Shown here: positions 1-64,000 of the stretch, piece by piece
Layout: the number at the start of each line of letters is the position of its first letter
Numbering within the stretch: the stretch's first letter is position 1
NCBI GenBank assembly: GCA_963787835.1
Contig: CAWBEI010000002.1
Span: 672,001 to 736,000, forward strand
DNA: 64,000 bases
Source of the DNA: Ignavibacteriota bacterium
GTDB lineage: Bacteria > Bacteroidota > Ignavibacteria > Palsa-1295
Direction: 5' to 3'
Position numbers and translations under genes: made by a program
Notes under the pieces: model-generated
The model's input: the letters and a program-made list of their open reading frames with translations, nothing else
Databases searched by the model: none
Told to the model about the DNA's origin: nothing

Positions 1-1802
1 ACAATGACGGGAGCTTTCTGCCCGCCTTTGGTACGCCATTGCAATGTCGCAAGGTCATCCGTCATTGGTTCCAGACCGAAGATAAGATAATCGAGATATT
101 GAATTTCAACGATAGGCCGCAATCCGCGCATAGCCGCGCCGATGCCTTGACCGATGATCGTGGCTTCGCGAATGCCGGTATCCGTCACGCGAAGTTCCCC
201 ATACTTCGCCTGCATATCTTCGAAGCCTTTGTTGACATCTCCTATAACGCCAATATCTTCACCGATCGCGAACACGCGCGGGTCACGAGCAAGTGCATGA
301 TCGAAGCACGCCTGCATCACCTGGCGACCATCTACTTTCGCTTCATCGCCGGTGTATTGCGGCTTGATCTCCGGAACATTCAGCGCCGATTCTGCTGACT
401 CGCTATAAATATGCGATGAATATTCATCCTCATGCCGCGCATCGGCTTTTCGCTTCCAATGCCACAGGTCGGCAGCGTGCCCTTTGCCTGCAAGACGAAT
501 TACCTTGCCGACCGCACTATAAACATCTTTATTGATCGGCTCCTTGATGGCATTCAGTGAATCTTTAACTGCAATAATTTCACTGCTCGCGTTCGTTTGC
601 GTAGCGATCTGATCGAAGATCGCGCTTACATCTCCAACATCCTGCTTGATAGGCGCAAGGTATGCATCCCACGCAGCTTGCTTAGCGGCATCGACGAATT
701 TCTTATCCTCGGCATCGATCGCATCCATATCCTCAGCAGACGCAAGATCGTTCGCAACGATCCACTCGCGGAAACGCGTGACGCAATCGTGCTCGGCTTC
801 CCATTCGAGGCGTTCCTTGGATTTATAGCGCTCATGGGAACCGGAAGTGGAGTGTCCCTGCGGCTGCGTAAGTTCGGTAATGTGGAAAAGAACCGGCGTA
901 TGCTCCTTCCGTGCGCGTTCCGTGCCTTCTCGATATGCCGATAGCAGCGCCGGATAATCCCAGCCATTGACTCGGTAGATAAGGTAGCCTTCGCCGAACT
1001 CGTTCGTTTCGAATCCTTTGAGGATCTCCGAGATATTTTCTTTCGTCGTCTGATATTTCGCAGGGACGCTGATACCATAGCCATCGTCCCACACGCTGAT
1101 GGCCATTGGCACGCGCAGCACTCCGGCAGCATTGAATGCTTCCCAAAACATTCCTTCAGAAGTGGAGGCATTACCGATGGTGCCGAATGCAACTTCATTC
1201 CCATGATCGGAGAATTGCTCGAAGCCGTGTTGAAGGACAGGAGTTTCTCGATAAAGCTTGGAGGCATAGGCCAGCCCGACGAGGCGCGGCATTTGTCCGC
1301 TGGTCGGAGATACATCGGCGGAGGAATTTTTCTGCGCCATCACATTCTTCCAGGAACCGTCTTCGTTCAGGCTGCGGGTTCCGAAATGACCGTTCATCAT
1401 GCGGCCCGCACTGGCGGGTTCCGCTTCCACCGAAGTATGCGCATACAACTGAGCGAAAAATTCCTGAACAGAATGAATACCGGCAGCGATCATGAAGGTT
1501 TGGTCGCGGTAGTAGCCTGCGCGCCAATCGCCGTTGCGGAACACGCGCGCCATCGCAACCTGCGGCAGTTCCTTGCCATCGCCGAAAATGCCGAACTTCG
1601 CCTTGCCCGTCAGCACCTCGCGCCGCCCCAGCAGACTGGCAAGCCGGCTTTGGTGGCAAATGCGGTAATCGAAAAGAATTTCCTCTCGCGTTAAGCTAGT
1701 TTCCTCGAATGGCGAATGGTGAGCATGCCCATTATTAGAAGGGAGTTGACCATTCGTTGATACCGCTACGAGGCTTTTCTGTTTGGATGTTTTTTCCGGC
1801 AT
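1..1802 (-). CDS. 2-oxoacid (probably branched-chain) dehydrogenase E1, fused alpha/beta subunits; 3' end runs off the window
   Basis: Absent from the ORF track because it is open at the edge. Manual translation from ATG 1802 gives MPEKTSKQ...SRLASLLGRREVLTGKAKFGIFGDGKELPQVAM...YYRDQTF (E1 alpha). The same frame near the edge gives GEDIGVIGDVNKGF...DTGIREATIIGQGIGAAMRGLRPIVEIQYLDY (E1 beta). Confidence 0.9.
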   Translation of the reverse strand, partial: MPEKTSKQKSLVAVSTNGQLPSNNGHAHHSPFEETSLTREEILFDYRICHQSRLASLLGRREVLTGKAKFGIFGDGKELPQVAMARVFRNGDWRAGYYRDQTFMIAAGIHSVQEFFAQLYAHTSVEAEPASAGRMMNGHFGTRSLNEDGSWKNVMAQKNSSADVSPTSGQMPRLVGLAYASKLYRETPVLQHGFEQFSDHGNEVAFGTIGNASTSEGMFWEAFNAAGVLRVPMAISVWDDGYGISVPAKYQTTKENISEILKGFETNEFGEGYLIYRVNGWDYPALLSAYREGTERARKEHTPVLFHITELTQPQGHSTSGSHERYKSKERLEWEAEHDCVTRFREWIVANDLASAEDMDAIDAEDKKFVDAAKQAAWDAYLAPIKQDVGDVSAIFDQIATQTNASSEIIAVKDSLNAIKEPINKDVYSAVGKVIRLAGKGHAADLWHWKRKADARHEDEYSSHIYSESAESALNVPEIKPQYTGDEAKVDGRQVMQACFDHALARDPRVFAIGEDIGVIGDVNKGFEDMQAKYGELRVTDTGIREATIIGQGIGAAMRGLRPIVEIQYLDYLIFGLEPMTDDLATLQWRTKGGQKAPVI

Positions 1803-1867
1803 TTTGACTATAACATTCTTCATGGGGCTTTTCTTCCCCACCCGAAAACTGCGTCAGGATGGGCGTG

Positions 1868-3907
1868 TCAGCGGAGCACCACGATCGTTCGGGTTTCGGA
1901 GCGACCGGTTGCGGATGAGATCCTTACAATTTTCAGGCCTGAGGTGAGCGCGGTGAGATCGAGCGGGAATGGGTCGGTACTGAGATCGGCGGTCGTTTGC
2001 AATTCCATCCTTCCGAGGGTGTTCAGAAGTTCAATCCGCGCAGAGGCTATTGGGCTGGAAGACGTAATTTCAGCGACAGTGCTCACAGGGTTTGGCGTGA
2101 TACTAAAAACCGGCACACTACCGTTTCGTAAAAGATCGCTAAGAATAGTTTGCGCACAATTACCCGACCCGCAGATCTGCGTAGTGACGCCAACGATCGA
2201 ACCGCAGAATGTCCCGCCGGGAAGCTTGCTTGCACCGATCGTGATCTGAGCGCAATTTTGCTGAGTTGGGAAAAAACCAAAATGCAAAAGCGCGATCACG
2301 CTATCGAGCGCAAGCCCCGTTTGTGCATGAATATGAAGTATCTTCACGTTGCTCTCCGATGTGACAGAATCGATCCGCGTGCCATCGAGATCGTATCCGC
2401 CTTGAAAGACGAGCACCGTGGAATCGTAAATAATTTCCAGATTGATCGGCGATGGAACGTTTATATTAGATTTCAGCGGCAGCACGAGATCGCCGATCGT
2501 ATCTGTGATGATCCGATTAGCCGAGAGCACGATCGTTCCGCTGGAACCGTGCCCGCCAAGCTGGAGTAGCAGCACCTGACCATCGCTAAGCGTGATCCGA
2601 AGGCTTGCGGAATACGCGCGCGCGCTATCCGGAGCAAACAGGATAATATCGGAATCAAGGCTCGCTACGCTCGAATCCGAAAGGCGCGTAAACTGGTAGT
2701 ACATCGAATCCGGCCCGACGATCTGCTGCGAAACAATGGTTGGCGGAACGCAAATATATCCGGAATACGGTAAAATATTAACGCTCTTCGCGAGAGTTCC
2801 GCAAGCCGGAAGTGTGTCGCCGTTGAACAGCGATGCAGCCGAAAGCTGCGGCGCAACATATTCCTCGTTAATAGGAACTCCGGCAGAATTCGTGGTTCGC
2901 CAAATGCTTCCTCCGCTATCGAGCGCGATGATAAGGCTATCGTTAATGGCGCAGATCGAACGTGTATCGATCCCGGAGTTCGGCCCGCCGATCGACTCCC
3001 AATTCCCGCCTATCGCGCGATAAACACCGCCGGCATTACTCGCTGTAAAGATACAATTCGTGCCCGCCTCGACCGATCCTGTGAAATATTTCGGCACATT
3101 AGTAACGCTTGTCTGCCAGCTTGCGCCGCCATCCGTGGAGGATAACACCTGCGAGATCGTATCGAATGGGAAATAATTCTCATTCGTAAGATACCCAACT
3201 CCCTGACAGGAATCGAAGGTGAGGCTGTAGCAATCTGCAATGAATTGACCGGCAAGCGATTGCCAGCTCGCACCATCATCGGTGGATTCATACATCAACC
3301 CCACATAATCATACGAGGGAACGAATAATTTCGAGGCAAGCAGATACAGCGAGCCTTTTCGGTACAGGATCTGTGTAGCATTAGTATCTACACGCTGAAC
3401 GTTCCAGGTGGTGCCTGCGTCATTGGAGATCCACACTTCACCGCCGAAATCCGAGAGCGCAATGCGTCCGGGCGACTCCATAAACGTTCCGTTCGCCATG
3501 CCATCGACCTGATTTGCAAGCTTGTTCTGCCAGGTATTGCCGCCATCGGTCGTGAGATAAGCGCCGAAGAACGTTGTAACAATGCCGTTATTCTTATCGA
3601 TAAAATTAATATCCTCGATACGGTCCAGCGTGGGGTCGAAGAACTGCGGGATCTGCCGCCAGGTTGCGCCGCTGTCATTCGAGCGGCAGAGGGTCAGGCA
3701 GCCAGCCCAGACGATGCCATCCTTATACGTGATCGCTGCGCTCTCGACGGGAAGGCTGCCGATAGCCTGATTCGCTACAATGCTCCATTGTGCGCTAGCC
3801 TTCCGAGACATAAATAGTTGAAAGGACAACAGCATCACCACGGTCAGGGCCGCCGACCGAAAACTCCAAAAGGACGCCCGCTGGAACAGATGCCGCATAA
3901 AACCCAA
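1868..3907 (-). CDS. Secreted BNR/Asp-box beta-propeller protein with Ig/cohesin-like region and T9SS C-terminal sorting domain
   Basis: Signal peptide (ASA-Q); repeated S/T-x-D-x-G-x-T/S-W Asp-boxes; C-terminal ITPNPV...LNTLGR...SGLKIVRI. True start may be ATG 3898. Confidence 0.8.
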   Translation of the reverse strand: MGFMRHLFQRASFWSFRSAALTVVMLLSFQLFMSRKASAQWSIVANQAIGSLPVESAAITYKDGIVWAGCLTLCRSNDSGATWRQIPQFFDPTLDRIEDINFIDKNNGIVTTFFGAYLTTDGGNTWQNKLANQVDGMANGTFMESPGRIALSDFGGEVWISNDAGTTWNVQRVDTNATQILYRKGSLYLLASKLFVPSYDYVGLMYESTDDGASWQSLAGQFIADCYSLTFDSCQGVGYLTNENYFPFDTISQVLSSTDGGASWQTSVTNVPKYFTGSVEAGTNCIFTASNAGGVYRAIGGNWESIGGPNSGIDTRSICAINDSLIIALDSGGSIWRTTNSAGVPINEEYVAPQLSAASLFNGDTLPACGTLAKSVNILPYSGYICVPPTIVSQQIVGPDSMYYQFTRLSDSSVASLDSDIILFAPDSARAYSASLRITLSDGQVLLLQLGGHGSSGTIVLSANRIITDTIGDLVLPLKSNINVPSPINLEIIYDSTVLVFQGGYDLDGTRIDSVTSESNVKILHIHAQTGLALDSVIALLHFGFFPTQQNCAQITIGASKLPGGTFCGSIVGVTTQICGSGNCAQTILSDLLRNGSVPVFSITPNPVSTVAEITSSSPIASARIELLNTLGRMELQTTADLSTDPFPLDLTALTSGLKIVRISSATGRSETRTIVVLR

Positions 3908-4000
3908 CTGAAAAAGAAGCGATCACATATAGCTCGTATATACAAGACACTTTAATTCGAATAAGGTAACAGAAAATCCTGAAAATAATGTCCGAAAGAA

Positions 4001-4161
4001 TCAGAACCAGGATGACGCGGATTTGGGCGGATGACGCGGATAGATTGGTGTTCATCCGCGACTTTCTTCTCTAAAACCACATCGCGCTATTTCAATCCAG
4101 AAGAACCACTCCTAAACATCCGCGTAATCCCCTTTCCTAATCCGCGTAATCCAGGTTCAGA
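4001..4161. repeat. Inverted-repeat element of the GGATTACGCGGAT family, copy 1
   Basis: Left arm TCAGAACCAGGATGACGCGGAT..GGATGACGCGGAT; right arm ATCCGCGTAATCC..ATCCGCGTAATCCAGGTTCAGA. Homologous to 6845-6941. Confidence 0.8.
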
Positions 4162-4169
4162 TAATCCCT

Positions 4170-6383
4170 TCACGGCAAAACCACCATCCCCCGCGTTTGG
4201 GACGAACCGCCGCTCTCCAGACGGTAGAAATACACGCCGCTTGGGGTGTTCCCGCGCTGGAACGGCACCTCATGCTCGCCGGCATCCATAAAGCCATTCG
4301 CAAGCGCAGCCACTTCGCGGCCCGTGGCGTCGTAGATAGTGAGGGTAATGTAGGATGGTTCCGGAAGTGTGAACGAGATTGTGGTGCTTTGGGTGACGGG
4401 GTTGGGGGAGTTCTGAGTTAGGAGAATGGATGACGGTTGCACGGGAGCTGATTGGACGGCATCAAGAGTGGGGTTGACACTTCGATAAAGACCGGATTCT
4501 GTTTCAACGAATACGTATCCATTAGGGGACAATGCTAGTGACCTTACCGATTTGTCACTCAAGCCACTATTTAGGGAATCCCAAGACATTCCTTCGTCGG
4601 TAGAGCGATACACACCCTCGAAGGGACTACTATTATAATTTACGTAGCCGAGATATAGATAGTTTTGTGCATCTGTGAGCATAGACATTTCTGCGATTTC
4701 ACCTTCAGTTGTGTCCAATCGCGAAACATTTTGCCAAGTATCTCCATCATCTTTCGAACAAAAAATTCGAGTGCTACCAGAGGCTGCAAAAATATTTCCA
4801 TTTTTGTCAATAGCAAGTGCATAAATATCGCTGTCAGTTAAACCGGCATTGGTCTGTTTCCAATTCTTACAGCCGTCTGTTGAGCGAAAAATGCCACTAC
4901 TAGAGCCGACAAAAATATTGCAGGAACGATCAGAAATAAGGCATTCTGGTGCGCCTGGAATACCGGGTGCAGATTCATGCCAACTACTTCCAGAGTCGGA
5001 AGAAAAGAACATTCGATTAGGTATTGCTTCGTTCGAATAGAGGTAAAGATTTCCACAGCCATCTGTAACAGGTCCCCATACATTACCCGAATCAATTGAA
5101 GCGGGCAAACCCGAATCGCATAAATCCCAATGCGAACCGAAATCACTGGTACGCAAGCAATCAACGTAGTCCCATAAATACAGCGAATTCCCCATAATAG
5201 GTTGCCAATCGGTTGAATAATTTGTGTTGATTGGGACTTCGATTGGGAACCATGTGCTCCCCAAATCCGTGGAATAGGAAGAGCCTGTTGTTAAAGTCCC
5301 ATTCTGGGATATATTAAGATTGTATAGTGTTCCTAAACCATGTCCTATCACTGTCCATGTGTTCCCATTATCGGTTGATTCTTCCAATCCGTAATAATCG
5401 GTTCCCGCATAGATGCTATTACCAGTCGAATTAATTGCAATACACTTAATAAACTGACTTTTGAGTTCCGAATCCAATGACTCCCAAGTATTTCCGTTAT
5501 CTGTAGAGCGGAAAAGTCCCACATCACTGGGCCACAATATGGAGTAGGTAGTGATAAATAGCGTTCCGTTGGGTGAAACCGTGAGAGAACTTACTTCAGC
5601 AGAGTCCGTAGGGGCATTTTGAAGCTGAGTCCAATTACTATCGTCCAAGCGAAACAAACCATTGTTACAACTTGCGAAAGGAGTTCCGTTCAAACTAACT
5701 CCGAGCAAATTACCGTATTCAGAAAGAGTATCGGCTGACACACGATTCCAATTTGTTTTATCGCTCGATTTAAAAATTATTCCATTGCTTATACCAGCAA
5801 AAATATTATTGTTTTTATCGACAGCGAAGGCAATTGACTGATTAAAAGTGTTATTGGGCCCCTCATACGGAGCAATCCATTCGTATAACGCGGTGTATTG
5901 CCAGCTAAGCCCTTCATCAGTTGAAATCATGACACCGAGCGTATCAAAATCATAGCTTGATTGATGAGGAAAGCCTTGCATGTATACCTGGGCAGCCCAT
6001 CCAGCAATTAAGTCACCGAGACTATCAACAGTAAAAGGTGCGCCCACATTGGGAATCAATTGCCAAGAAAAACCAACGTCAGTTGAACGATATATATTGC
6101 GGTTGTAATCTTCACCAAAAAGGTGGCTGTTTGGACTTTTCCACATTGCTGCAAAGTCCCAGGGGGAATCCGGTTGAGGTTCTTGCCATGTTAAACCTTC
6201 ATCATTCGATATGAAAATATTACCATCGCTGGCGATGATTGTTCCATCATCTTCAATTGTGATTGCACTCGCGGTAGAAGGGGTTGTGTTTCCCACCGGT
6301 TCCCAAAAATTCTGCGCTACGCTTGGGCTGTCGGCGAATAGCACCAGCGCGGCGAGGAGGAGGAATGTGAGTTTGGGGAACAT
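4170..6383 (-). CDS. Secreted Asp-box beta-propeller protein with T9SS C-terminal sorting domain
   Basis: Signal peptide; many RSTDxGxxW boxes; C-terminal QNSPNP...IYDATGREVA...SGVYFYRL. Confidence 0.85.
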   Translation of the reverse strand: MFPKLTFLLLAALVLFADSPSVAQNFWEPVGNTTPSTASAITIEDDGTIIASDGNIFISNDEGLTWQEPQPDSPWDFAAMWKSPNSHLFGEDYNRNIYRSTDVGFSWQLIPNVGAPFTVDSLGDLIAGWAAQVYMQGFPHQSSYDFDTLGVMISTDEGLSWQYTALYEWIAPYEGPNNTFNQSIAFAVDKNNNIFAGISNGIIFKSSDKTNWNRVSADTLSEYGNLLGVSLNGTPFASCNNGLFRLDDSNWTQLQNAPTDSAEVSSLTVSPNGTLFITTYSILWPSDVGLFRSTDNGNTWESLDSELKSQFIKCIAINSTGNSIYAGTDYYGLEESTDNGNTWTVIGHGLGTLYNLNISQNGTLTTGSSYSTDLGSTWFPIEVPINTNYSTDWQPIMGNSLYLWDYVDCLRTSDFGSHWDLCDSGLPASIDSGNVWGPVTDGCGNLYLYSNEAIPNRMFFSSDSGSSWHESAPGIPGAPECLISDRSCNIFVGSSSGIFRSTDGCKNWKQTNAGLTDSDIYALAIDKNGNIFAASGSTRIFCSKDDGDTWQNVSRLDTTEGEIAEMSMLTDAQNYLYLGYVNYNSSPFEGVYRSTDEGMSWDSLNSGLSDKSVRSLALSPNGYVFVETESGLYRSVNPTLDAVQSAPVQPSSILLTQNSPNPVTQSTTISFTLPEPSYITLTIYDATGREVAALANGFMDAGEHEVPFQRGNTPSGVYFYRLESGGSSQTRGMVVLP

Positions 6384-6473
6384 GGTATTTGTTGCAATGA
6401 AAAGCCGCCACGGAAGCCAAAAGTGCCCATGAGGGAGGGTAATTAGGAGTGCATAGGTCTGAACCCTTATACC

Positions 6474-6545
6474 TGTAGCACCGGCGTCCTCGCCGGTCCC
6501 CCTTCCGACACGCGACCGGGGAACAGGCGAGGACGCCTGCGCTAC
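6474..6545. repeat. GTAG-type REP doublet
   Basis: TGTAGCACCGGCGTCCTCGCCGG ... CAGGCGAGGACGCCTGCGCTAC inverted pair with internal hairpins. Confidence 0.75.
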
Positions 6546-6561
6546 GGGGGTGATGATCTAT

Positions 6562-6829
6562 TTTCGATTATTTTCGTGAAATGCTTGCATTCGGGTTTTT
6601 GTCGCCATATATTAGGGATTGCTTTGATGAGCACCCTTTTTCAATTACGAATTAAGAGTTGGGGAAGGCTCGTATGTTCACTGAAAATTGAGATGGAATA
6701 GATTTCTTGGAGAAATTAATGAACAATTACTTTAAAGTAAAATATAGTTCATTAAATGACAATTCAGTTGCGTTTAATGGGCACCAATGTCTTGAAGAAA
6801 CAAATGTTGAAATTGGCTCAATTTCGAGG
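6562..6829 (+). other. Conserved non-coding element A (candidate ncRNA or non-autonomous mobile element)
   Basis: 54/76 ungapped identity with 26794-26719 (-), plus three further shared blocks. Confidence 0.6.
6585..6613 (+). promoter_or_regulatory. Sigma70-type promoter at the head of non-coding element A
   Basis: TTGCAT-17 nt-TATATT; positionally conserved in the homologous element at 26743-26771. Confidence 0.65.
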
Positions 6830-6844
6830 ACAGATCATGAAGGC

Positions 6845-6941
6845 GAACCTGGATTACGCGGATTGGATGGATTACACGGATAGTTCGCTGCCAATGCACC
6901 ATCCGCGTAATCTCCCCAAATTATCCTCGTAATCCAGGTTC
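6845..6941. repeat. Inverted-repeat element of the GGATTACGCGGAT family, copy 2
   Basis: Perfect 14-bp terminal IR GAACCTGGATTACG / CGTAATCCAGGTTC with internal GGATTAC(G/A)CGGAT units. Confidence 0.8.
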
Positions 6942-6997
6942 TGATTCATGGGGGACGAAATTCCCACACCTATCGTTGAAGACGGTTGAGGGAAAAT

Positions 6998-8779
6998 ATG
7001 TCAAATACCAACGGAAAAGCAACAATGAATGGGCAGGCGCCGAGGTCGGCGCCCACCTCGCAGTCTTTTGAGCAAAGCAAGGAATACCAGGAAGCGTATC
7101 TGCTCTGGAAAGCCAAAGCGGAGGCGAGTCCCGAGACCGGGATGAAGTTCACCACGCTTTCGGGGAAGGCGCTGGAGACGGTGTATGCTCCGACCGGCAA
7201 TGGGGCGGACCCTTCGACAAGCTCAGGGCAGGCTCCGCGCAGCACGTCGCTACAAGATCCGAGCGCGTTCATTGAAAATATTGGTTTTCCGGGGCAGTTC
7301 CCATACACAAGGGGAATCCATCCGAATGGTTACCGTGGAAAGATCTGGACGATGCGGCAGTTCGCGGGATTCGGCACGCCGGAAGATACGAACGAGCGGT
7401 TCAAATATCTGCTTGCGCATGGGCAGACGGGGCTTTCCACCGCATTCGATCTGCCGACGCTCATGGGCCGCGATGCCGATGACCCGTGGAGCGAAGGCGA
7501 AGTAGGCATTTGTGGCGTAGCGATCAGTTCGCTCAAAGATATGGAGACGCTTTTTTCCGGCATCCCGCTGGATAAAGTTTCCACTTCGATGACGATCAAT
7601 TCGCCCGCGGCGATGATCTTTGCATACTACTTATGCGTGGCGGAACAGCAGGGCGTCCCCTTCAACAAACTGCGCGGAACGTTGCAGAACGATATTCTGA
7701 AAGAGTATATCGCACAAAAGGAGTTTATTTATCCGCCGGAACCATCGATGCGTATCATCACGGATATGATCGAGTTCTGCACGGCGGAAGTTCCGCAGTG
7801 GAATCCTGTTTCGGTGTCGGGCTATCATATTCGCGAGGCCGGCTCGACGGCTGCGCAGGAACTGGCTTTCACGCTCGCCGATGGCTTTTGCTATGTCGAG
7901 CATTGTATCGCGCGCGGGATGGATGTGGATGAATTTGCGCCTAGGCTATCGTTCTTTTTCAATTCGCATATCGACTTTTTCGAGGAGATCGCGAAGCTGC
8001 GGGCTGCGCGTAGAATTTGGGCCAGACGTTTGAAGGAGAAGTATGGAGCGAAGAGCGCGAAATCGCTTTCGCTACGGTTCCATACGCAGACAGCGGGATG
8101 TTCACTGACTGCTCAGCAGCCGGAGAACAATATCGTCCGCACGGCTTATGAAGCATTGGCCGGAGTGCTGGGCGGTACGCAATCGCTGCATACCAATTCG
8201 ATGGATGAAACGCTGGCGCTGCCAAGCGAGAAAGCAGTCAAGATCGCGCTGAGGACGCAGCAGATCCTGGCATACGAAACAGGCGTTATCAATACGGTCG
8301 ATCCGCTCGGAGGCTCATATTTTATCGAGTCAGAAACAGATCGTCTTGAACGCGAAGCCAATGCCTACTTCGATCAGATCGATGCACTAGGCGGCGTGAT
8401 ACCAGCGATCGAAGCGGGATTTTTCCAGCGAGAAATTGCGGACGCGGCGTACCGCTACCAGATCGAGCTCGATAAGAAAGAGAAGTTCATCGTTGGCGTG
8501 AACGAGTTCATTGAAAAAGATGAGAAGATCGATATTCCGATCCTGCAAATTTCGTCGGAAGTAGAACGATCTCAGAAACAGAAACTTGCAGAAGTGAAAG
8601 CGAACCGTTCCCAAACAGCGGTGGATGAATCCATCGAGGATATTCGCGCTGCCGGGTTCGGGCATACGAATCTGATGCCGCTCTTCATCAAGGCGGCACG
8701 GAACTATGTGACGCTCGGCGAAATGGTGAATACGCTGAAAGTTCCGTTTGGGGAGTATCAGGAATCGGTGGTATTTTAG
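6998..8779 (+). CDS. B12-dependent acyl-CoA mutase large subunit (methylmalonyl-CoA mutase family; isobutyryl-CoA mutase-like residues)
   Basis: [48 protein letters not shown]; no C-terminal DxHxxG B12 domain. ATG 6998 follows GAGGG. Confidence 0.92.
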
Positions 8780-8782
8780 AAG

Positions 8783-10429
8783 GTGGAAACTGAAAAGCCG
8801 CCTTTTCGCCTTCCACGATCGCTCGAAATTCTGCTGGGAGTAGTCGTCATTCTTGAACTGATCGCTCCGTTCGTCACCACGACGTACGGAGTGGATGGCG
8901 GACTTCACCTTAATTGGATCCATCAGTTTACGGACCTGATTTCGGAGGGAGTCTTGCTTCCGCGATGGGCCCCGACCGGTTTTTATGGCTTCGGCGCCGC
9001 AACGTTTTACTTTTACCCGCCGGTAACCTTTTATATTGCCTCCCTTTTTCGGATGGCAACAGGGATAACGGATCCTGCTGTTCTTTATCAATTGACCGGC
9101 CTCGCTGCTACGATAGGGAGTTTTGTAACTGCCCGAGTATTGCTTCGCTCGATCGGAACGGCAAACTATCAAAGGAATCTTGGGGCATTGCTCTATGCAT
9201 TCGCTCCATTCCGGATGGCAGAACTTTATTCCCGCTCTTCGCTTTCGACCTGCGTGGCCTATGCCATACTCCCACTTGTTTGGCTCGGAGTGATCGAAGT
9301 GATACGAACCGATCAGCAAGGAGGCATTCGCCCGATTGTTTTATTAGCATTTTGTAGCGCCCTGCTGGTTCTTACCAATATCCCACTGACCTCTGTTACG
9401 CTCATCTGCATGGCGATCGCTGCATTCCGGTATTGGAAACTATTATCATTTCGAAGCATCCGCGATCTGATCGTTGCTGCGATGATCACGATCGGATTAG
9501 TGGCATTTCATCTCACTTCCGTGATTGCCGCTCGCCCGTTCACGCGATTGGAAGACCTGAAGCCGATCAAATTGGAATTTCTTCTTACCGACCTGTTACA
9601 CGGAGTTTCTATCCCCGCTGGTTATCATGTGCTTCTTTTATATATTGCTGTTGCAATTGTTGGATTTGGGTATTGGAGATCGCAGCGCTCGGGAACATCA
9701 CTGACCGGAACGGAGAATAAGATACTCAAGATCGGACTGCCGATCGTGATAGTAACAATGTTTGTGGAAATACCACGGATCAGTCTTTTCGTTTGGGAAT
9801 TAATTCCACCATTTCCTCTGATTCAATTTGGTTGGCGCTTTTACGCGTATTTTATTTTCCTTGGAGCGCTCCTCATAGGAGCAGCAAATTCCCCGAAGAT
9901 GAAAACAGCGGCAAGGTATATCTCGATGCTTTGGATCGTTGGAGCAATAGGGCCTGCCTTGCTTCTCGTCTTAAATCTTCACGCATTTCAGCATTATGTA
10001 AGGCCGACAGAAGATGCAACGGAATATCGCCCCAAAGTAACCGTCGCCCGGACCATGCTCGCAAGTACTTTGGAACCCCATGCTCAAGATCCGCCGATAA
10101 TCGGAAATCTCGACGCGCGCGATAAAATCGAACTGATCAATACCAGCCCGATCAATCAGAAATTCAATGTGGATATTATGATGCCGCAATCCGTAACATT
10201 CCATCGGTTCGATTGGCCCTATTGGCATTTGTACTGCGATGGGAAAAAGATAAGTACTCTTCCCGACAGCATCGGCCGCGCAACCGTCGAACTGCCGCCC
10301 GGTCACTACATCGCTGAATGGAAATTAGAACGCGCTCCGATAGAGACGGCGGGTCTTTGGATATCCAGCCTTACATTTGTAGGGATTTTGTGCGGAATCG
10401 TCGGCAACCTTCTTTTACATCGAAAATGA
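8783..10429 (+). CDS. Polytopic GT-C-like membrane protein (PTPS-related/YfhO-like), paralogue 1
   Basis: DGGLHLNW...PRW...GFGAATFYFYPP motif, about 12 TM segments, C-terminal F-x-W-P-Y-W periplasmic domain. Confidence 0.75.
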   Translation: METEKPPFRLPRSLEILLGVVVILELIAPFVTTTYGVDGGLHLNWIHQFTDLISEGVLLPRWAPTGFYGFGAATFYFYPPVTFYIASLFRMATGITDPAVLYQLTGLAATIGSFVTARVLLRSIGTANYQRNLGALLYAFAPFRMAELYSRSSLSTCVAYAILPLVWLGVIEVIRTDQQGGIRPIVLLAFCSALLVLTNIPLTSVTLICMAIAAFRYWKLLSFRSIRDLIVAAMITIGLVAFHLTSVIAARPFTRLEDLKPIKLEFLLTDLLHGVSIPAGYHVLLLYIAVAIVGFGYWRSQRSGTSLTGTENKILKIGLPIVIVTMFVEIPRISLFVWELIPPFPLIQFGWRFYAYFIFLGALLIGAANSPKMKTAARYISMLWIVGAIGPALLLVLNLHAFQHYVRPTEDATEYRPKVTVARTMLASTLEPHAQDPPIIGNLDARDKIELINTSPINQKFNVDIMMPQSVTFHRFDWPYWHLYCDGKKISTLPDSIGRATVELPPGHYIAEWKLERAPIETAGLWISSLTFVGILCGIVGNLLLHRK

Positions 10430-12156
10430 AGATCGATGAACCCGTGAATTCTACAATGCTAACACAGACATCTGTGCAGGACGAATTATTTCGGCTGCCT
10501 CGCTGGCTTGAAGTGTTGATCGGGATCGTAGTTGTATTGCAACTGATCGCGCCATTTATTACATCACCCTCTGGACCGGATGGACCGATCCATGTGTATT
10601 GGATAGAAAAATACGATCAATTGCTTCGGGCTGGCGTATTCCCACCTCACTGGCTTCCACTTGCATTTCGGGGATTTGGTTCACCCACCTTTTATTACTA
10701 TCCACCATTTTCGTTCCTTTTAGCGGGAGCAATAAGCTTTGCTACTGGCACCCAAAATCCGATCATATTATTTCAGAGCGTGGTGGGAATCTCAACAGCG
10801 CTCAGCCTATTCGGGATGTGGAAACTTCTGGAGCGACTCGGAGCATCTCGATATTGGATGTGGATAGGTGCATTGCTCTACACGTTCGCACCTTACCGGG
10901 TCGCCGAGATCTACAGCCGATCCTCACTCTCCTCGATAGTTGGATATGGATGGCTGCCCTTTGTTTGTCTTGGTCTTCTTTGGATTGGCAGCCAGCGGAA
11001 AGATGAGCAACTCCGGGGCGTTGCCCTCTCTTCACTCTCGATGGCCCTTGTAGTTCTAAGCAGCCTTCCGCTTGCAATGGTCATTGCCATCGCAGGGCTT
11101 CTCGTAAGCATTCTTGCACGCAAATATATCTCTGCACGCATGATCCTTCTTTCGTTCACTGCGGCACTATTAGCTTTTGCTGCAGATGCATTCTTCTTAT
11201 TTCCGATGGCGGAATTTAATAAGGCCATTCATCTCTCGAATGCCACCGGCGACCCTGAATTTGCCTTGCTGGATCTATTTCGTGGAATCGCAATGCCAGG
11301 AGTGTATCATACTGCTATTATTTATACAGGTATTTTATTGATCGGAATCGCTCATTGGACCGTCGGACGGAAATTAACCGAAAGAAATTTGACGAAAAGT
11401 TTGACGTTGCGGCTTGCCTGGGGAGTTTCGATCCTCATTTTATTGATAGACCTTCCGATCAGTCTCCCGATATGGCGTCACGTTCCTATTTTTACACTTA
11501 TACAAGGTCCATGGCGATTCTATATTTTCGTGGTACTTTTTTTTGCAGTTATTGTCGGACTTTTTCCGAACACTAAACTGCAGCGACCAATCATTGCTAC
11601 AATCTCGATCTGGATGATAGGGGCTCTGATTCCAATGTTGCTCGTGACCACGAATTCCCGTCTATATTTTCATCAAAATACCATAGCTGTCGATCCTGCG
11701 GGATTTCTTCCATCCGGAGCCACGGATTCCGTATTTGCGTCCAATACGCCAGAGCGATTTCTTCCGGTTTTGGAACACTTATCTGCTCAGCCTTGCTTCA
11801 TCGACTCGCCAGAGTTGACGGCGCAAGAATATTGTACCAGAACTTCATTCGGGCCAACGACGGAAACATATAACATGTTATTACTCACGGCACACATCGC
11901 TACATTTCATCGATTTCAATGGCCAGCCTGGCATCTTTTTGTCAATAACAATGAGATCCTTTCAAGACCAGATAGCTTTGGACGTGCCCAGGCGACACTA
12001 CCGGAAGGACATTATACGCTCAAGTGGCAATTGGAGAAGACGCCGCTCGAAATCTCAGGACTTTGGATTTCGGGCATAGCTTGGATTGGACTTATCCTAA
12101 TGTGGGGAATAGGTCTCGGCTTCAGAAGGTTTAAGAAGGAACCACCAGTATCATAG
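10426..12156 (+). CDS. Polytopic GT-C-like membrane protein (PTPS-related/YfhO-like), paralogue 2
   Basis: DGPIHVYW...PHW...GFGSPTFYYYPP; colinear with the previous gene; ATGA overlap at 10426-10429 defines the start. Confidence 0.75.
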   Translation: MKIDEPVNSTMLTQTSVQDELFRLPRWLEVLIGIVVVLQLIAPFITSPSGPDGPIHVYWIEKYDQLLRAGVFPPHWLPLAFRGFGSPTFYYYPPFSFLLAGAISFATGTQNPIILFQSVVGISTALSLFGMWKLLERLGASRYWMWIGALLYTFAPYRVAEIYSRSSLSSIVGYGWLPFVCLGLLWIGSQRKDEQLRGVALSSLSMALVVLSSLPLAMVIAIAGLLVSILARKYISARMILLSFTAALLAFAADAFFLFPMAEFNKAIHLSNATGDPEFALLDLFRGIAMPGVYHTAIIYTGILLIGIAHWTVGRKLTERNLTKSLTLRLAWGVSILILLIDLPISLPIWRHVPIFTLIQGPWRFYIFVVLFFAVIVGLFPNTKLQRPIIATISIWMIGALIPMLLVTTNSRLYFHQNTIAVDPAGFLPSGATDSVFASNTPERFLPVLEHLSAQPCFIDSPELTAQEYCTRTSFGPTTETYNMLLLTAHIATFHRFQWPAWHLFVNNNEILSRPDSFGRAQATLPEGHYTLKWQLEKTPLEISGLWISGIAWIGLILMWGIGLGFRRFKKEPPVS

Positions 12157-12157
12157 C

Positions 12158-13054
12158 GTGATATCTTTTAAAGCCATTCTTCGCCTTCTTCGGATCAAGC
12201 AATGGACGAAAAATATTTTCGTCTTTGCTGCACTTGTGTTTTCGAAACAGCTTTTAAATCCAGCATCCGTTCTTCTTTCGTTGCGTGCATTTTTTACATT
12301 CAGTTTTGCTGCAAGCTTTATTTATGTGTTGAACGATGTTGCGGACCGTGAGCGCGATCGCCTCCATCCCAAGAAACGCTTTCGGCCTATTGCGTCTGGC
12401 GAGATCTCGCTTCGTTCCGCCTTCGTTATTGCCACAATATTGCTCGCGCTGATCGCTCTGTTCATCTATGGTCTCGATTGGCGTTTTGTGATGTGTATCG
12501 TCGCATATCTTGTGATGAATCTCGCCTATAGCTTTTATTTGAAAGATGTCGTTCTCATCGATGTTTTTGTTATTGCGATCGGATTCATGCTTCGCGTTAT
12601 TGGCGGAGCATTAGTTTTGAATGTTGCACGTAGTTCGTGGCTCATTCTCACCACGATGTTCCTCTCGTTGTTCTTAGGAATAGCTAAACGTCGTGGCGAG
12701 CTGATCGCTCTTGGCACTTCCTCCGCTGCTGGAGCGACAGGCTATCATACGCGTAAAGTTCTTGCAGAATATTCGGTCGAGTTTACCGAACAAATGACGA
12801 CCATCTGTGCAGCAGGATTTGTTTTTAGTTACGCTCTTTACACCGTGTCGGATAGAACGGTTAACATGTTCGGAACGGAGAACCTTATTTTCACCACGCC
12901 TTTCGTTCTTTATGGGGTATTCCGCTATCTGTATTTGCTCCACAAAAAATTGCTTGGCGAAAGTCCGACAGATGTGGTGCTCTCCGACATACCGATGCTT
13001 CTCAATTTCGTGGCCTACGCCATCGCCATGATTACCATCATTTATTTTCGATGA
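12158..13054 (+). CDS. UbiA-family polyprenyl-phosphate phosphoribosyltransferase (DPPR synthase-like)
   Basis: RIKQWTKN, YVLNDVADRERDRLHPKKRFRPIASG, KRRGEL, GESPT motifs. Confidence 0.88.
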   Translation: MISFKAILRLLRIKQWTKNIFVFAALVFSKQLLNPASVLLSLRAFFTFSFAASFIYVLNDVADRERDRLHPKKRFRPIASGEISLRSAFVIATILLALIALFIYGLDWRFVMCIVAYLVMNLAYSFYLKDVVLIDVFVIAIGFMLRVIGGALVLNVARSSWLILTTMFLSLFLGIAKRRGELIALGTSSAAGATGYHTRKVLAEYSVEFTEQMTTICAAGFVFSYALYTVSDRTVNMFGTENLIFTTPFVLYGVFRYLYLLHKKLLGESPTDVVLSDIPMLLNFVAYAIAMITIIYFR

Positions 13055-14583
13055 TGGCATCTTCTCCTGCCAGCCTTTTCTACAAAAGAATCGGGCAATA
13101 TCGTGTTGAGTTATTGCTGGTCCTCGCAGGAATACTCGCGATGATAGCTTTCGCAATAGTGCCGCGACTGTTGCTTGGCGATAGCTCATCCACTAATCTC
13201 CATCTTCTCGGGGTTCCGTTGGACGATGTTTATATTCACACGACGTTCGCACGTAATCTTTTACATGGGTTTGGATACTCGTTTCAATCTGCTCAAATAG
13301 TAACGGCGGACACGTCTCCGCTGTGGGTTATCATAATAGCCTTTCTGGGCCTCTTTACCTCAAGACTTGAACTCATAGCGATCTTATGTTCCATGCTCGC
13401 CTATCTCTTGCTTGGCCCTGGAATATACAGGGTAGCAAGGAATCTATTCGGAGTGTCGGAGACTAACGCACGCTTGGCTGGAATCGCAACCGTGTTTTCC
13501 GCGCGCCTTGCATGGAGTGGAATGAGCGGTATGGAAACAGCGCTTGCCAGTCTCCTGATGCTCCTTGTAATAGAAGAGCATATTCGTTCACGGAAAAGAA
13601 ATTGCCTCCGTCCGAGGGAAGGAATCCTGTTGGGATTTGCGCTTATGGTCAGACCGGAGTTTATGTTTGTTGCAATCGTTCTTGTAACAGACTGGCTGAT
13701 CTCTGCATTTCGGGATCGAGCAAATATCTCTGTTGCACCGATTTCGATCCTACTTGCCGCTGTGATTGCTTCTCCAATATTCCTGTTGCCACTTATTACA
13801 CGAAACAATCTTGTTTCTCATTCAAGCATTGTACAAGGCGCGAGCATTTCTATAGTTCCAAATTTTGCCTATCTTTGGTTTGCAGTTAAGATATTAGCAA
13901 GTAACAATATATCTTTGTTCGCTCTTCTTCTATCGGCGTTATGGGTTTTGCGCTATAAGCCTGAATATTATATACCTGTCGTCATTGCGATCGGGTTACC
14001 AGTACTTCAATCTTTTATTGCTCCGCAATTTCGACATCATGGTCGGTACTTCTTTCCAGTATTTCCACTCCTCATTTTATGTGCTATTGGAGCATGGCAG
14101 GAAATAGAAAAGCGAATGCTCCCCAAGAATATGGTTAGGATCGGGATTTTTGTAATGGTTATTCTTGCCGGACTTATCGAGACTGGGCGTTGGTCCATGA
14201 TTGAAGCTGAATCCGTTCGCAATATTAACGATCAGCACCTTACTGCCGTCGCATGGCTCCGTCAAAACATGCGGCCAAGTGATACCTTAGCCGTGGACGA
14301 CGTTGGTGCTATTGGTTATTTTTTGAATAAGCCCGTTATAGATCTCACCGGGTTGATGACCCCTTCTCTTTGGCCTCTCCAACACGATCAGGATTCGGTA
14401 TGGCACTCTGCTCGAAGTATGGGAGCAAATCTATTTGTAATCTATCGTAGGCTTAACCCTCCATTTTACGAACATCATAAGGATTCACTTCTTCTTCTTC
14501 AGGAATTTCGAGTTCGTCTTCCTCTTGCTTCATCCGCAGATACTGTAATGAGCATTTATCGGGTCAAGGAGGTTCGGCCATGA
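13051..14583 (+). CDS. GT-C membrane glycosyltransferase (arabinofuranosyltransferase-like)
   Basis: DDVYIH...ARNL, TSPLW, SGMETAL, RPE, RYFFP, DVGAIGY, DLTGL motifs; multi-TM. Confidence 0.72.
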   Translation: MMASSPASLFYKRIGQYRVELLLVLAGILAMIAFAIVPRLLLGDSSSTNLHLLGVPLDDVYIHTTFARNLLHGFGYSFQSAQIVTADTSPLWVIIIAFLGLFTSRLELIAILCSMLAYLLLGPGIYRVARNLFGVSETNARLAGIATVFSARLAWSGMSGMETALASLLMLLVIEEHIRSRKRNCLRPREGILLGFALMVRPEFMFVAIVLVTDWLISAFRDRANISVAPISILLAAVIASPIFLLPLITRNNLVSHSSIVQGASISIVPNFAYLWFAVKILASNNISLFALLLSALWVLRYKPEYYIPVVIAIGLPVLQSFIAPQFRHHGRYFFPVFPLLILCAIGAWQEIEKRMLPKNMVRIGIFVMVILAGLIETGRWSMIEAESVRNINDQHLTAVAWLRQNMRPSDTLAVDDVGAIGYFLNKPVIDLTGLMTPSLWPLQHDQDSVWHSARSMGANLFVIYRRLNPPFYEHHKDSLLLLQEFRVRLPLASSADTVMSIYRVKEVRP

Positions 14584-16328
14584 CTCGCGAGAAAAATCTT
14601 CGTGCAATAACTGGAACGGCGCTTGCACTTGCGACACTTTTCACCCGCCTGTCTTTTCGCGCGAAGACTTTTTTCGAATTCGACTCGATCAACTTCGCCG
14701 TCGCCACGTTCCGGTTTGATCTGGGGCAAGTAACGCCACAAATGCCCGGGTATATTCTTCATGTTCTTTTAGGCAGACTGCTCTATTGGGTTACTGGCGA
14801 TCTCAATCTTGCATATATCTGGGTTAGCATATTACTTTCGATAGGGGCTGTGCTCTTTCTTTGGCGAGCAGCGGCGGTACTTCGCGGAGAACGTGTGGCG
14901 ATTATTGCGGCATTGTTGTGGATGACCACTCCTCTTTTTTGGTTTCACGGCGCCGTGAATGCCATCTATGCCGAGGAGGCCTTTATTACATGCTTGCTAT
15001 TATACCTCGGGTTTCGAGCAATGAAATCCAATGATGAGGGCATCCGGATCGGCAGTCCGCGGCGGCTCTCTTTCCTCTTCCGATATGCCTCCTGTTCTTT
15101 TTTTGCATATTTTATCGCACTTTCGCTTTCAGGCGCCGCTCGGCCTACGAGCCTTCTCTTTTTTTTACCGGCGACAGTTTTTGTTTTTCGTCAAAGAAAA
15201 CCTTCCCGAAGACTTACAATAGCTACTCTTACGATCTTTCTTATAGTAACTGTAATGTGGATTGCAGAGCTATTGAGAGAAGCAGGCGGATTGACAACCT
15301 ATTGGTCCTATCTTCTGACGGAGGATAATTTTAAGACACAATCGATCCTCTTTGGCAACACATGGCACAGCCAGCTTGACACCATAGAGAAAGTGGCATT
15401 CTATCTGCCTATTGCTTTTGGCGCAAGCACTTTTGCAATGGTTGCACTGCTGATATGCTTCCCTCGTCGAGTTATATCGTTCATCAGACAGCACGTTTGG
15501 AAGTCGGAAGCCAAATTTGTCGCGCTGGTGGTAATTCCCCCTCTTGTTTTTTATGCCTTCATCTTTTTTATGAAGGCCGGATATTTATTAAATGTTGTGC
15601 CTTGTGCAATACTTCTTATTGCTGTGCTTCTCGACCAATCTGCAATATGGATTGCCAAGCGAACGAAGCAAAAACCAAAGAACAAACAGAAACTCACACG
15701 CCCGATCATCACGCGGAATGCAATCGTGCTAACTTCATCGGTTGTTATATTGAATGTATTATGGTTTTTCATTCCCTGGCCTGGCACAGATCAAAAAATC
15801 TACGACAACGAAGATACTCGCAACTCTTTCATTCATGGTGCCATGCACCGCTATGAGCATTCTGAATCTCGAGTGCTAACGCTTGCGAATCGCGCTTTTG
15901 AATATACAAATGTGTCCGGCATCCGAGCTGTCGATAGCTTAAATAGTGTCACCTTAAATGCTTTGCTCTCGAACGGCGGTAACGATTCCGGGCAGGTCAT
16001 TCTTGCATCGTGGTGGTATCGGTGGTGTTATTTGTTACTTCCGTATTCGACAACATACGACCTTGAACTCAACCCCAACCATCCAGACTCCCTATGGGTT
16101 GGGCGCGCGCATGAATTTGAACGAGTGAATCTATATGATTCCGTGGTACGGTTTCATTCCCATAGTCCTGTGATTCTCCTTCTTCGCCATGATCGTCCCG
16201 ATTTCGAGGTCGTCTCACGGCAAGTTCATCTTGAACGGCTTCCTTTGCCCGAATATCTGGATATTTATAAGATCTTGGATTCCACGTTCACCATCCGGTG
16301 GAATAATCGAACATTCGTCTGCGAATAA
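14580..16328 (+). CDS. GT-C-type membrane protein (PMT/DUF2723-like)
   Basis: EFDSINFA...PQMPGY first-loop motif, multi-TM, C-terminal periplasmic domain; ATGA overlap with the previous gene. Confidence 0.65.
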   Translation: MTREKNLRAITGTALALATLFTRLSFRAKTFFEFDSINFAVATFRFDLGQVTPQMPGYILHVLLGRLLYWVTGDLNLAYIWVSILLSIGAVLFLWRAAAVLRGERVAIIAALLWMTTPLFWFHGAVNAIYAEEAFITCLLLYLGFRAMKSNDEGIRIGSPRRLSFLFRYASCSFFAYFIALSLSGAARPTSLLFFLPATVFVFRQRKPSRRLTIATLTIFLIVTVMWIAELLREAGGLTTYWSYLLTEDNFKTQSILFGNTWHSQLDTIEKVAFYLPIAFGASTFAMVALLICFPRRVISFIRQHVWKSEAKFVALVVIPPLVFYAFIFFMKAGYLLNVVPCAILLIAVLLDQSAIWIAKRTKQKPKNKQKLTRPIITRNAIVLTSSVVILNVLWFFIPWPGTDQKIYDNEDTRNSFIHGAMHRYEHSESRVLTLANRAFEYTNVSGIRAVDSLNSVTLNALLSNGGNDSGQVILASWWYRWCYLLLPYSTTYDLELNPNHPDSLWVGRAHEFERVNLYDSVVRFHSHSPVILLLRHDRPDFEVVSRQVHLERLPLPEYLDIYKILDSTFTIRWNNRTFVCE

Positions 16329-16366
16329 AGCTATGCTTTCTTATTGAAGGCCTCATTTTGAGCAGT

Positions 16367-16419
16367 TAATCGTTGAAACAATTATTGTTATGCCGCGTAA
16401 ATAGTCGTTGTAACAAATT
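16367..16419. promoter_or_regulatory. Two imperfect palindromic operator-like boxes upstream of yceI
   Basis: TAATCGTTGAAACAATTA (16367-16384) and TAGTCGTTGTAACAAATT (16402-16419). Confidence 0.45.
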
Positions 16420-16450
16420 TTATGTTTCTTTTTTTAAGGAGAATTGATTT

Positions 16451-17050
16451 ATGAACTCAAATACAGACGTTTTAGAGGCTCCGGTTCAGGAGCTTGCTCT
16501 TGAAGAAAAGTCAACCAATCAGGTTGCACCCACGTGGAATCTCGATCTGTCGCATTCTCATGCCGGATTCAGCGTCCGCCATTTGATGATTTCTAACGTG
16601 CGTGGCGAATTCCGTCAATTTGCCGGAACCCTCCAATATGACTCGGCAAATGTCGAAAATAGCGCGGTATCCGTAACCATACAGGCGGCCTCGATCGAAA
16701 CGCGTGATGCAAACCGCGATGGACACCTGAGGAGCGCGGACTTTTTCGAAACCGAAAAATATCCCGAGATCACGTTCAACTCGACTGCATGGCAGCACAA
16801 GAATGACGATGAATTGCTCATTAAGGGTGATCTTACGATCCATGGTGCGACGCGCGAAGTAGTGCTTACGGCAGAGCCAACGCCAGAGATGAAAGATCCC
16901 TGGGGCGGAACACGCGTTGGATTCACTGCCAAGACGAAGATCAACCGCAAGGATTTCGGTCTCCACTATAATTCCGCACTCGAAGCCGGCGGGGTGGTTG
17001 TCGGAGAAGAAGTCACGATCACGCTTGAAGCGGAATTCGTGAAAGCCTAA
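16451..17050 (+). CDS. yceI: YceI-family polyisoprenoid-binding protein
   Basis: WNLDLSHSHAGFSVRHLMISNVRGEF, RDGHLRSADFF, INRKDFGL; AAGGAG RBS. Confidence 0.92.
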   Translation: MNSNTDVLEAPVQELALEEKSTNQVAPTWNLDLSHSHAGFSVRHLMISNVRGEFRQFAGTLQYDSANVENSAVSVTIQAASIETRDANRDGHLRSADFFETEKYPEITFNSTAWQHKNDDELLIKGDLTIHGATREVVLTAEPTPEMKDPWGGTRVGFTAKTKINRKDFGLHYNSALEAGGVVVGEEVTITLEAEFVKA

Positions 17051-17067
17051 CTACGAATTACAAGATT

Positions 17068-17110
17068 TTGCGGATTATGAGGATCGATATTTGATCTTTG
17101 TAATCCGCAA
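17068..17110. terminator. Hairpin between convergent yceI and murB
   Basis: TTGCGGATTATGAGGATC...GATCTTTGTAATCCGCAA followed by TTTT. Confidence 0.55.
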
Positions 17111-17112
17111 TT

Positions 17113-18294
17113 TTACTTTAAATCAATATATCTTTTTATTTCGTCTTCATTAAATCCGTATCCCCGAAGTTCCTCAGCACTGAATCCTATCAACTCGGGC
17201 TCTGTATAAAGATGAAGTCCCGTCTTTTCCTCAACGATTTCGCGTACTTCTTTCACGACGGAAAGCACTTCGTCCGCAGTTGCCTCACGCGTTACGTTCA
17301 GCACCACAACCGGCTGAGTTGGATTTAGCTGCACATTCCCACGCTGAAATCCTTTTAGCCCACATGATTCCAGGATAAAAGCCGATGGAATTTTAAGAAA
17401 GGATGAAGGATGAGGGTTGAGGGATGAAGGGACGTATTTTAAAAGCCGTTCGATTTGTTCTGGAATATTCCTTTCGAAATGATCGCGGAGATTTTCGAAT
17501 TGTTCCAGCGATATTATAGAATTCTTGAAGAACGATCCCGCATTCCCTTCGACCGACTCTGCGGGAAATGGGAATTTCCTGTCACGTATGGTTTTGATCG
17601 CTTCACGAATTTCTCTGAGCGATGGCTCGGGATTTTCCTCAAACCATTTTTTTACATCTGGGTATGAAAGATTACGTTTGGGAGTCGTACTTAATACCAG
17701 TGTTGTGTAAAGAATGATGTAACGATTTTTCTCGGTGGTATTGAAGATGCTTTTGCGATAACTAAACTTGCATGCTTCATTCGATAATATCTGAAGAGTT
17801 TTCGTTGTTCGGTCGAAGACCTCTACATTCACCAGCACATCTTTGATTTCCTGCCCGTACGCCCCAACATTTTGCACGGCGACAGCTCCTGCCCTTCCTG
17901 GAATTCGCGAGAGGTTCTCTATTCCCCAAAACTCATGTGATACGGCAAATTTTACCACATCATCCCAAACTTCGCCAGAGGCAATTCGCAGTGTAGCGCA
18001 CATCGTAGGCGATGCTTCTTCAGTTTGCGATCCCGGCGCGGAGTCACAAACTAAAGTTTGCGCTACAATTCCACGATTCGCAATATGAATAACCAACCCA
18101 TCGAACCCTCGGTCACTTACAAGCATATTGCTCCCTCCGCCGAGGATGAGCACTGGCAAATTTTGGAATTCTGCAAACTCGAATGCCTCGCTAAGTTGGG
18201 CAGGATCGGTAATTTCGAAAAAATATCGTGCAGGGCCGCCAATCTTGAAGGTGGTGAGCGGTTTTAGGGGGCGGTTTTGTTCGATGGGAAGCAA
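17113..18294 (-). CDS. murB: UDP-N-acetylenolpyruvoylglucosamine reductase
   Basis: TTFKIGGPA, LGGGSN, GIENLSRIPG, QNVGAYG, FSYRKS, GNAGSFFKN; carries two repeat-derived in-frame insertions. Confidence 0.93.
   Translation of the reverse strand: MLPIEQNRPLKPLTTFKIGGPARYFFEITDPAQLSEAFEFAEFQNLPVLILGGGSNMLVSDRGFDGLVIHIANRGIVAQTLVCDSAPGSQTEEASPTMCATLRIASGEVWDDVVKFAVSHEFWGIENLSRIPGRAGAVAVQNVGAYGQEIKDVLVNVEVFDRTTKTLQILSNEACKFSYRKSIFNTTEKNRYIILYTTLVLSTTPKRNLSYPDVKKWFEENPEPSLREIREAIKTIRDRKFPFPAESVEGNAGSFFKNSIISLEQFENLRDHFERNIPEQIERLLKYVPSSLNPHPSSFLKIPSAFILESCGLKGFQRGNVQLNPTQPVVVLNVTREATADEVLSVVKEVREIVEEKTGLHLYTEPELIGFSAEELRGYGFNEDEIKRYIDLK
17400..17432. repeat. Heptamer array within murB
   Basis: AGGATGA AGGATGA GGGTTGA GGGATGA AGGGA, encoding PSSLNPHPSS. 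Confidence 0.7.
17992..18067. repeat. GTAG-type REP doublet inside murB
   Basis: TGTAGCGCA...TTCAGTTTGCGA...TCACAAACTAAAGTTTGCGCTACA. Confidence 0.75.
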
Positions 18295-18361
18295 TTGGGA
18301 GAGATTGGCTGTTATTTCATGAAATCAACGAAATCCGCCAATTCCCGGTTCATGTTGACAA

Positions 18362-19069
18362 ATGCAGGAAATCCTTGAAATGGAAATAACTAAGCCACTT
18401 TCTGTCGCTGAAAAACAGCGACGGGATGTCCTACGCGTTAACGAAATATTCTACTCCATTCAAGGGGAGGGTTCGCGAGCCGGCGAACCATGCGTTTTTG
18501 TGCGAATGACCGGCTGCGGTCTTCGCTGCACCTATTGCGACACCGAATATGCATTTTATGAAGGCAAAGACCAACCGATTCGTGACATAATCGAGAAGGT
18601 GGAGTCTTATGACTGTAAACTTGTCGAACTAACAGGTGGGGAGCCATTGGAACAAGAGGGCGTTTATCCGTTAATGGATGAACTGCTTCGAAAAGGCTTC
18701 GAAGTGATGATCGAAACCGGTGGGCATATCGATATTTCGCATGTCGATCGGCGTGTGAAGCGAATCGTGGATCTAAAAACTCCATCCTCAGGCATGATGA
18801 AGCGGAATCGCTATGAGAACGTCGAGCATCTTACAAAACATGACGAGGTAAAATTCGTGATTGGTTCTCGCGAGGATTACGAATGGTCGCGAGCACAGGT
18901 TTGGAAATTCGACCTCCACAACCGTGCAGGATCTGTTCTTTTTTCATCAGTGCATGAGGTGTTGCCATTACAAGATCTTGCCGCATGGATTCTCGAAAAT
19001 CATCTGCCCATTCGATTACAAATGCAATTACATAAGCTGATCTGGCCCGAAGTATTAAGAGGAGTATGA
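18362..19069 (+). CDS. queE: 7-carboxy-7-deazaguanine synthase (radical SAM)
   Basis: EIFYSIQGEG, CGLRCTYCDT, TGGEP, QLHK. Confidence 0.93.
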   Translation: MQEILEMEITKPLSVAEKQRRDVLRVNEIFYSIQGEGSRAGEPCVFVRMTGCGLRCTYCDTEYAFYEGKDQPIRDIIEKVESYDCKLVELTGGEPLEQEGVYPLMDELLRKGFEVMIETGGHIDISHVDRRVKRIVDLKTPSSGMMKRNRYENVEHLTKHDEVKFVIGSREDYEWSRAQVWKFDLHNRAGSVLFSSVHEVLPLQDLAAWILENHLPIRLQMQLHKLIWPEVLRGV

Positions 19070-19479
19070 CATTGAACAAACCAGAACTGATCGTTTTTCC
19101 CAACCCCTATCCTGAAAGAGATTATGAGATCGCCCATGTGAATCCAGAATTTACTTCGGTATGCCCCGTTACCGGACTTCCCGATTTTGGCGAGATCGCG
19201 GTGCGTTTTGTGCCGGATAAATTATGCGTGGAGTTAAAATCACTCAAATATTATTTCATCAGCTTCCGAAATCGAGGAATTTTTTATGAGGCCGTGATCA
19301 ACGAGATCCTGGAAGACCTTGTAACAGCGATGGAACCGCGATGGATAGAAGTTACCGGAAAATTCTCGACGCGCGGAGGGCTGCATTCTAACGTGGTGGC
19401 AAAATTTACTAAATCAGAAGATGCATTGGTGCACTCCGAACGAATCTTTGTGAAGAATTTTGAAAAGGTGGTTCAATAA
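19066..19479 (+). CDS. queF: preQ0 reductase (type I)
   Basis: EFTSVCPVTGLPDF, VELKSLKYY, RGG. Confidence 0.93.
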   Translation: MTLNKPELIVFPNPYPERDYEIAHVNPEFTSVCPVTGLPDFGEIAVRFVPDKLCVELKSLKYYFISFRNRGIFYEAVINEILEDLVTAMEPRWIEVTGKFSTRGGLHSNVVAKFTKSEDALVHSERIFVKNFEKVVQ

Positions 19480-19482
19480 GCC

Positions 19483-19923
19483 ATGCTGACCCAAATCGCA
19501 AAGGATTTCCGATGGGAAATGGCACACCGGTTGCCGGATCATTCCGGTGGATGCCGCAACGTGCATGGGCATTCCTATCGCATGTGGGTCGAGCTTGCCG
19601 GAGAGCCGGATGAAATGGGGATGGTCCTCGATTATTTCGATCTTAAAAAGATGGTCGATCCACTTATTGCAGAGATCGATCATGCCTTCCTGTGTGACCG
19701 CTCGGATACGCTTATCGTCGATTTCCTCGAATCCTCTGGCCTCAAAGCCGTATATGTAACTTTCCCCACCACGGCAGAAAACCTCGCTAAATGGTTCTTC
19801 GAGCGACTAAAACCCCTATTTCATGCACAGAATGATGTCTCTGCTATGAAACATTTGCACGAGCTCCGCGTGCGTATTCAGGAGACGGAACGCACCTACG
19901 CAGAAGTCAGTGGGCTTTTATAG
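19483..19923 (+). CDS. queD: 6-carboxytetrahydropterin synthase
   Basis: AHRL, CRNVHGHSY, GMVLDY, TAENLA, ETE. Confidence 0.92.
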   Translation: MLTQIAKDFRWEMAHRLPDHSGGCRNVHGHSYRMWVELAGEPDEMGMVLDYFDLKKMVDPLIAEIDHAFLCDRSDTLIVDFLESSGLKAVYVTFPTTAENLAKWFFERLKPLFHAQNDVSAMKHLHELRVRIQETERTYAEVSGLL

Positions 19924-19955
19924 TGGCGCATGGCTCTGCGCACACTTGATATTGA

Positions 19956-20636
19956 ATGAAATCCATCGTTTTACTCTCCGGCGGAATGGACTCAACGCTC
20001 TCGGCCACGATCGCGCGGCGTGACTCAGAATACGTTGCCGCGCTTCACCTCAACTATCGCCATCGAACGGAACGTCGCGAGCTAAAAGCATTTGAAGATG
20101 TTTGCTATGCACTGCAAATTTCCGAACGTCTCATCGTTGATATTGAATTTTTGCGAACCATCGGCGGATCGAGCCTGACAGATTCCTCCATCGAAGTGAC
20201 CAAAGCGGATCTCGATGCCACAGGGATCCCAAGTTCTTATGTACCGTTTAGGAACGGAAATTTTCTTTCAGTAGCGGCAAGCTGGGCGGAAGTGATCGGC
20301 GCGAATGCCATTTATATCGGCGCGGTCGAGGAGGATTCTTCTGGCTACCCGGATTGCCGACGCGTTTTTTTCGATGCTTTTGAACGCACCGTTGAGCTAG
20401 GCACGAAACCGGGAAGCAATATTCGAATTATTACGCCCGTTATTCATCTTCACAAACGTGAGATCGTGCGAGAATCGGTTCGACTCGATGCTCCCATCGG
20501 AGCAACGTGGTCCTGCTATCAATCGGAGGATGTGGCCTGTGGCGTCTGCGATAGCTGCGCGCTGCGCCTCCGAGGATTTGCAGAAGCTGGAATTGAAGAC
20601 CCCATCCCGTATAAGGTGAGGCCTCGATACACATGA
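19956..20636 (+). CDS. queC: 7-cyano-7-deazaguanine synthase
   Basis: SGGMDS, YVPFRN, YPDCR, TWSCY...CGVCDSC. Confidence 0.95.
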   Translation: MKSIVLLSGGMDSTLSATIARRDSEYVAALHLNYRHRTERRELKAFEDVCYALQISERLIVDIEFLRTIGGSSLTDSSIEVTKADLDATGIPSSYVPFRNGNFLSVAASWAEVIGANAIYIGAVEEDSSGYPDCRRVFFDAFERTVELGTKPGSNIRIITPVIHLHKREIVRESVRLDAPIGATWSCYQSEDVACGVCDSCALRLRGFAEAGIEDPIPYKVRPRYT

Positions 20637-23332
20637 TCCTCCGATTCTCGTGCGTACTGTTCGTTCTCTCCATTGTATTCGGAGCTTCTATGCTTCGCGC
20701 CCAAATTGCAGCGCCACCTGTTGATTCGACCGCGCCAAAACTTAAGCAAATTCGCCCCGGCATCCAATTTCCCGATTCGTTGTATGTGGCACGCGATACG
20801 GTAAAGGGAGATATCGATACCATCGTTCGTTACACCGCTAAAGACTCCACCGTTTTCGATGTTCCAAACAAACGAATGATCCTCGTGAACGATGGGATCG
20901 TGGAATTCGAGAACCGGGAACTCGATGCCTATACCATTGTCATGGATTTCCAACATAATTTGATGACCTCGTATAGTTATGATGTCGATTCGGTCGTGGC
21001 AGCAACACTTGCACTCAGGCGACATATCCTGCGCGATACCAATCGCGCAAAAACCCGCGGCGCACCTAAACTGACAGAAGGCGCGACCGTCTATGACGGC
21101 GAAGTGATCGTCTATAATTTCAAGACGAAGCACGGAACGGTCCAACTTGGTACCACGGAGATGGATAAGGGCTTTTATTATGGTGAAAAGATCAAGCAGG
21201 TTGCGCCGAAAACCCTTTTTGTTGAGAATGGACGCTATACCACTTGCGACGCTGAAGTTCCACATTATTATTTCGAATCGCCGAAAATGAAGGTCATTAT
21301 GGGCGACCAGATCTTTGCAGCACCAGTCTATCTATACGTGGCGGATGTGCCGATCTTCGTGTTGCCGTTTGGAGTGTTTCCCAACCACGAAAGTGGCAGG
21401 CATTCCGGAATTATTATGCCCAGTTATACCACCCAGGGTGATCGTGGCTATGGCTTGACTCATGCTGGATATTATTGGGTGTTCAACGATTATGCAGATG
21501 CCCGCGCACAAACGGATATATACACCGTTGGCGGATACAATGTTGATTTCATGGCGGAGTATATGAAGAAGTATCTTCTGAATGGCCCCGCATCCATCGA
21601 ATATGGCTTTGGACAAACCAGATACTCCAGCGCCGATCCTTTTGTACCCAATTGGCTGATCCGAGGTGACCTGCCAAATCTCATACTCGGGTATGAAACA
21701 TCGCTCTCGGCAAATCTAAGCTTCCAAAGTAGCGGATATTTTCAGGCCAATGCCACGAATATCCAGCAGTTCTATACTCAGCAAGTTACTTCAAGCGCTA
21801 ATTTCAGCACTGGCTGGCAGGATCTTGGGCTTAGTCTTGGCATTGATTACCAGCGAAGTCAAAATTTGCTCGATGGAACCTATCAGGAAAGCAGCCCCCA
21901 GATCAATCTTTCGAAAACAGCATGGTTCCCATTTCAATCTACCGATGGAACACAGCCGAGCGCTCTGATGACCGCACTCGGTATTCCGACATTGAATATC
22001 GGCTATTCGTTCAGCGCAAGCCACAATGTCAACAAGGCTACGAACACGCCGAACGCGATGACCGATTCTACGGTGTACACCAACACCGAAAGTTACAGCA
22101 TGCTACACAGCCCCTCCATCAGCATTTCACCAAAACTCGGGTACTTCACGTTCACGCCGAGCTTCGGGTATCAGGAGGCGTGGCTGGTACATGAGCACCT
22201 GCTGAGTAATTTTCGAAGATCCTACATAAGAGACTCTACCGGCAAGATCATCGACACAATCACTGTTGCCGATACGACATCGAGCAACCATTTTAGCCGT
22301 TTATATAATTACAATGCCGGCGTCCACATCTCGACAACAGTATATGGTATTGCAAATATTGGAATATTTGGTATCGAGGCCATTCGTCACACCATTCAAC
22401 CATCGATCGGCTTTACCTATCAACCAGATCTATCCTATCAAAATTATCGCCCAATCACGAATCCGGTTTCCGGGCAACCCACTGCGTACAATATTTTCAA
22501 TGGCGAACCAAATGGCGACTTGGTTGGCCAGGGTAGATCGGAGACGATGTCGATCGACCTTGCCAATAATTTCGAAGCAAAAGTCGATCGTCAGGTCAAT
22601 AAGGATTCCACTACGGTCGATCACGTGAAGCTTTTTAATCTCGATGCATCGACGGGCTACAATCTCGCAACAAAGTTACTTGGCGATCTAAACCTTAGTG
22701 CAAGTTCCTCGATCGGAACACTCTTTAGCCTGAGCGGAAATGCAGCATTTTCGTTCTATCCGGCAAACTATCAGGGTGGCGATTCCACCCAGTACTCTCT
22801 TTCGAGCCTTCATGAGGGACTTGTCCGCGCTCAATCGGTATCGGCTGGACTGAGCGGAAGCTTTTCAGCGGCGAAAACTACAGAAGGCGGAAATTACGAT
22901 TCCCTTCGCCACCTATTTAATATTACTTCAGCGCAGGACGAACGGGAAATGTTCTTCGGTGGGAATTATCCAGGAGCGTATTTCGATGTCCCTTTTCGTC
23001 CACAATGGAATATCAGCTACCAACTAAACTACACCCAAAGCTTTGCAGCCAACGGAGGAACCGAACGGGATTTTGGCGCGAATGTCAGTCTCAATCTACC
23101 GCTTACAGTCCATTGGCTGTTTAGCACCACGGCAGGGTATGATCTATTGAGCAGGAAGATCATCATCCCACAATTGACCGTACATCGTGACCTGCATTGC
23201 TGGGAAATGAATTTCACGTATCGCCCACCCGGCTCCCAAATTTCCGGATTCAATCTGGAGATCAAGATCGTCGCGCCACAGTTGCAGGACGTTAAACTTA
23301 CTCGGACTGAAAATAGCTACGGGGAATTCTAA
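20633..23332 (+). CDS. lptD: LPS assembly protein LptD (FCB type)
   Basis: Signal peptide, YTAKDS, GRYTTCD..PHY, C-terminal RDLHCWEMNF. Confidence 0.85.
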   Translation: MILRFSCVLFVLSIVFGASMLRAQIAAPPVDSTAPKLKQIRPGIQFPDSLYVARDTVKGDIDTIVRYTAKDSTVFDVPNKRMILVNDGIVEFENRELDAYTIVMDFQHNLMTSYSYDVDSVVAATLALRRHILRDTNRAKTRGAPKLTEGATVYDGEVIVYNFKTKHGTVQLGTTEMDKGFYYGEKIKQVAPKTLFVENGRYTTCDAEVPHYYFESPKMKVIMGDQIFAAPVYLYVADVPIFVLPFGVFPNHESGRHSGIIMPSYTTQGDRGYGLTHAGYYWVFNDYADARAQTDIYTVGGYNVDFMAEYMKKYLLNGPASIEYGFGQTRYSSADPFVPNWLIRGDLPNLILGYETSLSANLSFQSSGYFQANATNIQQFYTQQVTSSANFSTGWQDLGLSLGIDYQRSQNLLDGTYQESSPQINLSKTAWFPFQSTDGTQPSALMTALGIPTLNIGYSFSASHNVNKATNTPNAMTDSTVYTNTESYSMLHSPSISISPKLGYFTFTPSFGYQEAWLVHEHLLSNFRRSYIRDSTGKIIDTITVADTTSSNHFSRLYNYNAGVHISTTVYGIANIGIFGIEAIRHTIQPSIGFTYQPDLSYQNYRPITNPVSGQPTAYNIFNGEPNGDLVGQGRSETMSIDLANNFEAKVDRQVNKDSTTVDHVKLFNLDASTGYNLATKLLGDLNLSASSSIGTLFSLSGNAAFSFYPANYQGGDSTQYSLSSLHEGLVRAQSVSAGLSGSFSAAKTTEGGNYDSLRHLFNITSAQDEREMFFGGNYPGAYFDVPFRPQWNISYQLNYTQSFAANGGTERDFGANVSLNLPLTVHWLFSTTAGYDLLSRKIIIPQLTVHRDLHCWEMNFTYRPPGSQISGFNLEIKIVAPQLQDVKLTRTENSYGEF

Positions 23333-23366
23333 CCATGATTTATAGGATTTTGCTTATTTCTCGTTC

Positions 23367-24401
23367 TTGAATCCTATGCTGCAGGAAAGCGATACTACTC
23401 ATCCATTGCATGCTCGCACCGCGTCAGCTTTAGCTTCGCTGGGCGTTACCGGTGATGCAAAAGTGTTATTGGCTGTCAGTGGCGGCCCCGATTCGTTGTC
23501 GCTCCTGCATGCCGTGCAATCACTGCGTGATGCAGGGATGTATGAGAGTATTTCGGTCGCGCATGTCAATCATAAACTTCGGGAGCCCGACTCAGACATG
23601 GAAGAAGCGATTGTTCGGAAGTATTGTGAAGTGTGGAATGTCCAGATCTATGTATCGAGCGTACGAACAGCAGATGTCGCTCAAATCGAAAAAACTGGCA
23701 TCGAAGAAACAGCGCGGAGACTGCGTTATAAATTTTTCGAGACATTAGCAGAGACGCATGGTTTCGACTTCGTGCTGACTGCACATACCGCGAACGATCA
23801 AGCTGAGACGGTTATTCTCAACATGATTCGCGGGTCAGGCGTACGAGGTCTGGCCGGCATTCCTTCAAAACGAAAACTAGGGAACTCACACATTATTCGC
23901 CCTTGGTTAGATGTTACTAGATCGGAAATAACGGAATATCTCCATGAGCTTGATATTATTGCTGCGCATGACTCATCCAATGATGAGCTGACATACCAGC
24001 GAAATCGTGTGCGGCATGAAGTAATGCCGGTGCTTGCAGCGGTCTGGCCTGACCGCTCCACCATCAAAACACTCTCCTCGCTCGCTGAGAGGATGCGGGA
24101 ACTCTCGCATTTCCTCGATAAGCAAGCTTTCGAAGCACTAAGAAAACTGGAAATGGATGGAGGACTTTCCATGGATGGTCTTAAAACTTTACATCCTTTT
24201 CTACTCCACATTACGTTCGAGATCTGGATTCATCAAGAATTCGGGCATTATGGTCTTACCTCTGAAGAATCTTCCCGGATGCAACATTGGCTTTCGACCG
24301 CCTCTCCAAGAATGGAGCTTCGCAAAGGACTAAGCCTTCGCAAAGATAGGAATATACTGCGCTTAGAGAGCAACGGTCGTCAGTTGGTCTATCATGAATA
24401 A
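23367..24401 (+). CDS. tilS: tRNA(Ile)-lysidine synthetase (short form)
   Basis: AVSGGPDS, HVNHKLR, ARRLRY, TAHTANDQAET, RNRVR. Confidence 0.92.
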   Translation: MNPMLQESDTTHPLHARTASALASLGVTGDAKVLLAVSGGPDSLSLLHAVQSLRDAGMYESISVAHVNHKLREPDSDMEEAIVRKYCEVWNVQIYVSSVRTADVAQIEKTGIEETARRLRYKFFETLAETHGFDFVLTAHTANDQAETVILNMIRGSGVRGLAGIPSKRKLGNSHIIRPWLDVTRSEITEYLHELDIIAAHDSSNDELTYQRNRVRHEVMPVLAAVWPDRSTIKTLSSLAERMRELSHFLDKQAFEALRKLEMDGGLSMDGLKTLHPFLLHITFEIWIHQEFGHYGLTSEESSRMQHWLSTASPRMELRKGLSLRKDRNILRLESNGRQLVYHE

Positions 24402-24420
24402 AAAGTTTTTCATTTAGTCT

Positions 24421-25761
24421 ATGCACTCTCGTTCATTCGTCGCTAGTATTCTTTTCACGTTATCGCTGACAGGCACCGTACTCGCGCAATCCGGAACCGT
24501 ACTGGATACTCGCCGCGACCTCACAAAACGCGACGAACGCTTTAGCTTGCAGTCCGCCAATGGAAGCGCGGCCATCACGATCAAGAATGTGGATATTACC
24601 CACTTCCCGGACATGAGTATCATCTTCTCTGCCGTTGACCGCCGGAATAATTTCATCCGAACGCTGCAGAAAGAAGACCTCGTCGTCCTCGAAAATGGGA
24701 TCGAGCGGCCGATCCTTTCGCTCGACCTCGTCAGCGGCGAAAACCGGGTTCCCATCGACATCGTCTTTGTGATCGATCAAACCGCTTCCATGGGCGATAT
24801 GATCGGAACCGTCAAGGAGAATGTCACGCAATTTGCCGAAGAGCTTTCCCAGCATGGATTCGATTACCGCCTGGGCTTAGTCCGCTTCAGCGATATTGTG
24901 GAATGGAAAAGCCCCACACTTACCGATGACATTTCAGAATTTGAAAAATGGGTGGCGGATATTCAAACCGTCGGCGGTGGCGACCCCAAAGAAAATGCCC
25001 TCGAAGGACTGCATGCCATGAACGACATGCCATTCCGGCCCATCGCGATTCGTCTGGCTGTGCTCATCACGGATGCACAATGCCACCAGCAAGGCGAACA
25101 AGGCGATGGCACCACTGACTTTACTATGAAAAGCATGGGCGACTGGCTTTATCAGCGTGATGTCCGATTGCTCACCGTTACGCCGCCTGAATACCCCGAA
25201 TACCATGCCATGGCATTTGCAACCGATGGCGCGAGCTTCGATCTTGGCAAGAGTTTTGCTAACTCCGTCGAAGATCTCGCAAATAGCGTCACCAGTCTGT
25301 ACTCGCTGAAATATCTTTCGCAATCGACCCTCGTGCCAGATTCCGTTCACTTAGATCTCTTGCGTGCTGAGGATCATTCCGTGCTCGCAAGCAGAAAACT
25401 GCTTGGCATCGAACCAGGAAGACGTTTCGTCTTCGAGGATCTCCAGTTTGCTCCAAATCAAACTCAGCTCCTGAACGAGTTCATCCCCGAACTTGAGCGC
25501 GTCGTTCGCTTGATGCACGTTCGCCCCTCCATGCGAATTCGGATCGAAGGACATGCCGATTCCACCGGTCTTCCCGAAGTGAACATGAAGCTCTCCGAAG
25601 AACGGGCTGTCGCCGTGAAGCGCTATCTGATGCAATCCGGTATTGCTCCAGATCGCATCGAAACCAAAGGCATGGGCTCCACTCATCCCGTCGCTACAAA
25701 TGCGACGGAAGCCGGACGCCGCCTTAACCGCCGCACTGAGTTCGTGATACTCACGAAATAA
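24421..25761 (+). CDS. Exported vWA-domain plus OmpA C-terminal peptidoglycan-binding protein
   Basis: Signal peptide; DIVFVIDQTASM MIDAS-like motif, LITDA; IEGHADSTG..LSEERA..NRRTEF. Confidence 0.85.
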   Translation: MHSRSFVASILFTLSLTGTVLAQSGTVLDTRRDLTKRDERFSLQSANGSAAITIKNVDITHFPDMSIIFSAVDRRNNFIRTLQKEDLVVLENGIERPILSLDLVSGENRVPIDIVFVIDQTASMGDMIGTVKENVTQFAEELSQHGFDYRLGLVRFSDIVEWKSPTLTDDISEFEKWVADIQTVGGGDPKENALEGLHAMNDMPFRPIAIRLAVLITDAQCHQQGEQGDGTTDFTMKSMGDWLYQRDVRLLTVTPPEYPEYHAMAFATDGASFDLGKSFANSVEDLANSVTSLYSLKYLSQSTLVPDSVHLDLLRAEDHSVLASRKLLGIEPGRRFVFEDLQFAPNQTQLLNEFIPELERVVRLMHVRPSMRIRIEGHADSTGLPEVNMKLSEERAVAVKRYLMQSGIAPDRIETKGMGSTHPVATNATEAGRRLNRRTEFVILTK

Positions 25762-26451
25762 GTGATCGCTCGCCAAAATACATTCCTCACTCCCGAACTG
25801 GTGCTCGATGCGTACCGCCAAGGACTGTTCCCAATGGCCGATGCGCGTGGCGCAATCAGTTTCTATGCCTACGACCCACGAGGCATTATTCCACTCGATG
25901 ATCGATTCACCGTTCGTCGTTCCCTGCGTCATGTTTTAGAAAAAAAGAATTTTCGCGTTACATTCGATACCGCTCCGCTCGAAATCCTGCGTGGCTGTGC
26001 CCGCTTCGAAGAGAACATTCCCCCTGAGGAACGATGGCTCACCGAAGAACTCATCGAGCTGTATCTAAAGCTCTTTGAACTAGGTTACATGCACACCGTC
26101 GAAGTTTGGGGCATAATGGATAGTGGAAAGTGGATAGAGGATAACAAAGAGTTACCATCCGAACACCAGCCACCCACCGTCAACTATCCACTATCAACTA
26201 CCCTGATCGGTGGACTCTATGGCCTCACCTTCGGCGCGGCATTTTGTGGCGAGTCGATGTTCTCCCGCGCCCCTTACGCCTCACAGATAGCTCTGGTGTA
26301 CCTCGTCGAGCGGCTGCGCAGAAAAGGCTTCCAACTGCTCGACGCCCAAATGCCAAGCGAGCATCTCCAGCAATTCGGACTCTACGAATGCTCGCAGGAG
26401 CAGTATCTTCCGTTATTCCAAACCGCCGCAAAAATGGATGTAAAGTGGTGA
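25762..26451 (+). CDS. aat: Leucyl/phenylalanyl-tRNA--protein transferase
   Basis: AYRQGLFPM, HTVEVW, GGLYG, FCGESMFS, LLDAQ; about 29-aa repeat-derived insertion. Confidence 0.92.
   Translation: MIARQNTFLTPELVLDAYRQGLFPMADARGAISFYAYDPRGIIPLDDRFTVRRSLRHVLEKKNFRVTFDTAPLEILRGCARFEENIPPEERWLTEELIELYLKLFELGYMHTVEVWGIMDSGKWIEDNKELPSEHQPPTVNYPLSTTLIGGLYGLTFGAAFCGESMFSRAPYASQIALVYLVERLRRKGFQLLDAQMPSEHLQQFGLYECSQEQYLPLFQTAAKMDVKW
26116..26202. repeat. Inverted heptamer arrays inside aat
   Basis: ATGGATA GTGGAAA GTGGATA GAGGATA ... AACTATC CACTATC AACTACC. Confidence 0.72.
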
Positions 26452-26474
26452 GCAATCACTCTATTTCCTATCCC

Positions 26475-26794
26475 AATTTATTGTCTACAAGAAATAGGTG
26501 CCATTTCTTTTTCTTGCTGAGTTCCCGACTACCCTCGAATTTAGGCCAAATTCGCCATTTGAGGCAAAAGTTATTCACAATTCACTTTCGCGAAGAACTC
26601 GTTCATAACGAAAGCTGCCTTCCCCTCTATTTTCAATGAACTCCCCATTCTTCCCTGATCCCGAAAATCTGTAAATCGAGGTCCATCTTTCATACTTCAT
26701 CTTTCATCTTTTCCCCCGAGGGTGCCCATCACAGTAGATACTAATATACGCACATTATATCCAGAAGTCAAGTGTTTTCCGAAAATAATCGAAA
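26475..26794 (-). other. Conserved non-coding element B (homologue of element A)
   Basis: Begins immediately after the vapC stop; shares the 76-nt head and three blocks with 6562-6829; contains a TTCAT(C/A)(T/C) heptamer run near 26683-26709. Confidence 0.6.
26743..26771 (-). promoter_or_regulatory. Sigma70-type promoter at the head of element B
   Basis: TTGACT-17 nt-TATATT on the minus strand. Confidence 0.65.
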
Positions 26795-26795
26795 T

Positions 26796-27206
26796 TTATC
26801 GATTTGGAGGAAGCCATTCAACCTTGACGCCACGATGTTCCACATTCTCGAACTCTCGATCTCCGGTGAGGATTGGAGTGTCGCGTTCCAGTGCGAGCGC
26901 GGCAGCAAAACAATCGGCATACGACAGGCCGCCATCTGCTTTTAATCGAGCAGCAGAGATCATAACATCGAAACCCGGCATGATAACTTCTATAGGAAGG
27001 GAGCGGATGGTCGCCCGTATTTCCTCGGCTGCACGCTCACCTTTCCTCCGTAGAACAGTGTAATACACTTCGCCAAAATTAATCCCTGAAAGTAAGTGGA
27101 AGTAACCGCCATTGGCGGCGTTATCGAGATGGTTGAGGACGATCCCCGAACCCGTTTGATTCAGGAAAAGAGTGAGGAGAGAAAAACTATCGAGGATGAA
27201 GATCAT
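26796..27206 (-). CDS. vapC: VapC PIN-domain toxin
   Basis: MIFILDS, INFGEVYY, LSYADCFAAALA, ILTGDREF; start reassigned to ATG 27206. Confidence 0.9.
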   Translation of the reverse strand: MIFILDSFSLLTLFLNQTGSGIVLNHLDNAANGGYFHLLSGINFGEVYYTVLRRKGERAAEEIRATIRSLPIEVIMPGFDVMISAARLKADGGLSYADCFAAALALERDTPILTGDREFENVEHRGVKVEWLPPNR

Positions 27207-27474
27207 GGTCCTCCCGGTTTCGTTCGACCTTTTTTTCTTCGAGATAGGAGTCGAACATGGACTTGTCAGTGCCAAGGAGTCCAACGGACTTCTGTATGGC
27301 TTCTTTCATCCGGTCGAGTTCTGGTGATAGTGCTGGCATTTTTATGATAATTTCAGATTCCCGATCCTCGATCATTACCTTAGAACCAGTGTGAAGCCCA
27401 TGCCGCGATCTCACGGGGTCCGGAAGATCGAGATGACCTTGGGAATCGATGATTGATTCATAAGCTCTGTCCAT
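27187..27474 (-). CDS. vapB: AbrB/MazE-fold antitoxin
   Basis: SIIDSQGHLDLPDPVRSRHGLHTGSKV; upstream of and overlapping vapC. Confidence 0.75.
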   Translation of the reverse strand: MDRAYESIIDSQGHLDLPDPVRSRHGLHTGSKVMIEDRESEIIIKMPALSPELDRMKEAIQKSVGLLGTDKSMFDSYLEEKKVERNREDHDLHPR

Positions 27475-27519
27475 AGTTAAGTCCAACCACCGCTGTGGGG
27501 CAGTAGTTCATTCATATTT

Positions 27520-27561
27520 CCCACTTCTTACTTCTTACCTCTTACCTCTTACTTCTTACCT
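27520..27561. repeat. Heptamer tandem array CTTAC(T/C)T x6
   Basis: CCCACTT CTTACTT CTTACCT CTTACCT CTTACTT CTTACCT. Confidence 0.9.
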
Positions 27562-27574
27562 CGGCGAAGCCGGA

Positions 27575-27612
27575 AACCACCTCCGATACCGTAATAAGCT
27601 TCATGACTTCTT
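27575..27612. repeat. Direct repeat copy 1 (duplicate of the GT9 gene 3' end)
   Basis: AACCACCTCCGATACCGTAATAAGCTTCATG identical to 28310-28340, then ACTTCTT after a 1-nt indel. Confidence 0.95.
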
Positions 27613-27628
27613 GGAGCGATTCCTTTCA

Positions 27629-27654
27629 ATTTGTTGTAATATGTTACAACAAAT
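27629..27654. promoter_or_regulatory. Palindromic operator at the higB start
   Basis: ATTTGTTGTAA-TATG-TTACAACAAAT, perfect 11-bp arms overlapping the ATG. Confidence 0.7.
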
Positions 27655-27940
27655 GCATATCATCACTCGGAAGCGCCTTAACGAGTTTGTCGAGAGACAT
27701 CCGGATGCCTTCACGGGTTTCGATGAATGGTACCGCAAGGCCAAGCGAGCAAAATGGCAAAATTTTGCCGAGCTTAAGGCGACGTTCGGCTCCGCAGATC
27801 TGGTCGGAAGATATATTGTCTTTAATATCGGCGGCAATAAATTTCGACTCATTGCAAGCCTCCGATACCAACGGCAGAAAGTATATATCAGAGCATGCTT
27901 AACGCATAAGGAATACGATGAAAACAAATGGAAAGACTAA
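27653..27940 (+). CDS. higB: HigB-family toxin (RelE fold)
   Basis: MHIITRKRL...W...FGSADLVG..VFNIGGNKFRLI...LTHKEYD. Confidence 0.92.
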   Translation: MHIITRKRLNEFVERHPDAFTGFDEWYRKAKRAKWQNFAELKATFGSADLVGRYIVFNIGGNKFRLIASLRYQRQKVYIRACLTHKEYDENKWKD

Positions 27941-28223
27941 ATTAAAATCCGAGAGTAGTGCCGTCATGGCATGGACTCCGTCCTCGCACATCATCAATGT
28001 TCCCGCAAACGAAGCAGAGTACAATGAATTAGTTGCCGTGCTCGATTATTTGCTCGACACCAGCGATCCCGATGAACAAAGCCCGGCCGCTGCGTTAGTG
28101 GATATGATCGGCTCACTCATCGAAAGCTACGAGAACGCAAACGTGCCCGAACTTTCAGCTCCCCGCCGCAAAAGCCGCGCACATCGCCCCATCATTACTC
28201 CTCGCCAATTTAAAGCAGCTTAA
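27918..28223 (+). CDS. higA: HigA-like antitoxin lacking the C-terminal HTH
   Basis: NEAEYNELVAVLDYLLD...LVDMIGSLIESYE N-terminal motif; no Cro-HTH follows. Confidence 0.7.
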   Translation: MKTNGKTKLKSESSAVMAWTPSSHIINVPANEAEYNELVAVLDYLLDTSDPDEQSPAAALVDMIGSLIESYENANVPELSAPRRKSRAHRPIITPRQFKAA

Positions 28224-28246
28224 GGTGCGTCCTCCCCAATTTATAA

Positions 28247-28302
28247 TTCATACTTCATAATTCATACTTCATAATTCATACTTCATAATTCATACTTCAT
28301 AA
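28247..28302. repeat. Tandem array (TTCATAC TTCATAA) x4
   Basis: Perfect 14-mer x4; supplies the last codons and the stop of the GT9 gene. Confidence 0.95.
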
Positions 28303-29476
28303 TTGCCCCAACCACCTCCGATACCGTAATAAGCTTCATGCACTTCTTATGCCCGCAATTATGCACGTTGTAAGGCTTTAAATACCCAAGTTGGAGGCAG
28401 GGAGAACACTCAACTCCTTTGAATACATCAATATGCTTCTCTGACAGACTACGATAGCCCCAATAATCGGACATTCCAAAAACACGGACTGTCGGAGTTC
28501 CGACCGCCATTGCGATATGACCGATACCACTATCATTCCCAATCATTGCATCACATCGCGAAAGCAACGAAGCAACTTCGAAAATAGAATAACTACCAGA
28601 TAAATTGATTGACGATGATTTGACAAATTTTGATGCCTCCTCTATTTGTTCTTTCTCGCTCGCAACCCCGAAATGCAAAAAAACAGGATCATATTCTACT
28701 GAAAGATCACGCAAAACTTCAGCAAACCGATCATCGTCCCATTTTTTCCAATGTTGTGCCTTACTTGCACCAAAGTGAGTTCCTATCACAACTCGACCAT
28801 CAAGCTGATTCTTTAACCAAAAAGATTCAGCAAATTTCTTTTCTGAATCATTCAAAGAAATATTCGGAGTAATGTAGGTAACCTCTTCTCCAATTAATTT
28901 GCTAATTAGCCTTGAATGTCGACTCGTTTCGTGTTCATGATCTTGCTTAAGCCTTACTGAAATATTGAACATTTGGTTGGGACGCGGCTTGTACCATTTA
29001 TCCCAGGAAAAAACGTGACCCACGCGAATCGGCGCGCTAAGTATCGCACTTGTGAAGTAAGGGGTCGGCGACATGTAGGTGCAGATAATTATATCATACT
29101 TTTCTTTCTTAATTTTATGGTTCAAACCTCGTAATTCGGACAATGATAATGATTTGAAATCCGCTTCCAAAACCATGCGGAATTCTCTTCCTTCCATTTG
29201 CATTAGTCTCTGCAGCATTGGTCGGCTTTGGGATTCTGTTCCAACAATAACGTCAATTTGAGCCATCGGAAAAGCGTTGAGAATGGCTCGGAGCGATTGC
29301 TGAAACATGAGAGCATCACCAAGGCCCATATATCCGAAAATGAGGATTTTGATCTGCTCCTCTTGAAATTTCGTGACTTTAGGGTGTTTTGAAGGTTTTA
29401 GGTATGACAGAATGATAGCCAAAACCGTTTTGGTTAGCAGATAAGCAACCTTTAGTCCTCGTGAAAAAATAGCCAA
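28283..29476 (-). CDS. Glycosyltransferase family 9 (heptosyltransferase-like)
   Basis: GLGDALM, HFGAS..WKKW, IGNDSGIGHIAMAVGTPTVRVFG, CSPC...C...CM. Confidence 0.9.
   Translation of the reverse strand: MAIFSRGLKVAYLLTKTVLAIILSYLKPSKHPKVTKFQEEQIKILIFGYMGLGDALMFQQSLRAILNAFPMAQIDVIVGTESQSRPMLQRLMQMEGREFRMVLEADFKSLSLSELRGLNHKIKKEKYDIIICTYMSPTPYFTSAILSAPIRVGHVFSWDKWYKPRPNQMFNISVRLKQDHEHETSRHSRLISKLIGEEVTYITPNISLNDSEKKFAESFWLKNQLDGRVVIGTHFGASKAQHWKKWDDDRFAEVLRDLSVEYDPVFLHFGVASEKEQIEEASKFVKSSSINLSGSYSIFEVASLLSRCDAMIGNDSGIGHIAMAVGTPTVRVFGMSDYWGYRSLSEKHIDVFKGVECSPCLQLGYLKPYNVHNCGHKKCMKLITVSEVVGAIMKYEL
28310..28348. repeat. Direct repeat copy 2 (within the GT9 3' end)
   Basis: Matches 27575-27612. 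Confidence 0.95.
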
Positions 29477-29484
29477 AATGTGCT

Positions 29485-32400
29485 ATGAAAAAAATACTTA
29501 GAAATTACCGTTCTTTTGGTAAGGCGTATTTGATTGGTTCAGTTCTAATTACGCTTCTTTTTTCGAGTTTACTTCGCGCCCAAACGTGGCATTACATCGC
29601 CTCAATGAATTACGCAAGGACTGAGCATCGTGGTGTCGCGTTCCCAGACGGCCGAGTTCTTATTGCTGGCGGTAATAATGGCAGTTCGGTGCTTTCGAGT
29701 TGCGAAATTTATGATCCCCAAACAAATACCTGGACTAAGACCGGTTCAATGAACGAACCAAGATACCGCTTTGCAATGATGACGTTAGCGGACGGTCGAA
29801 TATTGGTTGCGGGTGGTCTAACGGATATGGGAACGTCCACAACTGCCGGCTGCGAAATATATGATATTAGTACAGGCGTATGGACCCAGATGAATCCAAT
29901 GCTCACTCCGAGAGAAAATTTTCCGCTTTTGCTATTGCCAGATGGTAAAGTCTTCATCAATGGAGGTGCTAACGCAAATAACGGTACTTACTTAACCGCA
30001 ACCGAGCTATTCGATCCTGTTGCGAATACTCACCAGTCGTTAGCATCCATGGACACTGGTGTTTTCGGTCAGATAGCGTTTTATGATTCTTTAAACAAGC
30101 ATGTCTTAATTCAAGGAGGAAGCTATGGGGGACTTTTGGGACATTACATTTCCGCAACACAAATCTATGACATCGCTACAAATAATTGGTCGCTAGGTCC
30201 AAATTCCTATGACAAGCACGATGCGGGAACTTACTGTGAAACCCCAGATCAAGGATTGCTCGGAATCGGAGGTCGATCTAGTTCATACGTAGCAAATGAC
30301 GTAATCGAGGTTCTCCGCTCGCCATATAATGCCTGGGATACTCTCGGTCATCTCACATCGGCCCGTTGGTCTGGGTCTGTGTTACTAGTATCCGGCGACT
30401 CGATTTTTGACATTGGTGGAAATAATGATCCTGGTGTCAATACTAATGTTTATGACTCTACAAACTGGTTCAATTATAAAACTGGAAAAGTAACGCAGGG
30501 GCCAAGATTGATAGTACCAAGAAGTGCATTTGTGGCTGTTGTCTCAAGAGTCCCCCTCCACCCCTGTACAGACAGTGTGGAAGTCTTGGTTTTCGGCGGA
30601 ACTTCAACAGGTCAAGTAATAAATTCTTGTGAGGCGTTGTCTCTTGGCGCAATAGCCGATTCTGTCCATTCCCCCTCCCTCCTTTCCCTTTCCCAAACCA
30701 CGCAATCGGTGCTCGATACGGCGTGCGGGAAAGCAAAGGATACCGCATTTCATCTTGGCGGCACCGGGTGTCCGGGGGTAACGCTGGATAGCGCATATTT
30801 CATGGGTTCCTCGGCGTTCAGGATTGGGGATACACGTAGTACGCCGCGCACGCTCGATTCGCTCGATAGCGTTCGCATCGTCTTTAACCCGACCTCGACC
30901 GGAGGCGATACGTCGTATCTTCACATCAAATACGATCTCGGTTCGGGTTCCCACGATACCGTCATAACGATCGTAGGCACATCCACACACGCTCCGGGGA
31001 CGCTCACACTTTCGCAAACCGTGCAATCGGTTTTTGATTTGAACTGTGCTCCGAAAGATACGTCCTTCCATCTTGGCGGAACCGGCTGCAATGGCGTAAC
31101 GCTCGAAGGTGCTTCGATCACCGGCTCCTCCGCATTCCGTATTATTGATTCGCGTGGAGCACCGCGCGCGCTCGATTCGCTCGATAGCGTCCGCATCGTC
31201 TTTACACCCACCCCGCCCGGCACCGATACGTCCTATCTCCATCTGCAGTATGATCCTGGTACCGGTTCGCGCGATACCATTGTTACGCTGGTGGGCTCTT
31301 CCAGAAACGCTCCCACTACCTTTTCCCTTTCGCCAACAACGGAATCCTTATTCGATACGATCTGCAATGCGCGGGATACGTCTTACAAATTTGGCGGCAC
31401 GGGGTGTCCGGGCGTCCTGCTCGATAAAATGTTCCTGACGGGTTCCTCGGCATTTCAGATCGAAGATGCACGATCCATGCCGCGTACCCTCGACTCGCTC
31501 GACAGCGTACGCATTGTTTACACCCCCGCTCCTCCGGGAGTCGATACCACGTATCTCCATCTTGTCTATAACACGGGTTCCGGCGATCGCGATACGATCA
31601 TTACCCTCATCGGTGCGATCGATCCCTCGCTTCGCAAAGTGTTCCTGGAAACCTTATCCTCGCCGCAAGTCGTAGAAGCAACCTGCGTTCCACTTTCGAT
31701 TCCGATCCCACTTTGGATCAACGGCTGTATTGCCAACGGCGGGAGATTAGATTCGGCGTACCTTACCGGTTCCTCTGCGATTCATATCAGCGACAAACGC
31801 AGCGCGCCGCGTTCGCTTAACTCGTTCGACAGTGTGCAGTTGCAATATCTGCCAGGCGCCACCGCTCCGGATACGGCAGTGTTGCATCTTACCTACGATC
31901 TGGGTTCCGGCACGGTCGATACCACGATCACCGTGATCGGCAACATTGTCAACCCGCTTCCGCCCCCAGCCATTTTAATTCCCCCAACGATACAAAGCAT
32001 TTTGTCCACATCGTGCGGCGGATCGGACACCGGTCTTCGCATCGGCGTTACCGGCTGCCCGCTGCAGAATGGCACGTTAGATTCGGTGTGGCTTACCGGA
32101 TCGCCAGCGCTCCAGATCAGCGATACCCGCTCCGTTCCACGATCGCTGCTGATAAATGACAGCATCGGTGTATTGTATTTACCCAATGGTGGTGGTTCGG
32201 ATACTGCAGAACTTCATATTCGGTACGATGTCGGCTCCGGCCCGCAGGATACGGTGCTTACGGTCATCGGCTCGGTGGCATCGCCATTGCTTGCGCAGCC
32301 GGCACACATGCGCCGGGAATCCTCATCCGCCTATTATGACGGACTCGATTCGCTTCCCCTTCAACTCGATATTAGTACCTCGGTCAATTTCGATTCTCTT

Positions 32401-32997
32401 TGGAACTTAGTGACCGACATTCAGGGGACATGTGCGTTCGACCCGAACGTGGTCAGCGCGATTCAGTACTTGCCGCCAAGTCCGTGGACGCTGGTATCCT
32501 TCACTGCACACGCCAGTTCCTTCGATTTCGAGATCATCAACAAAACGGGAAGGGCACAGAACCCGCTTGATCTCGGCACGGCAGTGTTCCGTCCGAAATC
32601 CTCGGAACCGGCCACGAGCTGGGTCACGATGCCGCGGCTCCTGCTGACAATCGGGAATCAAACCAACTCCCTCTGCGTGATCGATAACGAGGATAATCAT
32701 TGGGCTGTCAAGACGCTCGGGCTGACTGCAGGTGTTGCTTCACCCACGCTTCCGCCTGTTGGGGATGCGTTCGTTCTATTTCCCAATCCAGCAGAAGATG
32801 ATTTGTTCGTTCGAAGCGAAGCGGATCAGCCGGCCACGATCACGATCTACGATGCTATCGGAAGGGTCGTGGGAACCGCGTCCGTCGCTGCACAGGCGAC
32901 CGCTTCGATCGACACGCATTCGCTCGCATCCGGCGTGTATTTCGTCCGGATCGCCTGTGCTGATGTTATAGACTCAAAAATGTTCGTGAAAGAATAA
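29485..32997 (+). CDS. Large T9SS cargo: Kelch propeller, about five Ig-like repeats, cohesin-like region and CTD
   Basis: Signal peptide; GRVLIAGG..CEIYDP Kelch repeats; ~107-aa GCxG..LD..xGSSA..D.R..PR.L...DSV repeats; LFPNPA...IYDAIGR...SGVYFVRI. Confidence 0.87.
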   Translation: MKKILRNYRSFGKAYLIGSVLITLLFSSLLRAQTWHYIASMNYARTEHRGVAFPDGRVLIAGGNNGSSVLSSCEIYDPQTNTWTKTGSMNEPRYRFAMMTLADGRILVAGGLTDMGTSTTAGCEIYDISTGVWTQMNPMLTPRENFPLLLLPDGKVFINGGANANNGTYLTATELFDPVANTHQSLASMDTGVFGQIAFYDSLNKHVLIQGGSYGGLLGHYISATQIYDIATNNWSLGPNSYDKHDAGTYCETPDQGLLGIGGRSSSYVANDVIEVLRSPYNAWDTLGHLTSARWSGSVLLVSGDSIFDIGGNNDPGVNTNVYDSTNWFNYKTGKVTQGPRLIVPRSAFVAVVSRVPLHPCTDSVEVLVFGGTSTGQVINSCEALSLGAIADSVHSPSLLSLSQTTQSVLDTACGKAKDTAFHLGGTGCPGVTLDSAYFMGSSAFRIGDTRSTPRTLDSLDSVRIVFNPTSTGGDTSYLHIKYDLGSGSHDTVITIVGTSTHAPGTLTLSQTVQSVFDLNCAPKDTSFHLGGTGCNGVTLEGASITGSSAFRIIDSRGAPRALDSLDSVRIVFTPTPPGTDTSYLHLQYDPGTGSRDTIVTLVGSSRNAPTTFSLSPTTESLFDTICNARDTSYKFGGTGCPGVLLDKMFLTGSSAFQIEDARSMPRTLDSLDSVRIVYTPAPPGVDTTYLHLVYNTGSGDRDTIITLIGAIDPSLRKVFLETLSSPQVVEATCVPLSIPIPLWINGCIANGGRLDSAYLTGSSAIHISDKRSAPRSLNSFDSVQLQYLPGATAPDTAVLHLTYDLGSGTVDTTITVIGNIVNPLPPPAILIPPTIQSILSTSCGGSDTGLRIGVTGCPLQNGTLDSVWLTGSPALQISDTRSVPRSLLINDSIGVLYLPNGGGSDTAELHIRYDVGSGPQDTVLTVIGSVASPLLAQPAHMRRESSSAYYDGLDSLPLQLDISTSVNFDSLWNLVTDIQGTCAFDPNVVSAIQYLPPSPWTLVSFTAHASSFDFEIINKTGRAQNPLDLGTAVFRPKSSEPATSWVTMPRLLLTIGNQTNSLCVIDNEDNHWAVKTLGLTAGVASPTLPPVGDAFVLFPNPAEDDLFVRSEADQPATITIYDAIGRVVGTASVAAQATASIDTHSLASGVYFVRIACADVIDSKMFVKE

Positions 32998-33032
32998 CTT
33001 TCCTCTCATCCTCCTGGAGGACAGATGATCAG

Positions 33033-34319
33033 CTAAAAATAGCTCGATATTCCGAGGATAAAACCTCCAGTGTGTGAGGGCGGGTCGCCCAAAATATCAT
33101 ACTGCTCCATGTAGCGATAGTTGAACCTGAAAACAGTTCCCGACACAGGCCGGAAACTGATCGCCGGCATAATGCTCCAAAGATCATCGCCGATATTCGT
33201 TCCAGTTTCCGTGAACGTGCCAACATTCCAATCGACGTATTCCAGCCGTAACGCGAGCGAGAATGTAGCGTTCTCCCAGCCGAGCATCGAATGCGTATAA
33301 ACCGGTTGCACAATATCCATAAATCCGCCCTGCTGCGCGCTGCCATATTGTTGCGTATAGGTTGAAGGAACATCGACATGGATCCACGCCCATTCGGCGA
33401 TGAGATTCGTGTTCGTCCCGGGGAGGGTCACATTGCAATCGGCATCGAATACACGCACACTCCGCTCAGCGTCGATGACCGTCCCATCGGGCATCCAAGT
33501 GTTATAGACCCCGCCCATGTAGGAGAATCCCAGTTCATTGAGCGCGCCATGACCCACGGAGAGTTTTGCGGTGACGAGAGGCTCGCCGCTTGCGCTGCTG
33601 ATAAAGCGGGTCGGGTTGGTTTTTGCGGCCGGCAGGAACGTTTTATTTTCCGAATTACTGATGATCGAATCATTGAAGCCTCCCGTCAGATAGGCTTCAT
33701 ATCCAAACATCCAATCGTTCAAATATTTCTTGCCATAAAGCCCGAAGCCGGCGTTGCTCCAGGTGTCCGGAAGCAGATCGGTCATCGCGATGGGGCGGTC
33801 GGTAAATTCCCATTTAGGGCCATCATGATTTTCATTGAACGAGCCGATCGGATTGACGATCATGCCACCGCGAACATTTAGCAAGGGATCGAAATTAACA
33901 TCGAGTGCCGCATACTCGACTTCAACTTCTGTCTCAGGCCCGGAGGCGTTATCCTTATCTGCGAGCACATCGACGTCGTTTTCAAATTCTAATTCTGTGA
34001 TGAATTTTATTCTCGGCGCAATCGACGCGGCGAAAAACAAGGAAACTCGTCGGAATTGGAATTGCTGACCAACGGAGGCTCCATCCGTCGAAAGGTTCTG
34101 CCAATTCGCTTCGACATATCCACCAATGGTGATCGGCAATTTGCCGGTACTCAAAACGGGGCGATTGTACAGCGCGTCCATGCTAAGCGATGGTCTCGTG
34201 GTATCTTTCACAACAGTAGTGTCTCTCGCGGTGGGCGTGAGCAAGGTCGAATCGATCTGCGCGATGGCCACGGTTCCATGAAAAGCAAGGATAATGGTGA
34301 TAATAAGGTATTTGCTCAT
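33033..34319 (-). CDS. Outer-membrane beta-barrel (porin-like)
   Basis: Signal peptide, IGGYVE, ELEFE, VEYAALD, C-terminal aromatic residue (SSYF). Confidence 0.75.
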   Translation of the reverse strand: MSKYLIITIILAFHGTVAIAQIDSTLLTPTARDTTVVKDTTRPSLSMDALYNRPVLSTGKLPITIGGYVEANWQNLSTDGASVGQQFQFRRVSLFFAASIAPRIKFITELEFENDVDVLADKDNASGPETEVEVEYAALDVNFDPLLNVRGGMIVNPIGSFNENHDGPKWEFTDRPIAMTDLLPDTWSNAGFGLYGKKYLNDWMFGYEAYLTGGFNDSIISNSENKTFLPAAKTNPTRFISSASGEPLVTAKLSVGHGALNELGFSYMGGVYNTWMPDGTVIDAERSVRVFDADCNVTLPGTNTNLIAEWAWIHVDVPSTYTQQYGSAQQGGFMDIVQPVYTHSMLGWENATFSLALRLEYVDWNVGTFTETGTNIGDDLWSIMPAISFRPVSGTVFRFNYRYMEQYDILGDPPSHTGGFILGISSYF

Positions 34320-34771
34320 GATTTTTTCAAGGAAATTCGTAGATGGTCCGTTTCTACGGCAACTGGGAACGATCGTAATGCTTCATCCGCCGGGCCATTC
34401 AGGACAGCACCGGTTGATGTAAAGGCGCTGCCATGCGCGGGACATTCCAAGCGATCGCCAAAGACCTGAAGTTCTGCTCCCTGGTGTGTGCAGCGCATCC
34501 ACAATGCGGAATAATGCGTCTCTGAAAACCGATAGATGCAGATCGGGAATTCTAATTGCTTATTATAGACGATCACGGAATCATGGAACTGTGGTGCTTC
34601 ACCCGGCTTGGAATTTGGAATGAGGAAACTATTGGCAGGGATGAGAATGTCCGTCCCAGAAATTTCGCCATTTAGCGCCGGGGGACCGGAGCAGCCGGAC
34701 AGGATCGGAGTCAGTACGCTCCCACCGACACACGCCAGACAGCACAATTGAAGAAATTCTTTCCTATTCAC
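34316..34771 (-). CDS. Rieske [2Fe-2S] protein with Tat-like/lipoprotein signal
   Basis: MNRKEFL, LSGC, CTHQG, CPAHGSAF. Confidence 0.9.
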   Translation of the reverse strand: MNRKEFLQLCCLACVGGSVLTPILSGCSGPPALNGEISGTDILIPANSFLIPNSKPGEAPQFHDSVIVYNKQLEFPICIYRFSETHYSALWMRCTHQGAELQVFGDRLECPAHGSAFTSTGAVLNGPADEALRSFPVAVETDHLRISLKKS

Positions 34772-34773
34772 TT

Positions 34774-35975
34774 TTAAAGCGATTGCAAAAACGTGATGAG
34801 CGCGTTCACGTCTGACGAAGTAAGTTGATGGAAGCGGTTCACGCTGGTGGTTGCTTCGCCACCATGCAATAGAATCGCTTGCTGGATGCTATGGGCACGG
34901 CCATCGTGGAGCAAAAATAATTGCCCTCCCTGAGAATTCTGCGCAAGCCCCAACCCCCAGAGCGGAGCTGTTCGCCATTCCGATGTTTGAGCGGTTCCCT
35001 CCGTATAGTGATCGTCCAGGCCGGGACCCATATCATGGACAAGCAGATCGGTAAAGGGACGGAATTGCTGGTAGGATAGGGAATCGACCGGCGAAAACCC
35101 TGTCGTCAATGTTTCGCGATGGCAGTTTGCACACCCGGTTTGTTCAAACACTACCTGACCGTGCATCACAGTTGGATCCGTTGGATTTCGCTGGGTTGGC
35201 GGCGCAAGTGCGCGAAGATAAAATTCGAGGGCTTGAACGGTATTATCCGATATTTTCGGATCGACATTTCGCAGATAATACGTGCTCAGAGGATTGTAGG
35301 TAGAGGTGATCCCAATGTCCTGATTTAAGGCATTGACGGTCTGTTGCAAAAGACTATAGACGCTGGCCTTTTTCCGAACCGGCAAATATACTTCCCATCG
35401 CTGCGGACAACATCGTTCGGATTCGGCGTAACATACGCTGGGATCGTATTCCAGTTAGGATGTCCCCGGACGCCATCGGGATTGTTTACATTTTCTGCGG
35501 CCATGGCTATGATCGAATCATCCGTAACAGCTTCGATGAGTCCTAATCCGGCGGTAATAGGAGGAGTCAGTTGCGAAAAGGTTGCGCCAATAGGGAGCTG
35601 TTCCGGCAAGTATCCGGGAATCGCACGGTTCTGTAATTGTGGCCCTCCCTGCGCTAAAAACTTATTTCCAGTCGTATCGCTTTGACCAAAACGAGTGAGC
35701 GTTGTAAACGGAGTTCCCTTTCCATCTCCCTCGTGGCAGCTAAAGCAGCTCGTCGCGTTGAAGATTGGCCCAAGCCCGTTCGATGCCGAAAACACCAGTT
35801 CGTTAAATGCCTCATCGCCCGCTACGAACTGGATCAACTGTGCGTTAGATAGCCCATTAACCTGCCCGGAATTGATCTCTTCATCACTCAGCGGTGCGGA
35901 CGGTTCCAATTGTGCACATCCCACTGATAAAAGTGCACAGAGTGGGAGCAGCTCATATAACTTCATTCTTTTCAT
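34774..35975 (-). pseudogene. Di-heme oxidoreductase (DHOR) lipoprotein split by a single-base frameshift (possibly an assembly error)
   Basis: Lipobox SVGC, GLGPIFNATSCFSCH, CANCH, WRTAPLWGLG, LLHDGRA. One more T in the T5 run at 35369-35373 restores RFGKKASV. Confidence 0.8.
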
Positions 35976-36011
35976 AGACTTATAGGGTTGGTGCTGGGAA
36001 ATTCTTGTTTT

Positions 36012-36032
36012 AACAAAGACTAAGTCTTAATA
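36012..36032. promoter_or_regulatory. Putative Fur-family box upstream of the DHOR operon
   Basis: AACAAAGACTAAGTCTTAATA with palindromic core AAGACT-A-AGTCTT; resembles the box at 37972. Confidence 0.6.
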
Positions 36033-36098
36033 GTAAGATTTAATAGTTCAATATCGTTTAATTCAATTTGCGCCGAAATAGTATTAGAAAATGTGAAA

Positions 36099-37304
36099 TT
36101 ACTCGACCCAGTCCGCGACGAAAATATTGGTATTATGCGGATGGGAACCGTTACGGTTGGAACAAAAGACAAGCTTCTTGCCGTCGCGGGTGAACATGGG
36201 GAAGCTGTTGAAGCCACCACCGTAAGTGATGCGCTCCAGTCCGGTGCCATCCTTTTTGATCATAAAAAGATCGAACGAGCGGCCTTTGGGATCGAGATAG
36301 TTTGAAGAAAAAATAATATGTTGACCATCCGGCGCCCAATACGGAGAAAAACTCGCTGCCCCTAAGTTAGTGACCTGCCGCTTATTCGTTCCATCGACAT
36401 TCATGATATAGATCTCGAGCTTCGTCGGCTTTACGAGACCTTGCTTCAGCAACTCGTGATACTCTGTAAGCTCATCGCCGGTTGGCCGAGAAGCGCGATA
36501 CACAATTTCGCTGCCGTCGGGCGAAAAATAGGCGCCACCATCGTAACCTACTTCATTTGTAAGCCGCTTTGGTTCCGTGCCATCGAGATTCATAGAATAG
36601 AGATCGATATCACCCGATCGTGTGCTGGTAAATACGATACGATCGCCTTTCTGAGAGATGGTGGATTCGGCATCGTAATAGGAGGTGTCGAAGGTGATCT
36701 GTCGTAAAACTTTTCCATTTGTATCGGAGACGTATATGTCATATCCCTTGTATAGAGGCCATACATAACCTTTGGAAAAATCCGGTTCCGGGGGGCATGA
36801 ACCGCCATACATCGCTTGTGTGGAAGAATAAAGGATCTTATCGCCTCCGGGAAGAAAATAGGAGCAGGTTGTACGCCCCGCCCCATTCGAGATGCGCTTC
36901 ACACGGCTGCCATCGATAGGCATCATAAAGATCTGATCGCACGATCCCGGTTTCTTTCCGTGCGCCTGAAACGTTAGAAATTTATCATCCGGACTTAAAT
37001 AGGCCTCTGCATTTTCACCTTCGAAGGAAAGCTGCTTAATGTTCTTGAGATGCTTCTCACCGGGGTAGTAGCATGAATCGGGAAGCGCTCGCGCTCCGGG
37101 GAATTGTTTCTTCATATCGATCCCGGAATTATCGTGCATGGAAAAATCATAGATCGGCGACATGCCGAGCATTCGCCCGGTCAGAACATGCTTCTTTGTG
37201 GTATCAACCTTCTTCGTAGTATCTGTGAGCGGCGACGTGAACTGTGCCGCTGCGACGGATGAAAGAAAAAATGACCCGAGGAGAAAAGAGTAGAAAAATT
37301 TCAT
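36099..37304 (-). CDS. Exported TolB-like PD40 beta-propeller protein
   Basis: Signal peptide; ENAEAYLSPD, YDAES, YDGGAYFSPDG, FPMFTRDG. Confidence 0.85.
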   Translation of the reverse strand: MKFFYSFLLGSFFLSSVAAAQFTSPLTDTTKKVDTTKKHVLTGRMLGMSPIYDFSMHDNSGIDMKKQFPGARALPDSCYYPGEKHLKNIKQLSFEGENAEAYLSPDDKFLTFQAHGKKPGSCDQIFMMPIDGSRVKRISNGAGRTTCSYFLPGGDKILYSSTQAMYGGSCPPEPDFSKGYVWPLYKGYDIYVSDTNGKVLRQITFDTSYYDAESTISQKGDRIVFTSTRSGDIDLYSMNLDGTEPKRLTNEVGYDGGAYFSPDGSEIVYRASRPTGDELTEYHELLKQGLVKPTKLEIYIMNVDGTNKRQVTNLGAASFSPYWAPDGQHIIFSSNYLDPKGRSFDLFMIKKDGTGLERITYGGGFNSFPMFTRDGKKLVFCSNRNGSHPHNTNIFVADWVE

Positions 37305-37350
37305 TGTCTATAAAATTACAATAGGAGCCTCAACGTTCACGCATGATCGA

Positions 37351-37968
37351 TCATGCGCCGTGTTGTTCTTTTATTTTGTTGAGCGGCAGTACGCCACTTG
37401 AGCCCGGTGAACCCGTGACCGATAGATGGTCTCCCGAACGAGTATGCTCGTTCACGCGACCCGGTCCACTGGTACGGCATTCAAGGCAGAGGCCGAAGAT
37501 CTGAAACGAATGATACATAGGAGAAAATCCATACTGCGCGCAGGCATCGTCCTGTAACCGTTCAACGCGGGCATTCTCGAACTCCACGATCTTTCCGCAT
37601 TTCGTGCAGACCATGTGGTCGTGGTGCGGTCTGTCGGTGGTTTTCTCGTATTGAGCATGGCCCTGCGAAAAACGATAACGCGAAACCAACCCGCATTCAT
37701 GTAAGAGCGCAAGTGTCTTATAAACGGTAGCCCGAGAAACCTTCGAGCCGTTATTCTTCAGATAAATAAAAAGATTATCGGCATCGAAATGGTCGTTCCA
37801 GGCAAGCACGGCATCTAATACATCGAACCGCTCGGGGGTAATGCGGTATTGGCCATCCTGTAAGAATTTCCGGAAGTGCTCGTGCGGCTTTAGTGCCTCG
37901 CGCCGAATTCCTGCCGCGCGGGAAACTGGCGTTGCCTTTTTTCGGGATACACGAGTGGTGCCTGTCAT
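37351..37968 (-). CDS. fur: Fur-family transcriptional regulator
   Basis: RITPER, SRATVYKTL, HHDHMVCTKCG, CLEC. Confidence 0.92.
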   Translation of the reverse strand: MTGTTRVSRKKATPVSRAAGIRREALKPHEHFRKFLQDGQYRITPERFDVLDAVLAWNDHFDADNLFIYLKNNGSKVSRATVYKTLALLHECGLVSRYRFSQGHAQYEKTTDRPHHDHMVCTKCGKIVEFENARVERLQDDACAQYGFSPMYHSFQIFGLCLECRTSGPGRVNEHTRSGDHLSVTGSPGSSGVLPLNKIKEQHGA

Positions 37969-37971
37969 GCT

Positions 37972-37992
37972 TATTAAGATTGAGTCTTAATA
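37972..37992. promoter_or_regulatory. Putative Fur autoregulatory box
   Basis: TATTAAGATT-G-AGTCTTAATA (10-1-10, one mismatch), 3 nt before the fur ATG. Confidence 0.7.
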
Positions 37993-38059
37993 CAAGGTTT
38001 CAAACAGAGTCGTTCCACTGCCATTCGAATCTTAAATCAAGCTTCAGGCCGCGTATTTC

Positions 38060-40216
38060 TTAATACTTCCCGACCAGCACCTCGATCAACCCGGTCCCCG
38101 GACCATTGAAATTATCAAGCGCCTTGCCAAGAACCTCACCGATCTGCACCTTAGTAAGATCGGCTTTCATAGCGTGGCCGGGCGTCGAGGATGTAACGAG
38201 AAGATCACCGATCTGAATCGGGCCATTTTCTGCGGACACTTTCGTGGGAATCACGCCAATCACGCCAAGCGGTACTTTTTCCGATAGATCGGCATCGATA
38301 TTTTCGGGTGTAAGCAGCACTCCGGGCTTGGTAGCATATACGCCAGCGACAAGTCTCGAATACGACTCACTGCACTTTTCTACCTTGCGGCTACCCGTGC
38401 GTGAGATCACCAGCACGTCACCCGGCTCATAGCTCGATCGAGCATTGGGTACATCGAAGGTTTCGGCGACATCGGCACCGCCTGTCTGCGTGCCTCCATC
38501 GAAGAATCCTTTTCCGGTATTATCGATGCGTGCTTTATTCCCGGCTAAAGTCTGGAAAATGGCGATGTTGTTGTTAAACGTGGTCGAAGTTCCGCTTCCC
38601 TCGTACACTGCAACGAGCGCATTGCCCGTCGTGCTAGCTATGGCAAGCACGCCGGTTCCCGTACTGGACCAACCCTCGACCCCATTTCCGGGAGTGGAAA
38701 CTCCGTAGACCCCATCCGCACTGGTGGAAGTTCCGGATGCATTGCCATAGACCCCGATCCCGGAAACGGTCAGCCCATACACACCCCATCCTCCGCCGGC
38801 GTGGGAACCATAAACGCCAATTCCTAAAGAGCCAGTCCCGTCGTTCGTGCCCAGCACGGCGGCGGAAAAACCACCTGGTGAAAGCGCGGTGATCTCGCCT
38901 TGAATGGCCGCAGCGTTGGAAGATGTCGAACTGCTTTGAGCAAGGATGGATGGTTTTGTCGTTGACGATAACGAGGATACCGCTTTGATGGCGCTCCCCG
39001 ACCCGGCATTATTCACCTCAACGGTATTGGCCGTTGCCGATGTGTTCGTGATCTCAAACAGACCGGCGCGACCTGTCATCGTTCCTGAACCAACCGTACC
39101 ATAAATTGCTACGCCTGACGAATACGTAGCGCCCTCTATACCATATCCAGTATTCGTCAAACCGGCTATTCCGGATGAAGTAGAAGATGCACCGCAAACG
39201 CCGGAGTTGGTGAGTACGCCAACCGAGGCACCATCGGATGAATACCCGACCACCCCAATGCCGGACGAACTGGATGTGGTGCCTTGTACACCGGCAATGG
39301 CCCCAGCAGAGGCAGAGCCATTCAATGCGCTGCCCGAACCGCTATTGGTTACAGAGAACAATGCAGAACCTGAGGATACCGTTTGCGAATAAGGCAAAGA
39401 AAAAACGGCGGGGCTCACCCAGGCAGCGCCGCCGGAACCATTCGCAGTCAGAACCTGACCGTTAGTTGCGGCACCGGAACCTACCACAGCATTCGTTACG
39501 GCGCCATTCGCTATCTTCGCCGTGGTCACGGCGGCATTTGCTAATTTTAGTGTTGAAACAGCACCATCTGCAAGACCAAGGGTAGCCGTTGGACCGTTCG
39601 GTGCCGTAACGTTGATCGTACCATCGGTATTCTGAATCCCTTGAATGCCCGTTCCCCCACCACCAGTTGAGCTGATCGTGATCGTCTGGCCGTTGTTGGT
39701 GATCGTTGTGCCACCCGCCCCGGTGAGTGTTATGGCGCCTGCAAGATTATTAACGGAATGCACCGCGCCACCGACCACGCGCGCGGAATCCGCAAAGCGG
39801 CTGCTCCACGCCGTGGGAACTGCCCCCAGCTTAGTCCGAGGCGCGAGTTCCGCACCGCCATCGATGCTGATGCCGAGATAATAATTTGGAGCGGGACGCA
39901 CCGTTCCCATATAATCTCCGGCATCGAAGAGTGGCAATGGATTCGCCTTGTTCGTACCGATCTGAATGTTGAATACCCCGGCACTGAAGGCTACCGCGCC
40001 TTGAGATTCCTGATACAGAGCCGTTCCGCCTGAGGAATCGGAATAGATCGCCAGCGCGACGGAGTGCGCCCCTTGCAACGGCGATCCATTACTTGATGCG
40101 GTTCCCTGATACGTGATGACTTGTTGAGCGAAGGATGAAGATGAGGCGAGCACCAGGAAAAGAAAGAAACCCAGAGCGCGCACCGAGGTTTGAGAAATGC
40201 CCTTCTGTGTTTTCAT
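38060..40216 (-). CDS. Secreted fibre-like protein: YQG N-domain, Gly-rich repeats and C-terminal chaperone-like domain
   Basis: Signal peptide; ITYQG; AVTTAKIANGAVT stalk repeats; GVYG repeats; ADVAETF..EPGDVLV..VKVSAENGPI-like..GDLLVTSSTPGHAMKA..GKAL terminus. Confidence 0.7.
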   Translation of the reverse strand: MKTQKGISQTSVRALGFFLFLVLASSSSFAQQVITYQGTASSNGSPLQGAHSVALAIYSDSSGGTALYQESQGAVAFSAGVFNIQIGTNKANPLPLFDAGDYMGTVRPAPNYYLGISIDGGAELAPRTKLGAVPTAWSSRFADSARVVGGAVHSVNNLAGAITLTGAGGTTITNNGQTITISSTGGGGTGIQGIQNTDGTINVTAPNGPTATLGLADGAVSTLKLANAAVTTAKIANGAVTNAVVGSGAATNGQVLTANGSGGAAWVSPAVFSLPYSQTVSSGSALFSVTNSGSGSALNGSASAGAIAGVQGTTSSSSGIGVVGYSSDGASVGVLTNSGVCGASSTSSGIAGLTNTGYGIEGATYSSGVAIYGTVGSGTMTGRAGLFEITNTSATANTVEVNNAGSGSAIKAVSSLSSTTKPSILAQSSSTSSNAAAIQGEITALSPGGFSAAVLGTNDGTGSLGIGVYGSHAGGGWGVYGLTVSGIGVYGNASGTSTSADGVYGVSTPGNGVEGWSSTGTGVLAIASTTGNALVAVYEGSGTSTTFNNNIAIFQTLAGNKARIDNTGKGFFDGGTQTGGADVAETFDVPNARSSYEPGDVLVISRTGSRKVEKCSESYSRLVAGVYATKPGVLLTPENIDADLSEKVPLGVIGVIPTKVSAENGPIQIGDLLVTSSTPGHAMKADLTKVQIGEVLGKALDNFNGPGTGLIEVLVGKY

Positions 40217-40255
40217 AGCAAAAAATGGTTGGTTAAACTAAGACTATCGTTTGCA

Positions 40256-40283
40256 AATATACAATCAAAATTTGCCAATGCAA
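40256..40283 (-). promoter_or_regulatory. Putative promoter of the fibre-like gene
   Basis: TTGCAT-16 nt-TATATT(TG) on the minus strand. Confidence 0.45.
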
Positions 40284-40400
40284 CAAAAAGAAAATCCTGT
40301 GGTCTTCTTCCGGAAGACTATTCCAAAGGACAATGCTTTTGGAACCTCAAAACTTACTCAACGGGCCGCGAAATCGGCACAAGGTGCAGAAGATCGGAGG

Positions 40401-41675
40401 CTAAGCCTGAAAGTATGCCATCCCGTTATTGATCACTCCCACGACCTTCCCGGTAAATTCCTTCCCGATAAATGGCGTATTCCGAGAATGCGAATGAATG
40501 TCCGTTTCCGAAAATCTCCATGTGCAATTGGGATCGAAAATGGTGAAATTCGCGCGCTCCCCTTCTCTGATTTGGACGTTTGGAAGTCCCAGCAATGTAC
40601 GCGGATTTGACGACGAGCACTCGATATAGTGTGAAAGTGTGAGATGCCCCGCATGAACGAGAGTAGTCAGCCCGATCGGAATTGCTGTTTCGAGACCGAT
40701 AATTCCCATAGCTGCGCTTACCATATCCGTCTCTTTTTCATGCGTGGCGTGCGGTGCGTGATCGGTGGCAATGCAATCGATCGTTCCATCTCGCAATCCT
40801 TCAATGATCGCATCCACATCCTCTTGCGTGCGGAGCGGCGGACACATTTTCGCCATAGTACCATGCGCTTCGACAGCTTCATCGGTTAATGTGAAATGAT
40901 GCGGAGTAACTTCGCACGAAACAGACAATCCGCGCGCCTTCGCTTCGCGGACGAGCCGGACCCCGCCTTTCGTGCTTACATGCGCTACGTGATAACGCAC
41001 CCCTCCGACATATTCCGCAAGCAAAATATCGCGCGCAATAATAATTTCTTCTGCTACGCTGGGCCAGCCGGGAAGACCGAGTCTTGTAGAAACACGACCT
41101 TCGTTCATTGCGGTGCCAGATGTCATCGAATGCTCTTCACAATGCTGCGTTACCAGCAGATCGAACATTTTTGCGTATTCGAACACACGTCGCATTACTT
41201 CGGCGCTTCTGACTGCCGCACCATCGTCGGAGATCATCTTTACACCCGCCTTTGCGAGCGCGGCCATCGGGGCAAGTTCTTCGCCTTTGCGATCCTTCGT
41301 CATCGTTCCGCAAATAGATAGATCGACAAGATGCCCTGCGGCTTTCTCTTTGATATAACTTACGACGAATGGATCGGATATCGGCGGCTCGGTATTCGGC
41401 ATGCAGCATACACCGGTAAAACCGCCGGCCATTGCTGCATTCAATCCAGATTCAATTGTCTCTTTATATTCTTGTCCGGGTTCCCGCAAATGGACGTGCA
41501 TATCGAAAAACCCAGGTGCAACGACGGCTCCGGCAAGGTCGCGCGCTTCAACATCCGATTCCAACCCACGCCCAATACGCGTGATGACGCCTTCGCGAAT
41601 TTCAAGATCGACGCCAGACTCATCGAGCTTTAGCGAGGGATCGATCACACGCGCATTTCGAAGAACTATATCCAT
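40401..41675 (-). CDS. pyrC: Dihydroorotase
   Basis: DMHVHLREPG, MPNT, EVTPHH, ATDHAPH. Confidence 0.95.
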   Translation of the reverse strand: MDIVLRNARVIDPSLKLDESGVDLEIREGVITRIGRGLESDVEARDLAGAVVAPGFFDMHVHLREPGQEYKETIESGLNAAMAGGFTGVCCMPNTEPPISDPFVVSYIKEKAAGHLVDLSICGTMTKDRKGEELAPMAALAKAGVKMISDDGAAVRSAEVMRRVFEYAKMFDLLVTQHCEEHSMTSGTAMNEGRVSTRLGLPGWPSVAEEIIIARDILLAEYVGGVRYHVAHVSTKGGVRLVREAKARGLSVSCEVTPHHFTLTDEAVEAHGTMAKMCPPLRTQEDVDAIIEGLRDGTIDCIATDHAPHATHEKETDMVSAAMGIIGLETAIPIGLTTLVHAGHLTLSHYIECSSSNPRTLLGLPNVQIREGERANFTIFDPNCTWRFSETDIHSHSRNTPFIGKEFTGKVVGVINNGMAYFQA

Positions 41676-41697
41676 TCTTAATTCTTAATTTTTACTT

Positions 41698-42612
41698 TTA
41701 ATCGAATACCCATTCCATCACAGCCATTCTTAACGCGACGCCGCGCTTCACTTGCCGAAGCACCAGCGAGCGTGGTCCATATACCATTTCGCTTTCGAGT
41801 TCGATCCCGTGGTTGATCGGGCCGGGATGTAGAATAAGAGCGGTGGATTTTGCCATGCGTTCCGGCGTCATTCCATACAGCTCGCGATATTCTTCAAGAC
41901 TTGGGAAAAATCCGCGAGCCTGGCGCTCCATTTGAATGCGGAGCATCATAATGACATCGGCCTTTTGCAAAACCGAATCAAGATCGTGCGTGGTCTCGAT
42001 GCCAAAGACTTCCGAAGTCTCGCGCGGCAGGAGGGTATCCGGAGCAACGAACGTAACAAGAGCGCCAAGCTTTTTCAACAGCCACGCATTCGAGCGCGCC
42101 ACACGAGAATGCAAAATATCACCAACGATGGCAATGCGTTTCCCATTCAATTTTCCAAGCGCGGCACGCATTTCTGCGGCATCGAGCAATGCTTGCGTGG
42201 GATGTTCGTGGACGCCATCGCCCGCATTAATGACATGCACATTTTCCGGAAGCCGCTCCGACAAAAACTTCGGAACACCTCCAACATTATGCCGAATCAC
42301 AAAGGCATCGACCTTCATCGCTTCCAGCACGAGGATCGTATCTAAAATGGATTCGCCTTTACTTAGGCTGCTGACAGCGGGGGTTAGCGTAATGACGTCC
42401 GCACCCAAACGGCGTTCGGCAAGTTCGAAAGATGTTCGAGTGCGCGTAGAAGCTTCGAAGAATAGATTCGCAATTGTTCGGCCTTCGAGCAGATGCGATC
42501 TTTGAAATGGGCCGGGCGCGTTGAGAAATTCTAAATAATAGTCGCTTCGGTCGAGAAGATGGAGGATGGTCTCGACGGGCAGGGCCTCGATGGTTAGGAG
42601 GTCTTTCCTCAA
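41698..42612 (-). CDS. pyrB: Aspartate carbamoyltransferase catalytic subunit
   Basis: FFEASTRTRTSFE, HEHPTQALLD, HPGP. Confidence 0.95.
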   Translation of the reverse strand: MRKDLLTIEALPVETILHLLDRSDYYLEFLNAPGPFQRSHLLEGRTIANLFFEASTRTRTSFELAERRLGADVITLTPAVSSLSKGESILDTILVLEAMKVDAFVIRHNVGGVPKFLSERLPENVHVINAGDGVHEHPTQALLDAAEMRAALGKLNGKRIAIVGDILHSRVARSNAWLLKKLGALVTFVAPDTLLPRETSEVFGIETTHDLDSVLQKADVIMMLRIQMERQARGFFPSLEEYRELYGMTPERMAKSTALILHPGPINHGIELESEMVYGPRSLVLRQVKRGVALRMAVMEWVFD

Positions 42613-42649
42613 AGTGTGCCGTTAACACCGGGTAGCGGGCGTCGGTTTC

Positions 42650-42751
42650 TGACTGAGATTTATGGGATTTTTAGGAGATTTTGGGGATGGCAACAAGCAC
42701 CCCTGAGCCACATCCCATAAAATCCCTAAAAAATCGCACGAATCTCAGTCA
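42650..42751. repeat. Inverted-repeat element at the island boundary
   Basis: TGACTGAGATT ... AATCTCAGTCA terminal IR with internal GGATT/AATCC units. Confidence 0.7.
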
Positions 42752-44346
42752 CATTTTAGCCAGCACAATAGCCAATTCCTCCGAGCGTTTCAGCTTCATC
42801 TTTTGCCGGATGTGATTCCGGTGGTTCTCGACCGTCCGCTCCGATAGGCACAGCAGCCGCGCTATATCCTCCGATTTCAAATTCATGCGCACGAGCAAGC
42901 AAATGCGAAGTTCGGTTGGTGAAAGCTCGGGATATTTCTCCAACAGCTTTTTCGTAAACTCCGGGTGCGCGGCTTTGAACTGCGTGTCGAATTTCTCCCA
43001 ATCGACCGCCTTGCATGGCAGCGTCTTCAGCCGCTCGCGGAGTTCTTTGGCGGCGCCATCGGGCATGGGGAATTTGCGGATGAATTTCAGGAGACCGTTC
43101 TCAATTCTGAAAGTAATTCAGTTTGAGCGATGAGTTGGAGGGTGGAATTGGCAAGTTCTTTCTCCGTTTGCTGGGCTCGCAAGTTCGCAAGTTCCGTTTC
43201 TTTATGACTTCGCTCGACTTCCAATGCGGACTCAAGAGTTTTAAGCCTAAGCCGAGTTTCCTCGGACTCGTGCTTCTCGTGATTTTCTTTGAAAAGCTCA
43301 AAAAAATGAAGTGCTTTTTCAAATTCGTTGATCTCCTTATAGATCATTGCAAGAAGCTGGTTGGAAGTACACCCCAAAGTATGATTAGATATTGAAGTGC
43401 CTATCTGGGCAGCTTCCATGAAATGGGGAATTGCAGATTGATGATCGCCCAGCTCATTTTTGATACGGCCCAAAAGAAATTCAGCGGATCCCGTGAAGAG
43501 CGCATGTTTGGATTCTTGCGCAAGTGATAGCGCTGTTAAGGCATGATTTTCGGCTTGATCAAACTCTTTCAATTCACGATAGGTATCGGCTAAAATCCTA
43601 TGAGCGTGTGACTTCCCAACATTGTTCGTTGCAAGCATAAGTGCCTCTTGTGCAAAAGGAATGCTTTCGCGATAGAGACCATGCCCACCTTTTGCTTGAC
43701 TTACCTGCAAAAGCAAACGTGCTTTCCATGCTCTGTCGGAAGTATCGCCAGCCAATCTGAGTGCTTCCTCAGCATGATAAAGAAACCCATCGAGATCATG
43801 CGAAATTTTTGCAATCTCGGACAATCCTAAATGGCAATTTTGAATTTCCCTGATGAGATTATTTTTGTTCGCTACCGCAAGTGCTTCTTCAAGATACTCT
43901 AAAGATTTGGCCGTATTGCCGAGAAACATTGAATCATTTGCGATGCGAATCAGGGCATTAGTGATAAGTTTATGGTCATTTGTTTTTTTTGCGAGCCTCA
44001 AGGTCTCAACACGGCTTACAAACCCTTGCTCTGTTTTGCCAAGGAAGGTATTGGAGTTCTCTAAATCCGAGCGGCATCGAACTAAGTTAACAATATCGTC
44101 TAATTCAGAATACAATGCAATTGCTTGCGACAACGGAAGGAGTGACTTCTCGTAATCTGCTAATTCAATAAAGCCTTTACCGATGGCAGCTTGCGCTTTA
44201 GCAACCCATATCTTCGAATCAATTTCTTGAGCAAGAGCGAGTAATTCTTCCCCAAGCTTCACGCGATCTGCTCCGGTGTGGTCTTTTCCATCAAAATCGC
44301 GTTTCTCAATCTCTTGGAGCGCATTGAGTTTGCGTTTTTCGGTCAC
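42749..44346 (-). pseudogene. TPR plus LuxR-HTH regulator split by a single-base frameshift (possibly an assembly error)
   Basis: TPR ORF 43087-44346 and HTH ORF 42749-43066 join as ...SELRNGLLKFIRKFPMPDG... if one T is added at 43098-43099; LSPTELRIC..SERTVENHR. Confidence 0.8.
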
Positions 44347-44429
44347 TGAATTATCGAGGAATTAAAGAAAAATGCACCAAGCCTACCAAGGCTTTACCCC
44401 GGCAGGCATGATACAAAAATACCACTATT

Positions 44430-45461
44430 TCACCGCACCCAATTAAGATCGCCTTCGACGCCGGTAGTCGAAGCTACTGTCGTGGTTGACGATGTAAACG
44501 TCACAACCTTCGTCAGAGCGAGCGTGGATAAATTTAGATATGCTATTCCGCTATTATTCGGTGACCACGTCGGGCCTGTACACTCGACGGAATTTGTCGT
44601 TGGCGTCGAACCGGTGGACGGGGCTACGTAATATAGCTCCCAAGGTGTAGAACTATTCGGGGTGTACATATACGCGAGTTCGTTCATGCCGCTATTCGAC
44701 CATTCGAGATTCCTGCACGAGCCCGAGATTGGGATCGAGTCCTCTGCTGCGCCAGTGGAAGAGTTGAAGATCAGGATGGTAAAATGTAGGGTTGTATCTT
44801 GGCGCAAGACTGCGATTTTCGAATCATCTGGACTCCATGTCGGATTTTCGTAAAGGCCAAGACAAACTGTCCCCATCACCTTCTTAAAAGATGCAAGTAC
44901 GGTAGGTGTTCCTCCCGATTGGGAAATCGTGCAGAGATCCGTAACACCGTATTGTGAACTTGATGTATGCAGCCGAGTAAATGCGATTTCACCCACAGAT
45001 GAAGTTGCACACCACGCCGGTCCGCTCTGAATTCTGTCCGAATCGCTGGATGTGAGCGAATAAATCGTCTGCGCATTGCTGGCGACGGGAACTCCCTTCG
45101 AATTCACGCTAATATCGACAGTGTTAATGGCCCAAGACGCGCTCTCCGCACTAAAATAGACAATCGAAGCTCCGTCGTAATTCCAGCTTGGATTTAAGAA
45201 GTTCTCAACCGTGTAGTTCGAGGGCGCTCTGACAACATTTGTCTGGTTTGCACCAGTTGAATCCATCACGCCGATAGTAATATACGTATTTCCCTTGATG
45301 GTTGTATCTCCAACATAAGCAATGACGGGGTCAGCCGGCGGTGGGCTGCTCTTGAGCGGCAGATTAATACCACTGTTAGCCGATTGTGGGTCTTGCTGGC
45401 AGGATGAAAGAAATGAAGCAGCCGCGAACACAGCGACGGCAAGAAGAAGCGATGTTTTCAT
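44430..45461 (-). CDS. Lipoprotein with TolB-like beta-propeller
   Basis: Lipobox LSSC; PSW/PAW/PTWSPD repeats. Confidence 0.75.
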   Translation of the reverse strand: MKTSLLLAVAVFAAASFLSSCQQDPQSANSGINLPLKSSPPPADPVIAYVGDTTIKGNTYITIGVMDSTGANQTNVVRAPSNYTVENFLNPSWNYDGASIVYFSAESASWAINTVDISVNSKGVPVASNAQTIYSLTSSDSDRIQSGPAWCATSSVGEIAFTRLHTSSSQYGVTDLCTISQSGGTPTVLASFKKVMGTVCLGLYENPTWSPDDSKIAVLRQDTTLHFTILIFNSSTGAAEDSIPISGSCRNLEWSNSGMNELAYMYTPNSSTPWELYYVAPSTGSTPTTNSVECTGPTWSPNNSGIAYLNLSTLALTKVVTFTSSTTTVASTTGVEGDLNWVR

Positions 45462-45491
45462 GGGAAGTTTAATATTTAGAATGATGAAAAA

Positions 45492-45935
45492 TTAGTTACG
45501 AATGGAAAGTTTGTAGGAATAGCGTTCTTTGCCATCATCGAGCGTGAGCATATAAGTGCCGCTCGCCAGGCTGTGAAGTGTGAATTGAAGGTTATCGTTC
45601 TCGCGCATCATAAATGGCGTTGCATCGAGCACGAATGCTCCGCGTTCGTCATAGAGCGAAGCTGAAATATGATTCCCGATGTCGGCAGCGTCGATAGTGA
45701 AAATGCCCGTTGAAGGATTAGGAAAAAGTGATGTCGAATCCGTTTCCATTTGGATAACGACACTATTGTTGGTCAAAAAGAATGGAATAAATAACCCTCC
45801 CACGAATCCATATCCGGCAGCACCATTGCTGTTCGTAAGCAACGCCGAGCCGTTGCCATAGATCGTTGCGCTGGAATCCTGCGCTTGAGTCGATGAAGCC
45901 AGAAAGGAAATTGCAAATAAAAAAAGTATTTTCAT
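45492..45935 (-). CDS. Small T9SS-CTD protein
   Basis: Signal peptide, ~45-aa mature N-part, LFPNPSTG...LYDERG...SGTYML. Confidence 0.75.
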   Translation of the reverse strand: MKILFLFAISFLASSTQAQDSSATIYGNGSALLTNSNGAAGYGFVGGLFIPFFLTNNSVVIQMETDSTSLFPNPSTGIFTIDAADIGNHISASLYDERGAFVLDATPFMMRENDNLQFTLHSLASGTYMLTLDDGKERYSYKLSIRN

Positions 45936-45939
45936 GGCG

Positions 45940-46944
45940 TTACCTCACTTTGATGAGCCAATACACGTAGGCGTTGTTCGGGCGAGTCTCAGTACAACTC
46001 AGTACAGCGCCGCTGGCTAATGGTGGCCCCGCATAGCTTGCTTGGTTTGGCACAGTGTTCACGTCTAAATAGAAAGATCCAGCACCACTATTTTCAGAGT
46101 TCAGTATTGGGCCGCTACCCCAATTTGGCAGCTGCTGAGAGTTAGAGCCGCTACCGTTGAAGTTATATCCCAAATATGCGACCTGATGCGTGTGATCTTG
46201 AATCATATCGGTCTGTACTGAACCTACTCCAGTACGGCTCGCAGTGGCATTTTCTGCGGTTGGAGCAGAACGACCATCTTGCGGATCGGCAAATTGATCA
46301 ACTCGTGCAGCATAAGGCCCCGAAGATTGGGTTCCTGTATTTACTCCGCGTAAAAATAATCCGCGCAAATCAGGAAGAGCGAGTGAATCACCAAAATTGT
46401 TCGAACCGTAAAGGGTTCCGACATTTTCGTTATATGATGGAAAGCTGTCCGCTGCGATTAGTCGTCCATCACACACGAACCAACCTAATTGAGCTTCATT
46501 TCCAAGCCCTCGAATGCTACCAGCGTAAGCAACTATCGTTCCCACGGGCGCTTGAGGAATATGAATCGCAGAATCGGCGATTCGTGCATTCATAGCATAC
46601 GGGGATGCAGCCAGTTGAACACGACCAAGTGTGTTGCCGTTGATAAGCACTTCCAACCAATACTGATTATTGAACGTCGTGTATGGGTTCTGCCAGTTTT
46701 GGCTGAAGTTCAGCATAACGGTATAGTACCCGTTCGTGACCTGAACATTCTGCGATTGCTGGTTCCAGGCCTGCGTACCACCCGATTGCTGATCCCAGAG
46801 CGTAAAACTCGCTGGAACGCTGCCATTGAAAGGTTGCCCGTTCTGAGTGAGATAACCCTGATACGCTATATTTTGCGGTATCTGCGCTCGAACGGCAGAG
46901 GCCGCTCCGATACTCAGAACCAAGAAAAGAAGTAGTTTTTTCAT
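45940..46944 (-). CDS. Secreted YQG-domain protein with phage tail-collar domain
   Basis: MKKLLLF signal peptide; IAYQG; PVGTIVAYAG, GWFVCDG, LPDLRGLFLRG, ETRPNN..WLIK. Confidence 0.8.
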   Translation of the reverse strand: MKKLLLFLVLSIGAASAVRAQIPQNIAYQGYLTQNGQPFNGSVPASFTLWDQQSGGTQAWNQQSQNVQVTNGYYTVMLNFSQNWQNPYTTFNNQYWLEVLINGNTLGRVQLAASPYAMNARIADSAIHIPQAPVGTIVAYAGSIRGLGNEAQLGWFVCDGRLIAADSFPSYNENVGTLYGSNNFGDSLALPDLRGLFLRGVNTGTQSSGPYAARVDQFADPQDGRSAPTAENATASRTGVGSVQTDMIQDHTHQVAYLGYNFNGSGSNSQQLPNWGSGPILNSENSGAGSFYLDVNTVPNQASYAGPPLASGAVLSCTETRPNNAYVYWLIKVR

Positions 46945-47111
46945 TGTATTTGCATCCGATTGAATAAAGTGAACTAACGGATACAAAATTACCGGGTACT
47001 ACACCTTTGTCGTTACTCATTTAATACTCATTCCTGAGATTTATTTCTTGAAATTCGTTCAGCTTAGAGTTTCGCGCACACAATGAAACCCGAACGTGTT
47101 ATATCCCAGAT

Positions 47112-50072
47112 ATGGCAGCGGCGAAGCGTAAAACAGTGGCAAATGAGTCGGTCGAGCACATGGCAGCGGCTCCTCCGGGCAATCCAAACGATTCTATCGT
47201 GGTTCGTGGCGCGCGCGTGCATAATTTGCGCGGCGTGGATGTCGATATTCCGCGCGAGAAGCTTGTGGTCATTACGGGCATCTCCGGTTCAGGGAAATCC
47301 TCGCTCGCGTTCGATACTATTTATGCGGAGGGCCAGCGGCGTTATGTGGAATCGCTCTCGCCGTATGCGCGTCAGTTTCTGGATATGATGGAGCGCCCGG
47401 ATGTCGATTATATCGAGGGACTTTCCCCTGCCATTTCCATCGAGCAAAAAACCATTGGCTCGACACCACGCTCGACCGTTGGCACCGTTACGGAGGTCTA
47501 TGATTTTATTCGCTTGCTTTTTGCCCGAACGGGTACGCAATTCTGTGTCGATTGTAATCTTCCTGTCGTGAAGCAAACGGTCGATCAGATCATCACGGCA
47601 CTCCTGAAATATCCGGACGGAACCAAAATTACGATCTTCGCTCCCATCGTTCGGGGCCGCAAAGGCCAGTTCAAAGAACTGTTCCGAGATGTCTTGCGCC
47701 AGGGCTTCGCGCGCGCCCGCGTCGACGATCTCCCGAAAGAGATCAGTGAAGATCTGGAACTTGACCGCTATAAAGCGCATACCATCGAGATCCTGATCGA
47801 TCGCATCGTGCTGAACGAAGGCATCCGCGACCGGCTGACGGCCTCGGTCGAAACGGCCCTCAAAATGAGCAAGGGAACGATCAGCGCCGAGATCGAGCAA
47901 AGCAAACAAAAGGAGAATGTGCTCTTCAGCGAAAAATATAGCTGCCCAAATTGTGGAAGGTCCTACGAAGAGCCGCAGCCCAATACCTTTTCGTTCAATT
48001 CACCGACCAACGCATGCCCGGAGTGCCACGGCTTAGGCGTTCGCAGGGATTTCGTGCTGGAACTTATTACTCCCGACAGATCGGTCTCTATCGAAGATGG
48101 CGGGATCGTTCCGTTTGGAAAACAAGGCAAGAACTGGCTTTGGGCGCAATTGGAAGCGCTGTTCGACCATTTCAGCATCCCGCTTTCCACGCCCATAACA
48201 TCGCTTCCCGAACCATTTCTCGAACTGCTCATGAATGGTTCCGGAAAACAAAAATTTCACGTTGTGTGGACGTCCGGTTCGGGCCGAACCACCAAATACC
48301 AAACAAAATGGGCTGGCGTGTTCGAGACACTTCGCTATTGGTTCAACGAATCCGGTTCCGAAGCGCAACGCGGCTGGGCCGAGCAATTCATGGCTGCCCA
48401 TACGTGCCCGGCATGCAATGGCGGAAGATTGAAACCCGAAAATCTCGCCATTCGCGTCCATGGCAAGAACGTCCGGGACATTGTGATGCTCTCGCTTATC
48501 GAAACGATCGAGTTCTTTCGCACGCTCTCGTTCGAAGGCATTAAGCAAACGATCGCTGAGCCGATCCTGAGAGAAATCATTCCACGTATCGATTTCCTGC
48601 TCCAAGTCGGACTTGGGTATCTTTCGCTCGATCGGTCGGCGCAATCGCTATCCGGCGGCGAATCGCAACGCATTCGCCTTGCTACGCAAATTGGCACGCA
48701 GCTTGTCGGTGTGCTCTATATCTTGGATGAGCCGAGCATCGGCCTTCATCAACGCGATAACCGTCGGCTCATTCATTCATTAGAACAATTGCGCGATCTC
48801 GGCAACACCGTTATCGTGGTCGAACATGACCGGGAGATGATGGAATCTGCAGATCTCCTGATCGATATTGGCCCTCGTGCCGGAGAGCATGGCGGGAACC
48901 TTGTGGCATACGGGCCACCGGCGCTATTTCAGTCGGCAACAAATGGGACTGCTCCGGCAAATGGATATTTTATAGGAGAGAATTCTCCTACCGCAAAATA
49001 TTTGGCGGGAATTTCTTCTTTGGAAATTCCCAAAGAGCGGGTAATTTCTAAAAAAAATAAAGCCATCGTACTCGAAGGAGCAACGGGAAATAATTTGCGT
49101 GACGTCACGCTCCGAATTCCGCTCGGAACATTCACGTGCATTACGGGAGTCTCCGGTTCTGGAAAATCAACGCTCATTAACGAGACGCTTGCTCCGATCT
49201 TGCAACGGCATTTTTACGATTCGCACGTCGTCCCGCTCCCGTTTAAGAAAATCGAAGGTTTAGATGAGATCGACAAGGTGATCGAGATCGATCAAACCCC
49301 CATTGGCCGGACGCCACGCTCGAATCCTGCGACTTATACCGGGCTGTTCACGTATATCCGCGATTTTTTTGCCTCACTGCCGGAATCGAATATTCGCGGA
49401 TATAAGATCGGGCGATTTTCTTTTAATGTCAAGAGTGGCCGATGTGAGGCGTGCGAGGGCGATGGCGTGAAAAAGATCGAGATGAATTTCCTGCCGGACG
49501 TTTATGTAACCTGCGACGTCTGTCGAGGCAAACGATACAATCGTGAAACACTCGAGGTGCATTACAAGGGCAAATCCATTGCGGATGTATTAGCGATGAG
49601 CGTAACGGAAGCCGAAGAATTCTTTTCGGAGATCCCTCGCATCAAGCGGAAGCTGCATGCACTGTCTTCCGTTGGAATGGGCTACATCCGGCTGGGTCAG
49701 CAAGCGCCAACGCTTTCCGGTGGGGAGGCGCAGCGCGTGAAGCTCGCGACGGAGCTTTCAAAAGTCGCTACCGGAAAAACGCTCTACATTTTGGATGAAC
49801 CGACGACCGGCCTTCATTTCGAGGATATCAAACATCTCATGGATGTGCTGCTCCGGTTGCGCGAGCGGGGAAACACCGTGGTCGTGATCGAGCATAACCT
49901 AGATGTGATCAAAATGGCGGACTGGGTCGTCGATCTTGGCCCCGATGGAGGCTCAGCCGGAGGGCACATCGTCGATGAAGGCACACCGGAAGCGCTTGCG
50001 GCCCGTTTTGGCGCGACCGGAAGCCATACCGCATTCTTTCTCAGGAAAGAATTAGGGATGCCGATCGATTAA
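47112..50072 (+). CDS. uvrA: Excinuclease ABC subunit A
   Basis: [27 protein letters not shown], two LSGGE signatures, zinc fingers. Confidence 0.98.
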
Positions 50073-50253
50073 AAGAAGATTTCGTTGGAATTCGTATGAA
50101 GGAATTGTGTTGTGGCTGCACCAGTTAATTCGTCGCGATAGCGAATTATTCATCCACGAATTGCATTCTTCGACATCGCATGAACACGGAATCGCCTTCC
50201 ATATCCCCGATTTTTCCAATCCCATTCTTCACGCTTAACTTTTAATTTCTTCA

Positions 50254-51363
50254 TTGTTTCAGTACATCGTCCGCCGGATCTTGCTTTATCTGCCCACGCT
50301 GTTCATTATTACAGTGATCTGGTTTGGCATCACACGGATGGCGCCCGGCGACCCGGCGGAACTCAAAGCTGGCGTAGGAAGCGAAGGCTCACAGCGTGGC
50401 AATCAACAGCTTAATGAGCAGATCATCAATCAGATCAGGGCACAGTGGCATCTCGATAAACCAATCTGGTACTGGACCATCTTTACCGATGACAAAGATT
50501 CCAGCGGACAGCTAAAGCCACTTTCGGAACGAACCACGTTCCGGTGGAACGGCACCAACAACCAGTACCATCTTTGGATGTCGGAGCAGCTTCGTGGCGA
50601 TTTCGGTGTTTCGTTTCAGGACCAGCGGCCTGTGATGGATAAGATCATCGAGCGCGTACCGATCACGGCATTTCTTTCGCTGACCTCGATCTTCCTCTCC
50701 TTTATCATTGCGATTCCCATCGGCATCTACTCTGCGGCAAAGTCCCGTGAGAACAGCACGATCGACCGAGCGGTATCGACCACGCTCTTTATCTTATACT
50801 CCCTGCCGAATTTTTGGATCGCCACCATGCTCATCATCTTTTTTGGCGGTGGAGATTTTCTGGCCTGGTTTCCGAACAACGGCTTGCATGGCAATGATTA
50901 TCCCTATCCTACCTGGATCGCAAACACCGGCGACCTGTTTTGGCATCTCGTTCTTCCGATGGTCTGCTATACGTATGGGTCCCTCACGTATCTTTCCAGA
51001 CAGATGCGCGGCTCCATGCTCGAAGTCATTCGACAGGATTACATCCGCACCGCCCGCGCCAAGGGCCTTTCGGAAAAGATCGTAGTCTATAAGCATGCGT
51101 TACGCAACTCCCTGATCCCCATCATTACCATTATGGGTGGAATCCTTCCAGCGATCGTCAGTGGATCTATTATTTTGGAAACGATCTTTACCATTCCTGG
51201 CCTCGGGTTGCTGGAATTCAATGCTCTTACATCGCGGGATTATCCCGTGATCATCGAGACCGGGCTTATTTCGTCGGTGCTTACGCTCGTTGGTATTCTG
51301 CTCAGCGATATTTTGTACTCCATCGTCGATCCTCGGATCGCATTTACGAAAAAGTCAGCATAA
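50254..51363 (+). CDS. oppB: Peptide ABC transporter permease (OppB/DppB)
   Basis: APGDP, GDFGVS, DYIRTARAKGL..KHALRNSL, RDYP, DPRI. Confidence 0.9.
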   Translation: MFQYIVRRILLYLPTLFIITVIWFGITRMAPGDPAELKAGVGSEGSQRGNQQLNEQIINQIRAQWHLDKPIWYWTIFTDDKDSSGQLKPLSERTTFRWNGTNNQYHLWMSEQLRGDFGVSFQDQRPVMDKIIERVPITAFLSLTSIFLSFIIAIPIGIYSAAKSRENSTIDRAVSTTLFILYSLPNFWIATMLIIFFGGGDFLAWFPNNGLHGNDYPYPTWIANTGDLFWHLVLPMVCYTYGSLTYLSRQMRGSMLEVIRQDYIRTARAKGLSEKIVVYKHALRNSLIPIITIMGGILPAIVSGSIILETIFTIPGLGLLEFNALTSRDYPVIIETGLISSVLTLVGILLSDILYSIVDPRIAFTKKSA

Positions 51364-51422
51364 GGATGACTGATACGAACGAGAACACACATCACCGATA
51401 AAAGCCAGGCATAGAGTATCTG

Positions 51423-52643
51423 ATGGACGAGAATAACGAATTTCGAAATATGGGATCGCTGAAAGCCGAAAAACCTTCGGCCGAAACGGTTGGCCCCCTC
51501 GATCGCATACCCGTTCGGGACGAATATCTGATCGGCCAGCAAAATTCCCAAACGGCCCCATTGCCGGAGGAGATCCCATCTAATTTCGAATCGGAGACAG
51601 AAGCAAAGCGGATCGAAGCTCGGCGCATGGTGACGCAAAGCTTTTGGTCGCTCGTTCGGCACCAGTATAAGAAAAATCGTATCGCAGTTTATGCACTGTA
51701 CGTGGTATATTTCCTTTTTGGCATAGCGATCTTAGCCGATGTACTTGCCAATGATAAGCCGTTATATGCAGTCTATAAGGGAACAACCTATTTCCCGGTC
51801 TTTAAGCAGTATCTTGCCGATCTTCATATCAGCCAATGGTCGCCCGATCTTGTGATGGCAGACTGGAACGACCTGGAAAAATCTGGCGATGTAAAAAATG
51901 CAATTTGGCCACCAATTAAGTATTCTGAATCCGACGAGGACCTGGCGAACACGCTGTCCCCGCCTTCCGGAACGCACTTGCTCGGCACAGACGGAATTGG
52001 CCGCGATGTGCTCGCCGGGATGATCCATGGCTCGCGTATAGCCCTCTCGATAGGGTTTGTGTCCATGTCATTCGCTATCATTATTGGAGTGTTTTTGGGT
52101 GCATTAGCTGGATTTTATGGCGGTTGGATAGACAACATCATTTCCAGGCTTATCGAGGTCGTGCTTACGCTGCCGACATTCTTTCTCATTATCGCCATCG
52201 TCGCGATGGTACAGACAGGCTCAGTCTGGCTGATCATGGTACTGATCGGTATCACAAGCTGGCCCAGCGTTGCGCGATTCACACGCGGGGAATTTCTTCG
52301 AATTCGTAACATGGAGTTCGTTTCGGCGGCATCGGCACTGGGGTTTAAGAATTCCAGGATCATTCTTCGGCATATGCTTCCGAATTCGCTCGCGCCAGTA
52401 TTGATCTCCGCTGCCTTTGGCATCGCAGGTGCGATCCTAACAGAGGCCAGCCTTTCTTTCTTGGGATTTGGCGTTCCTCCGACCGTCGTGACCTGGGGTA
52501 GTGTATTGAACGATGCCCGAAACGACATTCACGCCTGGTGGCTTGCGGTCTTTCCGGGATTTGCAATTTTTCTTGCCGTCGTTGCGTATAATCTTGTCGG
52601 CGATGGCCTGCGGGATGCGCTTGACCCACGCCTTAGAGATTAA
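51423..52643 (+). CDS. oppC: Peptide ABC transporter permease (OppC/DppC)
   Basis: HLLGTDGIGRD, RHMLPN, EASLSFLG, GDGLRDALDP. Confidence 0.9.
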   Translation: MDENNEFRNMGSLKAEKPSAETVGPLDRIPVRDEYLIGQQNSQTAPLPEEIPSNFESETEAKRIEARRMVTQSFWSLVRHQYKKNRIAVYALYVVYFLFGIAILADVLANDKPLYAVYKGTTYFPVFKQYLADLHISQWSPDLVMADWNDLEKSGDVKNAIWPPIKYSESDEDLANTLSPPSGTHLLGTDGIGRDVLAGMIHGSRIALSIGFVSMSFAIIIGVFLGALAGFYGGWIDNIISRLIEVVLTLPTFFLIIAIVAMVQTGSVWLIMVLIGITSWPSVARFTRGEFLRIRNMEFVSAASALGFKNSRIILRHMLPNSLAPVLISAAFGIAGAILTEASLSFLGFGVPPTVVTWGSVLNDARNDIHAWWLAVFPGFAIFLAVVAYNLVGDGLRDALDPRLRD

Positions 52644-52945
52644 GCCCACGAAAAGTACAATTTCGCGATTTTTTTGATTTTCTGGATTGATTCTTGCAAT
52701 TATTAGATTATCAGATTTAATGGATGAACACTCACAATTATGAGCATTCGTCCTGCGATCCTTTCTATCTGGAACGTCTTGGTTTACGATTAGCGGAACC
52801 AAACACCACTAAAAATGGAATTAGCAACCTGCAAACGTGAGAATGGAGTGCCGTGCGTTGATCGTGAGGCGCTGAATGGGCACCGCGTCGGTATCGACGC
52901 CACGCCCGCTCATTCCCCCCTTAACTGTCATTCTAATTTTTTCCC

Positions 52946-53176
52946 ATGCTTTGGACCTCAGAATTAGCCGAATATTTACAAGACGCCCCATGGCCTGCCA
53001 ATAAGGCCGAACTCATCGATTATTGCGAACGTATCGGCGCACCGCCGGCGGTCGTCAGGAATTTGGAAGAGCTTGAAGACGAAGACGAGCAATTCGAGTC
53101 GATCGGCGAAGTGTGGCCGGATTACTCTCCTGAAGACGACGAGTTCTACTACGACGATGAATTGAACGAGTATTGA
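52946..53176 (+). CDS. DUF2795 family small acidic protein
   Basis: MLWTSELAEYLQDAPWPANKAELIDY..R.GAP..VWPDY. Confidence 0.85.
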   Translation: MLWTSELAEYLQDAPWPANKAELIDYCERIGAPPAVVRNLEELEDEDEQFESIGEVWPDYSPEDDEFYYDDELNEY

Positions 53177-53266
53177 GCGTAAGGCGCTCCATTGACCCGG
53201 TTTCTCACGGCGGGGAGTTTGGTGACAACCCGCATTCATCCTATGTGAGTCTCAAGGATTGACCGA

Positions 53267-55528
53267 ATGCAAGTGATAATTTCATCCTATTCGGCCGCGA
53301 TCCTAAGGCCTCCCTTATCACTTCGGAGATTCTTACCGATCACCTCGTGGATCGTAACAGTATTGTTGTGCACCCTTGCGCCTTTTGCCAATGCGCAAAC
53401 CCTCTCCCCGGAATCGGAAGGCCAGTCTGTAAATATGACCGCCGGTCAGGTGGTTGCTATTGAGTTTCAAGGCAACCATGCCCTTTCGAGCGATGAGCTT
53501 GCAACGGTCACCAGTACAAAAGTTACGGGATGGCTAAGCCGGACTGTGTATGGGTTTCCTCTCCTGAAATCGTATGGGTCAGACTATCAAACGCTTTCCC
53601 AAACAACCCTCAGTCATGATACCACTGCACTGAGCAGATATTATCAAGACCATGGGTTCATCGATGCGCATTGCACTTATGTTGTACGTGCCGACCACGA
53701 AGATCTTCATAATTACTTCGAGCAGATCCGGCGTGAACGCCTGACGTTATCCACCGGTGCTAAACGGGGGCCACTGCCAGAAGTGCGTGACACTGTTATT
53801 TTTACAGTCAAGGAAGGACCAGCGTTTCATATTTCCCGCGTTGCCATTGAAGGTCTTGAATCGCTTCCCAATGAATTTCAAGGAGATCTGAATGAAAAAG
53901 TAACCATTAAATCCGGCCAGCAATGGTCCCGGGCTGCTGCCGCGAGTGAGGTCCAACGCCTGACCAGCATTTTGATCGAGAATGGCTATCCGAACGCTCG
54001 ATCGGATACCGTCATAGCACAACACACCGAAGGAGATAGCACGGTAAACGTTCTCTTTTATTTTCACCCAGGTCACCGGTATCGATATGGGCGGTTTGAA
54101 ATAAAATTTGATACTGCTTCCGCAGAAAAATCCCGAGTTGCAAATGGGGTGGTTCTATCGCAGATGTATATTGATAGCGGACATTGGTATAAACTTTCGG
54201 AGATCCAACGCAGCGAGGCGGCTTTGAACAAGCTGGGAACATTCGACTTGTTTCGCATTTCGCTGGACACCGATTATATCAACAGGCTGCCAGATTCCGC
54301 CCGCGATTCTGCCGCTGTTCCGGTCGAGATCTATCTCCGGATGAAACAACGGTGGGAAATTCCAGTTGGAATTTTTGGTGGGGAAAGTAGCCAGAAAGAC
54401 CTGGTATTCGGTTTTTCCGCCGGACTTACCAATAGGAACTTTTTTCAGAATGCCGATAATGTAAGCGCTCAAATCTCGTGGCAGTTTCTCCCAACCTCTC
54501 TTACCAGGTTAACCGCAAACATTGATTACACCGTACCGTATATCGGCCTCGGCCACATCCCACTCATCATGGGACTTGGCACCAGTAAACAGGTAACGTC
54601 CGACTCCCCCTCCTACACGTTCTACTCGGTCACGGCCCATTTGGGAACTACTTTTATCCTTAGCACGCTCGATAACAGAACGACGGTCACTCCGGATTTT
54701 CTCGTAGCATACGATAGTACACAAACTACCGATTCCAGTATCCGCGCCAACGCCCCACCGCACCAGGTAAACCTTATTCCATCCATCGCTTATCAGGATG
54801 ATCGTACGAATGATCTTATCAATCCCACGAGTGGATATTTACGTTCTGCCTCAGTAGAAATGGGTATCCCAACCACATTACTAAACGCACCAAGTTCAGC
54901 ATACCTGAAAAGTGTTTTTCAGATAAAATATTATTTCGATCTTTCGGATCGCGGCACCACCGTCATCGCCACCCATCTACGAGCCGGTGCATCCTATCTG
55001 TTCTATCCCGATTCCGATCGCGCCCCCTCACTTGACCGGCGTTTCTATGGTGGTGGAGCGACCTCGAATAGAGGCTGGGCCGAACAATCGCTGCTCGTCT
55101 CGAATTCTATTGCGAATAGTGCCACTCAGGGTGGATATAATGACCTGGAAGCTAACATCGAATTGCGCTTTGCACCATTCCAATATCCTGGCGAATTCAC
55201 GTCATGGCAGCAGTATTCCTCTCCGGTGAGAATCGTGTTATTTTACGATATTGGCAATGTGTGGGATAATATTGCGTGGACCGATTTTTCACAAGCGATC
55301 AACTTCAAGATGCTGGCTCAAACTATAGGTCTCGGCCTTCGATACAATACCTTTTTTGGGGCATTGCGTGTCGATTGGGGCTTTAAATTGTATGACCCAT
55401 CCAATCAATTCAATAACTTCCAATCGGCCATCACTCCAGACATGACTGGCGGCTGGCTTTTTAAACATAGATTTCTCTCCGTCGGCAACACGAGCAATTT
55501 TCATTTCGGGATCGGTCAGGCATTCTGA
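53267..55528 (+). CDS. Omp85 (BamA/TamA) family outer-membrane protein
   Basis: POTRA-like FQGNHALS, RFYGGG..SNRGW, GLGLRY..GALRVDWG, HFGIGQAF. Confidence 0.88.
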   Translation: MQVIISSYSAAILRPPLSLRRFLPITSWIVTVLLCTLAPFANAQTLSPESEGQSVNMTAGQVVAIEFQGNHALSSDELATVTSTKVTGWLSRTVYGFPLLKSYGSDYQTLSQTTLSHDTTALSRYYQDHGFIDAHCTYVVRADHEDLHNYFEQIRRERLTLSTGAKRGPLPEVRDTVIFTVKEGPAFHISRVAIEGLESLPNEFQGDLNEKVTIKSGQQWSRAAAASEVQRLTSILIENGYPNARSDTVIAQHTEGDSTVNVLFYFHPGHRYRYGRFEIKFDTASAEKSRVANGVVLSQMYIDSGHWYKLSEIQRSEAALNKLGTFDLFRISLDTDYINRLPDSARDSAAVPVEIYLRMKQRWEIPVGIFGGESSQKDLVFGFSAGLTNRNFFQNADNVSAQISWQFLPTSLTRLTANIDYTVPYIGLGHIPLIMGLGTSKQVTSDSPSYTFYSVTAHLGTTFILSTLDNRTTVTPDFLVAYDSTQTTDSSIRANAPPHQVNLIPSIAYQDDRTNDLINPTSGYLRSASVEMGIPTTLLNAPSSAYLKSVFQIKYYFDLSDRGTTVIATHLRAGASYLFYPDSDRAPSLDRRFYGGGATSNRGWAEQSLLVSNSIANSATQGGYNDLEANIELRFAPFQYPGEFTSWQQYSSPVRIVLFYDIGNVWDNIAWTDFSQAINFKMLAQTIGLGLRYNTFFGALRVDWGFKLYDPSNQFNNFQSAITPDMTGGWLFKHRFLSVGNTSNFHFGIGQAF

Positions 55529-55630
55529 GATTCTTCTTTTCCAAAACACACGAACCCGAACCGCCCTTACAAAGGTTATTAACTATCCAACAAATCCTTA
55601 ACCTTGATTTAACGAAAGGAAAAAACTGCT

Positions 55631-57712
55631 ATGAGTACGCAGATTCGTAATCTTGCCCTTGCCGGACACGCAGGGTGCGGCAAGACCACCTTAGCCGAAG
55701 GCATTGCTTTTGCCGCGGGGGCCATAAACCGCCGCGGCACGATCCAGGAATCGAATACGATCTCCGATTATCACCCCGACGAGACCGCCCGAAAACATTC
55801 GATCAATACGTCCCTTATTTCCCTCAACTCCCAAAATACCAAGCTAAATATACTCGACACACCCGGATATGCCGATTTCACAGGTGAAGTGCGTGCGGCG
55901 CTGCACGTCGCCGATACTGCGATGATCGTGATCGATGCTCAGCATGGTGTCGAAGCCGGAACTGTTCAAGCATGGGACTTTTCTCAGCATGACCAAAATT
56001 CTGTCATCTTTATCATAAATAAACTCGATCACGTTGAAGCAGACTTTGATGCGGTCATCGAAAGTGCGAAAAGCCACTTCGGACACGAAGTAGCGATCGT
56101 TCAATTTCCATTGAACGAGGGCGAAGGTTTTAATGCTATCATTGATGTCATGAAGATGAAGCTTCTCCGATTTTCTACGGATGGGAAGTACACGGAAGAA
56201 GAAATTCCTGAGAACGTTCGCACTCGCGCCGATGAACTGCATCGGCAACTCGTCGAGATCGTGGCCGAAAGCGACGACACATTAATGGAGGAATATTTTG
56301 CGAACGATGGCCAGCTCGATGAATCCCATTTCGCCGGCGGCATCCATGAATCGCTCGCGCACCGAAAGCTTTTCCCGGTTCTTTGCGCTTCCGCAGAGAA
56401 GAATATTGGCGCTAAGCGCATCTTGGAGTTTTTGGTTACGAACGCTCCGGCCCCTGAAGATCATTTATCGGACGTAAAGGGAATCAATCCCGACACAAAA
56501 AAGGAAGTCAGCCTAAACGCCGCCCCGAAAGATGCGACTACACTCTTTGTGTTCAAAACCGTGAGCGAGCCGCATTTGGGCGATCTTTCGTTCTTCCGAG
56601 TGTATCATGGCGAACTTCATCCCGGCACGGATCTGGTGAATGAAGCGAATGGAAAAAGCGAGCGCATCGCTCAACTTTTTGTCATGAGTGGGAAAAACCG
56701 CAAGGAAGCATCATCCGTCCCGTGTGGTGACATTGCCGCTGCGGTAAAACTGAAAGATACCCATACCAATAATACGCTTTCCTCGCGAAGTTTTCCGGTC
56801 GTACTACATCCGATCGAATTTCCATCGCCGATCATCACAAGCGCCGTCGCGGCGAAGAATAAAGGCGATGAAGAAAAGATGGCCATCGGACTTCATTCCC
56901 TTCATGAGGAGGATCCAACATTCCTCGTGAGGCACGACCCCGAATTGCATCAGATGCTGATCGAAGGTCAGGGTGAATTGCACTTGGATATTGCGATTCG
57001 CCGGCTGAAAGAACGGTACAAAGTCGATATTGAGATCGTCGAACCGCGCATTGCATTCCGCGAAACGATCAAATCGAATGCGGACACCCGTTATCGCCAC
57101 AAAAAACAATCCGGGGGGGCAGGACAGTTTGGCGAAGTGGCAATCAAACTCCAGCCAAGACGGCGTGGCGAAGGATATGAATTTATCGATGCGATCGTTG
57201 GGGGCGTGGTCTCGAACAAGCATATTCCCGCTGTCGATAAAGGCATCCACGAATTCCTGACAAACGGCCCGCTGGCTGGTTATCCCGTCGTCGATGTGGC
57301 CGTCACATTGTATGATGGCAAGGAACATCCCGTCGATTCGAATGAAAATGCGTTCAAGACAGCCGGTAAGATGGCCTTCAAGGAGGCATTCCTGTCTGCT
57401 AAACCTGTATTGCTCGAACCGATCTATGATGTCGAGATCGCAGTTCCCGGCGATCACATGGGCGATGTGCTCGGCGATATTTCCTCGCGACGCGGCAAGA
57501 TCATGGGGATGGATTCCCGCAGTGGTTTCGAAGTGATCCGTGCGCAAGTGCCACTGGCTGAACTCTATCATTACTCCACGCGACTTCGATCACTTACTCA
57601 AGGCCGCGCTACCCATAAACAATCCTTCAGCCACTATGAAGAGGCGCCGCGGGAATTCGCGGATAAAGTGGTGCAGGAATCCGCGAAACATAAAGTAGCC
57701 GAAGTGGAATAA
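55631..57712 (+). CDS. fusA: Elongation factor G paralogue (EF-G2-like)
   Basis: GHAGCGKTT, DTPGYAD, NKLD, GQGELHL, KKQSGGAGQF; not in the str operon. Confidence 0.9.
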   Translation: MSTQIRNLALAGHAGCGKTTLAEGIAFAAGAINRRGTIQESNTISDYHPDETARKHSINTSLISLNSQNTKLNILDTPGYADFTGEVRAALHVADTAMIVIDAQHGVEAGTVQAWDFSQHDQNSVIFIINKLDHVEADFDAVIESAKSHFGHEVAIVQFPLNEGEGFNAIIDVMKMKLLRFSTDGKYTEEEIPENVRTRADELHRQLVEIVAESDDTLMEEYFANDGQLDESHFAGGIHESLAHRKLFPVLCASAEKNIGAKRILEFLVTNAPAPEDHLSDVKGINPDTKKEVSLNAAPKDATTLFVFKTVSEPHLGDLSFFRVYHGELHPGTDLVNEANGKSERIAQLFVMSGKNRKEASSVPCGDIAAAVKLKDTHTNNTLSSRSFPVVLHPIEFPSPIITSAVAAKNKGDEEKMAIGLHSLHEEDPTFLVRHDPELHQMLIEGQGELHLDIAIRRLKERYKVDIEIVEPRIAFRETIKSNADTRYRHKKQSGGAGQFGEVAIKLQPRRRGEGYEFIDAIVGGVVSNKHIPAVDKGIHEFLTNGPLAGYPVVDVAVTLYDGKEHPVDSNENAFKTAGKMAFKEAFLSAKPVLLEPIYDVEIAVPGDHMGDVLGDISSRRGKIMGMDSRSGFEVIRAQVPLAELYHYSTRLRSLTQGRATHKQSFSHYEEAPREFADKVVQESAKHKVAEVE

Positions 57713-57719
57713 AGCAATT

Positions 57720-57753
57720 GTGTAGCACCGGGAATATATTCCCGGTGCTACAC
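57720..57753. repeat. Perfect 34-bp GTAG-type REP palindrome
   Basis: GTGTAGCACCGGGAATATATTCCCGGTGCTACAC. Confidence 0.9.
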
Positions 57754-57797
57754 CGATTTCGTACGTTGTATCCTCATGGAGTAAAAACGATTGTGTT

Positions 57798-57827
57798 TTG
57801 ACAAGTTCCTTACATTCTTCTTACATT
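57798..57827 (+). promoter_or_regulatory. Promoter with overlapping 11-bp-period direct repeat
   Basis: TTGACA-18 nt-TACATT; CTTACATT at 57809 and 57820. Confidence 0.5.
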
Positions 57828-57921
57828 TCCGTGACAACTCGCAAATGGCGATCTGGTATTTTTGTATCGTCTTTTTGGACACACCGAAAAGCAGAACTTA
57901 ACAATCAAACCAAACACGATT

Positions 57922-58131
57922 ATGACACGGAAATTAGCTTCACTTCTTACCCTCGGTTTTCTCATCTTTGGCTCGGCGATCGGATTTACGGGCTGTTCCT
58001 CTCCAGATTTTCCGGACAGCAACCTCGGACATCAGTTAGGAATGTTAAACATCAAAGCCGACACCGATAGCTATCTTATCGCACCGACTACTCCGAGCAA
58101 AGCCGACTCGATAGCGCAACCAGCGCGCTAA
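57922..58131 (+). CDS. Small putative lipoprotein (69 aa)
   Basis: MTRK plus hydrophobic stretch plus FTGC lipobox-like motif. Confidence 0.55.
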   Translation: MTRKLASLLTLGFLIFGSAIGFTGCSSPDFPDSNLGHQLGMLNIKADTDSYLIAPTTPSKADSIAQPAR

Positions 58132-58157
58132 ATTGCGGCAGGACATAAAACAATCGC

Positions 58158-58187
58158 GTAGCGCCGGGAATATATACCCGGCACTAC
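58158..58187. repeat. Second copy of the GTAG REP
   Basis: GTAGCGCCGGGAATATATACCCGGCACTAC. Confidence 0.85.
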
Positions 58188-58202
58188 ACGGTTAGTTGCC
58201 GC

Positions 58203-59915
58203 ATGACGCCCATCAAATTCTGCCTCCTCTGGCACCAGCACCAGCCGTATTATCGAACAGACCATCGCTTCCTCATGCCGTGGGCGTGGCTGCATGCCAC
58301 GAAAGATTATCTCGAAATGGCCGAGCATTTCGAGCGGCACCCGAACATGCGCGGCACGATCAATCTCGTGCCTTCGCTTCTTAAGCAAATTCAGGAATAT
58401 ATTTCCGGCGAGGCCGTCGATCCCGTGGTCGAGCTAATGTCTAAACCCGCCCAGGCACTGACGGCATCTGACAAATCCTTCATGCTCGATACTTTTTTTC
58501 ATGCACAGAAGGAGCGGCTTATCGATCGATCACCGCGATTTCGGGAATTATACGATAAAGCGAACGGACCAAATCCCAAAGCCCATTTCGAGCTTCAGGA
58601 TTACCGCGATCTCGCGGTTCAATATTCCCTTGCCTGGACGGGTGAGATCGCTCGCAACCGGGAACCGTTCAAAAGTCTTGTCGAGAAAGATCGTGGGTAT
58701 TCCGAGGATGATAAACAAACGCTTGCAAAAGCACAATTAGAAAATGTAAAGAGAATTATTCCTCTGCATCGGAAGCTGGCGAAGAAGAAACAGATCGAAC
58801 TCACTACGTCACCTTTTTACCATCCCATTCTTCCTCTGCTTGTAGATACCGAAAGTGCGCGCGATGCTATGCCTGGTGTGGAGCTTCCCCACCACCGCTT
58901 TCAAGCGCCGGAAGAAGCCTACGAACAAATATATTGCGCCCGCACCTTTTTCAAGGATAAATTGGGAATCGATCCACGCGGAATGTGGCCCAGTGAAGGA
59001 AGCCTTTCGTGGGACGCCCTCACGCTCATTCGCAAAAATGGATTCGAATGGACTGCAACGGATGAAGCCGTCCTCGACCACACGATCCATACAGCATCCA
59101 TCACGGCTGGGAACAATACGATCAAACCAAAACATGCTAAATATTTTCCATGGATCGCAAACACTGCCGAAGGTGATATTACCCTTTTCTTCCGGGATCA
59201 CGGGCTTTCAGATGACATCGGGTTCTTGTATTCCTCCTGGAACGCCGACCATGCCGTCGAGCATTTCGTTGGGAACCTGCTGAGTATTCGTTCCGAGTTG
59301 ATCCAGGATCACGGAGAAGACATCTTGCAGGAAGCGTGTATCTCTGTCATCCTCGATGGTGAAAATTGCTGGGAATATTATCGGAATAATGGATTTGAAT
59401 TTCTCGATAAGCTCTACTCGACGCTCGCTTCTACCCCGGAGATCAAACCTGTGACGTTCCGTGAATCTATCGCTGGCACCCAGCAAGACTCACTTCCAAA
59501 ATTATCGAAACTCATCGCAGGTTCCTGGATTCATGGCAATTTCCAAATATGGATCGGACATCCGGAAGATAACGCAGCCTGGGATGCGCTTTCTTTGGCT
59601 AAACAAGCATTGGACGATGCGCGAGCTAAAGCCCGAAAACTTCGCGGCACCGCCCATACCGAAGCGCTTGCCCGCATCGAGGCTGCGCATGAAGAACTAA
59701 AGATCGCCGAGGGAAGCGATTGGTGCTGGTGGTATGGTGATGATAATATAAGCGATCAGAGCGAGATATTCGATCAATTGTACCGAATGCATATCAGCGA
59801 AGTGTATCGGCAACTTGGCCTGAATCCTCCCGAAGACCTTTCGCATCCTATCTCCGGCAGGTTTTCCTCGAACTCACCTTCGGCACGATCTGGCGCTATG
59901 CACCGAGCCACCTAA
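58203..59915 (+). CDS. Glycoside hydrolase family 57
   Basis: WHQHQP, HPILPL, GMWPSEG, ILDGENCWE, AEGSDWCWW. Confidence 0.93.
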   Translation: MTPIKFCLLWHQHQPYYRTDHRFLMPWAWLHATKDYLEMAEHFERHPNMRGTINLVPSLLKQIQEYISGEAVDPVVELMSKPAQALTASDKSFMLDTFFHAQKERLIDRSPRFRELYDKANGPNPKAHFELQDYRDLAVQYSLAWTGEIARNREPFKSLVEKDRGYSEDDKQTLAKAQLENVKRIIPLHRKLAKKKQIELTTSPFYHPILPLLVDTESARDAMPGVELPHHRFQAPEEAYEQIYCARTFFKDKLGIDPRGMWPSEGSLSWDALTLIRKNGFEWTATDEAVLDHTIHTASITAGNNTIKPKHAKYFPWIANTAEGDITLFFRDHGLSDDIGFLYSSWNADHAVEHFVGNLLSIRSELIQDHGEDILQEACISVILDGENCWEYYRNNGFEFLDKLYSTLASTPEIKPVTFRESIAGTQQDSLPKLSKLIAGSWIHGNFQIWIGHPEDNAAWDALSLAKQALDDARAKARKLRGTAHTEALARIEAAHEELKIAEGSDWCWWYGDDNISDQSEIFDQLYRMHISEVYRQLGLNPPEDLSHPISGRFSSNSPSARSGAMHRAT

Positions 59916-59918
59916 GGC

Positions 59919-61790
59919 GTGTTGCAAGAACACTTTGATCCCCATCGGGAGCGAAAGACAGCCGTCTTTCATTCTACTCTTATAATGAGCAGCTTCATGA
60001 GGAACGGTACGGCTATTTTTTTGCTGATTCTTTGCTCGTCGGTCACTCGCGCGTATCCCATTTCAAAAATTCTCTTTCATGGTAATTCACAGATTACGAA
60101 TGGACAGTTGCTCGATGCCCTCGGCGATAACATTCTAAAACGAAACCTCACAAGCAGATCTGAAGCCTTCCTGGTTGTAGAGCAGGCCAAGCAATCTATC
60201 CAAAAAACGTATTCCGAAGCTGGCTTTTTGTATGCGCAGATCGACTCGTTTCAGATCAACCTTGCAGTTCCCAACGATTCCTCGCAAGGATTTCAATTCG
60301 ACTTCTTCATTTTCGAAGGATCGCCATATCACATTAGCTCGATCTCCATTCGTGGTAATACGATCCTTACCGAACATGAGCTTACGAGCAAAATGGCGAG
60401 CGTTCCCGGTCAGATCCTGAATGAAACGACGCTTCAAGATGACATTTCCCGCCTCCTTGCACTGTACGAGCAATATGGTTACCCCCTTGCAAAGATTTCT
60501 ATCGATGCCATTATTCCACGCTATGATACTGCAAAGCACAGTGGACTTCTGACCATTCACCTTCGAGTCACCGAAGGGCCGCGCGCCAAAATTGGGAAGA
60601 TCGTTATCCTTGGGAATGATAATACGAATGCCAACGTCATCACCCGTGAATTAGCGCTGCGTCCCGGCACGTTTTACAATGCCGAGGAGCTCACAGCAGC
60701 TCGTGCCCGCGTCGAGCGGCTCGGTTTTTTCGAATCGGTCTCCGAGCCGGAACTCTATCTCGATCACGATTCCAGCGTGGTCGTGGTGCTTCGGGTAAAG
60801 GAAGCCAGCACCAGCGCGATCGATGGCGTGCTGGGATATAATCCTCCTGCCACTACGACCGAATCCGGCTACCTGAGTGGCCTGGTCGATCTCAGCTTGC
60901 GCGATATTTCCGGAACTGGCCGTAATGCCACGCTCCATTACGATCGCACCACTGCTTCGACGCAAACCCTTCAAGTGAGCTATCTCGAACCCTGGCTCTT
61001 CGGCTATCCACTGAATTTCTCCGGCGATTTTGCCCAGCGGCAGCAGGATAGCACCTACACGCAAACCACTGCTTCCGGGAACCTCTCGCTTGCGCTTACG
61101 CAGGATATTCGCATCATCGGCATGCTCTCGTATGAGCGCGTTATTCCGAGCAACGAAGATAGTACCGCATTCACTACCTACGACAGCAAAACCATCACCA
61201 CCGGACTCAGCGCAAGCATCGATACGCGAGATAATTCCATTGCACCTCGCAGCGGGGTCGTTGGCCTGCTTGGCGCGAGTTATGGAATTAAATCCATCTA
61301 CGGCCCCGCGCAATATATCGATTCTTCTACTCCCTCCTCGATCGGACTCAGCACCGTTTCCCTCGATGCCAGCGGTTATCATACGCTTTTTTCGCAGAAG
61401 GTCGTCGGCGTGATCGGGCTGCATGCGCGAAGCATCACGGCGAACAACGGTCAGCTCGATGCCAGCGATCTTTTTCGAATCGGCGGCATTTTCACCATTC
61501 GCGGATACCGCGATGAGGAACTGATCGCCTCCCGTTATGCCTACGCTAATCTCGAACTCCGATTCATGATGTCCCAGCTTTCGTTTTTCAATTTCTTCGT
61601 CGATGGCGGATATCTGAAAAAAGATTCGACTGCCTCATCGTCTGCGGAATTGCCACAGTATCCTTTGAGTTACGGGATGGGTGCGCAGCTCGAAAGTCCG
61701 CTTGGCATCCTTGCCGTTTCCATCGGGCTTGCTCGCGGCGAACCGATCTCGCAGGCCATCTTTGCATTTGGATTAGTAAAACAGTTTTAA
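59919..61790 (+). CDS. Omp85 (BamA/TamA) family outer-membrane protein
   Basis: POTRA repeats (ISIRGN, ILGN..VITREL), YLEPW, FRIGG..IRGY, terminal F; start may be ATG 59985 or 59998 region. Confidence 0.85.
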   Translation: MLQEHFDPHRERKTAVFHSTLIMSSFMRNGTAIFLLILCSSVTRAYPISKILFHGNSQITNGQLLDALGDNILKRNLTSRSEAFLVVEQAKQSIQKTYSEAGFLYAQIDSFQINLAVPNDSSQGFQFDFFIFEGSPYHISSISIRGNTILTEHELTSKMASVPGQILNETTLQDDISRLLALYEQYGYPLAKISIDAIIPRYDTAKHSGLLTIHLRVTEGPRAKIGKIVILGNDNTNANVITRELALRPGTFYNAEELTAARARVERLGFFESVSEPELYLDHDSSVVVVLRVKEASTSAIDGVLGYNPPATTTESGYLSGLVDLSLRDISGTGRNATLHYDRTTASTQTLQVSYLEPWLFGYPLNFSGDFAQRQQDSTYTQTTASGNLSLALTQDIRIIGMLSYERVIPSNEDSTAFTTYDSKTITTGLSASIDTRDNSIAPRSGVVGLLGASYGIKSIYGPAQYIDSSTPSSIGLSTVSLDASGYHTLFSQKVVGVIGLHARSITANNGQLDASDLFRIGGIFTIRGYRDEELIASRYAYANLELRFMMSQLSFFNFFVDGGYLKKDSTASSSAELPQYPLSYGMGAQLESPLGILAVSIGLARGEPISQAIFAFGLVKQF

Positions 61791-61803
61791 GAATTTTTAT
61801 TAT

Positions 61804-61929
61804 GTCATTGCGAGGAAGAATTGTGGAGCGAAGCGGAACAATTCTGACGAAGCAATCTCACTCTTAAAGCCGGGAGATTGCTTCGTCGAATCGAACTCCC
61901 TCCGGTCGTTCGATTCTTCTCGCAATGAC
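61804..61929. repeat. Composite palindromic element (GTCATTGCGAG family)
   Basis: GTCATTGCGAG...CGAAGCAATCTC...GAGATTGCTTCG...CTCGCAATGAC with two nested hairpins. Confidence 0.88.
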
Positions 61930-61943
61930 GTCGTAACTTATTC

Positions 61944-62690
61944 ATGAGTACCAATATCACATCAGAACCTACCACGATAAAGCCCAGAGAGCGAAAACCA
62001 CTTTCCTGGAAAACCGAACGTGCCCATTGGAAACGTGGAATTTTTTCCATCATGGGCGTCGATGAAGCGGGTCGCGGGCCGCTTGCCGGGCCGGTCGTTG
62101 CTGCCGCCGTGTATTTCGATCACGACAAATGCAAAAATTTCCCGAAATCTCTGCGCGATCTCAACGATTCCAAGCAGCTTCTCGAAGAAGAGCGCGAGCG
62201 TTTCTACACGCTGATCCTTAAACATGCTCGAAGCTGGGGTGTCGGCATCGTTTCTCACGAAGAGATCGACCGCATCAACATTCTCCAGGCCACGATGAAA
62301 GCAATGACCATCGCAGTCGAGCAGGCTGCAGAAAAACTTGCCGCCGATGAAATTGCGCCTGAACTTCTGCTGGTCGATGGAAACTATTTTCGCACCAAGC
62401 TTCCCTACCAATTCCAAACCGTGATCGATGGCGATGCCAAATCGCCGCTCATCGCAGCAGCCTCGGTCATCGCCAAAGTTACCCGCGACCGCATTATGGT
62501 GGAGCTTCACGAGAAATATCCGCAGTACAATTTCCGATCGAACAAAGGCTATAGCGTCCCCGAGCACTTACGCGCACTGAAGGAGCATGGCCCATGTCCC
62601 GAGCATAGACGCAGTTTCCGCCCCGAGCGGTTTCAGGAGAATCTGGAATTTGAAACGATAGTGAGTGATGAAGCCCTTATTAGCTCGTGA
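61944..62690 (+). CDS. rnhB: Ribonuclease HII
   Basis: GVDEAGRGPLAGPV, DSK, VDGN, IAAASVIAKVTRD, HRRSF. Confidence 0.96.
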   Translation: MSTNITSEPTTIKPRERKPLSWKTERAHWKRGIFSIMGVDEAGRGPLAGPVVAAAVYFDHDKCKNFPKSLRDLNDSKQLLEEERERFYTLILKHARSWGVGIVSHEEIDRINILQATMKAMTIAVEQAAEKLAADEIAPELLLVDGNYFRTKLPYQFQTVIDGDAKSPLIAAASVIAKVTRDRIMVELHEKYPQYNFRSNKGYSVPEHLRALKEHGPCPEHRRSFRPERFQENLEFETIVSDEALISS

Positions 62691-62708
62691 ATTGCAACCA
62701 ACATTTCT

Positions 62709-63116
62709 ATGTCCTTTGAATTCAACGACAACGCTGGTGAATTCCGCGCTCCCTCAAAGCTATCGCGTATCGAGCTTGCGAAGCTTGGCGAGGAACATGC
62801 TGCGAAGCTTGTGGCTTCGCTCGGCTACCGGATCGTGAAGCGGAATTTCCGGTTTGGCAAGGTAGGCGAAATAGATATTGTCGCCTACGATGGCGAGTGC
62901 CTTGTTTTTATCGAAGTCAAAGCGCGGCAGGATCACAGCCACGGCACGCCGGAATCATCCATTGATTTCCGCAAACAGGCGCAGTTAAAGAAGGTTGCGC
63001 GGATGTATTATTATGTGAATGCGATTCAAGAAGCCGTCTGCCGGTTCGATGTCGTTGCCGTCGATATTTTTGGGAAGAAAATTGATGTTCGACATCATAA
63101 AAATGCGTTTAGTTAA
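62709..63116 (+). CDS. yraN: YraN family putative nuclease
   Basis: GEIDIVA, LVFIEVKAR, RFDVV. Confidence 0.92.
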   Translation: MSFEFNDNAGEFRAPSKLSRIELAKLGEEHAAKLVASLGYRIVKRNFRFGKVGEIDIVAYDGECLVFIEVKARQDHSHGTPESSIDFRKQAQLKKVARMYYYVNAIQEAVCRFDVVAVDIFGKKIDVRHHKNAFS

Positions 63117-63119
63117 ACT

Positions 63120-63788
63120 ATGACGGATTCGATCGAACTTTCAAATATTGTTATTTGGTATAACGAGCAGACTATCGTGGATGGATTTAATCTGCGCGTC
63201 GAAAAAGGAAGCTTATGCGTTTTGTTAGGTTCCGGTGGTTCTGGAAAAACTACGATCTTCAAACTCCTCACCGGCGAAATAAAACCAGAACGTGGCGAGG
63301 TAACAATTGGCGGCATAGATCTGACCTCACTTACAGGCAGCACGCTTGCAAAGTTCCGGAGATCTGTTGGAGTCATATCCCAGAATGAATCCCTTCTGGA
63401 TAACCGAACCGTTGAAGAGCAGATTATGCTGCCATTAGAAATTGATGGAATGAATACAGCACGGCGTCATGCGCAAGCGGAAGCAGTGATCGAACGATTC
63501 GGATTGCAGAATTCCCGAACCAGGTTGCCATCATTTCTTTCGATGAGCGAGCGTCAGCGGACAGAGATAGCGCAGGCCGTCGTTCGGGAACCGCTGCTGC
63601 TCCTTGCCGATGAGCCGGCAGCCCATTTGGATAGAAATGATGCAAAGGAGATTGCCAGACTTTTATTGCACGAGAATCTTCGCGGCATGACGGTCCTTAT
63701 CGGCACCAGCGACGAGCATTTTGCTTCAAATTTCCCGGAAACGGCGATCTGCACCATGGAAGCTCTAAGTATAAGCGTAGAAAATTGA
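63120..63788 (+). CDS. FtsE-like ABC ATP-binding protein with degenerate motifs
   Basis: GSGGSGKTT, LSMSERQR, LLLADEP. Confidence 0.75.
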   Translation: MTDSIELSNIVIWYNEQTIVDGFNLRVEKGSLCVLLGSGGSGKTTIFKLLTGEIKPERGEVTIGGIDLTSLTGSTLAKFRRSVGVISQNESLLDNRTVEEQIMLPLEIDGMNTARRHAQAEAVIERFGLQNSRTRLPSFLSMSERQRTEIAQAVVREPLLLLADEPAAHLDRNDAKEIARLLLHENLRGMTVLIGTSDEHFASNFPETAICTMEALSISVEN

Positions 63789-63834
63789 ATTTGGTTGAGC
63801 GGAGCCGAGTAGCACGTCACGCTGTTCCATCAAA

Positions 63835-64000
63835 ATGTCATTGGAAACGATCAACAGAAAAAAAGGTACGCTGGATGGCCGCGAACTTCGCGTGGGCATC
63901 GTCGTGAGCAGATGGAATCGGGAAATTACCGAGGATCTCCTGAACGGCGCGTTACGCGCCCTTGTGGTCTGCGAGGTGCCATCCGAGCACATTACCATCC
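63835..64000 (+). CDS. ribH: 6,7-dimethyl-8-ribityllumazine synthase (5' part)
   Basis: Manual translation MSLETINRKKGTLDGRELRVGIVVSRWNREITEDLLNGALRAL...; open at the window edge. Confidence 0.85.
   Translation, partial: MSLETINRKKGTLDGRELRVGIVVSRWNREITEDLLNGALRALVVCEVPSEHITI

Follow-up and report, generated by a model that had tools for sequence, protein, structure and literature searches.

What purpose is served by a non-coding element that sits between a toxin gene and the end of a core gene, and whose promoter points at that core gene from the wrong side? The element, here called copy B, lies in a window of 64,000 nucleotides, which is the whole stretch of DNA analysed, from an Ignavibacteriota genome of 3.57 Mb in 7 contigs (G000; its relatives are labelled G002, G005, G006, G009, G010 and G014). 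Copy B is read on the minus strand, from just past the vapC stop codon to about position 26482, 30 bp short of the stop codon of aat (Table 1). An earlier note on the window had described an element that starts directly after the vapC stop and carries a minus-strand TTGACT-17-TATATT promoter, facing the 3' end of the convergent aat gene with no ORF to serve. Each part of that description is borne out. The stop codon is at 26796-26798 and the two genes match PF01850 and PF03588; the promoter (26771-26743) agrees with the consensus at 10 of 12 positions and is the top of 10 promoter matches in the region, where 3.0 matches are expected in shuffles; and no ORF of at least 50 aa starts on that strand inside the element. 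The predicted LexA box of copy B begins 5 bp past the -10 hexamer, and tandem boxes like its pair of boxes are found at the equivalent position in the lexA promoters of some relatives.

Table 1. Coordinates of copy B, its neighbours, copy A and the phage-like genes (window positions unless a locus is named)
Feature	Position	Strand	Basis and remarks
A/T-rich tract, UP-element-like, upstream of -35; module start	26772..26794	-	sequence; common to many copies
-35 hexamer TTGACT	26766..26771	-	
-10 hexamer TATATT	26743..26748	-	17 bp from -35
Second, weaker predicted LexA box	26738..26753	-	8.9 bits; overlaps -10
Predicted LexA (SOS) box, GTGC-N8-GCAC type	26722..26737	-	10.3 bits; motif derived from DNA preceding recA and lexA in other genomes
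Heptamer run, 4 copies	26684..26711	-	variable slot after box; slot differs among copies
Conserved block a (GTTCATTGAAAAT)	26629..26641	-	
Conserved block b, roughly inverse of a	26594..26613	-	terminates in ATGAACGAGTTCT
DnaA-box-type nonamer (TTATTCACA)	26571..26579	+	sequence; within optional 10-bp insert
Conserved block Y	26545..26560	-	also in lexA leader
Block Z, core-gene side	26482..26526	-	ends with second operator half-site GGCACC (26502-26497) and TATTTCT tail
aat, leucyl/phenylalanyl-tRNA-protein transferase	25762..26451	+	core gene on Z side; PF03588; in 14/15 genus genomes
vapC (PIN domain) and upstream partner gene	26796..27486	-	PF01850; first cargo, promoter side; absent here in relatives
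More low-GC cargo: higBA, GT9 glycosyltransferase, start of large secreted-protein gene	27575..30500		GC 0.39-0.49 over 26.5-30.5 kb
Copy A, W-subtype of the same family, before mcmA	6562..6831	+	-35 6585, -10 6608, box 6619-6634 (14.4 bits), a, W, half-site, Y
Head-tail cluster: terminase, portal, protease, capsid, adaptor, SLT/transglycosylase	L241:10550-19529 and L242:120-9202		G000:C2 about 822.5-841 kb
Tape measure gene, apart from cluster	L249:868-4146		

Copy B is one member of a genome-wide family. Both copy A and copy B have dozens of matches in G000, and six blocks were used to define the family, namely P (the -10 plus GGCACC), a, b, Y, Z and W. Block searches of G000 give 70 multi-block clusters and a profile search gives 78 loci, 71 of them at least 120 bp long, such that the two copies treated by the earlier note are in fact two of about 70. 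The predicted LexA box and the link to accessory islands, both described below, were overlooked there as well. The resemblance between blocks is well above chance, with Z, W and b found 54, 18 and 55 times genome-wide, versus 0, 0 and 1 times in a shuffled genome. The commonest order is P-a-b-Y-Z (28 of the 70 copies, copy B included), and copy A belongs to the W-subtype. The full module body is common to G002, G006, G009 and G014, and the other matches among 61 genomes cover mostly the promoter and heptamer part only; relatives of the LexA protein carry the labels Candidatus Kapaibacterium, Ignavibacteriota or Bacteroidetes. A small ORF in the body was considered and rejected, as indels of 10-11 bp and stop codons break the frames.

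Comparison of the genomic copies changes how the block order should be read. The last two blocks of copy B had been taken as permuted relative to copy A, but GGCAC is a recurring half-site, which follows W in copy A and Z in copy B and occurs four times over in the leader of lexA, and its recurrence creates the appearance of permutation. The recurring half-site and the two subtypes explain the order, and a true permutation of blocks was rejected. The heptamer run that had been described as inserted in copy B does follow the GCACC site there, but it is not specific to that copy, given that the equivalent slot of copy A is occupied by a short run of a different heptamer. Promoters of recA and uvrB in another genus have heptamer runs that start immediately behind the operator (L049, L050, L055 and L009), which ties heptamer arrays to GCACC sites beyond the module family.

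The half-site GGCACC is the right half of a palindrome, GTGC-N8-GCAC, that is intact before recA and lexA and partial before dinB. A de novo motif search in 51 recA and lexA upstream regions, a set that excludes the body-carrying genomes G000, G002, G006, G009 and G014, recovered the same palindrome; 49 of the 51 sites end in GCAC, and TGC-N8-GCA is present in 29 of 30 lexA regions. Because it is recovered before recA and lexA across the family, GTGC-N8-GCAC most likely represents the LexA (SOS) box. Its binding protein would be LexA, by the usual argument from recA and lexA operators; canonical lexA is represented in G000 by one TIGR00498 match above the cut-off. Derivation of SOS boxes from a motif shared before lexA and recA has precedent in the available text of PMC8565304 and PMC7739468. 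The box of copy B scores between those of dinB (6.7 bits) and recA (15.8 bits), and 4.6e-5 of genome positions reach 10 bits. The left box, scored in 66 copies, has a median of 9.8 bits, and only half-sites are present at the Z end (0 of 54 reach 8 bits) and at the W end (0 of 16). Intergenic GTATATT hexamers are accompanied by a box of at least 6 bits in 55 of 55 cases within modules versus 1 of 101 elsewhere, a conservation that is not independent evidence for the 55 copies because they share ancestry.

The module is also akin to the lexA promoter as a whole. Its promoter geometry is identical to that of lexA promoters, and a profile of the W-subtype from which the lexA copy had been left out matches, along their length, the lexA leaders of G000, G014, G005 and G009, with E from 1e-17 to 6e-22, indicating that the module family is homologous to the lexA promoter-leader. 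Some W-subtype copies precede real SOS-type genes (lexA and a radical-SAM gene). As in LexA/SOS promoters, a palindromic operator lies beside the -10, the same motif stands before lexA, recA and, more weakly, dinB, and the lexA leader has several operators; unlike the known ones, the module exists as about 70 gene-less copies. The motif presumably resembles the box of Fibrobacter. The available text of PMC3091678 mentions Fibrobacter and gives no motif, and GTGC-N8-GCAC is unlike GGA-N5-TCC, CTAA-N5-TTAG, the Balneolaeota direct repeat, CGAAC-N4-GTTCG and GTTC-N7-GTTC, as these appear in the available text of PMC8565304, PMC7739468 and PMC9578287. Literature searches, which covered articles outside subscription journals and without supplements, found no published SOS box for Kapabacteria; GTGC-N8-GCAC is offered as a candidate for this family. 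In several genera of the family, lone half-sites lie about 60 bp before the box in the recA and lexA upstream regions (L037-L096).

Behind the operator, the module body is spaced in helical turns. The length from block b to Z falls into three classes about 11 bp apart in 48 copies (105-107, 116-118 and 128-129), and the period from site to site is about 11.2 bp, with an R of 0.62, computed on distinct values, that none of 2000 random sets matched. The gaps from a to b and from P to a are without phasing; module indels come in helical turns and on one side only. The same length steps recur in 39 of the 40 copies scored in G002 and 18 of the 20 scored in G006. The optional 10-bp insert often makes a DnaA-type box, as it does in copy B, which has the TTATTCACA form; we take nonamers of this type to be DnaA boxes by their consensus. 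DnaA-type boxes are found in 17 of 40 G002 copies, and 8 of the 38 perfect boxes of the genome fall in modules, which make up 0.5% of it. A-tract periodicity in the body is weak and not convincing. For homology of the module with oriC, no clear oriC was found near dnaA. An intergenic stretch of G000 (C4:367673-368373) has three DnaA-type boxes beside a W-type module and is a possible oriC, and the GC-skew minimum of C2 (955 kb) falls at the far end of a module island.

The two sides of the module adjoin different kinds of DNA. The Z side adjoins housekeeping genes, which are co-oriented at 44 of 70 copies and convergent at 25, and the promoter side adjoins secreted-protein, toxin-antitoxin, restriction and Cas9 genes, with identities read from their sequences. 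Convergent downstream genes, at 25 of 70 copies, support the argument of the earlier note against a simple gene leader. Cargo genes point either way (35 and 35 of 70 copies). A GC trough is present on the promoter side only, reaching 0.46 at 1-2 kb and returning to baseline by 4.5-5 kb. The lengths of 39 islands in G002 and G006, with ends placed by eye from BLAST, have a median of 4.4 kb; 22 measure 4 to 5 kb and 34 do not exceed 5 kb, and an exponential distribution is rejected (p 0.002). The G002 loci in this set are 20 taken from 40, chosen for an upstream flank that does not match the orthologous site, and those of G006 are the first 20 listed copies without L254, the ortholog of copy A before mcmA, whose module is interrupted by roughly 6 kb of inserted DNA. 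A pac-type start would give unidirectional fragments limited by the headful; the islands are one-sided and most numerous at 4-5 kb, and 5 of the 39 depart from this, exceeding 5 kb and extending up to 13.5 kb (Cas9). Among gaps of at least 1 kb without a module, 4 of 35 reach 4 kb.

The islands differ between relatives at the same core junctions. DNA behind the promoter is non-syntenic at the G002 and G006 copies that were followed, and at copy B about 9.6 kb has no counterpart in G009, low-GC DNA making up about 4 kb of it. The island of copy B may thus be 9.6 kb long, which, like the five long islands above, counts against a ceiling of 5 kb. At the aat site, the module of G006 occupies the identical position next to different cargo, G002 retains a remnant, and G009 and G014 have none. 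Six sites with a module in relatives are empty in G000 (L225, L233, L260, L263, L269 and L270), by gain or loss in either polarity. No target-site duplication was seen at any of the six, most clearly at L263, where 5,076 bp stands in place of 3 bp of G000. Related cargo accompanies the module at different loci in three genomes. When DNA upstream of the copies is compared within G000, 50 of its 85 paralogous hits are located upstream of a further copy, versus 12% expected, and 1 is downstream, in a count that takes pairs from both sides and includes some hits to other repeats. In each of three genomes a Cas9 locus stands right behind a module, each time at a different core gene (L216, L262 and G000:C2:1211711, with Cas9 identified from its sequence start).

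A candidate vehicle for such DNA is encoded in the same genomes. One phage portal gene is present in G000 and likewise in 4 of 4 relatives tested, as part of a head-tail cluster that occupies a shared core location, with unrelated variable genes scattered through it. A single capsid gene is present in 29 of 34 family genomes versus 0 of 26 others searched, and dN/dS of about 0.08-0.14 for capsid and portal indicates purifying selection. Structural genes that are single-copy, kept vertically and under purifying selection are the mark of a gene transfer agent (GTA). Given that the head-tail cluster is single-copy, family-wide and under purifying selection, it is a candidate domesticated GTA of Kapabacteria, a group with no GTA paper among those that a literature search listed. 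The operator is conserved at the left edge of the cluster in G000, G002 and G006; G010 has the cluster without a module match and without a box at the cluster start. Pfam Terminase_6N finds nothing in 5 genomes, yet PHROGs names a large terminase. No small terminase was identified; the gene before terL, a candidate, encodes an acidic protein of two helices, with a predicted fold at pLDDT 61 and no match at E 0.001. The idea that the module is a copy of the terminase leader was rejected, as only the operator and tail are shared (E 0.06 at best; genome hits have E above 2). The module therefore lacks the position at, or homology to, a small-terminase leader that marks a pac site, and, with resemblance at operator and tail alone, no direct link between module and particle is seen. 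In G014 the large terminase is split in two ORFs (L248:15188-16653), by a frameshift or a sequencing error. G000 has the tape measure gene at the start of two contigs, before the dinB promoter and before a W-type module (C5:867-4149 and C7:360-3642), either through strain heterogeneity with a crossover at an SOS promoter or through real duplication.

An operator module at one end of small foreign-gene islands is likely a damage-controlled DNA handle for moving them. In its fullest form, to which we give a probability of about 0.4, this reading makes copy B a DNA site, gated by LexA and DNA damage, at which packaging starts and recombination occurs, and which is used with a GTA-like particle. 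LexA would bind the module and repress it until DNA is damaged, and the phased sites would wrap or dock a protein complex. A cut near the Z end might then open packaging, which would proceed into the DNA on the promoter side and stop with a full head, such that one end of a fragment of about 5 kb is fixed for transfer, probably by the domesticated phage-like particle of the family. The fragments could enter new junctions without target duplication, or could recombine with a resident copy by way of RecA and take the place of its cargo. A Ku gene, which might account for insertion without homology, was found in none of 5 genomes, a point against this reading. Crossing over from one copy to another would shuffle the chromosome, with the module as recombination anchor.

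Packaging from a fixed start has a parallel in phages. The pac sites of SPP1 and SF6 are, in the available text of PMC4737164, promoter-containing stretches of bendable DNA with repeated boxes that fix one end of the headful. The module is like them in its promoter and repeated sites, and one-sided, size-capped fragments would follow from such a site. Unlike them, it is chromosomal and multi-copy, lies apart from a small terminase gene, has no cognate small terminase that could be found and carries a LexA operator instead of phage control. Known GTAs carry about 5-15 kb according to the part of PMC9632790 available, and capsids set the maximum cargo (PMC12946183, in its available part). The candidate Kapabacteria cluster resembles those of RcGTA and the Caulobacter GTA: the head-tail genes are single-copy and vertically kept, the cluster has no integrase, the tape measure gene is elsewhere, the presumed cargo is of a few kb and ComEC is present. 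In the available text of PMC6854486, the DNA packaged by known GTAs is random, a binding site has not been described for any GTA, and the small terminase of RcGTA binds DNA without sequence specificity. Unlike the known GTAs, the putative Kapabacteria particle may have its cargo biased by a dispersed module.

A broader and more doubtful proposal is that the Kapabacteria family keeps a domesticated GTA, and that one lineage seeded its genome with about 70 LexA-gated packaging-start sites derived from the lexA promoter, such that DNA damage leads to directed export of 5-kb islands of defence and surface genes, without transposase or integrase. If true, this would be a sequence-addressed cassette shuttle run by the host instead of an export of random DNA, and directed packaging would overturn the rule of random cargo in GTAs. 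The observations bear in any case on how small defence islands reach gene junctions without an integrase or transposase, given that a regulatory promoter has been amplified into a repeat and is tied both to entry points of accessory genes (toxin-antitoxin, restriction, Cas9 and secreted proteins) and to chromosome breaks. A fixed end, a size ceiling and a candidate vehicle make the arrival of islands testable. Literature searches, again outside subscription journals and supplements, found no prior description of a dispersed repeat with a LexA box at islands.

The rival that survives best, though we consider it rather unlikely, dispenses with a packaging signal. The module would be a LexA-regulated repeat that acts as a mere homology anchor: incoming DNA, from transformation or as random GTA fragments, would recombine at a resident copy and join illegitimately at its far end, and crossovers between copies would rearrange the genome. 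The one-sided layout fits, as do the far ends of the islands, which are abrupt and without a common repeat. Crossovers fall at differing places within the module body, as an anchor would predict; site-specific crossover at the box was rejected, since among the alignments listed for nine G002/G000 pairs there is no single crossover point, and a proposed swap at L198 was rejected because that locus is orthologous. Breakpoints are enriched at modules, with synteny breaks at 8 of 20 joints with a module versus 11 of 154 without, several of the 11 being far ends of the same islands. The presence of ComEC and the missing homology to the terminase leader agree with an anchor as well. It leaves unexplained the module-plus-cargo at sites that are empty in G000, the 11-bp phasing and the retention of the operator in every copy.

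The suggestion that the transcript itself is the functional unit, as an SOS-induced non-coding or antisense RNA from the module promoter, is improbable. It would account for a canonical promoter, identical in geometry to lexA promoters, with no ORF behind it; blocks a and b, and GAGTTC and GAACTC, could pair, and 7 of 30 copies fold on the sense strand with a z-score below -2. The folding z-scores are weak on both strands, however, with medians of -0.67 (sense) and -1.09 (antisense) in the first 30 Z-type copies. RNAalifold on 30 aligned copies gives a consensus fold of -0.01 kcal/mol in which 0 of 6 pairs are compensatory, and changes in block a are unmatched in block b. Searches of the element region found no Rfam match at the gathering score, and no terminator-like site was found at the module end in the region of copy B, so neither a conserved fold with compensatory changes nor a match to a described family is seen. 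The helical-turn indels on one side are also hard to reconcile with an RNA. Because the spacers step by 10-11 bp and RNA covariation is absent, the unit looks like DNA rather than RNA. Of the two possibilities raised by the earlier note, the modular DNA site array is the one favoured, by phased spacers and an SOS-type operator of the family in the promoter, and the transcript is not.

Just as improbable is a module that forms the end of a non-autonomous transposon, of the rolling-circle, IS110 or RAYT/IS200 type, and drags adjacent DNA along. Such an element would suit the missing target duplication at L263, the 10 Y1-transposase matches in G000 and the REP-like hairpins near some islands (within 250 bp upstream of 6 of 71 copies, and downstream of none). 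The module has neither terminal inverted repeats nor hairpin ends, its ends carrying the half-site in direct orientation, and none of 70 clusters encloses a transposase of the families searched (Y1, Y2, IS110 and RT). IS110 is present in 2 of 5 genomes only, reverse transcriptase is absent from G000, and the three tyrosine recombinases (XerC-like, XerD-like and a phage-type integrase) all lie away from the copies. A search for IS91 was blank, with its control also silent. The module is not palindromic, and the GTAG-type hairpins lie outside it, which separates it from REP and REPIN sequences.

Nor does the module belong with other described repeats and platforms: it lacks defining marks of a MITE, a REPIN, an integron and a structured RNA. 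Correia, BOX, REPIN and MITE sequences are lineage-restricted, intergenic, modular dispersed repeats that bear promoters and reach dozens of copies. Putative mobile promoters, as described in the available text of PMC3575422, are promoter-bearing dispersed repeats, and the module is like them in being lineage-restricted, intergenic and modular, with dozens of copies and a promoter. Unlike all of these, it is without terminal inverted repeats or target duplication, is derived from an SOS promoter, is helically phased and is strictly polar to its cargo. Integrons are under SOS control (PMC9578287, in its available part), and the module is like them, with their LexA-controlled Pint and their attI and attC sites, in having an SOS box at a platform that adjoins genes for toxin-antitoxin systems and defence, and in pointing its promoter away from the cargo. 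Integron platforms have an adjacent IntI and co-oriented attC cassettes; here no IntI-like gene was found beside any of 70 copies, no attC-like repeats separate the cargo genes, and the cargo takes both orientations.

Very improbable, finally, is a portable promoter kept because it gives back or adds transcription to core genes that an island has cut off, which would fit the co-oriented downstream gene of 44 of 67 scored copies and the W-subtype copies that head SOS-type genes, but fails to explain why 23 of 67 copies, copy B included, face a convergent gene, why box strength is the same in both orientations (p 0.33 over 68 boxes, 3 of them, copy B included, mis-picked by the pattern, with the weaker boxes sought before co-oriented genes not seen), why ribosomal and metabolic genes, which LexA repression suits poorly, should be so controlled, or why a phased body of 200 bp is kept.

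Several smaller features of the window and the contig were recorded. An exact 31-bp direct repeat of the 3' part of the GT9 gene (27575-27605 and 28310-28340) flanks higBA, and heptamer runs provide a stop codon on both sides of the higBA cassette; the bracketing repeat and these stop codons suggest that the cassette was inserted with a long duplication. Contig C2 of G000 starts with an inverted duplication of several genes (1-12745), perhaps an assembly feature. Within the window, three 318-bp repeats are found inside the 1170-aa secreted-protein gene (30738-31607).

What the first reader, a model, noticed from the sequence alone, without database searches (positions are those of the whole stretch)
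27520..28348. higBA cassette bracketed by a duplicated gene 3' end, each copy finished by a different heptamer array
Seen: a 31-bp perfect direct repeat (38/39 with one indel) at 27575 and 28310 encodes MKLITVSEVV of the GT9 C-terminus. The live copy continues GAIMKYEL* using the (TTCATAC TTCATAA)4 array. The orphan copy continues SGFAEVRSKR* using the CTTAC(T/C)T array. Recombination between the repeats would delete about 735 bp (higBA) and swap the enzyme tail. Inference: a gene-end-targeted integration mechanism linked to heptamer arrays, with no recombinase in cis.
Basis: partly seen in the sequence, partly recalled or inferred. Interest (0 to 1): 0.75.

Follow-up and report, generated by a model that had tools for sequence, protein, structure and literature searches.

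The report
Toxin cassettes docked at gene ends
A small toxin-antitoxin gene pair sits between two versions of the end of a sugar-transferase gene, one of more than a dozen such duplicated gene ends in this soil bacterium, likely left when DNA from a relative was spliced in by ordinary recombination using the gene end as a handle; the neighbouring 7-base repeats are likely bystanders.

Summary
In detail: a genome-unique 31-bp repeat (38/39 extended) duplicates the GT9 gene end around a higB/short-antitoxin pair, not an assembly artefact. In a congener without higBA (G006) the orphan tail and its array form the live gene end. Another congener (G014) has the live tail plus higBA but no orphan. 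So two natural alleles of the gene end have been joined. It is not a one-off: 7 of 45 toxin loci in this genome have a gene-end duplication, versus 0 of 300 control genes. The copies differ mostly at silent sites (38 silent, 13 replacement). Relatives show the same, with cassettes stacked in different orders at purB. The heptamer link is not supported: there are 161 arrays genome-wide, and only 1 of those 7 loci has one nearby. [quoted passage not shown] Unexplained: in 18 of 20 co-oriented cassettes the joint lies within 21 bp of the cargo's stop codon. The scan has reported this general pattern before in other genomes.

The parts
28283..29476 (-). GT9 (heptosyltransferase-like) glycosyltransferase, host gene, 397 aa
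   Evidence: PF01075 E 6e-30; below all NCBIfam heptosyltransferase cut-offs
28310..28348 (-). live copy of the duplicated segment (exact part 28310-28340)
28283..28309 (-). live tail GAIMKYEL*, the G014-type allele, likely the incoming one
   Evidence: G014 ends GAMMKYEL* followed by the same array and higBA
28238..28304 (.). heptamer array (TTCATAC/TTCATAA), part of the G014-type allele; shorter in G014
27966..28223 (+). short antitoxin-like ORF, 85 aa, without the C-terminal HTH half of the longer partners
   Evidence: no family hit; conserved in G014; 12 of 68 partners of related HigBs are 74-87 aa
27653..27940 (+). HigB toxin, 95 aa, intact here; G014 copy has an internal stop
   Evidence: PF09907 E 4e-30
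27629..27654 (+). 11-bp-stem palindrome directly before the higB start, predicted operator
   Evidence: fold z = -3.7, 0 of 200 shuffles; not conserved in G014; function untested
27575..27612 (-). orphan copy of the GT9 end; the joint to the cassette lies at about 27612/27613, where similarity to G014's higB upstream region stops
27542..27574 (-). orphan tail SGFAEVRSKR*, the G006-type allele, likely the displaced resident end
   Evidence: G006 live gene ends SGFGELRSKM* with the same array type
27523..27559 (.). heptamer array (CTTAC(T/C)T), part of the G006-type allele
26796..27486 (-). adjacent AbrB-like plus PIN (VapBC-type) pair behind the orphan; no gene-end duplication found around it

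Best explanation
The higBA pair and the GAIMKYEL tail likely arrived together on DNA from a close relative and were likely spliced in by host homologous recombination within the last ~60 bases of the GT9 gene, which kept the gene intact and pushed the resident tail with its array downstream as an orphan. The simplest route (inferred) is a small circle carrying gene end + tail + cassette that integrates by one crossover; a linear fragment with one homologous and one illegitimate joint gives the same scar. No dedicated recombinase is needed. Shown: two natural alleles exist in congeners; the pattern recurs at unrelated genes; it is enriched around toxin genes; the copies differ like alleles. Inferred: the direction of transfer, the circle, RecA dependence, and persistence because loop-out would remove an addictive toxin-antitoxin pair. 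The arrays are passengers of the two alleles.
For: G006 live end equals the orphan tail and array; G014 has the live tail, array and higBA without an orphan, and its similarity to G000 ends at the joint. Gene-end duplication at 7 of 45 toxin loci vs 0 of 300 controls, Fisher p 4e-7. Any low-copy bracketing repeat at 11 of 45 vs 5 of 250. In 14 hand-picked G000 pairs: 38 silent vs 13 replacement differences, pS 0.224 vs pN 0.022; a fresh copy drifting neutrally predicts a silent fraction of 0.37 vs 0.75 seen, p 5e-8. Targets are unrelated genes (purB, prs, holA, nrdJ-type RNR, MacB, DEAD helicase and others), and by eye the 13 joints show no shared motif. At purB the same ParE and DUF2283-like cassettes are stacked in different orders in G000, G002 and G009, each followed by its own orphan. 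Precedent: 56 of 60 E. coli clones gained a 109-950-bp duplication by single crossover with a trimmed circle (PMC3240628). ComEC and DprA domains are present (weak, they also hit 10 and 11 of 14 control genomes).
Against: At this locus the two copies are identical over 31 bp, so the allele test says nothing here directly. G006 is not a fully syntenic empty site (its downstream gene differs), and G014 could have lost an orphan rather than never had one. No circle or deletion joint was seen (low depth, contigs only). Random joints do not explain why 18 of 20 co-oriented cassettes end within 21 bp of the cargo stop codon, or why two different purB cassettes start their orphan at the same codon. 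38 of 45 toxin loci show no gene-end duplication. The silent-site test ignores transition bias and uses cases I selected.
Confidence: 0.68

Rival explanations
1. The cassettes are trimmed remnants of larger events: an integrase island, or a longer tandem duplication, whose dispensable DNA was deleted up to the addictive toxin-antitoxin genes.
For: It would explain joints flush with the cargo stop codon. Island att sites can carry a silent-site-diverged gene end (established knowledge, no call). One phage-type integrase and one split resolvase exist on contig C4.
Against: More than a dozen unrelated targets, with no integrase-like ORF among the 80 ORFs scanned. The same cassette with the same joint recurs at different array positions in different species, so the trimmed form itself moves. 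Short duplications are missing: of 39 pairs, 31 scored 6-9 (background), none 10-13, and 8 scored 14-41.
Confidence: 0.17
2. A dedicated but unidentified system acting in trans (a recombinase or an RNA-templated route) cuts cassettes at ORF boundaries and inserts them at gene ends.
For: Joints lie -2 to +21 bp from the cargo stop in 18 of 20 co-oriented cassettes, against 39% of ordinary downstream gaps at or below 21 bp. Two purB cassettes share an orphan start.
Against: No shared joint motif by eye; orphan starts range from -34 to -142. No reverse transcriptase domain (PF00078; genome 98% complete). The tyrosine recombinase domains are XerC-like, XerD-like and one phage-type, none best matched by the integron integrase model. 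Oppositely oriented cassettes such as this one keep a promoter region instead.
Confidence: 0.1
3. One reading: heptamer arrays are part of the integration mechanism.
For: Both copies here end in an array, although only 56 of 2632 gene ends have one within 60 bp. One intergenic, multi-copy repeat around a PemK locus also touches arrays.
Against: Only 1 of 7 duplicated toxin loci has an array within 700 bp; arrays are near 13% of toxin loci and 9% of controls. Both arrays are already attached to the respective alleles in G006 and G014, which have no duplication.
Confidence: 0.04
4. Assembly artefact.
For: No single contig spans the orphan copy.
Against: The orphan tail matches the live end of another species, which an assembler cannot invent. 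Contigs match both flanks of the orphan with no differences.
Confidence: 0.01

Closest known systems
Insertion with long target duplication of restriction-modification genes (PMC2853133; passages and section 15 read)
   Same: Addictive gene cassette, no other mobile element, unique repeat over 30 bp of variable length, often spanning a start or stop site, mostly in competent species.
   Different: Cargo here is type II toxin-antitoxin (the term has 0 occurrences in that paper), so the DNA-breakage cause proposed there is not supplied by the cargo. The copies behave as two alleles rather than one copied target. Many sites per genome.
rhs C-terminal displacement (PMC2935791; passages read) and Vibrio T6SS effector-immunity displacement (PMC5361080; passages read)
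   Same: An incoming gene end displaces the resident end to a silent downstream position; variable core length; serial stacking; circle or homology-facilitated model.
   Different: There the swapped tip is the selected payload within one gene family. Here the hosts are unrelated core genes, the tail is probably neutral, and the payload is the gene pair behind it.
Single-crossover insertion-duplication and homology-facilitated illegitimate recombination (PMC3240628; section 12 and passages read)
   Same: Experimentally yields a partial duplication of the homologous end without a recombinase.
   Different: Laboratory plasmid substrate, 109-950-bp duplications, very rare; no flush ends described in what I read.
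Microcystis ParDE-like module fenced by 152-bp direct repeats (PMC7935541; passages read)
   Same: A toxin-antitoxin pair bracketed by long direct repeats next to a gene end.
   Different: The repeat begins 14 bp after the stop codon and is non-coding; a single case.
Intergenic heptamer repeats of Beggiatoaceae, Cyanobacteria and Bacteroidetes (PMC4679880; abstract and section 23 read)
   Same: Abundant short period-7 arrays at gene boundaries, function unknown.
   Different: Different unit sequences; no integration role shown there or here.

Membership tests
Insertion with long target duplication | unique direct repeat longer than 30 bp | tested here: met
   31 bp exact, 39 extended, 2 copies in the genome
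Insertion with long target duplication | no other mobile element in the insert, insert under 20 kb | tested here: met
   735 bp holding two ORFs; recombinase domains lie elsewhere
Insertion with long target duplication | empty site with both flanks in a related genome | tested here: inconclusive
   G006 has the orphan tail as its live end but a different downstream gene; only other species were available
Insertion with long target duplication | restriction-modification cargo (as originally defined) | tested here: not met
   cargo is HigB plus a short partner
Tyrosine/serine-integrase island or its remnant | integrase or remnant in cis | tested here: not met
Tyrosine/serine-integrase island or its remnant | fixed crossover core shared among sites | tested here: inconclusive
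   no shared motif across 13 joints by eye; two of three purB cassettes share a start codon position
Integron cassette array | integron integrase in the genome | tested here: not met
   three PF00589 domains, best hits XerD, XerC and a generic tyrosine recombinase model
Integron cassette array | attC-like hairpin at the cassette end | tested here: inconclusive
   no unusual folding of either GT9 copy region (z -0.9 and +0.7); no attC model was searched
rhs-type C-terminal displacement | orphan end is a formerly live allele | tested here: met
rhs-type C-terminal displacement | polymorphic toxin host gene with functional variable tip | tested here: not met
   host is a GT9 enzyme; tails vary freely among orthologues
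Homologous-recombination minicircle | excised circle, RecA dependence | not testable with these tools
   no joint in four low-depth contig sets
HigBA type II toxin-antitoxin | HigB toxin with toxin-first gene order | tested here: met
HigBA type II toxin-antitoxin | HTH-bearing HigA antitoxin | tested here: not met
   85 aa, no family hit; resembles the N-terminal half of the 133-157-aa partners

The most novel reading that the evidence does not exclude
Toxin-antitoxin pairs in this lineage form a class of recombinase-free mobile units: gene-end handle, tail and cassette, trimmed flush to the cargo's stop codon. They excise as minicircles between their repeats, spread between strains and species, re-dock at the same core gene end, stack in changing order, and resist loss through addiction. 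This would be a general, testable answer to how lone chromosomal toxin-antitoxin operons move without any mobility gene.
Probability: 0.3. Interest if true: 0.72.

Novelty: new variant of a known kind. Interest (0 to 1): 0.45.

Why it matters
How lone chromosomal toxin-antitoxin operons arrive and persist is described as not understood (PMC2654758, passages read). Here a sixth of toxin loci in one genome carry a readable scar with two allelic gene ends, defined joints and stacking order. That makes the route testable with a synthetic minicircle or population long reads. The mechanism class is known from RM systems and rhs loci. What remains unusual is the toxin-antitoxin cargo, the density, the use of core genes as handles, and the joints flush with stop codons.

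Tried and rejected
Heptamer link: rejected. cannot test it fairly, because its filter drops repeats that run into arrays (it missed this locus itself, L133). Array proximity was not counted for the curated cases in relatives. Excision or circle in reads: none listed in 4 runs, contigs only, low depth, one study; no RNA holder listed. Metagenome scan with GT9 gave 4 loci at 63-68% identity; their downstream DNA was not examined. Reverse transcriptase: no PF00078 match. Integron integrase: not the best model for any of 3 domains. Of 32 G000 regions fetched, I dropped those that were tandem paralogues, non-coding or multi-copy repeats, or unclear; 14 pairs went into the codon test. Four regions look like duplicated gene starts or non-coding segments rather than gene ends. 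For purB 6 of 13 loci, and for the DEAD helicase 2 of 14, were not evaluated because my end motif failed. Paper searches for a toxin-antitoxin version of this mechanism listed no paper describing it; most subscription papers are not in that library and no supplements were read. (heptamer searches) gave only PMC4679880 as relevant; other hits were seen as listings only. The look-up for look-alike stretches and one word look-up were empty.

Full report
OBSERVATION. The repeat is there as described: 31 exact bases at 27575 and 28310, 735 apart, unique in the genome up to 5 mismatches, 38 of 39 when extended. On the minus strand the right copy lies in the end of a GT9 glycosyltransferase gene (PF01075) and continues GAIMKYEL* into one heptamer array. 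The left copy has no gene in front of it and continues SGFAEVRSKR* into another array. Between them, on the plus strand, lie higB (PF09907), an 85-aa partner with no family match, and a palindrome just before the higB start. Low-depth contigs from four runs of one study match the live copy across its whole length and the orphan copy from each side. No deletion or circle joint was listed.

TWO NATURAL ALLELES. Among 60 relatives searched, seven congeners had a close GT9 orthologue and one more (G014) had its last 42 codons at a contig end; the 3' end was visible in seven of these eight. None of the seven has a duplication. G006 ends SVAEVVSGFGELRSKM* followed by the same array type as the orphan, with no higBA behind it; its downstream gene differs from the window's, so it is an empty gene end but not a fully syntenic empty site. 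G014 ends TVSEVVGAMMKYEL*, followed by the live-type array and orthologous partner and higB genes, but has no orphan. Its similarity to the window stops where the orphan begins, a few bases from the stop codon of an unrelated gene (similarity is weak in that spacer). The window therefore joins a G014-type end and cassette to a G006-type end, each with its own array. This rules out an assembly artefact and makes the arrays passengers. The direction (G014-type incoming) is inferred; G014 could instead have lost an orphan.

A GENOME-WIDE PATTERN. Of 2632 ORFs of 120 aa or more, 19 have their 3' end repeated downstream outside a long ORF, versus 2 for mid-gene segments, 4 for 3' ends repeated upstream, and 7 and 9 for 5' ends (all sets include tandem paralogues). 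Of 32 regions fetched, 14 pairs including this one were kept as non-paralogous gene-end duplications. Hosts include purB, prs, holA, a ribonucleotide reductase, a MacB permease, a B12-binding protein and a DEAD helicase (Pfam domains; gene names are my reading of them). Cargo includes ParE, PIN_3, PIN, HicA/HicB and DUF2283, with weak HicA and Gp49/antidote hits. Four cargos have no toxin-antitoxin match. Unbiased test: 7 of 45 toxin loci have a gene-end duplication, versus 0 of 300 control ORFs drawn from 2007 (for the HicA locus the script scored a paralogue, but the 510-bp orphan is shown). Any low-copy bracketing repeat: 11 of 45 versus 5 of 250, and two of those five controls are cassettes of the same kind. 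Most toxin loci (38 of 45) show no gene-end duplication.

THE COPIES ARE ALLELES. Over the 14 pairs there are 38 silent and 13 replacement differences (pS 0.224, pN 0.022; 37 of 51 at third positions), far from a fresh copy drifting neutrally (transition bias not modelled, cases hand-picked). Both ends were thus under selection as live gene ends in different lineages. At this locus itself the copies are identical, consistent with a recent event between close strains or later homogenisation.

RELATIVES. An automatic, uncurated scan found gene-end duplications at 8 of 30 ParE and 5 of 30 PIN loci in the genus, 7 of 25 HigB loci in the family, and 13 of 80 HigB loci from GTDB. Some hits rest on spurious ORFs and one locus is counted twice; convincing ones include Nitrospira records. 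The closest HigB record is titled Ignavibacteriota. Orphans occur at purB in 3 of 7 evaluated genomes, prs in 2 of 14, and the DEAD helicase in 3 of 12 (sites chosen because G000 has them). At purB a ParE cassette is first in G000 and second in G002, and a DUF2283-like cassette is first in G002 and last in G009, each followed by its own orphan. Cassettes therefore move and stack as units.

HEPTAMERS. The genome has 161 period-7 arrays against 0-15 for other periods. They lie within 700 bp of 6 of 45 toxin loci, 28 of 300 controls, and 1 of 7 duplicated loci. They resemble the unexplained heptamer repeats of PMC4679880 (abstract and section 23 read), and nothing ties them to the insertions.

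MECHANISM. No recombinase lies in cis. The genome has XerD-like, XerC-like and one phage-type tyrosine recombinase, one split resolvase and no reverse transcriptase domain. By eye the joints share no motif. I favour host homologous recombination with incoming DNA that carries a relative's gene end, through a small circle or a linear fragment with one illegitimate joint (0.68). A laboratory precedent gives such duplications (PMC3240628, section 12 read), and the circle model was proposed for rhs tips (PMC2935791, passages). Persistence through addiction is inferred. One feature is not explained. Counting by hand from the 37 rows, with shared cassettes counted once and oppositely oriented or unclear ones set aside, 18 of 20 co-oriented cassettes end -2 to +21 bp from the last cargo stop codon (17 within 13 bp). 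The two exceptions (49 and 115 bp) carry non-toxin cargo. Ordinary downstream gaps are this short in 39% of genes. The cargo ORF was chosen by proximity and is unannotated in several cases. Duplications scoring 10-13 are absent while 8 of 39 score 14-41, which hints at a minimum handle length. These points keep deletion-trimming (0.17) and an unknown dedicated system (0.10) alive.

COMPARISON. [quoted passage not shown] It is a member of neither as defined, because the cargo and host genes differ. Four searches listed no paper describing it for toxin-antitoxin operons; a single Microcystis case has non-coding repeats. Earlier notes of this scan report the same general pattern in unrelated genomes (unchecked AI notes), and two of them led me to PMC2853133 and PMC2935791.

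VERDICT. Real, part of a recurrent genome-wide pattern, a new variant of a known kind; the heptamer hypothesis fails. Interest 0.45.

Noticed in passing
window 27966-28223; L151-L161, L166: HigB relatives across several phyla have a short 74-87-aa partner lacking the HTH half (12 of 68 partners, including the closest hits): a possible antitoxin subtype without its own DNA-binding domain.
   Followed up: partly
G000:C3:332700-333230; L233, L274: The purB end is a stacking site for several toxin-antitoxin-type cassettes in different orders among congeners.
   Followed up: yes
L051:1002-1813, L048:968-1391, L049:965-1392: Duplicated gene 5' starts also occur (LPG synthase with a PemK cassette, EamA, aconitase), the mirror image of the finding.
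   Followed up: partly
L135, L141: G001 and G009 carry a similar HigBA-type cassette at the end of the same ~450-aa gene, each with an orphan; the host was not annotated.
   Followed up: partly
window 17399-17430 and 26113-26200: Heptamer arrays, one as an inverted pair, sit in frame inside murB and the Leu/Phe-tRNA protein transferase gene and add low-complexity peptide inserts.
   Followed up: no
window 26640-26720; L052:938-1858: A composite repeat of about 60-140 bp next to heptamer arrays (22 genome matches) brackets a PemK locus and resembles the spacer left of the VapBC pair.
   Followed up: no
L027 (G014:C23:4280-4486): G014's higB has an internal stop while its partner is intact; real decay or sequencing error not resolved.
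   Followed up: no
L034, L036: Larger non-toxin cargo (3.5 kb TPR/LuxR regulator plus a secreted-type protein; 4.3 kb apparent two-component system) also lies between duplicated gene ends.
   Followed up: partly
purB, prs and DEAD helicase loci L230-L272: The gene downstream of these core genes differs in nearly every congener; gene-end capture may contribute to this low synteny (speculation).
   Followed up: no
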